Source: an uncultured archaeon
GTDB taxonomy: Archaea; Iainarchaeota; Iainarchaeia; Iainarchaeales; CSSED10-239
DNA: 22,173 bases
Assembly: GCA_964591795.1 (NCBI GenBank)
Contig: CAZQEL010000003.1
Span: 1-22,173 of the forward strand
Direction: 5' to 3'
Shown here: in pieces, positions 1 to 22,173 of the stretch
How the letters are laid out: the number at the start of each line of letters is the position of its first letter
How positions within the stretch are numbered: position 1 is the first letter of the stretch
The notes under the pieces: model-generated
The model's database searches: none
What the model was told of the DNA's origin: nothing
Seen by the model: the letters and a program-made list of their open reading frames with translations, nothing else
Translations under genes and position numbers: made by a program

Positions 1-54
1 ACCTACGACCTATCGGTTAACAGCCGATTGCTCTAACCACTAAGCTACTGAGGC
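1..54 (-). tRNA. tRNA-Asn (anticodon GTT), 3' part cut off by the left window edge
   Basis: The reverse complement of 1-54 reads GCCTCAG-TA-GCTT-AGTGGTTA-GAGC-A-ATCGG-CTGTTAA-CCGAT-AGGTC-GTAGGT. This gives a 7-nt acceptor strand, a D arm, a 5-bp anticodon stem ATCGG/CCGAT around loop CTGTTAA (anticodon GTT), a variable loop and the start of the T arm. The rest lies beyond position 1. Confidence 0.85.
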
Positions 55-73
55 AGAATTTACTAATATAGAT

Positions 74-83
74 ATTATAAAAT
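74..83 (-). promoter_or_regulatory. TATA-like box upstream of tRNA-Asn
   Basis: The minus strand reads ATTTTATAAT, 20-29 nt upstream of the tRNA 5' end at position 54. This is the usual archaeal TATA-to-start spacing. The genome is very AT-rich, so specificity is weak. Confidence 0.3.
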
Positions 84-129
84 TAGTATTAAATAATTAA
101 GAACACAAATATATTTAAACCTATTTCTT

Positions 130-984
130 TCATAATAAAAGAGCTATCATAAAAAGGTTTCTAAGGCCAGTTGTAAACCCAATTATAATTATAAAAAGCT
201 TAAAATAATTATTTAAATATTCATTTTTTATATATTTATCAATTAAAAAAAGTAATAAAACACAAAAACTAATCTTAACTAGTAAAAATAGATAAGGACT
301 GATTGAAATTACTAAATGAGAAACAACATGTTTTTCAATAAATTGAGCTTTAATAAAAACTAATGAAAAAAAGGTAGTAAACCCATCTAATGTTTGCGAA
401 AATAAAGCTAATAAACTCACATTATTTTTAAAAAAATTAGAATTAAATAATTTAAACAAATAATAAACTATTAAAAATAAAATACTTGAAAATAAAATTA
501 TTTTAAAAAACAAAAAAACATTAATTAAATTTATTAAGAATAATAACAACAAAGGAAGCAATAAAATACTACTAATTACTATTAGTGTTTTTTCAAAATT
601 TAAATTATATAGTTTAGACACAAATAACGAACTTTCAAAAGCAATTAAAAATAACAAACCAAGAAATATAAATAAATGAGGATAATAAAAATAAAATCCA
701 AAGGACAACGGATTACTTGAAGGCATTATTAAATTACCTAATGAAGTGTATGTTAATGAAAACATACGTAAAATAGAACCAATTAAAATAAACATACAAA
801 CTGAAAGTATAAAATTAAGATTAATCTTAACCTTTCTAAATATTAGATAAGGATAAACTACAAAAAAATAAACAATAATTCCTAAAATAGAATAAGTTAA
901 AGTATTAATAATATTATAACCATTACTAATAAGATTAAATTTAGACAAAAGTTCAATTGTTTTGTAAATACTTATTAAAGACAT
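130..984 (-). CDS. Polytopic integral membrane protein, possibly DUF63 family
   Basis: 284-aa ORF that is hydrophobic throughout, with about 8 predicted TM segments. The segment TLDGFTTFFSL...IEKHVVSHL resembles the conserved D..T / E.H block I recall for archaeal DUF63 proteins. The family call is tentative. Confidence 0.6.
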   Translation of the reverse strand: MSLISIYKTIELLSKFNLISNGYNIINTLTYSILGIIVYFFVVYPYLIFRKVKINLNFILSVCMFILIGSILRMFSLTYTSLGNLIMPSSNPLSFGFYFYYPHLFIFLGLLFLIAFESSLFVSKLYNLNFEKTLIVISSILLLPLLLLFLINLINVFLFFKIILFSSILFLIVYYLFKLFNSNFFKNNVSLLALFSQTLDGFTTFFSLVFIKAQFIEKHVVSHLVISISPYLFLLVKISFCVLLLFLIDKYIKNEYLNNYFKLFIIIIGFTTGLRNLFMIALLL

Positions 985-1127
985 TTATAATTACTCAAAA
1001 TTATATTTTTTTTTAATTATTATAAATTTATTTAAATTAACTAGATGTTTTTTTTAAAACACTTTAGTTAATAAATATATAATTACACATTTGGGTTTAA
1101 ATTGTTTATTATTCTATAATTATATAT

Positions 1128-2177
1128 ATGATAGAAGTTAAAGCAATAAAAGTATTAAATAAAGAAGCTCAAAAAGTTATTCAAGAAATCAAAGAAAGTA
1201 GTAACTTTAATACAGATTATAAAATAGTTAAAGAAAAGAACTATATTTTAGTGCCAATTAAAAAAATTACAAAAAATATTGAAAATAAAGAAATTATTAT
1301 TATTAAAAATCCAGAAAAACAAAAAGAGATAGGGCTTTCATATAAAGAAATATTATTAAAAAAAGGGATTTTAAATGAAATTATCAATAGTTTGCCTTCT
1401 TCTTACGATATTGTAGGAAATATTATAATAATTAACATAGAAAACAAAGAAACCTGTGATAGATATGGATCAGACATAGGTAAAGCACTACAAACCATCC
1501 ACCCTCACGTAAAAACACTACTAAACAAGTCAAAAGAACACCATGGAGTATTTAGAACCCAAGATTTAGTGTGGATCTATGGTGAAAATAAGAAAGAAAC
1601 AATCATCCAAGAAAACGGGTGTTTTTTAAAAACAGATGTTGAAAAAGTATTTTATTCAACAAGACTTGCAACAGAAAGAAAGAGAATAGCATCATTAGTT
1701 AAAAAAGACGAAATAGTAGGTGTGTTTTTTGCAGGCGTAGGTCCTTTTTCAATAGCCATTGCAAAACTTGCAAAACCAAAGAAAATAATTTCAATTGAAC
1801 TTAACCCAATAGGCGTTAAGTACATGAAAGAAAACATAATTAAAAACAAAATGCAAAACCTAATTATTCCAATTGAAGGAAACGTTAAAGAAGTTTGTAA
1901 AAATTACCCAAATTATTTTGATAGAATTCCTATGCCTCTTCCAAAATCTGCTGAAGATTTTTTAGATGACGCTATTTTTTCAATAAAGAACAATGGAATA
2001 GTACACATATATAATTTTGTTTCAAAAAATGAGCCATTTCTAGAAATTGAAAAAATACTAAAAGAAAAAGAAATTAAAAATAATTGTAAAATTGAAACTA
2101 TTTTTAAAAAAGTAATTAGAAGCTTCTCACAAACAACAGTTCAGATTGTAATGGATTTAAAAATTAAAAAAAATTAA
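1128..2177 (+). CDS. trm5: tRNA (guanine37-N1)-methyltransferase, Trm5/Taw22 (Met-10+ like) family
   Basis: 349-aa ORF. It has the SAM-binding motif VGVFFAGVGPFSIAIAK typical of Trm5 (FAGVGPF) and a downstream IPMPLP block equivalent to the NLP catalytic-loop region. Length and N-terminal D1/D2 region fit archaeal Trm5. Confidence 0.8.
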   Translation: MIEVKAIKVLNKEAQKVIQEIKESSNFNTDYKIVKEKNYILVPIKKITKNIENKEIIIIKNPEKQKEIGLSYKEILLKKGILNEIINSLPSSYDIVGNIIIINIENKETCDRYGSDIGKALQTIHPHVKTLLNKSKEHHGVFRTQDLVWIYGENKKETIIQENGCFLKTDVEKVFYSTRLATERKRIASLVKKDEIVGVFFAGVGPFSIAIAKLAKPKKIISIELNPIGVKYMKENIIKNKMQNLIIPIEGNVKEVCKNYPNYFDRIPMPLPKSAEDFLDDAIFSIKNNGIVHIYNFVSKNEPFLEIEKILKEKEIKNNCKIETIFKKVIRSFSQTTVQIVMDLKIKKN

Positions 2178-4534
2178 AGACCTTTCTTAATTGAAAGATT
2201 CTTTTTCTTTTTAGTTTTTTTAGAAGCTACATTCTTTTTAGTAACTTTTTTTGATTTAATATTAGAAACAATATTTTTTACACTTTTTATTGAATCACTC
2301 TTTCCTTGCAAAGATAGTTCTTGTTTTCTTCTTTTAAGTTCTTCAATTTGTGTTTCAATAACTCTTCTTTCAAGTTCGTTAGCAGTATCCATTACTTTTT
2401 CAGAAGAATAAACTAAATCTTTTTTATTTTCTTTTAAATATTCTTTATTTTTAATCTTTTGAAGCTCAAAAAGGTATTTATCTCTCATTTCTTTATAAGT
2501 AAAAGGACTTATCTTACCTTCAAGCAATTTACTATCCAAATAACCAATTTGTTTGATTAAACCTTCTTTAGAATGATTTCGTTTAAATTTTTCAACTTCA
2601 ACAACAATTGCAACAATCATTAAAAACAAACCAAATACCACAACGTAAAGATAAATATCTTTTTTCTCTTTTGAATAAACATAAACATTTTGAGAAGAAA
2701 TTTGATTTGTATCTTTAGTAGTGTCAACAATTACTAAAGACGCATCAGTTGTATTTGAAATATCAATAACCAGTTCATCTAAATCAGTATTAAGATAATA
2801 ATCAAGAACAACAGATTCAACTTCATATAAATAATTTGAAAAATTAAGTATTGAATTTGAAATACTCATTTGTGATTTTGCTTTTGATTCATTAGTAAAT
2901 TTATTAGCATTAAAAGATTTATAATAGTAAATAGCATGATCAAGGAAAATTTTAGACCAAACGTTATTTTCATTACTCATAGCGCTTTGAGATCTTAATT
3001 TTGAAACCAAATCATCATATTTTATATTAAAATCATTTACAGAAATATTATTTTTAGTATCTTCCTGTGTTTTAATTACTGCAAGAGCACTAGCAGAATC
3101 ATAAAGAGAAGTTACATACCATCCTCTTTCAAAGTTTCTTTTAGAAGCATCAAGACGTCTTTTTAAATCATCATTATTAGTTAAATCAGGAGAAACCAAA
3201 ACTAATTGATTTTCAACAGCAATTATATTTTGTTGAGCCCTTTCCTTAAAATGATTAGATTCAACAAACTTTACTCCTGAATTTGTAACTGACACATCCA
3301 AAAAACTATTTGAAATTTCAGCCCATGCAACAGCATAGGCATAATCTTGAATTTTTGAAAAGTTTGAAATTGGTGTAGTTAATTGTATTTTTTCTAATTT
3401 ATCTCTAGCCCAAGTGATTCTTTGTCTTGCACCAACACACCATTCTAGAGATGAAAGAGCACAGTTTGTAGATCTATTTTCTGTAATTTTTATTTTGTCT
3501 TCAAGACTACTAAGTCTTAAATCAAAAACTATAGATGAATCAGATAAAATTGAAGGATTAGTTATAATTTCATCAACAGTAATAATATTTACGTATGCTA
3601 AAAATGAATTATTAGCAGCAGAATAAAAATAATTATTTTCATTATATTTTTTTGAAATATTTAAAAGTTCTTCAGAATAATTAATTGTAGATAAAAGGTT
3701 TTGCAAAACAGAAGTGTCTTTTATAGTTGAAGTTGTAAGTTCAGCTTTTGCTTTTACAAGCTTTTCTTCAGTAACCTTTATGTAATCTGCAGTAATTTGT
3801 TTTAATGGTGTTACTGCTTCTGAATAGTTTATACTATCATAAATAAAATCATCAATTACTTCTTTCTTATCAATATTAATATCAATTGAATTAATATCAT
3901 CAAAAGCATATTCTAAAATATTTTCTATTTTTGAAACTTCAATAACCTTAAGACCCCAATTTTCATAAGCATAGTCAACTAAATCAATTTGTTCTATTTC
4001 ATCATCTTCATTAATAACCTGCATTCTGTTACCTTGAGGTATGAAAAATAATTTAATTCCAATTTCTCCAGCTTTTTTAGCTTTTTGATAAATTCCTCCA
4101 ACATCACCAATATAACCGTCAACTGTTATTGCACCAGTTATACTTACACTTGGATTAAAAATTTCATCTTTAAACATTGAAATTAATAATAAAGCCATTG
4201 CTCCACCAGCAGAAGGACCATCAATACTATATGCATTTGATTCAATATCAAGTGTAAAATCATATTTTTTATTAATATTATTACCTATTATATTTTCAGT
4301 CACTGCAATTGCATTTTTAAAAGATTCTTGTGTTGCAGAACCAACAATAGATTCATCAATTGAAGAAAATATTTTTCCAGTACCATCAACAACCTTAATA
4401 TTTAAATTTGCTGCTTGAGCACTATCTTCTCCAGATACAGCAAATATTTTCATATCTCCTGCAGGAATAAGTGCAAATAGATTTGGTACTAATAAAGTTA
4501 ATATTAATAAAATATATATAAATTTGTATTTCAT
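2174..4534 (-). CDS. Secreted, membrane-anchored Lon-type (S16) serine protease domain protein without an AAA+ module
   Basis: The ORF track gives 2174..4552. I prefer the ATG at 4534 (Met7) because GTGATTATACT precedes it and the product then starts MKYKFIYILLILTLLVPNLFALIPAG, a Sec-like signal. The Lon proteolytic Ser-Lys dyad motifs are IDGPSAGGAMALLL and GGIYQKAKKAGEIGIKLFFIP. No Walker motifs are present. There is one TM segment (IYLYVVVFGLFLMIVAIVVEV) near residue 640, followed by a SHOCT-like LDSKLLEGKISPFTYKEMRDKY, a coiled coil and a Lys-rich tail. Confidence 0.75.
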   Translation of the reverse strand: MKYKFIYILLILTLLVPNLFALIPAGDMKIFAVSGEDSAQAANLNIKVVDGTGKIFSSIDESIVGSATQESFKNAIAVTENIIGNNINKKYDFTLDIESNAYSIDGPSAGGAMALLLISMFKDEIFNPSVSITGAITVDGYIGDVGGIYQKAKKAGEIGIKLFFIPQGNRMQVINEDDEIEQIDLVDYAYENWGLKVIEVSKIENILEYAFDDINSIDINIDKKEVIDDFIYDSINYSEAVTPLKQITADYIKVTEEKLVKAKAELTTSTIKDTSVLQNLLSTINYSEELLNISKKYNENNYFYSAANNSFLAYVNIITVDEIITNPSILSDSSIVFDLRLSSLEDKIKITENRSTNCALSSLEWCVGARQRITWARDKLEKIQLTTPISNFSKIQDYAYAVAWAEISNSFLDVSVTNSGVKFVESNHFKERAQQNIIAVENQLVLVSPDLTNNDDLKRRLDASKRNFERGWYVTSLYDSASALAVIKTQEDTKNNISVNDFNIKYDDLVSKLRSQSAMSNENNVWSKIFLDHAIYYYKSFNANKFTNESKAKSQMSISNSILNFSNYLYEVESVVLDYYLNTDLDELVIDISNTTDASLVIVDTTKDTNQISSQNVYVYSKEKKDIYLYVVVFGLFLMIVAIVVEVEKFKRNHSKEGLIKQIGYLDSKLLEGKISPFTYKEMRDKYLFELQKIKNKEYLKENKKDLVYSSEKVMDTANELERRVIETQIEELKRRKQELSLQGKSDSIKSVKNIVSNIKSKKVTKKNVASKKTKKKKNLSIKKGL

Positions 4535-4602
4535 AGTATAATCACATCTCATAAACAGGTTTATAATCTATTATAAATATAAGAGTTATATTTATTTAAA
4601 GG

Positions 4603-5067
4603 TTACTTTTTCTTATTTTTAAAAAGAAGATTAAATTTTTTGGTTGTATATAAAATATTTTTTCTTCCTTTTTTTTCAATAGATATTAAATCAAGATCTT
4701 TAAGTATTTTTAAATCCTCATAGGGTCTTTTTCTAGTAATTTTAAATTGCTCAACAGGTGTGTTTAAAGAAATAAATGCTAATGTTTTAAGCTCTGATTT
4801 TGAAAGAGTTGTTCCTGTTGCAAAAATATTAAATGAATGAAATTCAGGTTTAACTATTATTTCAAGTTTACCGTTATCAATTACTACTGCTAAAGAAGTT
4901 TTACGTTTAGTATAATCATCTATTAAATCAGCTATTTGAATATCAATAATATCTTTTAAAATATTTGGAAAAGAAGAATATATTTTCTTTAAAGAAATTG
5001 ATTTAGGGGATAAAAAAAGAATTGCCTCTATTGCTTGTTTTAAATAATCACTACTTGTTTGGTCCAT
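4603..5067 (-). CDS. scpB: Segregation and condensation protein B (ScpB)
   Basis: 154-aa ORF. It has the N-terminal AIEAILFLSPKSISLKKI (ScpB eaiLF.s.epls motif). The second winged-helix block is LSKSELKTLAFISLNTPVEQFKITRKRPYEDLKILKDLDLISIEKKGRKNILYTTKKF. Confidence 0.85.
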   Translation of the reverse strand: MDQTSSDYLKQAIEAILFLSPKSISLKKIYSSFPNILKDIIDIQIADLIDDYTKRKTSLAVVIDNGKLEIIVKPEFHSFNIFATGTTLSKSELKTLAFISLNTPVEQFKITRKRPYEDLKILKDLDLISIEKKGRKNILYTTKKFNLLFKNKKK

Positions 5068-5272
5068 ATTTAATCTCTATCTAACATTAATTGACTATAA
5101 AATCAACAATTACATCTAAAATATAATTTCCAGGAATAATAATTACCATTTCAATAGAAACTTAATTATTTTTATTTTTTATAAAAATTATACCTAATCA
5201 GAGTAAATTATTTTAAAAATATAAATATTTTAAATAGTTTGTTTTATAAATTTATTTTAAAAAAAATACTTA

Positions 5273-7018
5273 TCAGTTACAACTATTAGCATAATTGGAA
5301 ACACTCCCAGTAGTAGATACATTGTTACTATAACTACCCCAACAATAATAAGTTAAAAGATTCCATTCACAACATGAATAACCTCCAGCTTCACAAATAT
5401 CCTCACAATAGGAAATGCTGCAAAAACCATTTAACAAAATTCTATCAGATCCACTACAAAACTGTTCAACAATTAAAGAATTACAAGTAGTTGTTGGTAA
5501 AAATGTTGCTGTAATATCTTGATTAGAATCCATTACAACAGTACAAGTTAAATTTGTATCATAACTTGCACAATCACCACTCCATCCAGAAAAATAATTA
5601 CCAGTTTTTGGTGTTGCAGTTATTAAAAAAGAATTTGGATTTGTATTTATTCCTCTTGGATAATTACCAGTACAATTTGAAGAATACAAAGGACAATTTA
5701 TAGCACCACCTAATCCATAAACATTACCATTCCCAATAACCTTTAAATTAAAAGGATAAGTTATATAATCTGTATCAATTGATGCAGTTTTTGCAGAATC
5801 CATAACTAAAGTACAATTTTTATCTGTAGTTGCAGCAGCACAATCGCCCCCCCAAGTAGTTACATATCCAAACCATGGTTCTGCTCTAGTAAATATAACA
5901 GTAGAGTCTACTGGAAAATTAGCAGTACAAGGTGTAGAAGTACCACAATTAATCCCTTCAGGAGTACTTATAACTAAATTACCACTCCAATTAGCAAGCT
6001 TATTTAAAGTAAATAAATAAGTTGGAACAATAGTTGAAAAATTTGCAGTCAAAGTAGTTGCTTGAGCAGGCATTGTATAAGTGAAATATTCATTTGAACT
6101 TACTGACCCATTTAAATCAGTCCAATTTACAAAACTATAACCTAAATCATAATCTAAAGAAGTTGTAACACTAACACTCACAGATACAGGAGTATCAGAA
6201 GGATAATTACCATCACCAGCTAAAATAGCAGAAACTGAAGTTGGATTTTTAGCTAAAGTTAAATTATAAGTTGGAACAACAGCTGAAAAATTTGCAACAA
6301 CATTTTTATTAGCATTCATATTAACAATACAAGTTCCAATTCCTGAACAAGCTCCACTCCAACCAGTAAAACTACTACCAGCTGAAGTAACTGCAGTTAA
6401 AGTTACTGAAGTTCCAGAATCATAAGTTTGAAAACAATCAGTACCACAATCTATACCAGTTGGAGAACTTGTAACTATTCCTGTACCAGTACCGTTTCTT
6501 GAAACATTTAAAATATATGTTATAGAAGTTGCAACTATAAAATTTGCAGTTAAATTATAATCATTTGAAGGCATATTAAAACTATAATTTGCATTAGAAC
6601 TTACTACTGATCCATTTGAATCAGTCCAATTATAAAAAGTAAAACCTACTCCAGCAATAGCATTAACAGGAACCGAAGAACCAGAAGCATAAAGTCCAGA
6701 AGTAATAACAGTTCCATTACCAGTAATTAATAAAATTAAATTATAATTTGTTGCAGAAACAACAGGATCTTGTGGATAATTATTATCATTATAATTAGTT
6801 AAATCTGTTAAAAAATTATCTAAAGTTGCATCAGTTTTATTATCAATATCAGTTGCTTGATCAGTTTTAGATCCAATAAATCCAAATAAAATTGAAGCTA
6901 AAATAACCGAACCTAAAATAAGTACACTTAAAATGACAATCATTTCAATTGATACTTGAGCTTTTTTATTTTTTAAGTTTTTAAAATTAGTTTTATTTTT
7001 TAAAGATTTTTTAATCAT
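5273..7018 (-). CDS. Archaeal type IV pilin-like surface protein with five InlB-B/Listeria-Bacteroides-type repeats and a Cys-rich C-terminal module
   Basis: 581-aa ORF. The class III signal peptide has a basic leader ending KKAQ followed by VSIEMIVILSVLILGSVILASILFG (KGQ.S.E-type prepilin motif). Five repeats of about 80 aa follow. They alternate a ...F.NWTD.NGS...Y.F.MP...LTANF type with a Cys-containing GTGTGIVTSSPTGIDCGTDC...FTGWSGACSGIGTC...ANF type. There are 9 Cys in the last 70 residues and many N-x-S/T sequons. Confidence 0.85.
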   Translation of the reverse strand: MIKKSLKNKTNFKNLKNKKAQVSIEMIVILSVLILGSVILASILFGFIGSKTDQATDIDNKTDATLDNFLTDLTNYNDNNYPQDPVVSATNYNLILLITGNGTVITSGLYASGSSVPVNAIAGVGFTFYNWTDSNGSVVSSNANYSFNMPSNDYNLTANFIVATSITYILNVSRNGTGTGIVTSSPTGIDCGTDCFQTYDSGTSVTLTAVTSAGSSFTGWSGACSGIGTCIVNMNANKNVVANFSAVVPTYNLTLAKNPTSVSAILAGDGNYPSDTPVSVSVSVTTSLDYDLGYSFVNWTDLNGSVSSNEYFTYTMPAQATTLTANFSTIVPTYLFTLNKLANWSGNLVISTPEGINCGTSTPCTANFPVDSTVIFTRAEPWFGYVTTWGGDCAAATTDKNCTLVMDSAKTASIDTDYITYPFNLKVIGNGNVYGLGGAINCPLYSSNCTGNYPRGINTNPNSFLITATPKTGNYFSGWSGDCASYDTNLTCTVVMDSNQDITATFLPTTTCNSLIVEQFCSGSDRILLNGFCSISYCEDICEAGGYSCCEWNLLTYYCWGSYSNNVSTTGSVSNYANSCN

Positions 7019-7160
7019 AATTAATTATCAATTTATATATTATATATAATTATACATGTATTAAATTTATAAACCTTTTTAAAAATAGTTAAAATTAACT
7101 TAAAGTAATAAAACTATGTTTAAAACAATAAATTAACTATTAAACTTGCTATTTTAAAGT

Positions 7161-7250
7161 TTAAAAACAATCAATACCACAATCTATACCAATTGGATAA
7201 CTTGTAACTGTTCCTATACCAGTATCTACTTTAAATACAGATGATAAATA
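7161..7250 (-). pseudogene. Decayed repeat unit continuing in frame after the stop of the 177-aa pilin-like gene
   Basis: After the TAA at 7251-7253 the same frame reads YLSSVFKVDTGIGTVTSYPIGIDCGIDCF and then TAA (7161-7163). This parallels ...NVSRNGTGTGIVTSSPTGIDCGTDCFQ of the neighbouring genes. Confidence 0.7.
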
Positions 7251-7784
7251 TTAACCTAAAAATGAAAATGTTGCTGTAATATTTTTTGCAGAATCCATTA
7301 CAACAGTACAAATTCCAATTCCTGAACAAGCTCCATTCCAACCAGTAAAACTACTACCAGCTGAAGTAACTGCAGTTAAAGTTACTGAAGTTCCAGAATC
7401 ATAAGTTTGAGAACAATCAGTACCACAATCTATACCAGGTAAAAAACTTGTAACTATTCCTGTACCAGTACCGTTTCTTGAAACACTTAAAGTATATGGA
7501 GTTGAAGTTACATTTGCATCTTGCCCACCAGAACCATCATCATAAGTTGACAAGTTTGTTAAAAAATCAACAACAACAGCTTCAGTTTTATTATCAACAT
7601 CAGTTGCTTGATCAGTTTTTGAACTAAAAAAACCTAATAATACTGATGCCAAAACAATTGTAGCCAAAATAAGCACACTTAAAATAACAATCATTTCAAT
7701 TGAAACTTGAGCTTTTTTAGATTTTACTAAGTTCATTTTATTTTTATTTTTTAAAATATTTTTATAAATAGTTTTTTTAACCAT
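7251..7784 (-). CDS. Archaeal type IV pilin-like protein with a single Cys-containing InlB-B-type repeat (short paralog of 5273..7018)
   Basis: 177-aa ORF. It carries the same class III signal motif, KKAQVSIEMIVILSVLILATIVLASVLLG. It has one repeat, YTLSVSRNGTGTGIVTSFLPGIDCGTDCSQTYDSGTSVTLTAVTSAGSSFTGWNGACSGIGICTVVMDSAKNITATF. ATGATTAACT precedes the ATG at 7784. Confidence 0.85.
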   Translation of the reverse strand: MVKKTIYKNILKNKNKMNLVKSKKAQVSIEMIVILSVLILATIVLASVLLGFFSSKTDQATDVDNKTEAVVVDFLTNLSTYDDGSGGQDANVTSTPYTLSVSRNGTGTGIVTSFLPGIDCGTDCSQTYDSGTSVTLTAVTSAGSSFTGWNGACSGIGICTVVMDSAKNITATFSFLG

Positions 7785-7825
7785 AGTTAATCATAAATAT
7801 TTTTTATACATATAATATGTAGTTA

Positions 7826-7840
7826 CTATAAATATATAAA
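7826..7840 (-). promoter_or_regulatory. TATA-like element upstream of the 177-aa pilin-like gene (inside repeat copy 1)
   Basis: The minus strand reads TTTATATATTTATAG, 42-56 nt upstream of the ATG at 7784. The identical sequence recurs at 9159-9173 in repeat copy 2. Confidence 0.3.
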
Positions 7841-7868
7841 TCTTTGTTAAAACTGCTAAAATTAAAAA

Positions 7869-8150
7869 CTAAATTAACTTAATAAAAATTTCAAAAAAGA
7901 AATCATCTTACAAAACATTTATTTTTTGATCCTATGATAAAAATAGAAGTGGTATAAACAAATTGTTTACAACATCAAAATTAGTGAAATTTTTAAAAAA
8001 TAAATTTTTAAAGATCAAACAACCATTATTATCAGCAATTTCTTTAATTAAAGAATACAAAGTATTTATTTTAACCTTAATGTCTTTATTAATTCTTGGA
8101 ACAATAAACTCAATTTTAATTTTTTCCTTTATTATTCTTTCAAAATTTTT
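7869..8150 (-). pseudogene. Relic of the scpA 3' end (last ~94 codons) with two in-frame stops
   Basis: The minus-strand translation parallels the ScpA C-terminus (...VPRIN...INTLYS.IKE.ADN.GCL.FKNLF.K.FTNFDVVNNLFIPLLFLS). TAG at 7932-7934 replaces CAG and TAA at 7908-7910 replaces CAA. The N-terminal two-thirds of the gene are absent. Confidence 0.8.
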
Positions 8151-8170
8151 AAGTGCTAAAATATATGAAA

Positions 8171-8950
8171 TTAATTATAATCTTTTTCTACTAAATAATT
8201 ATCAAAAGCATATAATTTATTTGTTTTTTTATTCATAAAAATATTATACATATTAATATCTTCAATATCTATATTATTTTCTCTAAGTTTAGATCTAGCA
8301 CTAATTTCAAATTCGTTAAGAAAAGATAGCAATCTATTATTATTACTAGATTCTATGAATTCATTAACTAGAATAAATCTTTTTGGGTCCATATGCTCAT
8401 ATGCAATAAAAGATTTCCCTGATTCTTTATTTAAAAATGCAAAATATGGTTTTACTATATTTACTCCTAACCCTTCTAAAATATAAAGAGCTTTTACTTC
8501 ATTGTATGCATGTCTATTATATTCTTTAAAAACATGTGGAGATCCTTGTTTAAGAAATATTTTTTTAGAGCCATATTTTGTTTTAATATTCATAATAAAC
8601 ATTTGTAAAGAACTATTTGAATGTTTAGGAAGTGATTCTTTAATTACAGAAAATTCATATTTATTTTTAAATTTATTTATTCCAGATTTATTAATTAATT
8701 CACTTTCAGATTTAGAAAAAGAATCTATTATTTTTAAAAAATTAGGTAATTCCATCAGAATTTTTTTTGATTCAGCAGTATAAAACAAACCTTTTTTAAG
8801 AATTTTATTAAAATAAGTTATTTTCTTATTTATTTTAATATCATACTTTTGTCTTCTGACTGATTTTCTAACTTCATTAAAAATGGGTTTTTCTATTTGA
8901 TTTTTTATTTTTTTAATATCAAAATTTCCTTTTTTTAAAATTACAGCCAT
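8171..8950 (-). CDS. Hypothetical protein with a protein-kinase-like (RIO/Kdo-kinase-like) motif pattern
   Basis: 259-aa ORF in a genome where random frames close quickly. Motifs appear in kinase order. KIFLKQ is a candidate ATP lysine. NEVKALYILEGLGVNIVKPYF resembles the RIO-type E...L...G..VP.P block. IAYEHMD is hinge-like. DIEDINMYNIFMNKKTNKLYAFD matches hGDLsEyNIL....iyiID (catalytic D, N and metal D). TTGATTAATT precedes the ATG. Confidence 0.45.
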   Translation of the reverse strand: MAVILKKGNFDIKKIKNQIEKPIFNEVRKSVRRQKYDIKINKKITYFNKILKKGLFYTAESKKILMELPNFLKIIDSFSKSESELINKSGINKFKNKYEFSVIKESLPKHSNSSLQMFIMNIKTKYGSKKIFLKQGSPHVFKEYNRHAYNEVKALYILEGLGVNIVKPYFAFLNKESGKSFIAYEHMDPKRFILVNEFIESSNNNRLLSFLNEFEISARSKLRENNIDIEDINMYNIFMNKKTNKLYAFDNYLVEKDYN

Positions 8951-9143
8951 AATTAATCAATAAAATCCACAATATTTTCAAGAAGTTCAATCTATTAAGA
9001 TAAATTATTTAATTTTGCTCTTTCAATAATTCTAATATTTTTCCCTAGAAGAACATCATCTAACTTATCAAAGATTACAAATTTGTTATTTTCTATTAAC
9101 TTCTTTTTTAAATCTTCTGATTTTAATTCAAATATTTTATATA

Positions 9144-9483
9144 TATAATATGTAGTTACTATAAATATATAAATCTTTGTTAAAACTACTAAAATTAGAA
9201 ATTAAATTAACTTAATAAAAATTTCTGAAAAAAAATCATCTTGCCAAACATTTATTTTTTGATCCTGTGATAAAAATAGAAGTGGTATAAACAAATTGTT
9301 TACAACATCAAAATTAGTGAAATCTTTAGAAAATAAATTTTTAAAGGTCAAACAACCATCGTTGTCAGCACTTTCTTTGATTGAAGAATACAAAGTGTTT
9401 ATTCTAACATTGATATTTTCATTAATTCTTGGAACAACAAAATCAGTTTCAGTTTTTTCCTTTATCATTCTTTCAAGATTTTT
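9144..9483. repeat. Direct repeat copy 2 (authentic scpA 3' end plus 58 nt downstream)
   Basis: See copy 1. Positions 9202-9483 are the last 94 codons of the intact scpA. Positions 9144-9201 are the intergenic tail. Confidence 0.9.
9159..9173 (-). promoter_or_regulatory. Duplicate of the TATA-like element, here upstream of the kinase-like gene region
   Basis: Identical TTTATATATTTATAG on the minus strand. It lies about 210 nt upstream of the ATG at 8950. Confidence 0.2.
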
Positions 9484-9867
9484 TTTAGTAGGTTTATGCA
9501 TGATAAAATCAATTGCTTCAATTAATTCATCAAGTGAAACTTGACCTTCTTTATTTCTTATAGGATTATTTAAATTTAATGTGTTTAGTAAAATATCTTC
9601 ATCTTTTGGGAAAATAAGTTCGTCTTCTGGTTCTATACTTGTAAGTTTAAGAGTGTAAGCTTTTATTTTTAAAAGAATACTAGCAGCTAAAAGAGCATTT
9701 GCTGGAACTAAAAGATTAGCATCTTTAAGTGCAATTATTTTTTTAAGATAGAGATCAGTTAATGAAACTATATTAATATTCCAAATATCAAATTCATTTG
9801 ATTTAACAAGATCAAATAACAATAATTTCCAGTTTGGTTGATCAATAATAGTAATTAGTCTATCCAT
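9202..9867 (-). CDS. scpA: Segregation and condensation protein A (ScpA, kleisin)
   Basis: 221-aa ORF. The N-terminal NWKLLLFDLVKSNEFDIWNINIVSLTDLYLKKI matches the ScpA pLdLLl.Li.k.eiDI.di.i..it.qYl block. The size is typical. GGTGG lies 10 nt upstream of the ATG. Confidence 0.85.
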   Translation of the reverse strand: MDRLITIIDQPNWKLLLFDLVKSNEFDIWNINIVSLTDLYLKKIIALKDANLLVPANALLAASILLKIKAYTLKLTSIEPEDELIFPKDEDILLNTLNLNNPIRNKEGQVSLDELIEAIDFIMHKPTKKNLERMIKEKTETDFVVPRINENINVRINTLYSSIKESADNDGCLTFKNLFSKDFTNFDVVNNLFIPLLFLSQDQKINVWQDDFFSEIFIKLI

Positions 9868-9882
9868 AATTAATTAACCACC

Positions 9883-9950
9883 AAAAAAGAATAAAAAGTA
9901 GAAGGTTTTAGATATCTAAAACCTTAGCATTGAAGTTTTGCGCTTCAATG
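9883..9950 (-). terminator. Double hairpin followed by oligo-U tracts at the end of the 227-aa gene
   Basis: A perfect 24-nt palindrome AAGGTTTTAGAT/ATCTAAAACCTT (9902-9925) spans the stop codon. An adjacent hairpin CATTGAAG-7 nt-CTTCAATG lies at 9928-9950. On the minus strand these are followed by TTTTT and TTTTTT runs (9893-9897 and 9883-9888), just before the scpA SD. Confidence 0.5.
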
Positions 9951-10591
9951 TCACATAATTTAATTTTTTTACTTTGTCCTTCAATATATAAAACAGTATC
10001 TTTTTCAAAATAGATTGTAATAACATCAGTTATTAATCTAAATTTAACAGTTTTAGATTTTAATATTTCATCAAAAATTAAACCTAAATTTTCTGAAGGA
10101 ACAATTATATCTATACCTTGCTTTTTACCTTTAACTTTATTTGCAACTTCAACAATATCAACTGTACCCACCACATTAAACTTTAATATAAATTCCTTAA
10201 CATCAAAAGAATTAAATAATTTTTCAATATATCCCTTTGCGTTAATTGTATCTGAAAAAGTATATGTTCTGTAAGATCTATATCTTTCTAAAAAAGAATT
10301 AGCGTCTTCCATTTCTTTTTGTAAATCATTTACTTCTTCTTTTATTTCAGAAACAGTTAAATTCATTTTTTTAAATAAAGAAATTAATTTTCTTTTTTTG
10401 ATCTCTTCTTCAATATCTTTTTCAACATATGTATTTTTTTTAGCAATTTCTGCAATTTCTCTATAATCTATAATCAAATTATTTAAAATATCATGTAATG
10501 GACCATAAAGTTCAATAACTTTATTTGTCCTATAAAGACTCTTATTTAAAGATTCAAAAGATTTTTTTAGTTTATTATTTATATCAGTCAT
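9908..10591 (-). CDS. Hypothetical protein with an N-terminal coiled coil and a beta-rich C-terminal domain
   Basis: 227-aa ORF with GAGGG 5 nt upstream of the ATG. The N-terminal half has a heptad-like charged pattern. I recognise no family. Confidence 0.6.
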   Translation of the reverse strand: MTDINNKLKKSFESLNKSLYRTNKVIELYGPLHDILNNLIIDYREIAEIAKKNTYVEKDIEEEIKKRKLISLFKKMNLTVSEIKEEVNDLQKEMEDANSFLERYRSYRTYTFSDTINAKGYIEKLFNSFDVKEFILKFNVVGTVDIVEVANKVKGKKQGIDIIVPSENLGLIFDEILKSKTVKFRLITDVITIYFEKDTVLYIEGQSKKIKLCDIEAQNFNAKVLDI

Positions 10592-10674
10592 AAAAACCCT
10601 CTAGTTTAATTTTATTAAAAACCCCTAATAATATGATTAATCATATATTTAATAAAGGTATCTTTTATGTATAC

Positions 10675-11586
10675 TTACTTACTTCCTTTTATATCTTTAA
10701 AAGCTTGATATGCTGCAACTGCACCTTGAGATGTTGATGTAACTATTTGCTTAAGTTCAGTTTGATTAGTACAATCACCTGCTGCAAAAGCACCAGGAAT
10801 ATTTGTTCTTTGTTCTTTATCAACAATAATTTCTCCAAACTCATTAAAATTAACCTTTAATTTTTTTAAAAGATCTGTATTTGGAACATGTCCAATTTCA
10901 ACAAATACTCCATCTAAAATCACTTCCTTATTATCTTTAAGAATAATTTTTTCTAATTTTTCAGAACCAACAAGTTCCTTAAGTTCAGCATTATAAATTA
11001 TTTCAATATTTTTCTGTTTATAAAGTGAATCAAGCCACATTGGTTCAGCTCTTAAAGAAGCCCCTCTATATATTAAATAAATCTTTGATGCAATTTCAGA
11101 AAGTAAAAGAGCAGCAGTAACAGCAGCATCAGAACCACCAATAACAGCAACTATTTTATCTTTATAAAACATACCATCACAAGTAGCACAATAATGTACA
11201 CCCTTACCTAAAAATATTTTTTCATTTTCAATATTTAAAGTTCTTTTTTTTTTACCTATCGCAAGAACAACTTTTTTTGTTTTAATAGCTTCTTGATCTG
11301 TATTTACAATAAAATAATTTTTTTCTTTTTTAATATCCATTACTTTTTCATATTTTATAGGAATATTTAAGTAATTTATTTGCTCTGTCATTTTAGACAT
11401 AAGATCCATACCTGAAATTTCCATAAAACCAGGGTAATTACAAATCATATGAGCTGAAGCTGTAGTTCCTCCAAAAGAATCAGTAAAAATTATAGTTGAC
11501 ATTTTATATCTTCCAGCATAAAGTGCAGCTGACATAGCGGCTACTCCGCCACCAATAATTGTTAAATCATACATATTTTCAGTCAT
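10675..11586 (-). CDS. trxB: Thioredoxin-disulfide reductase (low-Mr TrxR family)
   Basis: 303-aa ORF. It has the FAD motif DLTIIGGGVAAMSAALYAGR, the redox-active CATC in HYCATCDG, a second dinucleotide motif VAVIGGSDAAV, and C-terminal GAFAAGD. Confidence 0.9.
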   Translation of the reverse strand: MTENMYDLTIIGGGVAAMSAALYAGRYKMSTIIFTDSFGGTTASAHMICNYPGFMEISGMDLMSKMTEQINYLNIPIKYEKVMDIKKEKNYFIVNTDQEAIKTKKVVLAIGKKKRTLNIENEKIFLGKGVHYCATCDGMFYKDKIVAVIGGSDAAVTAALLLSEIASKIYLIYRGASLRAEPMWLDSLYKQKNIEIIYNAELKELVGSEKLEKIILKDNKEVILDGVFVEIGHVPNTDLLKKLKVNFNEFGEIIVDKEQRTNIPGAFAAGDCTNQTELKQIVTSTSQGAVAAYQAFKDIKGSK

Positions 11587-11717
11587 AATTAATCACATTT
11601 AAAATTAAAAAAAACATTTGCATATGTGTGCAAATAGTTATATATATTATTAATACAAAATATATTTAAATAGAATTAAAAGAAAAAGAAAAAAAGATTT
11701 TTATTATAAAAAAATCT

Positions 11718-12620
11718 CTAACTTTCTATATTAAGCTTTAATTTTGCTTTAAGCTCTCTATATCTGTTTCTGATAGTAACTTCTGTTACACCAGCAACAT
11801 TTGCAACTTCTTTTTGTGTTCTTCTTTCACCTGTCATTAATGCAGCAATATAAACTGCAGCTGCAGCAACACCAGTTGGTCCACGTCCAGAAATTAAACC
11901 TGATGCAATTGCTTTTTTAACAATAACTTTAGCTTTACTTTCAACTTCAGCTGATAATGTTAAAACAGAAACAAATCTAGATATATAATAACTAGGATCT
12001 GTTAAAGGAACAGCAATATCAAGTTCTTTTACAATAAATCTATAAGTTCTTCCAATTTCTTTTTTAGTTAAACCTGATGCTTCAGCCATTTCATTTAATG
12101 TTCTAGGAACATTATATGTTCTACAAACAGAATATAATACAGCTGATACAACAGCTTCAATTAATCTTCCTCTAATAAGCCCTTTTTCAACAGTTTTTCT
12201 ATATAATAAAGCTGCTGTTTCAACTAAAGGAGTTGGAATATTTAAATATGATGAAATTCTTTTAAGTTCTGCTAAAGCAATAGATAAATTTCTTTGAACA
12301 GAGTTTGATATAGAAGATCTTTTATGCCATTTAATTAATCTATACATTTGAGCTCTTGATTTAGTAGAAAGTTTATTACCTCTTAAGTCTCTACCTGATC
12401 TTTCAATCATTGTTTCAAGACCTTTATTTATTTTTGTATATTTCATTGGTGACCCTGTACCAACATTATCTTGTTTTTCAGAATTATCAAAAGTTCTCCA
12501 GTCTTTACCTGTATCGATTACTTCATTAGAAAGAACAGTATGACACTTACTACATATATATTCTCCAGATTTTGCATCTCTATAAACTTTTGTATTTCCA
12601 CATTCAGGACATTTTACCAT
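11718..12620 (-). CDS. tfb: Transcription initiation factor IIB (TFB)
   Basis: 300-aa ORF. It has an N-terminal zinc ribbon, CPECGN...CSKCHTV, and two cyclin-like repeats (...RGRLIEAVVSAVLYSVCR..., ...GRGPTGVAAAAVYIAA...). GAGGTG lies 8 nt upstream of the ATG. Confidence 0.92.
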   Translation of the reverse strand: MVKCPECGNTKVYRDAKSGEYICSKCHTVLSNEVIDTGKDWRTFDNSEKQDNVGTGSPMKYTKINKGLETMIERSGRDLRGNKLSTKSRAQMYRLIKWHKRSSISNSVQRNLSIALAELKRISSYLNIPTPLVETAALLYRKTVEKGLIRGRLIEAVVSAVLYSVCRTYNVPRTLNEMAEASGLTKKEIGRTYRFIVKELDIAVPLTDPSYYISRFVSVLTLSAEVESKAKVIVKKAIASGLISGRGPTGVAAAAVYIAALMTGERRTQKEVANVAGVTEVTIRNRYRELKAKLKLNIES

Positions 12621-12802
12621 TTTTTAACACCTCTATAGAATTTGTTTTTTTACAAAAATATTATTTGTCATATATTTTTTTAAAATCTCACAAAATTAGT
12701 TTAATAATTATTATATTTAATAAAGCTTTCTTAAAAATAAGCAAACCTATATAAACAACATAGTTTTCATAGTATAAAAAGGTTTTGTAGAATTATGTAT
12801 AG

Positions 12803-14233
12803 TTAGTTGTCAAATTTATACTTTATGGTACTTGATGTAAATGAAGGCCTGAAAAGAATCCTTATTGGATCTCTATTTGGATAATAGATTACTGCATCAT
12901 TATCTTTTATAGCAGCAATTTTTAATAAAGCTACATTTTCATCCCTAAAATCAGTTTTATACTTACTTGTAAATAAAGATGAAAGCACAGTATTATCTCT
13001 AATAATTTGAAGAATACTGTTTCCAAGATAAATATTATTAAAAACAAGACTTTGTTCAGGAAATACCAAAAGAACATCCTCTTTAACTGATAAGGAAATT
13101 TCTTCAACAATAGTTTTAATAAAATAAGGATAAATTGGATCTTTTTCATCAATAGAAATTATTTTTGCAGAACCAATATTTTTATATCTTTGTTTGAATA
13201 ATAATGAAACATCTGTTTTTCCAAAAAATTTATTATAAATTTTATTTAAAATGGTTAATTTTAAAATAACCCTTTGTTTTTCAAAATCATTAATTTCAGG
13301 ATTTATTGGAATTAATTTAATTCTTTCAATTAAATCATCTATTGTTATTACTTTATCATCATAAACAGCATGTAAAATATCTAAAGACACATCCTTAAAA
13401 GAAAAAATATTTACAAAAGCATCAAATGGTATTTTAAAAAGAGGTATTTTTATATCTAAATAATTAATTTTTTTAACAGGAAAACCAAATGGATCCATAT
13501 CAAGATTAAAATGAGTAAAAATATCTGAATTTTGTTGAGGGTAACCTAAACTTACATAACTATTAATACTATCAAAAACAACAACCATTTTTGAAGATAA
13601 TAAATAATTTTCACAAATAACTTTTGATATAAATAATCTTTGGTCTAAATTTGGTCCATAAACAAGAACTGATTTTAAATTAGAAAGAGAAGTTGTTACT
13701 GAAATATCTTTTTTCTTACCTAAAATTAATTTATCTAACGGACTACTAGATTTAAAATCTAAAGCCAAAGGCATATTTGATAATGATTTTAAAACTTCTG
13801 GATCTGAAAAAAAATAATTATTACTTTTTTCATCAGCCATTTTTAAAGAAATTAGTTTAATATTATATGATTTTATTACTGAAATTACAGAGCCTACCAT
13901 TTTATTTAATTCTAATATTTTTTTATCAACATGATATGACAAAGTATTAACATCAATATATTCTGTTTCAGTATGAAGTAGAAGATATTTAAAATTATTT
14001 TCAGTACCAATATCAACATGCTTATGATAAACAATTGCTGGATAAGGCAAAGTTTCTGCAAAAGTTTCAATATCACCTTTTACTACAAAAACTTTGTAAA
14101 CTTGGATAAGTGCATTAGTTTTATCTCTTAGTCTTAAAAAAGAAACAAAAATATCATCCTTATAAAGTATATTTAGTTCTTGATTACCATATTTGCCATC
14201 ATACAATGTGTTCCAAGTATTTAATGAAATCAT
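12803..14233 (-). CDS. Hypothetical protein, HerA/DUF87-like layout with degenerate Walker A and B motifs
   Basis: 476-aa ORF. LILGKKKDISVTTSLSNLKSVLVYGPNLDQRLFISKVICENYLLSSKMVVVFDSINSY follows the HerA pattern ilGk...v.l.l..L..H.li.G.tGSGKS.....li..l...vvvfD..gEY, but with GPNLDQR in place of G.GSGKS. LLVFPEQS sits where hhhhDEAH is expected. Confidence 0.45.
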   Translation of the reverse strand: MISLNTWNTLYDGKYGNQELNILYKDDIFVSFLRLRDKTNALIQVYKVFVVKGDIETFAETLPYPAIVYHKHVDIGTENNFKYLLLHTETEYIDVNTLSYHVDKKILELNKMVGSVISVIKSYNIKLISLKMADEKSNNYFFSDPEVLKSLSNMPLALDFKSSSPLDKLILGKKKDISVTTSLSNLKSVLVYGPNLDQRLFISKVICENYLLSSKMVVVFDSINSYVSLGYPQQNSDIFTHFNLDMDPFGFPVKKINYLDIKIPLFKIPFDAFVNIFSFKDVSLDILHAVYDDKVITIDDLIERIKLIPINPEINDFEKQRVILKLTILNKIYNKFFGKTDVSLLFKQRYKNIGSAKIISIDEKDPIYPYFIKTIVEEISLSVKEDVLLVFPEQSLVFNNIYLGNSILQIIRDNTVLSSLFTSKYKTDFRDENVALLKIAAIKDNDAVIYYPNRDPIRILFRPSFTSSTIKYKFDN

Positions 14234-14340
14234 AACTAAGTCTCTTTATAATAAATATTATATTTAATATTTAAAACAAAACATTTTTAATAACTTACAT
14301 TTAAAATAATAAATAGTAAAAATAAGGTGTTTGAAAATAT

Positions 14341-14937
14341 ATGGTTGATAAAAAATTAATTCAAGAAACAATTTCAGAACTAATTGATGCAAATGTAGAT
14401 AAAGATACAATTTATTCAACATTAAAAGAAATTGGTGTAGATGAAGAAGAAGTAGAAAAAAACTACAAAGAAGCACTAACCAATAGAGAATTAAAAACTC
14501 AAGAAGATTCAAAGCAAACAATAGCTAAAGAAAAACAAGAAAATGAAACTAAAAAAAATGCAAATACTAAAGAAAACACCAAAAAAGAAAATAAAAACGA
14601 AGAAGACACTGAAACTAACAAAGAAGATGATGAAGATATTTTTTCAACAAAAGAAGTAGTTTCTAAAAAAACAACTAAAACTGATTTTGTAGATAAAAAT
14701 AAAAATGAAAATGAAGATAGTCTTGAATCTGAACTTAAAGAAACTACTAAAAATGTTGATGAATTAAATAACAAGAATATTTTTAAAGAAACAACAAAAA
14801 CAAATACATCCTCAAACACAAAACAACTTGATTATATGCAAAATCAAATAACTGAAATTAAAGCAGAAATTAAAGGTCTTACAAAAATAATGAAAGACAT
14901 TTTAGATGAAAATAGAAAAATATTAGGTAAAATATAA
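14341..14937 (+). CDS. Hypothetical acidic, low-complexity (K/E/N/T-rich) protein with short structured termini
   Basis: 198-aa ORF with AGGTG 13 nt upstream of the ATG. A compact N-terminal helical segment (LIQETISELIDANVDKDTIYSTLKEIGVDEEEVEKNYKEAL) is followed by about 110 aa that are likely disordered. A C-terminal amphipathic helix ends the protein (ITEIKAEIKGLTKIMKDILDENRKILGKI). Confidence 0.6.
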   Translation: MVDKKLIQETISELIDANVDKDTIYSTLKEIGVDEEEVEKNYKEALTNRELKTQEDSKQTIAKEKQENETKKNANTKENTKKENKNEEDTETNKEDDEDIFSTKEVVSKKTTKTDFVDKNKNENEDSLESELKETTKNVDELNNKNIFKETTKTNTSSNTKQLDYMQNQITEIKAEIKGLTKIMKDILDENRKILGKI

Positions 14938-14938
14938 T

Positions 14939-15403
14939 TTATTTTAATAAAAAACCATATTCTTTATTTGTTATATGATCCAAAATATCAAATAACAAAT
15001 TTTCTCTTTCTAAAAAAGATAAATCTCCAAAAAAATATTTAAGCATATCTTCTATTTGATCCATAGAAAAATCAGAAAAAATATATGCAAACATACCCCT
15101 TAAGTTATTTTGTGTAAACAACTTTGAATTTTTTTCAAAGTATTTTTTAGAGGTAGTTCTGGATGTTAATTTTGTATTTTTAGTTTTAAATAATAAAACA
15201 TCTTTTACAAAATTCTTTCCTCTATTAAATAATGAAATATTATCCTTTGCTTTCATAGAATTACTCTTCCCACCCATAGATCCTTTTGGTTTTAATAAAA
15301 AAGATTTAACTTCTTTTTTAACTTTTTTAACAGATGAAACAATTATTTTATGCAAAAAAATATCAACTCGCATTTCCAAATAATTTACTAAAGTCCATAT
15401 CAT
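14939..15403 (-). CDS. Hypothetical protein (start uncertain)
   Basis: 154-aa ORF. The ATG at 15403 overlaps the upstream gene by 41 nt. The alternative ATG at 15373 (MRVDIF...) overlaps by 11 nt. It has a basic middle part and a conserved-looking C-terminal FSMDQIEDMLKYFFGDLSFLERENLLFDILDHI. I recognise no family. Confidence 0.5.
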   Translation of the reverse strand: MIWTLVNYLEMRVDIFLHKIIVSSVKKVKKEVKSFLLKPKGSMGGKSNSMKAKDNISLFNRGKNFVKDVLLFKTKNTKLTSRTTSKKYFEKNSKLFTQNNLRGMFAYIFSDFSMDQIEDMLKYFFGDLSFLERENLLFDILDHITNKEYGFLLK

Positions 15404-15668
15404 CAGACTCAGTTTTCTTTTCTCTTGAAAAATAATTTGTTAAAAGTACAACAAATAAAAGAACTATTGAAGAATAAATTAAAAATGGAGAAACTCCTAC
15501 AAAAAGGGTGAAAATTACAAAGTAACCTAAAAAAACAAGAAGATTCCACCAACTTTTATCAAATAAAAAATAAATACCTAAAATAAATGGTATAGAAACT
15601 AAAAAATCATATTGAATACACAATACTACAATAACAAGTAAAAAAATTCTAGTTAATATCTTTTCCAA
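15363..15668 (-). CDS. Small membrane protein (about 3 TM), apparent TTG start
   Basis: 101-aa ORF. The codon at 15666-15668 is TTG, with GTGAAAT 8 nt upstream. There are three hydrophobic stretches and an acidic C-terminal tail. Confidence 0.5.
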   Translation of the reverse strand: MEKILTRIFLLVIVVLCIQYDFLVSIPFILGIYFLFDKSWWNLLVFLGYFVIFTLFVGVSPFLIYSSIVLLFVVLLTNYFSREKKTESDDMDFSKLFGNAS

Positions 15669-15682
15669 TCTAATTTCACATT

Positions 15683-15949
15683 TTATAATTTAAATTTTTT
15701 AACTAATTTTTGAAGGTCAGGAAAATTGACATAATAAATAACAATTCCAATAACTGCAAACCATACAAAATGAGGATATTGAATAAATAATAAATAAACA
15801 AGTACAATTGTAAGAATAACTGAAAATGTGTTATTTGCAATTTTACTTTTTGTCCATGAATAAATCACAACAGAAAATAAAAGTATAAGCACAATCCAAA
15901 TCATTTGTTGGAAAGCACTTAAATATATTATATTATTCATAAAGTTCAT
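15683..15949 (-). CDS. Small membrane protein (about 3 TM)
   Basis: 88-aa ORF with TTGATTATAT before the ATG. It has three hydrophobic segments and a basic C-terminus, LQKLVKKFKL. Confidence 0.5.
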   Translation of the reverse strand: MNFMNNIIYLSAFQQMIWIVLILLFSVVIYSWTKSKIANNTFSVILTIVLVYLLFIQYPHFVWFAVIGIVIYYVNFPDLQKLVKKFKL

Positions 15950-15982
15950 ATATAATCAAATAAAGGAAGAAAAGATTTATAA

Positions 15983-16591
15983 TTACTTAGCTTTTCTATT
16001 ATTTGCTCTATTTGAAGGTCCAGCTTTTTCAGTACCAATTCCCTTACGTACAAGGCCTCTATTTTTCTTACCTTGACTTGTAAGACCTCTTTGAGCTCTT
16101 CTTTTATGTGTTTTATCTACAATCCAGTTAAGATCCATATCATTAACTATTGATGGATGATGAGGATCAATCATTATTATTTCATAATACTTGTGTTGTC
16201 CGTCTTCTCCAACATAATATGAATTTAAAACTTCTAAATTAATAAATGCTTTATCAGCTTTATTTTCAGCCATTCTTTGAATAGATATCCTTCTTGTAAT
16301 TTTATTTACACCCATTCTTTTAGGTCTTCTTGCAGCTTTAGGTCTTAAAATTAACCCTCCACCTTTTCTAACCTTTACAAATACAACTGAAATACCTTGT
16401 TTTGCTTTATAACCTAAACTTCTTGCTCTTGGTATGTTTGAAGGTTTATTAATCATTATTATAGATCCTTCAATCTTTCTAAATTCAATTAATTTTTTAG
16501 AATACACTTTTCTATAATCATAGTCAGTATCTCTTTTTTTCTTATATTCGTTTTCAATTGTTTTTTGAATATATTTATTTGCTGTTGTCAT
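15983..16591 (-). CDS. rpl15e: 50S ribosomal protein L15e
   Basis: 202-aa ORF. It has L15e hallmarks: YKAKQGISVVFVKVRKGGGLILRPKAARRPKRMGV, LNSYYVGEDGQHKYYEIIMIDPHHP and a basic C-terminus. GTGATTTTTTA precedes the ATG. Confidence 0.92.
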   Translation of the reverse strand: MTTANKYIQKTIENEYKKKRDTDYDYRKVYSKKLIEFRKIEGSIIMINKPSNIPRARSLGYKAKQGISVVFVKVRKGGGLILRPKAARRPKRMGVNKITRRISIQRMAENKADKAFINLEVLNSYYVGEDGQHKYYEIIMIDPHHPSIVNDMDLNWIVDKTHKRRAQRGLTSQGKKNRGLVRKGIGTEKAGPSNRANNRKAK

Positions 16592-16747
16592 TAAAAAATC
16601 ACACTCTTTTTAATTTGTTTTATATAATTATTATTTTAATCAAATAATATTCTAATATAATTATGAAACAAAATATTTAAATAGTAAATGTAATTTAAAG
16701 CTTAAATTAGCCTTATTACACAAAATCAATAAAAATACAAGATAAAT

Positions 16748-16930
16748 ATGCTTACTAAAAAAATTATAATCACTAAAAAACATTTTAATATGATGATTAA
16801 AGATATATTAATAGATTTAAATATTAATCCAGAAACGGTTCTTGTAAAAATAAAAGATAAATTTACACCAATATCCTATGTTATTAAAAAAAAAACAGAA
16901 CTAGAAGTTTTAGAAGTTATTAAAGTGTGA
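16748..16930 (+). CDS. Small ThiS/MoaD-like beta-grasp candidate lacking a C-terminal Gly-Gly
   Basis: 60-aa ORF ending 8 nt before ttuA. The pattern KIIIT..HFNM.IKDILIDLNINPETVLVKIKDKF.P.SYVIKKKTELEVLEVIKV follows the ThiS layout (l.dll..l.i....v.v.vN...v......l.dgD.vei...v.GG), but it ends IKV-stop. Confidence 0.4.
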   Translation: MLTKKIIITKKHFNMMIKDILIDLNINPETVLVKIKDKFTPISYVIKKKTELEVLEVIKV

Positions 16931-16937
16931 AATAAAT

Positions 16938-17873
16938 ATGAATATTAAATGTAGTAAATGCCAAAAAGATGCTATGATTTATCTACCCTATGGAAAACAT
17001 AATCTTTGTAAAGCTCACTTTAATCATTTTTTTGAAAGTAGAATGAAAAAAACAATTAGACAATTTAAATTATTTTCAAATAAAGATTATCTCGGAATAG
17101 CAACCTCTGGTGGTAAAGACTCAATGGTGTTATTATACTTAATAAATAAAATATTTAAATCAAAAAGAATTAAATTTTGTGCTATTTTTGTAGACGAAGG
17201 AATAAATAATTATTCTAACAAAACTTTTCAAGTTGTTAAAACCTTTTGTAAAAATAACGATATTAAATTAGTTTATTCATCACACAAAAAAGAATTTGGA
17301 ATTTCAACACAAGAAATTGGTAAAAAACATGATAAACGTGAAGGAACTATTTGCACATATTGTGGAGTATTAAGAAGAAAAACTCTAAATAAACTTGCAA
17401 AACAAGAAAAAGTAACTTTAGTGCTCACTGGACATAATCTTGATGATGAATGTCAAACAATTTTAATGAATCTTTTAGATAATGATATAATTAGATTTTT
17501 TAGAACAGGGCCTTATGCAGGAATACTTAATTTAGAATATACAAAACCAAGAATTAAACCTTTTTATTTAACTCCAGAAAAAGAAATTGCAGCATATGCA
17601 CTTTATAATAAAATCCCATTTTATGATTCTAATTGTCCATTTTTCAGAACTGCAAAAAGAAATCACTTTAGAAGTTTTTTAAATGAAACTGAAAGTTTAC
17701 ATCCAGGGTCTAAATTTTCATTAATTAAATCTTTTTTAAAAATTAAAGAAATAAAAGATATTAAAAATACAATTAAAGATTTAAAACCAATAAGAAGATG
17801 TAAAGAATGTGGCGAAGAAACCAGTCAAGACATTTGTAAGTCCTGTGAATTATTAAAAAAATTTAAGAAATAA
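16938..17873 (+). CDS. ttuA: tRNA 2-thiolation PP-loop ATPase, TtuA/NcsA family
   Basis: 311-aa ORF. It has the PP-loop GIATSGGKDSMVLLYL and an N-terminal zinc finger, CSKCQK...CKAHF. The C-terminal zinc finger is CKECGEETSQDICKSCE. The central Cys residues (CTYCG, CPF) are positioned like the Fe-S ligands of TtuA. Confidence 0.85.
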   Translation: MNIKCSKCQKDAMIYLPYGKHNLCKAHFNHFFESRMKKTIRQFKLFSNKDYLGIATSGGKDSMVLLYLINKIFKSKRIKFCAIFVDEGINNYSNKTFQVVKTFCKNNDIKLVYSSHKKEFGISTQEIGKKHDKREGTICTYCGVLRRKTLNKLAKQEKVTLVLTGHNLDDECQTILMNLLDNDIIRFFRTGPYAGILNLEYTKPRIKPFYLTPEKEIAAYALYNKIPFYDSNCPFFRTAKRNHFRSFLNETESLHPGSKFSLIKSFLKIKEIKDIKNTIKDLKPIRRCKECGEETSQDICKSCELLKKFKK

Positions 17874-17943
17874 CTGTATAAAAAGCCTTTCCTACATATA
17901 ATTTTTTATATATTATAAACCATTGAGTATAATAGGTGTACAA

Positions 17944-18768
17944 ATGAAAATATTCATAAATAACAAAATATATAATCAGAGAGATGCTAAAATTTCCGTT
18001 ATTGATTCTTCATTTTTATGGGGTTATTCTGCATTTACAACTTTAGTTGCTGTCAAAAACAAAATACAATTTATAGATGATCACATAGATAGATTATTTA
18101 AAAATTGTAAAAATATAAAACTAAAACTTATATGGACTAAAAAACAAGTTAAAAATATACTTTTAAAAACATTAAAACAAACTAAATATAAAAATGCCAG
18201 AATTAGATTAGCATTTACTAATGGCGACCTAGAAAAAATTACTTTTAGAACTAGTAAAATAAAATCAAAACCAAAAATTATAATTATTATTAAAAAAATA
18301 AAACAGCCTAAACTTGAATTAAATAAATCCATTAGTTTAAAAACAGTAAAAACACAAAGACAATTTGCTGAAATTAAACAAATTAATTTTATACCATCAA
18401 TTTTAGCATGGAAAGAAGCACAAGAAAAAGGATATGATGATGGTTTAATGGTAGATCAAAAAAATAACATATTAGAAGCATCTACTGCAAATATATTTTG
18501 TATAAAAAATAATATAATTAAAACACCTAAAAATAATGTATTATTAGGTGTTACTAGAAAGTATATTATTAAAACAGCTAAAGAATTAGATTATAAAGTA
18601 AAAGAAGGTAATATATCTATTAAAGAACTAAAAAGTTCAAATGAAGTATTCATTACAAACACAACAACAATACTAAGAATAATAAATAAAATAGATAATA
18701 AAATAATTAACAAAACACCTACAATTACAAAAAAGATTGAAAATAAATTTTTAGAAAAGTATTATTAG
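17944..18768 (+). CDS. PLP fold-type IV enzyme (class IV aminotransferase: BCAT / D-amino-acid aminotransferase / ADC-lyase family)
   Basis: The ORF track starts at a TTG at 17923. I prefer the ATG at 17944, which has AGGTG 5 nt upstream. Motifs are FAEIKQINFIPSILAWKEAQEKGYDDGLMVD (candidate catalytic Lys, K..NyL.nilA..eA...G.de.l) and EASTANIFCIKNNIIKTPKNNVLLGVTRKYII...EVFITNT. Confidence 0.8.
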   Translation: MKIFINNKIYNQRDAKISVIDSSFLWGYSAFTTLVAVKNKIQFIDDHIDRLFKNCKNIKLKLIWTKKQVKNILLKTLKQTKYKNARIRLAFTNGDLEKITFRTSKIKSKPKIIIIIKKIKQPKLELNKSISLKTVKTQRQFAEIKQINFIPSILAWKEAQEKGYDDGLMVDQKNNILEASTANIFCIKNNIIKTPKNNVLLGVTRKYIIKTAKELDYKVKEGNISIKELKSSNEVFITNTTTILRIINKIDNKIINKTPTITKKIENKFLEKYY

Positions 18769-18775
18769 ATAAATT

Positions 18776-20413
18776 ATGAATACAACTAAAAATATTGAAA
18801 AAATTAAAAAGATTAGTAAAAAGACACAAACAAAAATTAGAGAAAATCTAATTAATTATAAATATATTTTAAATCAAATAAAACAAATTATTGATTTTCA
18901 AGATGCACTTATTGATCCATTAGCAGTACAAAAAAAAATATTATTGAAAATATTAAAAAGAAACAAACACACAGAATATGGTAAAAAATACTCTTTTTCT
19001 AAAATAAAAACTATTGCAGAATATAAACAAAAAGTACCTATAATTAAATTTTCTGATATCCTAACAGAAGTTGAAAGAATAAAAAATGGAGAACAAAATA
19101 TTTTAACAAAAGATAAAGTAATATATTTTGCATCAACCTCAGGAACAACTAGTAAAATAAAATTAGTTCCAATAACCAAACAAAGAATTAAAAATTATAA
19201 TAAAGAATTTGCACTTTGGGCAGTTTATGTACTTAAAAAATACATAAAAATCACAAATGGAAAAACATTATTTTTTGCAGGACCTTATTTTGAAGGAAAA
19301 ACTAAAGGCAAAATACCATATGGTAGTATTTCTGGATATTTACCATTTAAATCTCCATGGTATATAAAAAGAAAAATTGCAAATCCAATAATTATTTATA
19401 ATGACATGAACTTTGATAGAAAAATTAAAAAAATGGCAATATGTGCCTTACAGGAAAATATTACACAGATTGCATTTACAGCACCAATTGAAGCTATACT
19501 TTTTTTAGATTACATTAAAAATAATAAAAATAAATTAATTAAATATATAAAAAAAATAAACCCTAAAAAAGCAGAATATCTTTCAAGTATAAAAGAATTC
19601 AATGCAATTAATATCTGGCCAAATATAGGGCTTATTAGTTGCTTTAGATCCAAAACAAATGAAATGTACATAGACACATTACTCACAAAAATTGGAAAAA
19701 AATTAGAAATTAGAGATCCAGGAATTAATGCATCAGAAGGCAGAGTTTCAATTGGATTATCAAAAGATGGTGTTTCAGGAGTAATGCTTGTAAATACTAC
19801 TTTCTTTGAATTTATAGATATAGATAGAACTAATAAAGAAACAATTACAATTGAAAAATTAAAACTAAATAAAAAATATAAAGTAATAATGACTACTCAA
19901 GAAGGACTTTATAGATATGATTTAGGAGATATTATAAAAGTAACTGGATTTTTTAAAAAAGTGCCTGAAATTAAATTTTATAATAGAGAAAATTATCTAA
20001 ATATAGCAGGAGAACTTGCGTGTGAAGATGAAATAGTAAAAGCAATTAATAAAACTATTCTTGACACAAAACTGTCTATTAAATATTATACCTTAATACC
20101 ATCACTTTTAGATTTAACAAAAAAACCAAAATATGAAATACTTATTGATTTAGATGAAAAAGAAGATGGGAAAAAAATAATTGAATTTAAAATTAAATTA
20201 GATTTTAATTTAAAAAAAATAATCAATGATTACAAACAAATGCGTGAAGAATTCGGTAAAATGGATCCTCCAATTATTTCTATTTTAGAAGAAGGTAGTT
20301 ATGATGAATATAATAAAAAAAGAGTTGTTGGTTCTGGAAACCCAAAACCAATAAATATACATCAAGACCATAAGTTTAGAAATAATTTTAAAATTAAAAA
20401 GACCTATGAATAA
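18776..20413 (+). CDS. GH3-family adenylate-forming acyl-acid amido synthetase homolog
   Basis: 545-aa ORF that starts 7 nt after the previous stop. GH3/ANL motifs are YFASTSGTTSKIKLVPIT (SSGTT..K.iP), INASEGRVSIG (y.aSEg) and GLYRYDLGDIIKVTGFFKKVPEIKFYNRENYLNIAGE (YRYrlGDvv.v.gf....P...f..R......GE). Confidence 0.75.
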   Translation: MNTTKNIEKIKKISKKTQTKIRENLINYKYILNQIKQIIDFQDALIDPLAVQKKILLKILKRNKHTEYGKKYSFSKIKTIAEYKQKVPIIKFSDILTEVERIKNGEQNILTKDKVIYFASTSGTTSKIKLVPITKQRIKNYNKEFALWAVYVLKKYIKITNGKTLFFAGPYFEGKTKGKIPYGSISGYLPFKSPWYIKRKIANPIIIYNDMNFDRKIKKMAICALQENITQIAFTAPIEAILFLDYIKNNKNKLIKYIKKINPKKAEYLSSIKEFNAINIWPNIGLISCFRSKTNEMYIDTLLTKIGKKLEIRDPGINASEGRVSIGLSKDGVSGVMLVNTTFFEFIDIDRTNKETITIEKLKLNKKYKVIMTTQEGLYRYDLGDIIKVTGFFKKVPEIKFYNRENYLNIAGELACEDEIVKAINKTILDTKLSIKYYTLIPSLLDLTKKPKYEILIDLDEKEDGKKIIEFKIKLDFNLKKIINDYKQMREEFGKMDPPIISILEEGSYDEYNKKRVVGSGNPKPINIHQDHKFRNNFKIKKTYE

Positions 20414-20415
20414 AT

Positions 20416-21483
20416 ATGGATTTCAATAAATATTTTTCACAAAACTATTTAGAAGCAAGAACTAAATTTAGAAAAAAAACTAAACATCTAGTTATTGAAA
20501 AAAAAACAATAATTGATAACTTAACTATCGATTGTGCTTATTTTAAAAACAAAAATACAAAATTATTATTATTTGTATCCGGCACACATGGTGTAGAAGG
20601 ATATACAGGTAGCGCAGTACAATTATTTTATATAGATAAATATATAAAAAATAAAAAATATGATGCAGCATTCATACACATCTTAAATCCTTATGGATTT
20701 ATGAATAATAGAAGATATAATGAAAATAATGTAGATCTTAATAGAAATAATTTAGAAAATTTTAGTAATACTAACAAAAATATAGATGTAAATAAAATTA
20801 TTAAAGAAAAAGATTTATTTGAAATTAAAAAACCTTTAGTTAATGAAAGATTAAATAAAATAATATCTTATTCAACAGTATTAAAATTAGTTAATAAATT
20901 TGGACTTGCAAAAACTATTAAAGCTCTCGGCTATGGTCAAAATAAATACCCAAGAGGTATTTGTTTTACTGGATTTAAAAAAGAAAAATCTACAGTATTT
21001 CTTGAAAAATATATTTCAAAAGTAACTAAAGGATACAAAGAGGTAATTTTTATTGATTTACATACCGGTGCTGCAAAAAAATATAATTTAGACTTTTTTA
21101 CATCAAATGATATAAATACACCTAAATTTAAATTTATTAAAAAAATAATTACCAATCTTACAGAAATCAACACCCAAAAGAAAAAAGGAATAGACCATCT
21201 TGGTGGAACTGAAAACGCATTTTTTAAATATTCAAAAGCAAATAAAAATATTAACCTTGTTTTAGAATATGGAACAAAAAACAAATATTCAACAATACTT
21301 TCTTTAAACTACTTAAGTTTCCTTCTTCTTAAAGAAAATCAAGTAACATATAACGGTCCTTTTGAAAAATTAAAAAATATTAGAGCACAAATGAAGAAAG
21401 CATATTATCCAAACACACAAAAATACAATCAATTTGTAATTAAAAAAACAGATGAATTTTTAAAAAAACTCATAAATTATTAA
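20416..21483 (+). CDS. DUF2817 / M14-like zinc metallopeptidase (carboxypeptidase/deacylase fold)
   Basis: 355-aa ORF that starts 2 nt after the GH3 stop. Motifs are LLLFVSGTHGVEGYTGSAVQ (H..E zinc motif), HILNPYGFMNNRRYNENNVDLNRNN and VIFIDLHTGA (third zinc His). This is the pattern I associate with DUF2817. Confidence 0.75.
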   Translation: MDFNKYFSQNYLEARTKFRKKTKHLVIEKKTIIDNLTIDCAYFKNKNTKLLLFVSGTHGVEGYTGSAVQLFYIDKYIKNKKYDAAFIHILNPYGFMNNRRYNENNVDLNRNNLENFSNTNKNIDVNKIIKEKDLFEIKKPLVNERLNKIISYSTVLKLVNKFGLAKTIKALGYGQNKYPRGICFTGFKKEKSTVFLEKYISKVTKGYKEVIFIDLHTGAAKKYNLDFFTSNDINTPKFKFIKKIITNLTEINTQKKKGIDHLGGTENAFFKYSKANKNINLVLEYGTKNKYSTILSLNYLSFLLLKENQVTYNGPFEKLKNIRAQMKKAYYPNTQKYNQFVIKKTDEFLKKLINY

Positions 21484-21859
21484 TTGAAAGTTTGATTTCT
21501 AAAATATTATTTTTATAACTTGGAATAAAACTATCTTTTATAACACTAAAACCAAGCCAAATTTCTTTGTAAAAAGAATAATTATGACTTCTTATCATTA
21601 AAATATTTTTTGTATCATCAATGTCAAATCTTAAATGATTTAAATTATAGGGTGTATACATTGTAAGATATATATTTTTTTTATCAAAAACAAAGCTATC
21701 AATATCATCACACATTTCAAAATCTTCTTTATTTCTATTAAATTGAATATTAAGATTAATTGGTTCGGTTTTATCCTTAGTCTTTTGATTAGCAAAATCT
21801 AAAATCATTTGTTTAATTGCTTTATCAATATCTTCAAGATTATTTTTATTTTTTTTCAT
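21470..21859 (-). CDS. Small Hsp20/alpha-crystallin-domain-like protein
   Basis: The ORF track starts at 21892. I prefer the ATG at 21859 (MKKNKNN...) because GGGGTGGT lies 4 nt upstream. The C-terminal half, IYLTMYTPYNLNHLRFDIDDTKNILMIRSHNYSFYKEIWLGFSVIKDSFIPSYKNNILEIKLS, follows the sHSP pattern (y.l..dlPg....i.v.v..n.L.I.g....y.r.i.Lp..v.....a.y.nGvLei.l). Confidence 0.5.
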   Translation of the reverse strand: MKKNKNNLEDIDKAIKQMILDFANQKTKDKTEPINLNIQFNRNKEDFEMCDDIDSFVFDKKNIYLTMYTPYNLNHLRFDIDDTKNILMIRSHNYSFYKEIWLGFSVIKDSFIPSYKNNILEIKLSINNL

Positions 21860-22173
21860 TAAACCACCCCATTTTTTTTTGATAAAGATCATTTATAATA
21901 TTCTGTATTGTTGCCCATTTATCTCTTGCAAAAGGAGGTATTTTTTTATGTTCTAAAATATAGTCTTTGATGTACTTAATTGTCTTTGGATCAGCTGGAT
22001 ACCCTGATAATTCATAGCCTATTATTTCATTTATTAAACGATCTCTTGTAACTTTTGCTAAAACAGAAGCACAAGATACAGACATATGATTCAAATCTGC
22101 TTTATGCTCTGAAATAATTTCAATTGAATGTTTATAATCTATTAAATTAAAATTTGAAATCATCCGTTGTTTA
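21846..22173 (-). CDS. rnhB: Ribonuclease HII, C-terminal part (N-terminus beyond the right window edge)
   Basis: The ORF is open to the window edge. EHKADLNHMSVSCASVLAKVTRDRLINEI...SGYPADPKTIKYIKDY matches the RNase HII block e.KAD....VaaASIlAKV.RD......GSGYpsD..T..fl. Confidence 0.8.
   Translation of the reverse strand, partial: KQRMISNFNLIDYKHSIEIISEHKADLNHMSVSCASVLAKVTRDRLINEIIGYELSGYPADPKTIKYIKDYILEHKKIPPFARDKWATIQNIINDLYQKKMGWFNEKK

Follow-up and report, generated by a model that had tools for sequence, protein, structure and literature searches.

The 3′ end of scpA is present twice in the DNA analyzed here, a stretch of 22,173 nucleotides from an uncultured archaeon (hereafter the window), and the two copies, R1 and R2, enclose an insert, X, that relatives lack at this position. 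R2 completes the functional scpA gene, and R1 is a truncated relic. We propose, tentatively, that X may well be chromosomal DNA of foreign origin, captured in an illegitimate recombination event that left a 351-bp duplication of its target.

RESULTS

A diverged direct repeat of the scpA 3′ end.

R1 and R2, each 351 nt long and separated by a constant offset of 1333 nt, form the largest direct repeat detected in a repeat scan of the window (Table 1). A gapless alignment of the two gave 34 mismatches in 351 positions (90.3% identity, 0 indels) and contained a 45-nt block identical between them; outside the repeats, identity at the same offset was only about 13 to 50%. A preliminary description of this DNA, made by reading the sequence, had counted 32 mismatches in 340 nt between positions 7811 to 8150 and 9144 to 9483. 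Realignment returned exactly that number and confirmed the gapless match at this offset, with the repeat extending to 351 nt per copy. The second copy had been described as the last 94 codons of scpA followed by 58 nt of downstream DNA; it is indeed the true scpA 3′ end, but it holds 93 codons and the stop codon, and its tail is 69 nt long.

Table 1 Features of the scpA locus, with coordinates in the window
Feature	Position	Strand	Description	Basis
scpB	4603..5067	-		Pfam SMC_ScpB, 63.6 bits
Third spacer copy	7019..7098	-	69-nt spacer copy, older and more diverged, upstream of the 581-aa pilin-like gene	Local alignment versus shuffles
Pilin-like gene	7251..7784	-	177 aa, InlB B-repeat/Flg_new_2 domain	Pfam PF18998
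R1	7800..8150	-	Relic copy	Pseudo-scpA 3′ end (7869-8150) and spacer copy (7800-7868)
Insert X	8151..9132	-	982 nt	rpa gene 3′ end and kinase-like gene
ORF259	8171..8950	-	259 aa, intact, predicted kinase fold	Kinase-fold model and invariant residues
psi-rpa	8956..9144	-	rpa relic, last ~62 codons	Two adjacent in-frame stops, startless
R2	9133..9483	-	Functional copy	93 codons and stop of scpA (9202-9483) and 69-nt scpA/pilin spacer (9133-9201)
scpA	9202..9867	-	Intact, 221 aa, kleisin subunit of SMC complex	Pfam SMC_ScpA match

R2 is continuous with the 5′ part of scpA, its reading frame is open, and the C-terminal residues that it encodes are conserved with relatives. The resulting 221-aa ORF matched the SMC_ScpA profile (PF02616) at 42.9 bits, above the cut-off of 24.6, and scpB, its usual partner gene, lies downstream in the same orientation, as befits ScpA. 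The protein is 74 to 80% identical to those of "Candidatus Forterrea" and of Iainarchaeum metagenome-assembled genomes (MAGs), and the gene order trxB-orf227-scpA is conserved.

The homology of R1 to scpA breaks off sharply at position 8150, which corresponds to scpA codon 128; of the scpA 5′ part nothing is left. R1 has no start codon, its terminator has changed from TAA to TAG, and it carries both in-frame stops noted in the preliminary description (CAG to TAG at 7932-7934 and CAA to TAA at 7908-7910). Among the 30 differences in the coding part, R1 has A or T where R2 has G or C at 23 and the reverse holds at 6; the GC content is 16.5% in R1 and 21.1% in R2. The codon changes comprise 21 nonsynonymous and 7 synonymous ones, with a dN/dS ratio of 0.56. 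By the absent start and 5′ part, the two stops, the 23:6 asymmetry from GC to AT and the dN/dS value, R1 is a pseudogene: a truncated, decaying scpA relic and not a second scpA gene. The earlier view of this copy as a truncated relic is thus borne out by the stops and by the end of homology at codon 128. The spacer copy within R1 still precedes the pilin-like gene.

The arrangement recurs in an independent sample.

A 15.4-kb contig from a sister strain (L014; JGI 3300039186), assembled from an independent sample, is colinear with window positions 16945-7100 at 99.6% identity without gaps and covers R2, X, R1 and the pilin gene in this order. The possibility, raised at the outset, that the duplication is an assembly chimera was put to this contig, which spans the whole of it, and the structure stands. 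Of the other contigs, L001 crosses the R2/X join and L003 the R1/pilin boundary, and the Logan contig L002 breaks off precisely at the 45-nt block that the two repeat copies share without a mismatch.

Between the window and L014, 14 strain single-nucleotide polymorphisms (SNPs) fall within 8927-9442 (psi-rpa and R2) and none in R1, whose sequence is identical in the two. Gene conversion between R1 and R2 was considered as the cause of this cluster and rejected: at the 9 SNPs located in R2, R1 carries the L014 allele at 4 and the window allele at 5.

Related genomes show the site without the insert.

In 12 related loci with ScpA 74 to 80% identical, scpA is followed by pilin-like genes or by the contig end. 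The check for an empty site suggested beforehand was thus answered by eight loci in which scpA stands directly before pilin-like genes (L007, L008, L009, L016, L017, L029, L034 and L035; ScpA, 76 to 80%); L010, in the same range of ScpA identity, ends right after scpA. Neither ORF259 nor rpa occurs between scpA and scpB in any of 24 related loci. Together with the 351-nt repeats, this absence of X supports the originally described arrangement of two repeats around a lineage-specific insert. No relative with two scpA copies was found, and the databases searched held no relative with ScpA at 80 to 98% identity by which the event could be dated.

The pilin-like gene of 177 aa is the native downstream neighbor of scpA; in relatives, the pilin-like gene begins 113 to 135 nt past scpA. 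In the window, the pilin cluster and the insert lie between scpA and scpB; the gap between the two genes is only 72 nt in L011.

The scpA/pilin spacer has a third copy in the window, with an alignment score of 50 versus 26.8 ± 4.6 for shuffled sequences (0 of 500 reached 50). It is the paralogous upstream region of another pilin gene, with no extension into scpA sequence. A series of cassettes each carrying an scpA fragment was considered and rejected, the apparent extension of the third spacer into scpA being nonsignificant (263 of 500 and 141 of 500 shuffles reached its score). No R-like sequence was found in the spacer between the 581-aa pilin-like gene and scpB.

Two further observations concern the locus and its host. 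The locus is rich in relics of pilin-like genes and in partial duplications, and the host, a relative of "Ca. Forterrea," is a DPANN archaeon (Iainarchaeota/Diapherotrites) with very AT-rich DNA. A 258-aa ORF before scpB in Forterrea, examined as a candidate homologue of ORF259, is actually another pilin-like protein.

X is a piece of a chromosomal locus.

The intervening DNA had been given as 993 nt with a kinase-like gene and an ATG-less remnant; both are real, but its extent is 982 nt. Its GC content, 19.7%, is close to the 23.5% of the window. X has no terminal inverted repeats (its two ends align best over 10 nt, rich in A/T), and it is not flanked by a short target-site duplication, the duplication being 351 nt long. 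A Pfam scan of the 20 larger ORFs of the window revealed no integrase, transposase or recombinase domain, in line with the initial statement that no integrase or transposase is present. Thus, X lacks the transposase, terminal inverted repeats and short duplication of a transposon or insertion sequence, and no recombinase domain within or next to it would make it a site-specific integrative element. Neither X nor the repeat plus X was found free or relocated in a viral collection or in protein databases; in the latter, only one other, distant homologue context was found.

The ATG-less remnant is the relic of a gene for replication factor A (RPA), of which it retains the 3′ end. In L015, the gene that precedes the ORF259 homologue encodes a C terminus to which the remnant was 50% identical in tblastn searches (E = 1.8e-12); its identity to the corresponding gene in L032/L033 was 45%. 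The L015 fragment in turn matched positions 692-791 of the 796 of the NCBIfam model NF009030, "replication factor A," at E = 1.5e-9, a score far below the curated full-length cut-off, and the Pfam model Rep_fac-A_C at 26.6 bits, slightly under the cut-off of 28.5. The same two stops are found in the window and in L014, and four of the five SNPs between the strains in psi-rpa change an amino acid.

The order rpa, then kinase-like gene, is found in two other organisms (L015; L032/L033). Judged by these neighborhoods, X is a random-looking piece of a chromosomal rpa/kinase-like pair that begins in the middle of rpa, not a mobile element. Both joins between X and the repeats are illegitimate. No protein close to psi-rpa was found among 5.8 billion proteins in a database that includes the ScpA of this genome, which speaks against psi-rpa being a copy of the organism's own rpa.

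ORF259 belongs to a very small family with a predicted kinase fold.

The family of ORF259 has only nine representatives among 1.84 billion proteins. The protein kinase-like superfamily is marked by a bilobal fold with a beta-3 Lys, an alpha-C Glu, a catalytic D-x4-N motif and a metal-binding Asp. Five residues are invariant across the nine, K134, E151, D231, N236 and D250, including the spacing D231-x4-N236. An AlphaFold2 model (pLDDT, 76.7; pTM, 0.74) was compared with the PDB using Foldseek; the best 50 matches were all protein kinases, but weak ones (E of at least 2e-3, TM score of approximately 0.4). The best Pfam kinase model for the family was Kdo (E = 0.028, in two of the nine members), and none was significant. 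ORF259 is therefore described here as a predicted minimal protein-kinase-fold protein of a very small, uncharacterized family. No family was assigned to it in Pfam, NCBIfam, PADLOC or PHROG, a PDB profile search was negative, and a match to a DNA invertase model, at 15 bits, was far below threshold. Searches detected no viral, phage or defense-system relatives, and no second paralogue of ORF259.

DISCUSSION

A proposed route for the capture of X.

The ancestral order would have been scpA, a spacer of approximately 80 nt, the pilin-like genes, scpB and Lon. A 982-bp fragment of a locus in which rpa precedes the kinase-like gene, most probably from another archaeon, would have been joined in by nonhomologous or microhomology-mediated recombination. 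One join would have been made at the end of the scpA/pilin spacer and the other midway through scpA, at codon 128. As these joins lie 351 bp apart on the target, a 351-bp segment of it ended up on both sides of X. This might have come about by end-joining of two chromosome copies that had broken at separate positions and captured the fragment between them, or, equivalently, by a replication template switch to the fragment and a return 351 bp behind the point of departure. The upstream copy, R2, would thereby have kept scpA whole, and the downstream copy, R1, would have kept the pilin gene's own upstream region; the duplicated spacer may in addition provide X with a copy of a promoter. Only insertions that duplicated the scpA end would have spared the gene, which would explain why so long a duplication survived. 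Subsequently, AT-biased mutation would have eroded the rpa fragment and the scpA portion of R1 as pseudogenes, with scpA and the kinase-like gene staying intact. The data show the anatomy of the locus, the empty sites, the relic state of R1 and psi-rpa and the independent assembly; that X is foreign, that it entered in a single illegitimate step and that the spacer copy acts as a promoter is inferred.

Several features sit less easily with illegitimate capture. The only visible microhomology is a possible overlap of AAAATATTT where R2 meets X, which is weak evidence in DNA of 80% A+T, and a target duplication of 351 bp is unusually long for prokaryotic end-joining. Furthermore, parsimony against outgroups split the coding differences between R1 and R2 14:9, assigning 9 of the 30 to the R2 lineage, as would fit two diverged parental alleles; homoplasy under AT bias explains this equally well. 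We regard the split as unreliable, since the "R2-derived" changes are mostly T to C and probably reflect C-to-T changes in R1 at sites where the AT-rich outgroups also have T.

Alternative routes.

Populations of "Ca. Forterrea," the closest relative with a name, are shaped by homologous recombination (PMC5905446), and routes based on it therefore remain plausible for this locus. Campbell-type integration, in which a small circle carrying X and a 351-bp segment of the scpA 3′ end and spacer enters at the scpA end by a single host-mediated homologous crossover, needs no recombinase gene. Direct repeats of a gene fragment on either side of an insert, with an empty site elsewhere, are exactly its expected product, and the differences that polarize to the R2 lineage would suit diverged alleles. 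However, the circle would have consisted of two truncated chromosomal pieces, one from mid-scpA to the spacer and the other from mid-rpa to the end of ORF259, without replication or mobility functions. Making it would have taken the same two illegitimate joins as direct capture, plus circularization and the crossover. The asymmetric decay from GC to AT suggests, moreover, that R1 stems from the resident allele. The flanking repeats and the empty site are in place, but neither an autonomous circle nor any free or relocated copy of the unit or of X was encountered in the viral collection and protein databases. The circle with an scpA fragment invoked in the preliminary description is accordingly not supported, in view of the mid-rpa start of X, its illegitimate joins and the lack of a free copy. 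We consider this route doubtful and a weaker rival to illegitimate capture.

A two-step history is unlikely. A larger rpa/kinase fragment would first have interrupted one chromosomal copy of scpA at codon 128. Intact scpA would then have been restored from another chromosome copy or from a related cell by homology-facilitated illegitimate recombination, pairing through homology upstream and joining illegitimately where the spacer meets rpa, with the original 3′ end displaced as R1. Such a sequence of events would explain both the arbitrary truncation of rpa exactly at the spacer end and the abrupt beginning of R1 within a gene. Derived states in both copies would also suit it, as would the SNP-dense psi-rpa/R2 patch between the strains, which points to recombination activity. 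Against this, it requires two rare events, a viable intermediate with a disrupted scpA, and polyploidy or DNA uptake, for which this lineage offers no direct evidence. No intermediate genome was found, ScpA proteins of 80 to 98% identity being absent from the database.

An old duplication followed by loss seems improbable to us. Either X would have overwritten the 5′ part of a full second scpA downstream, or a large tandem duplication would have extended as far as the organism's own rpa/kinase locus, with most of its first copy then deleted. Partial duplications and pilin-like relics are abundant at the locus, and the X/R1 join resembles the novel junction of a tandem duplication. However, no relative has two scpA genes, no second ORF259 paralogue was found, the 5.8 billion proteins include no rpa product close to psi-rpa, and the homology of R1 to scpA ends without a 5′ trace. 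The diverged tandem duplication put forward earlier as an alternative does not fit either: only R is doubled, X occurs once, and identity at the 1333-nt offset is at background outside R.

Two public short-read assemblies break in or beside the region, at 8097, 8875 and 9143, but an artifact that set a strain variant of the scpA end in the wrong place as a second copy is hardly credible: L014, from another sample, is colinear throughout; R1 contains stops, and separate contigs connect it to unique sequence on each side; and the copies are 9.7% apart, so that k-mer collapse is not an issue.

A second insertion and the significance of the locus.

The sister strain L014 contains a second, very recent insertion of 1.54 kb, a radical-SAM/AAA cassette with two genes and an identical 28-nt target duplication at the p60/TtuA junction. 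This site is empty in the window and in relatives, and no recombinase was found near the insertion. With this, there are two independent examples in one lineage, the scpA one with a duplication of 351 bp and the p60/TtuA one with 28 bp. One could speculate, at a rather low probability, that DPANN archaea of this group recurrently gain gene cassettes independently of recombinases, duplicating tens to hundreds of base pairs of target and leaving the flanking genes intact, and that the interval between scpA and scpB is a favored place for such gains.

The locus offers a clean, datable case of gene gain without mobile-element machinery in a genome-reduced, uncultivated archaeon: one can still see the ancestral empty site, the apparent original neighborhood of X (rpa and the kinase-like gene) and the decaying relics. 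It indicates that a long target duplication can rescue an otherwise disruptive scpA insertion, identifies the interval between scpA and scpB as variable in Iainarchaeota, and brings to light a tiny, uncharacterized family of predicted kinase fold linked to replication factor A. Current understanding is not overturned: this is a fairly ordinary scar of gene acquisition, a case study more than a discovery.

Comparison with known systems.

The locus resembles the Campbell-type products of suicide and integrative plasmids in its direct repeats of a gene fragment, with the gene rebuilt on one side and a truncated copy on the other, and in not requiring a recombinase. It differs from them in that X has no plasmid or element features and the unit consists of two truncated chromosomal pieces with no known circular form, and in that the copies are 9.7% diverged.

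Duplication-insertion rearrangements, which arise by microhomology-mediated end joining or by template switching (MMBIR/FoSTeS), leave filler DNA at the duplication junction and are known mainly from eukaryotes and experimental bacterial systems. The scpA locus shares with them the direct duplication around unrelated DNA, joins within genes without site specificity, and perhaps A/T microhomology at one join. A filler of 982 bp that includes a whole gene and is likely foreign is unusual among them, and the mechanism is a proposed one here.

Homology-facilitated illegitimate recombination, known from naturally transformable bacteria (Acinetobacter and Streptococcus pneumoniae), usually deletes recipient DNA. 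As in that process, foreign DNA would have been fixed beside a homologous anchor through one illegitimate join, with no traveling recombinase gene. Unlike it, the event described here produced a 351-bp duplication, and such a process would need a donor scpA already linked to X, or two steps.

Integrative elements that target gene 3′ ends and carry a replacement 3′ end in attP differ from X in having an integrase and element-sized cargo; the repeat at scpA is long and evenly diverged, not a short identical core, and X begins in mid-gene. The outcome at scpA is nevertheless like theirs, with the target gene intact and a displaced copy of its 3′ end at the far end of the insert.

A diverged duplication of the scpA 3′ end flanks a 982-nt insert

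Gap-free alignment of the window with itself at a constant offset of 1333 nt paired positions 7800-8150 (copy R1), approximately, with 9133-9483 (copy R2), the largest direct repeat that a repeat finder returned for the whole window. The copies are 351 nt long with 34 mismatches (90.3% identity), and beyond their limits identity at this offset is roughly 13-50%, the background for a sequence of 77% A+T. The preliminary description had counted 32 mismatches over 340 nt, which a recount found exact for that range, and had reported two in-frame stops in R1 (7932-7934 and 7908-7910), both of which are present where it placed them. All genes of this region are on the minus strand. Their order along transcription is a thioredoxin-reductase-like gene, orf227, scpA, the 69-nt spacer, the insert, the second scpA end with its spacer, two pilin-like genes, scpB, and a gene for a Lon-like protease. 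Between R1 and R2, 21 codon changes are nonsynonymous and 7 synonymous, and the spacer has only 4 mismatches.

Features of the scpA-scpB region
Feature	Position	Strand	Remarks
scpA	9867-9202	minus	Pfam SMC_ScpA, 42.9 bits; intact
R2	9133-9483	minus	Final 93 codons and stop of intact scpA, plus spacer
Spacer after scpA	69 nt	minus	Between scpA and insert; part of R2
ORF259	8950-8171	minus	Intact gene
R1	7800-8150	minus	Lacks 5′ part of scpA; two in-frame stops; terminator TAA changed to TAG
Pilin-like gene 1	7784-7251	minus	InlB B-repeat domains
Pilin-like gene 2	7018-5273	minus	InlB B-repeat domains
scpB	5067-4603	minus	Downstream of pilin-like genes, followed by Lon-like protease gene

The pilin-like cluster (5100-7800) is itself rich in partial duplications and relics. 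The 177-aa and 581-aa genes have segments in common that are 88-95% identical (6284-6533 and 7263-7512), a pilin-domain fragment (7157-7251, 80%) runs on directly beyond the stop of the 177-aa gene, and the sequence upstream of scpB includes a degenerate pilin 5′ end at 5140-5180. Positions 1-54 hold a minus-strand tRNA gene (Rfam tRNA, 41.9 bits) cut by the window start and, because of this truncation, missing from the ARAGORN output.

The structure is found in a sister strain and is empty in relatives

An assembly artefact, which the preliminary description had wanted checked, was ruled out by L014, a 15.4-kb contig of JGI metagenome 3300039186 whose source strain has 99.6% identity to the window. 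L014 is colinear with positions 16945-7100 with zero gaps, and it covers scpA, R2, the insert, R1, and the start of the pilin gene. In ENA assembly ERZ27316756, one contig passes the R2/insert junction, reaching 8875, and a second begins within R1 at 8097 and continues across the pilin genes as far as Lon. A contig from Logan stops at 9143, the exact start of the longest block identical between R1 and R2 (45 nt). A k=31 assembly graph would behave in this way if the read set contained both copies.

ScpA is 74-80% identical to its counterparts in "Ca. Forterrea multitransposorum" (complete genome CP045477) and several Iainarchaeum/Diapherotrites MAGs, and the presence of TFB and a gene content of archaeal type are consistent with assignment of the organism to the DPANN archaea. 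In eight loci of the Forterrea group (L007, L008, L009, L016, L017, L029, L034, and L035), pilin-like genes follow 113-135 nt after scpA, with scpB and Lon behind them wherever the contig extends that far; more remote relatives have between 72 nt and about 2 kb separating scpA from scpB. Neither ORF259 nor an rpa fragment was present at the scpA-scpB locus in any of the 24 related loci examined. The empty site that the preliminary description had wanted looked for thus exists, and the insert is specific to the lineage of the window and L014. The scpA 3′ spacer is recognizably conserved in Forterrea. No ScpA of 80%-98% identity occurs among 5.8 billion proteins, which precludes a narrower bracket for the event.

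Across Iainarchaeota-like genomes (L007-L013, L016-L030, and L034), the scpA-scpB distance is anywhere between 72 nt and 5.4 kb, and in the Forterrea group the interval holds pilin-like (Flg_new_2) genes that vary in number and size. The two conserved partners thus enclose a hypervariable locus. A 476-aa ORF (12803-14233) and orf227 (9908-10591) belong to no Pfam family, and their synteny is conserved in all relatives. The latter, 53-76% identical among relatives, always precedes scpA and may be an unrecognized partner of the SMC/ScpAB system.

The insert carries an rpa remnant and a kinase-like gene

The insert (8151-9132) holds two things, an rpa remnant (psi-rpa) and ORF259. The former, noted previously as an ATG-less remnant, is what is left of a replication factor A gene, its final ~62 codons. 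It is 50% identical (E 1.8e-12) to the C terminus of the gene directly upstream of the ORF259 homologue P0002 (L015), and 45% identical to the corresponding gene upstream of another homologue, P0004 (L032/L033). The L015 C terminus aligns with the extreme end of the NCBIfam "replication factor A" model (E 1.5e-9) and scores slightly below the Pfam Rep_fac-A_C cutoff. Two adjacent stops in psi-rpa are common to both strains, and 4 of its 5 interstrain SNPs alter an amino acid, as expected for a pseudogene. No protein similar to psi-rpa was found among the 5.8 billion searched, a database that does contain the organism's ScpA, from NCBI, JGI, ENA, and Logan. This speaks against the organism's own rpa as the source of psi-rpa, although a native rpa that failed to assemble could still exist.

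ORF259 could be assigned to no Pfam, NCBIfam, PADLOC, or PHROG family, and its own family has only 9 representatives in 1.84 billion proteins. All 9 share invariant Lys, Glu, D-x4-N, and Asp residues in the order typical of protein kinases. An AlphaFold2 model built from these nine sequences (pLDDT 76.7, pTM 0.74) has protein kinases as all 50 of its 50 best PDB matches, which are weak (E at least 2e-3, TM about 0.4). Given these matches and the invariant residues, "kinase-like" is a reasonable label for the predicted protein, short of proof. Family contexts were read at window positions 8171-8950, L015:1-1108, L032:2-1215, and L033:1-1370. In two of the three other organisms with readable context, a replication factor A gene immediately precedes the family gene; L031 has a different gene upstream of its homologue. 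Contigs with the rpa/kinase-like pair are low in GC (25-27%) and archaeal-looking. The family could represent an RPA-directed kinase.

The insert is therefore a piece of this conserved pair, rpa followed by the kinase-like gene, cut in mid-rpa. Its ends have neither terminal inverted repeats nor a short target duplication, a Pfam search of the 20 larger window ORFs found no recombinase gene, and no relatives of the insert were found in viral contigs. Its G+C content, 19.7%, is host-like.

R1 appears to drift and R2 to be held by selection

In the coding part, 23 of the 30 differences have A/T in R1 and G/C in R2, and only 6 the reverse. Together with the G+C contents (16.5% in R1 versus 21.1% in R2) and a dN/dS of 0.56 between the copies, this is the signature of drift in R1 under the AT-biased mutation of the genome, with R2 held by selection. 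Polarization by parsimony against six outgroup sequences assigned 14 changes to R1 (11 of them GC>AT, both stops included) and 9 to R2. Six of the latter are "T>C" at sites where the AT-rich outgroups have T, and could thus well reflect C>T on the R1 side instead. The 9.7% divergence between the copies is >20 times the 0.15-0.4% between the two strains, so that the event is old compared with the strain split; it is recent compared with the separation from Forterrea-like genomes.

SNPs between the window and L014 cluster over psi-rpa and R2 (14 in the 516 nt of 8927-9442), with none in R1 and 0.15% in the 7.3 kb upstream. The cluster causes four amino acid changes in the C-terminal domain of ScpA and none in its N-terminal 127 residues. 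It has the look of a recombination tract or of selection that is locally relaxed or positive; in "Ca. Forterrea," comparable localized SNP-dense patches have been ascribed to homologous recombination (PMC5905446).

Origin of the scar and a second insertion

At one boundary, mid-rpa is fused to the spacer end, some 10-15 nt ahead of the pilin start codon; at the other, a point 20 nt past the ORF259 stop is fused to scpA codon 128. Both are illegitimate joins. We tentatively favor a one-step illegitimate "duplication-insertion," in which two chromosome copies would have broken 351 bp apart and been linked via a captured foreign fragment; a replication template switch would give the same product. 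Selection would retain only a product with a complete scpA and a pilin gene with its upstream region.

Campbell-type integration of a small circle, proposed in the preliminary description, would leave the same repeat-insert-repeat topology but is rather unlikely: the circle would consist of two truncated chromosomal fragments, the two illegitimate joins of the one-step model would again be needed, in addition to circularization and crossover, and no element of this sort was found. That part of the proposal is not supported, whereas the repeat-insert-repeat scar, the empty site in relatives, the relic copy, and the lack of a recombinase all stand. More doubtful still is a two-step course, with insertion into scpA and then repair from an intact copy, which would use a homologous anchor plus a single illegitimate join. 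Decay of a second scpA, or loss after a large duplication, is very improbable, as no relative has two scpA genes, there is no second ORF259 and no close rpa, and homology of R1 to scpA ends sharply at 8150. Simple tandem duplication is excluded because the insert is single copy.

L014 carries a further insertion of 1.54 kb (466-2034), with a radical-SAM gene (332 aa) and an AAA_18-family gene (150 aa), exactly between a 60-aa gene and a TtuA-like gene. On either side of it stands the same 28-nt direct repeat (gene orientation, TATTAAAGTGTGAAATAAATATGAATAT), the two copies being identical and made up of the final four codons of the 60-aa gene (stop included), a spacer, and the first eight nt of the TtuA ORF. 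As the repeat includes the TtuA start codon, the radical-SAM ORF opens with a duplicated TtuA start (MNI). The site is empty in the window (16899-16945) and in relatives L007 and L009. This insertion likewise has no recombinase, a target duplication, and both neighboring genes intact, which hints that such recombinase-less duplicating insertions recur in this lineage. The scpA scar adds a further case to a known kind of rearrangement.

Follow-up and report, generated by a model that had tools for sequence, protein, structure and literature searches.

A GH3-family gene and the DUF2817 gene that follows it form a co-inherited pair in DPANN archaea, and we put at roughly 55% the probability that these two genes are a functional core to which a class-IV PLP enzyme gene is an add-on. 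The pair lies in the window, as we call the whole 22,173-nt stretch of DNA analysed, which belongs to a Forterrea-like DPANN archaeon (Iainarchaeota/Diapherotrites). Here, three plus-strand genes encode in succession the PLP enzyme (17944-18768; 274 aa from the ATG), the GH3 protein (18776-20413; 545 aa) and the DUF2817 protein (20416-21483; 355 aa).

Profile searches detect the N, M and C Pfam domains of GH3 with E values of 2.9e-49, 7.7e-23 and 1.2e-09, and with 168.4, 80.8 and 39.2 bits, all above the cut-off of 23.6, the protein falls within the family. GH3 enzymes have three nucleotide-binding motifs, SSGTSxGxxK-like, YGSSE-like and YRxGD (PMC12493201). Their counterparts, S/T-T-S-G-T-T...K129, A-S-E321-G and L-Y-R-Y-D-x-G-D385 (YRYDxGD, 379-385), are invariant or nearly so across 62 homologues; the window protein departs from YGSSE at the Tyr, reading I-N-A-S-E there. 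Its AF2 model (pLDDT 90.6) was matched by Foldseek to the plant enzymes GH3.5/3.6, JAR1 and PBS3 (TM 0.80-0.82, E ~1e-36), and structures of GH3.12 also rank among the best hits. Together, domains, motifs and fold uphold the GH3 assignment of the earlier sequence-only reading, and the gene is predicted to encode a complete ANL-type acyl-acid amido synthetase with the two-domain ANL/GH3 fold.

That reading had stated that no function was described for prokaryotic GH3 proteins, which is outdated, as OlsH was published in 2025 as a lyso-ornithine-lipid synthetase (PMC12493201). OlsH is the only NCBIfam model that matches the window protein; the score of 107 bits lies far below the equivalog cut-off of 620 (NF052613), the gene has no OlsI-type alpha/beta-hydrolase neighbour, and we do not regard it as an OlsH. 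Nor is GH3 unexpected in a streamlined archaeon, as had been supposed: the family is widespread in DPANN, with 31 species-level loci and some 90 protein clusters of at least 38% identity. Distant bacterial GH3 genes are paired with a gene of the MR/MLE enolase superfamily, some members of which racemise N-acyl-amino acids or dipeptides. Such pairing hints at stereochemical tailoring around GH3 products.

The DUF2817 protein covers 340 of the 341 positions of its profile (PF10994; E 1.7e-57, 195.9 bits against a cut-off of 23). It also shows weak similarity to AstE/AspA and MpaA, the AstE_AspA profile scoring 22.7 bits, below its cut-off of 25, and some homologues carry a PF00246 annotation. 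Among 64 DUF2817 sequences H58 and E61 (H-x-x-E), R110 and H216 are invariant, the D107-L-N-R110 motif is unchanged and D214 is nearly invariant; E284, within LEYGT, is replaced by Asp in two bacterial homologues. These residues comprise the zinc ligands HxxE...H, the Arg and the acidic catalytic residue of the M14 clan. The AF2 model (pLDDT 91.7) finds its best PDB folds in M14 carboxypeptidases A/B, REP34 and AstE-like proteins, with TM values of just 0.45-0.57; for carboxypeptidases A and B the Foldseek probability is 1.0, yet the rmsd exceeds 8 Å. The window protein lacks an N-terminal signal sequence, in which many bacterial homologues differ. Profile and zinc-motif residues thus bear out the proposed M14-like assignment, and the protein is a predicted cytoplasmic M14-like zinc amidohydrolase or carboxypeptidase with an intact active site. 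A literature search found no substrate or function for any DUF2817 member.

We then compared the surroundings of the two genes across genomes. Of 31 genome loci with a DPANN-type GH3, nine have DUF2817 next to it and in the same direction. Likewise, GH3 adjoins DUF2817 in all nine metagenomic loci with a DPANN-type DUF2817 (at least 43% identity), one having a tandem GH3 duplication and another, L050, a head-to-head arrangement. In relatives whose GH3 is 75% and 54% identical, the pair is retained and the PLP gene is missing. We counted at least four flanking contexts, one being the Forterrea-like synteny and the others L014, L036 and L050, and adjacency persists down to 37-44% protein identity. 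Furthermore, pairwise identities of the two proteins correlate (r = 0.86, 17 pairs); most pair-bearing loci come from one clade, leaving some four to five independent observations. These results show that GH3 and DUF2817 are a real co-inherited two-gene pair, and the association suspected from this genome extends beyond it.

Roughly 70% of the DPANN-type GH3 loci are without a DUF2817 gene in the surrounding ~8 kb, and L012, syntenic with L014, lacks it too, indicating that GH3 does not need the hydrolase. DPANN-type DUF2817 always occurs with GH3 and GH3 often alone, suggesting that it is the hydrolase that depends on GH3. Among 71 more distant bacterial DUF2817 loci, GH3 is nearby in one and missing from 70, and no other conserved neighbour is shared across them. 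At the pair loci themselves no gene beyond the two is conserved that might point to the substrate, for instance one for its transport or its formation. Could the adjacency simply be inherited synteny in a compact genome, with no functional link? Most pair loci do come from a single clade whose synteny reaches further (L15e-hyp60-TtuA-...-RNase HII), in which the remaining neighbours are unrelated housekeeping genes, and GH3 is frequently found by itself. Against this, the genes stay together to low identity and in varied contexts, head-to-head in L050, and every DPANN-type DUF2817 found adjoins a GH3 gene. We therefore hold this explanation improbable for the pair; for the PLP gene it is quite plausible.

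The layout that had been described for the three genes was confirmed from the sequence. They are co-directional, with gaps of 7 nt (ATAAATT) between PLP and GH3 and 2 nt (AT) between GH3 and DUF2817, and the plus strand shows no terminator-like site; the trio is an apparent, predicted operon. Ahead of it an AT-rich 70-nt spacer (17874-17943, plus strand) separates the end of a TtuA/NcsA-like gene (17873) from the PLP ATG, and AGGTG (17934-17938) stands 5 nt before this ATG. The listed PLP reading frame begins at TTG 17923; homologues align instead from the ATG-encoded M-K-I-F. The same three-gene order occurs in two more independent assemblies (one from ENA, one from Logan), so it is not an assembly artefact. 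Upstream on the plus strand lie hyp60 (16748-16930), a 60-aa beta-grasp protein that resembles TtuB, SAMP2 and ThiS but lacks the C-terminal Gly-Gly and is syntenic with TtuA in the clade, and the TtuA/NcsA-type tRNA 2-thiolation enzyme (16938-17873), assigned by profile matches, directly before the spacer. Downstream on the minus strand, a conserved hypothetical gene (21470-21892) converges on DUF2817, shares 14 nt with its 3' end and is followed by RNase HII (21846-22163); both have syntenic counterparts in relatives.

None of the 36 GH3 genome loci has the PLP gene, nor does any of the nine metagenomic loci with a DPANN-type DUF2817, and an 82%-identical relative also lacks it. No homologue above 40% identity was found among 1.84 billion cluster representatives, the best match reaching 39-40%. 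In relatives the exact slot of the gene is occupied by tRNA-Val(GAC). A conserved promoter-like box in the spacer, TATAAAAAGC (17877-17886), has its aligned counterpart ahead of tRNA-Val in three relatives (L016, L009 and L008), and the PLP gene probably rides on the promoter of the tRNA gene it replaced. It is a recent insertion in one lineage, in place of tRNA-Val(GAC) and outside the conserved module. Because the gene is missing from related loci, orphan and set in a tRNA slot, a pathway of three enzymes is not supported, and the sequence-only reading of the trio as a three-family unit falls by the test it had set itself.

The inserted gene does encode a fold-type-IV enzyme, as had been proposed (Aminotran_4, PF01063, E 1.6e-48), with Schiff-base Lys, Glu and HxxR intact and the motifs FTTLV, ARIRL and FITNTT; all of its NCBIfam matches lie below cut-off. 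Branched-chain aminotransferases (BCAT) carry YxxxxF[ED]Gx[KR] and YxR...[LMVI]G[VL], and canonical D-amino-acid transaminases (DAAT) FxxxxYxV[IVA][KR], HxY and [RK]xH (PMC8401098 Table 1). The protein is not a canonical BCAT, having WGYSAFTTLV, RIR and I-T-F and a best NCBIfam score of 169.5 against 363, nor a canonical DAAT, with none of the three motifs in the alignment and scores of 134 against 320 and 117 against 277. PaPabC has seven strictly conserved residues, F27, T29, H43, R46, K140, G199 and R202 (PMC3174152); equivalents of all seven are present (F-T-T, H-I-D-R, E-I-K, G-V-T-R), several of them being common to all class-IV enzymes and Thr29 the discriminating one. In PabC structures a conserved active-site Tyr occupies one of two positions, I or II (PMC3174152), and the window protein has Phe at both (I-T-F, K-Q-I-N-F), as does its homologue P0122 at position II. 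With PabC, BCAT and DAAT it has in common the fold and PLP-binding residues, and with PabC the Thr at the diagnostic site and an ADCL-type TN motif; it differs from PabC in that its motif 1 ends in Val, where Arg is usual. Of the three classes offered for it, active-site comparison disfavours canonical BCAT and DAAT and leaves a PabC-like Thr site, so that the protein is, by its residues, a non-canonical class-IV enzyme, PabC-like, with Thr at the key specificity site.

Since the enzyme is PabC-like, the earlier suggestion of a benzoate- or pABA-derived acid conjugated to Glu gains some circumstantial support, and it could hold for this single lineage only. The PLP enzyme would act as an aminodeoxychorismate lyase yielding 4-aminobenzoate, GH3 would add Glu in the manner of plant GH3.12, which takes 4-substituted benzoates, and DUF2817 would hydrolyse the pABA-Glu or folate-type amide. 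The GH3.12 matches agree with this, as do the genomic contexts of the closest PLP homologues, P0122 (39% identity), next to pabB, and P0123 (32%), inside a pabB-pabA-X-folP-folK operon, and a PabB-class-IV fusion among the nearest 150 relatives. In two bacterial loci, L071 and L108, pabB-pabA-pabC even lies ~500 nt from a DUF2817 gene, but an opposite-strand gene intervenes between pabC and DUF2817. However, neither P0250 nor P0255, the closest two homologues of AFTT type, lies in a pab context, no pabA, pabB or fol gene occurs in the 22-kb window, vitamin biosynthesis is reportedly missing from a related Forterrea genome (PMC5905446), and the PLP gene is confined to one lineage among the pair loci. 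Given also the Phe at both Tyr positions and ADCL scores that all fall short in NCBIfam (PRK07650, 140.6 against 308), we consider this pathway improbable.

Alternatively, the PLP enzyme could be a transaminase, D-amino-acid-specific or broad, that supplies the amino- or keto-acid partner of GH3 as an extension specific to this lineage. Its gene precedes GH3 by 7 nt in the same orientation, and its catalytic residues are intact. Thr-type class-IV enzymes include transaminases whose specificity is expanded to D-amino acids and (R)-amines, such as that of C. pusillum with its FETIA motif (PMC8401098 Table 1), Rv0812 is described as a bifunctional ADCL/DAAT (PMC8105722), and the MR/MLE genes beside distant bacterial GH3 genes hint at stereochemistry. 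Yet the canonical BCAT and DAAT motifs are lacking, the association with the pair recurs in no relative, and insertion into a tRNA slot could be functionally neutral; we regard this role as unlikely.

From the family, fold, catalytic motifs, adjacency and co-divergence observed for the pair, we infer its chemistry and the relation of product to substrate as follows. GH3 would adenylate a carboxylic acid at the expense of ATP and couple it to an amino acid through the amino group of the latter, giving an acyl-amino-acid amide. The DUF2817 hydrolase, of M14 carboxypeptidase or AstE-AspA type, would cleave an amide bond beside a free carboxylate. Its substrate would most likely be the GH3 product itself, resulting in turnover of the conjugate, as with plant GH3 and ILR1/IAR3; alternatively, it may cut a precursor and thereby release the substrate of GH3. 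The PLP enzyme, if it feeds the module, would do so in this lineage only, its contribution being for instance a PabC-type product or an amino or keto acid. We tentatively propose, at somewhat below even odds, that the pair is a dedicated make/break system for an acyl-amino-acid metabolite in host-dependent DPANN archaea; if true, this would be the first functional context for DUF2817. A synthetase and a hydrolase for one bond in one operon amount to a futile cycle unless regulated, which counts against such a system.

The pair might instead act on a protein or peptide C-terminus, as tubulin tyrosine ligase (TTL) and carboxypeptidases do, perhaps that of hyp60. Throughout the Forterrea-like clade the order hyp60-TtuA-(tRNA-Val)-GH3-DUF2817 is kept, hyp60, which resembles TtuB, SAMP2 and ThiS, has ...VIK[F/N/V/M] in place of GG at its end, and M14 enzymes trim C-termini. 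However, the similarity of hyp60 is below significance thresholds (weak best matches, SAMP2 at E 2.6e-4 and a TtuB PDB entry at E 0.16), the pair occurs in L014, L036 and L050 with neither TtuA nor hyp60 nearby, all characterised GH3 enzymes act on small-molecule acids, and the synteny may merely reflect the shared ancestry of one clade. We judge action on a C-terminus very unlikely. Slimmer still is the chance of a non-E1 system in which DUF2817 would trim the variable C-terminal residue of hyp60 and GH3 adenylate the carboxylate for thiocarboxylation or conjugation; it would be the first ANL/GH3 enzyme to act on a protein C-terminus. A make/break system for a metabolite is far likelier than a TtuB/SAMP2-like C-terminal function.

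TTL and the M14 cytosolic carboxypeptidases are likewise an antagonistic ligase and peptidase at a carboxylate terminus. TTL differs in being an ATP-grasp rather than a GH3/ANL enzyme and in having a protein as substrate, and nothing in this analysis points to a protein substrate for GH3-DUF2817; the ligase/carboxypeptidase logic drawn from one genome is a fair description, and its protein substrate is unsupported. The M14-clan amidases of acyl or gamma-linked acidic amino acids, namely MpaA (murein tripeptide amidase), AstE (succinylglutamate desuccinylase), aspartoacylase, CphZ and REP34, have the same HxxE...H, DLNR-type Arg and acidic residue as DUF2817 and are weak sequence or fold matches of it (TM 0.34-0.57, E 1e-3 to 1e-5). 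Several hydrolyse N-acyl-Asp/Glu-type amides, the kind of bond made by GH3; DUF2817 differs from these amidases by large helical insertions. OlsH, from the OlsH/OlsI system of planctomycete ornithine lipids, is the only biochemically characterised prokaryotic GH3 we found, and its product, lyso-ornithine lipid, is an N-acyl amino acid (PMC12493201). Its partner OlsI is an O-acyltransferase, whereas the window GH3 is partnered by a hydrolase, and ornithine lipids are reported absent from archaea.

Plant GH3 enzymes and the ILR1/IAR3/ILL hydrolases of auxin and jasmonate conjugates follow a like logic, an ATP-dependent amide former and a metallo-amidohydrolase that frees the amino acid. The ligases agree in family, nucleotide-binding motifs and fold (TM 0.80-0.82), at only ~18-21% sequence identity. 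The plant hydrolases are M20 enzymes and are not encoded beside GH3, whereas here the hydrolase is the M14-like DUF2817 protein, in an apparent archaeal operon with its GH3.

The three genes lie in the same direction on the forward strand and encode a class-IV PLP enzyme (17944-18768; Pfam Aminotran_4, 1.6e-48), a GH3 protein (18776-20413; all three Pfam GH3 domains) and a DUF2817 protein (20416-21483; Pfam DUF2817, 1.7e-57). Pfam profile search thus upheld the families named in the sequence-only reading, and the layout it described was confirmed: gaps of 7 nt (PLP-GH3) and 2 nt (GH3-DUF2817), and a 70-nt spacer leading from the TtuA stop codon to the PLP ATG, with AGGTG 5 nt ahead of the latter. 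Two further independent assemblies show the identical three-gene arrangement. The window has a G+C content of ~22% and carries the archaeal housekeeping genes for L15e, TFIIB, TtuA/NcsA, RNase HII and Trm5. Near the gene cluster, Rfam detected neither a riboswitch nor any other RNA, and a scan for sigma-70 promoters, a bacterial model that is not meaningful for an archaeon, returned fewer sites than expected by chance. A role in defence was dropped, since PADLOC models gave no match for the five proteins tested. The 3' end of the DUF2817 gene overlaps by 14 nt (21470-21483) that of the convergent hyp140 gene (21470-21892, reverse strand), which encodes a conserved hypothetical protein of 140 aa without a Pfam match and is syntenic with RNase HII in relatives. 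Elsewhere in the window, a partial tRNA on the reverse strand (1-54), clipped by the window edge, scored 41.9 bits with Rfam and was missed by ARAGORN. Divergent InlB B-repeat (Flg_new_2) domains occur in two proteins (5273-7018 and 7251-7784, reverse strand) that are probably located at the cell surface and are of a type proposed to mediate DPANN-host contact.

The sequence-only reading had joined the three genes into one unit and had named co-occurrence of the three families beyond this genome as its criterion; the PLP gene was found in no related locus, and the three-gene claim falls. Relatives at 75% GH3 identity, among them Candidatus Forterrea multitransposorum (complete genome, CP045477), display the order L15e-hyp60-TtuA-GH3-DUF2817-hyp140-RNase HII with no PLP gene. 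Likewise, the gene is missing from relatives at 54% GH3 identity and from the closest relative (locus L016, 82%). None of 36 GH3 loci from species-representative genomes and none of 9 metagenome loci with DPANN-type DUF2817 carries a PLP homologue, and when 1.84 billion cluster representatives were searched exhaustively with HMMER, no PLP homologue exceeded 40% identity. Intergenic alignment revealed what occupies this place in relatives: a tRNA-Val(GAC) gene sits between TtuA and GH3 in L016 (7736-7809) and in the further comparison loci L009 (7904-7977), L008 (5544-5617), L011 (7739-7813) and L022 (6540-6615). The PLP gene of the window fills exactly this slot (17874-18775), and the conserved TATAAAAAGC box ahead of it is the same as in the relatives. 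Its absence from relatives and its occupation of the tRNA slot behind the same box indicate that the PLP gene is, judging from synteny, a recent insertion confined to the window's lineage. The window thus offers a clear example of a tRNA gene giving way to a protein-coding gene, with the tRNA's upstream box left in place, and the unit, on this comparison, is one of two genes, not three. A different insertion, a VTT/DedA membrane-protein gene, lies between TtuA and tRNA-Val/GH3 in L004 (5230-5928) and in L011, L022, L047 and L048; these loci form a subclade with ~53% GH3 identity, and the gene gives too little ground for proposing a lipid substrate.

The PLP enzyme retains the Schiff-base Lys, the Glu, HxxR and GxTR, and its specificity stretches read W-G-Y-S-A-F-T-T-L-V, R-I-R and F-I-T-N-T-T. 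It matches neither the BCAT nor the DAAT specificity motifs (Höhne et al., quoted in PMC8401098 Table 1). BCAT was its top NCBIfam match, which is uninformative because P0123, a homologue that is PabC by operon context, ranks the scores alike. The third motif position is Thr in the window enzyme, as in 123/129 PabC sequences (PMC3174152). Of the 151 nearest cluster representatives, 90 have Thr at this key position, 12 the BCAT-type Gly and 11 the DAAT-type Val; a single representative is a PabB-class-IV fusion. The two closest homologues from a word-indexed search adjoin pabB (P0122, 39% identity) or lie within a pabB-pabA-X-folP-folK operon (P0123, 32%). Several points speak against assigning it firmly to PabC: at both alternative positions the conserved active-site Tyr is a Phe, no ADCL model reaches its cut-off, the 22-kb window holds no pab or fol genes, and the nearest two AFTT-type homologues lie outside pab contexts. 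We place the protein no more narrowly than among Thr-type, PabC-like class-IV enzymes.

These PabC-like features bear on the proposal that the genes form a pABA-Glu pathway, for which two alphaproteobacteria-like metagenomic contigs, L071 (2317-6819) and L108 (2583-7083), give further circumstantial support. In both, pabB-pabA-pabC is separated from a following DUF2817 gene by a small membrane-protein gene on the opposite strand, which gives a second and independent instance of DUF2817 close to a PabC-type gene. No ADC synthase was seen, however, and such a pathway could hold in the window's lineage only. With the same restriction, the PLP enzyme may be a transaminase supplying GH3. That the PLP gene has no functional link to its neighbours is plausible; for the GH3-DUF2817 pair this is unlikely, given its pattern of inheritance.

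DUF2817 lies directly downstream of GH3 in 9 of 31 DPANN-type genome loci (GH3 loci in genome contigs gathered with an alignment of 8 closer sequences), and GH3 is adjacent in all 9 metagenomic loci with DPANN-type DUF2817 (at least 43% identity), so that co-occurrence of these two families extends well beyond the window genome. At least four distinct sets of flanking genes surround the pair, and pairwise identities of the two proteins co-vary (r=0.86), DUF2817 diverging faster than GH3 (60% vs 81% identity at the nearest relative). In the DPANN contig L050, GH3 (4245-5846, reverse) and DUF2817 (5923-7059, forward) stand head-to-head, not in tandem, with ~77 nt between them, indicating that the linkage survives rearrangement. 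In the Forterrea-like metagenomic contig L045, two tandem GH3 paralogues (2763-4391 and 4379-5992) precede a single DUF2817, which hints at substrate diversification. Locus L012 is syntenic with L014 yet has lost DUF2817, showing that GH3 can work alone; DPANN-type DUF2817 was never observed apart from GH3 in the loci examined. This one-sided dependence favours a DUF2817 role that would be contingent on the GH3 reaction.

GH3 is widespread among DPANN archaea. Genes of the DPANN type (41-48% identity) also occur on contigs of MAGs labelled Spirochaetia/Spirochaetaceae (L013, L015, L017, L018; the Spirochaetia-labelled contigs have 50-56% G+C) and Methanosarcinales (L014, L021, L024, L034, L036), a pattern that may stem from mis-binning, mislabelling or horizontal transfer. 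Among 71 more distant bacterial DUF2817 loci, only one (L100) has GH3 nearby, and the 71 have no common neighbour. When the genes around GH3 in Woesearchaeota-type loci and around DUF2817 in the 71 bacterial loci were clustered all-versus-all in search of a third conserved partner, nothing emerged but housekeeping or unrelated genes. Remote bacterial GH3 genes (22-26% identity; Dehalococcoidia and a Gammaproteobacterium) belong to a conserved operon with a fatty-acid hydroxylase gene upstream and an MR/MLE enolase-superfamily gene downstream of GH3 (L037, L039, L040, L041 and L042, about 6900-10750; L100, 2072-3846). The hydroxylase and the enolase-superfamily gene had been candidates for a class-IV enzyme and a divergent DUF2817, respectively, and both identities were rejected. 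In L100, the GH3-enolase pair is convergent to a bacterial DUF2817 gene.

Every test run identifies the window ligase as a typical GH3 enzyme. Its ANL/GH3 nucleotide-binding motifs vary little or not at all among 62 homologues, and the AlphaFold model (pLDDT 90.6) matches plant GH3.5, GH3.6, JAR1 and PBS3 with TM 0.80-0.82. Its sole NCBIfam match is OlsH, an identity we rejected because 107 bits falls far short of the cut-off of 620. The earlier statement that no prokaryotic GH3 function had been described is outdated, as OlsH, a planctomycete lyso-ornithine-lipid synthetase, was described in 2025 (PMC12493201). A literature search found no functional work on archaeal GH3.

DUF2817 is a large family present in bacteria, archaea and eukaryotes; a literature search found no publication on its function. 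Across 64 sequences, H58-x-x-E61, D107-L-N-R110 and H216 do not vary and D214 hardly varies; an acidic residue, E284, stands ahead of a conserved G-T. These active-site motifs place the protein in the M14 clan, and similarity to AstE/AspA and MpaA was detected below threshold. The best folds matched by its model (pLDDT 91.7) are M14 carboxypeptidases A/B, REP34, AstE-like proteins, CphZ and MpaA, at TM of only 0.34-0.57, and a sequence search for a nearby solved structure gave no match below E=3e-4. Conserved motifs and weak fold matches therefore argue for an M14-like zinc amidohydrolase remote from any solved structure. Many bacterial homologues begin with a hydrophobic N-terminal leader; it is missing from the archaeal proteins, which are thus probably cytoplasmic, as is the ATP-using GH3.

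Together, the comparisons establish, at the level of homology, two enzymes with intact catalytic motifs and chemistry of known classes that are inherited as a pair. To our knowledge, all characterised GH3 enzymes, bacterial OlsH included, adenylate an acid and transfer it to an amine. The window GH3 would adenylate a carboxylic acid and pass the acyl group to the amine of an amino acid. DUF2817, whose predicted Arg-rich site is typical of free-carboxylate recognition, would hydrolyse either the same acyl-amino-acid bond, turning the conjugate over as plants do, or a precursor from which a GH3 substrate is released.

An attractive but unlikely alternative would be a protein-C-terminus system acting on hyp60 (16748-16930, forward), a 60-aa protein conserved beside TtuA (16938-17873, forward) with weak matches to the beta-grasp sulfur carriers TtuB, SAMP2 and ThiS. 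A Gly-Gly terminus is normally required for thiocarboxylation of sulfur carriers, and hyp60 ends in ...VIK or ...VIK[F/N/V/M], lacking Gly-Gly, in 12/12 homologues; support for this system is missing beyond one clade. Returning to a ligase and hydrolase of small conjugates, host-derived acids or amino acids are the likely inputs, because nucleotide, vitamin and lipid synthesis are reportedly absent from Forterrea-type genomes (PMC5905446). A conserved, co-diverging pair in genomes nearly devoid of biosynthesis leads to a concrete hypothesis, that the hydrolase acts on a product or precursor of an acyl-amino-acid ligase, and suggests that these symbionts may produce or reuse a particular amide conjugate, perhaps assembled from host-derived compounds. 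Plant GH3 enzymes with ILR1-type amidohydrolases follow the same logic, and Mpl/MpaA and TTL/CCP match it more loosely; the window pair differs from these known ligase/hydrolase systems in its partner family, its operon organisation and its archaeal host.
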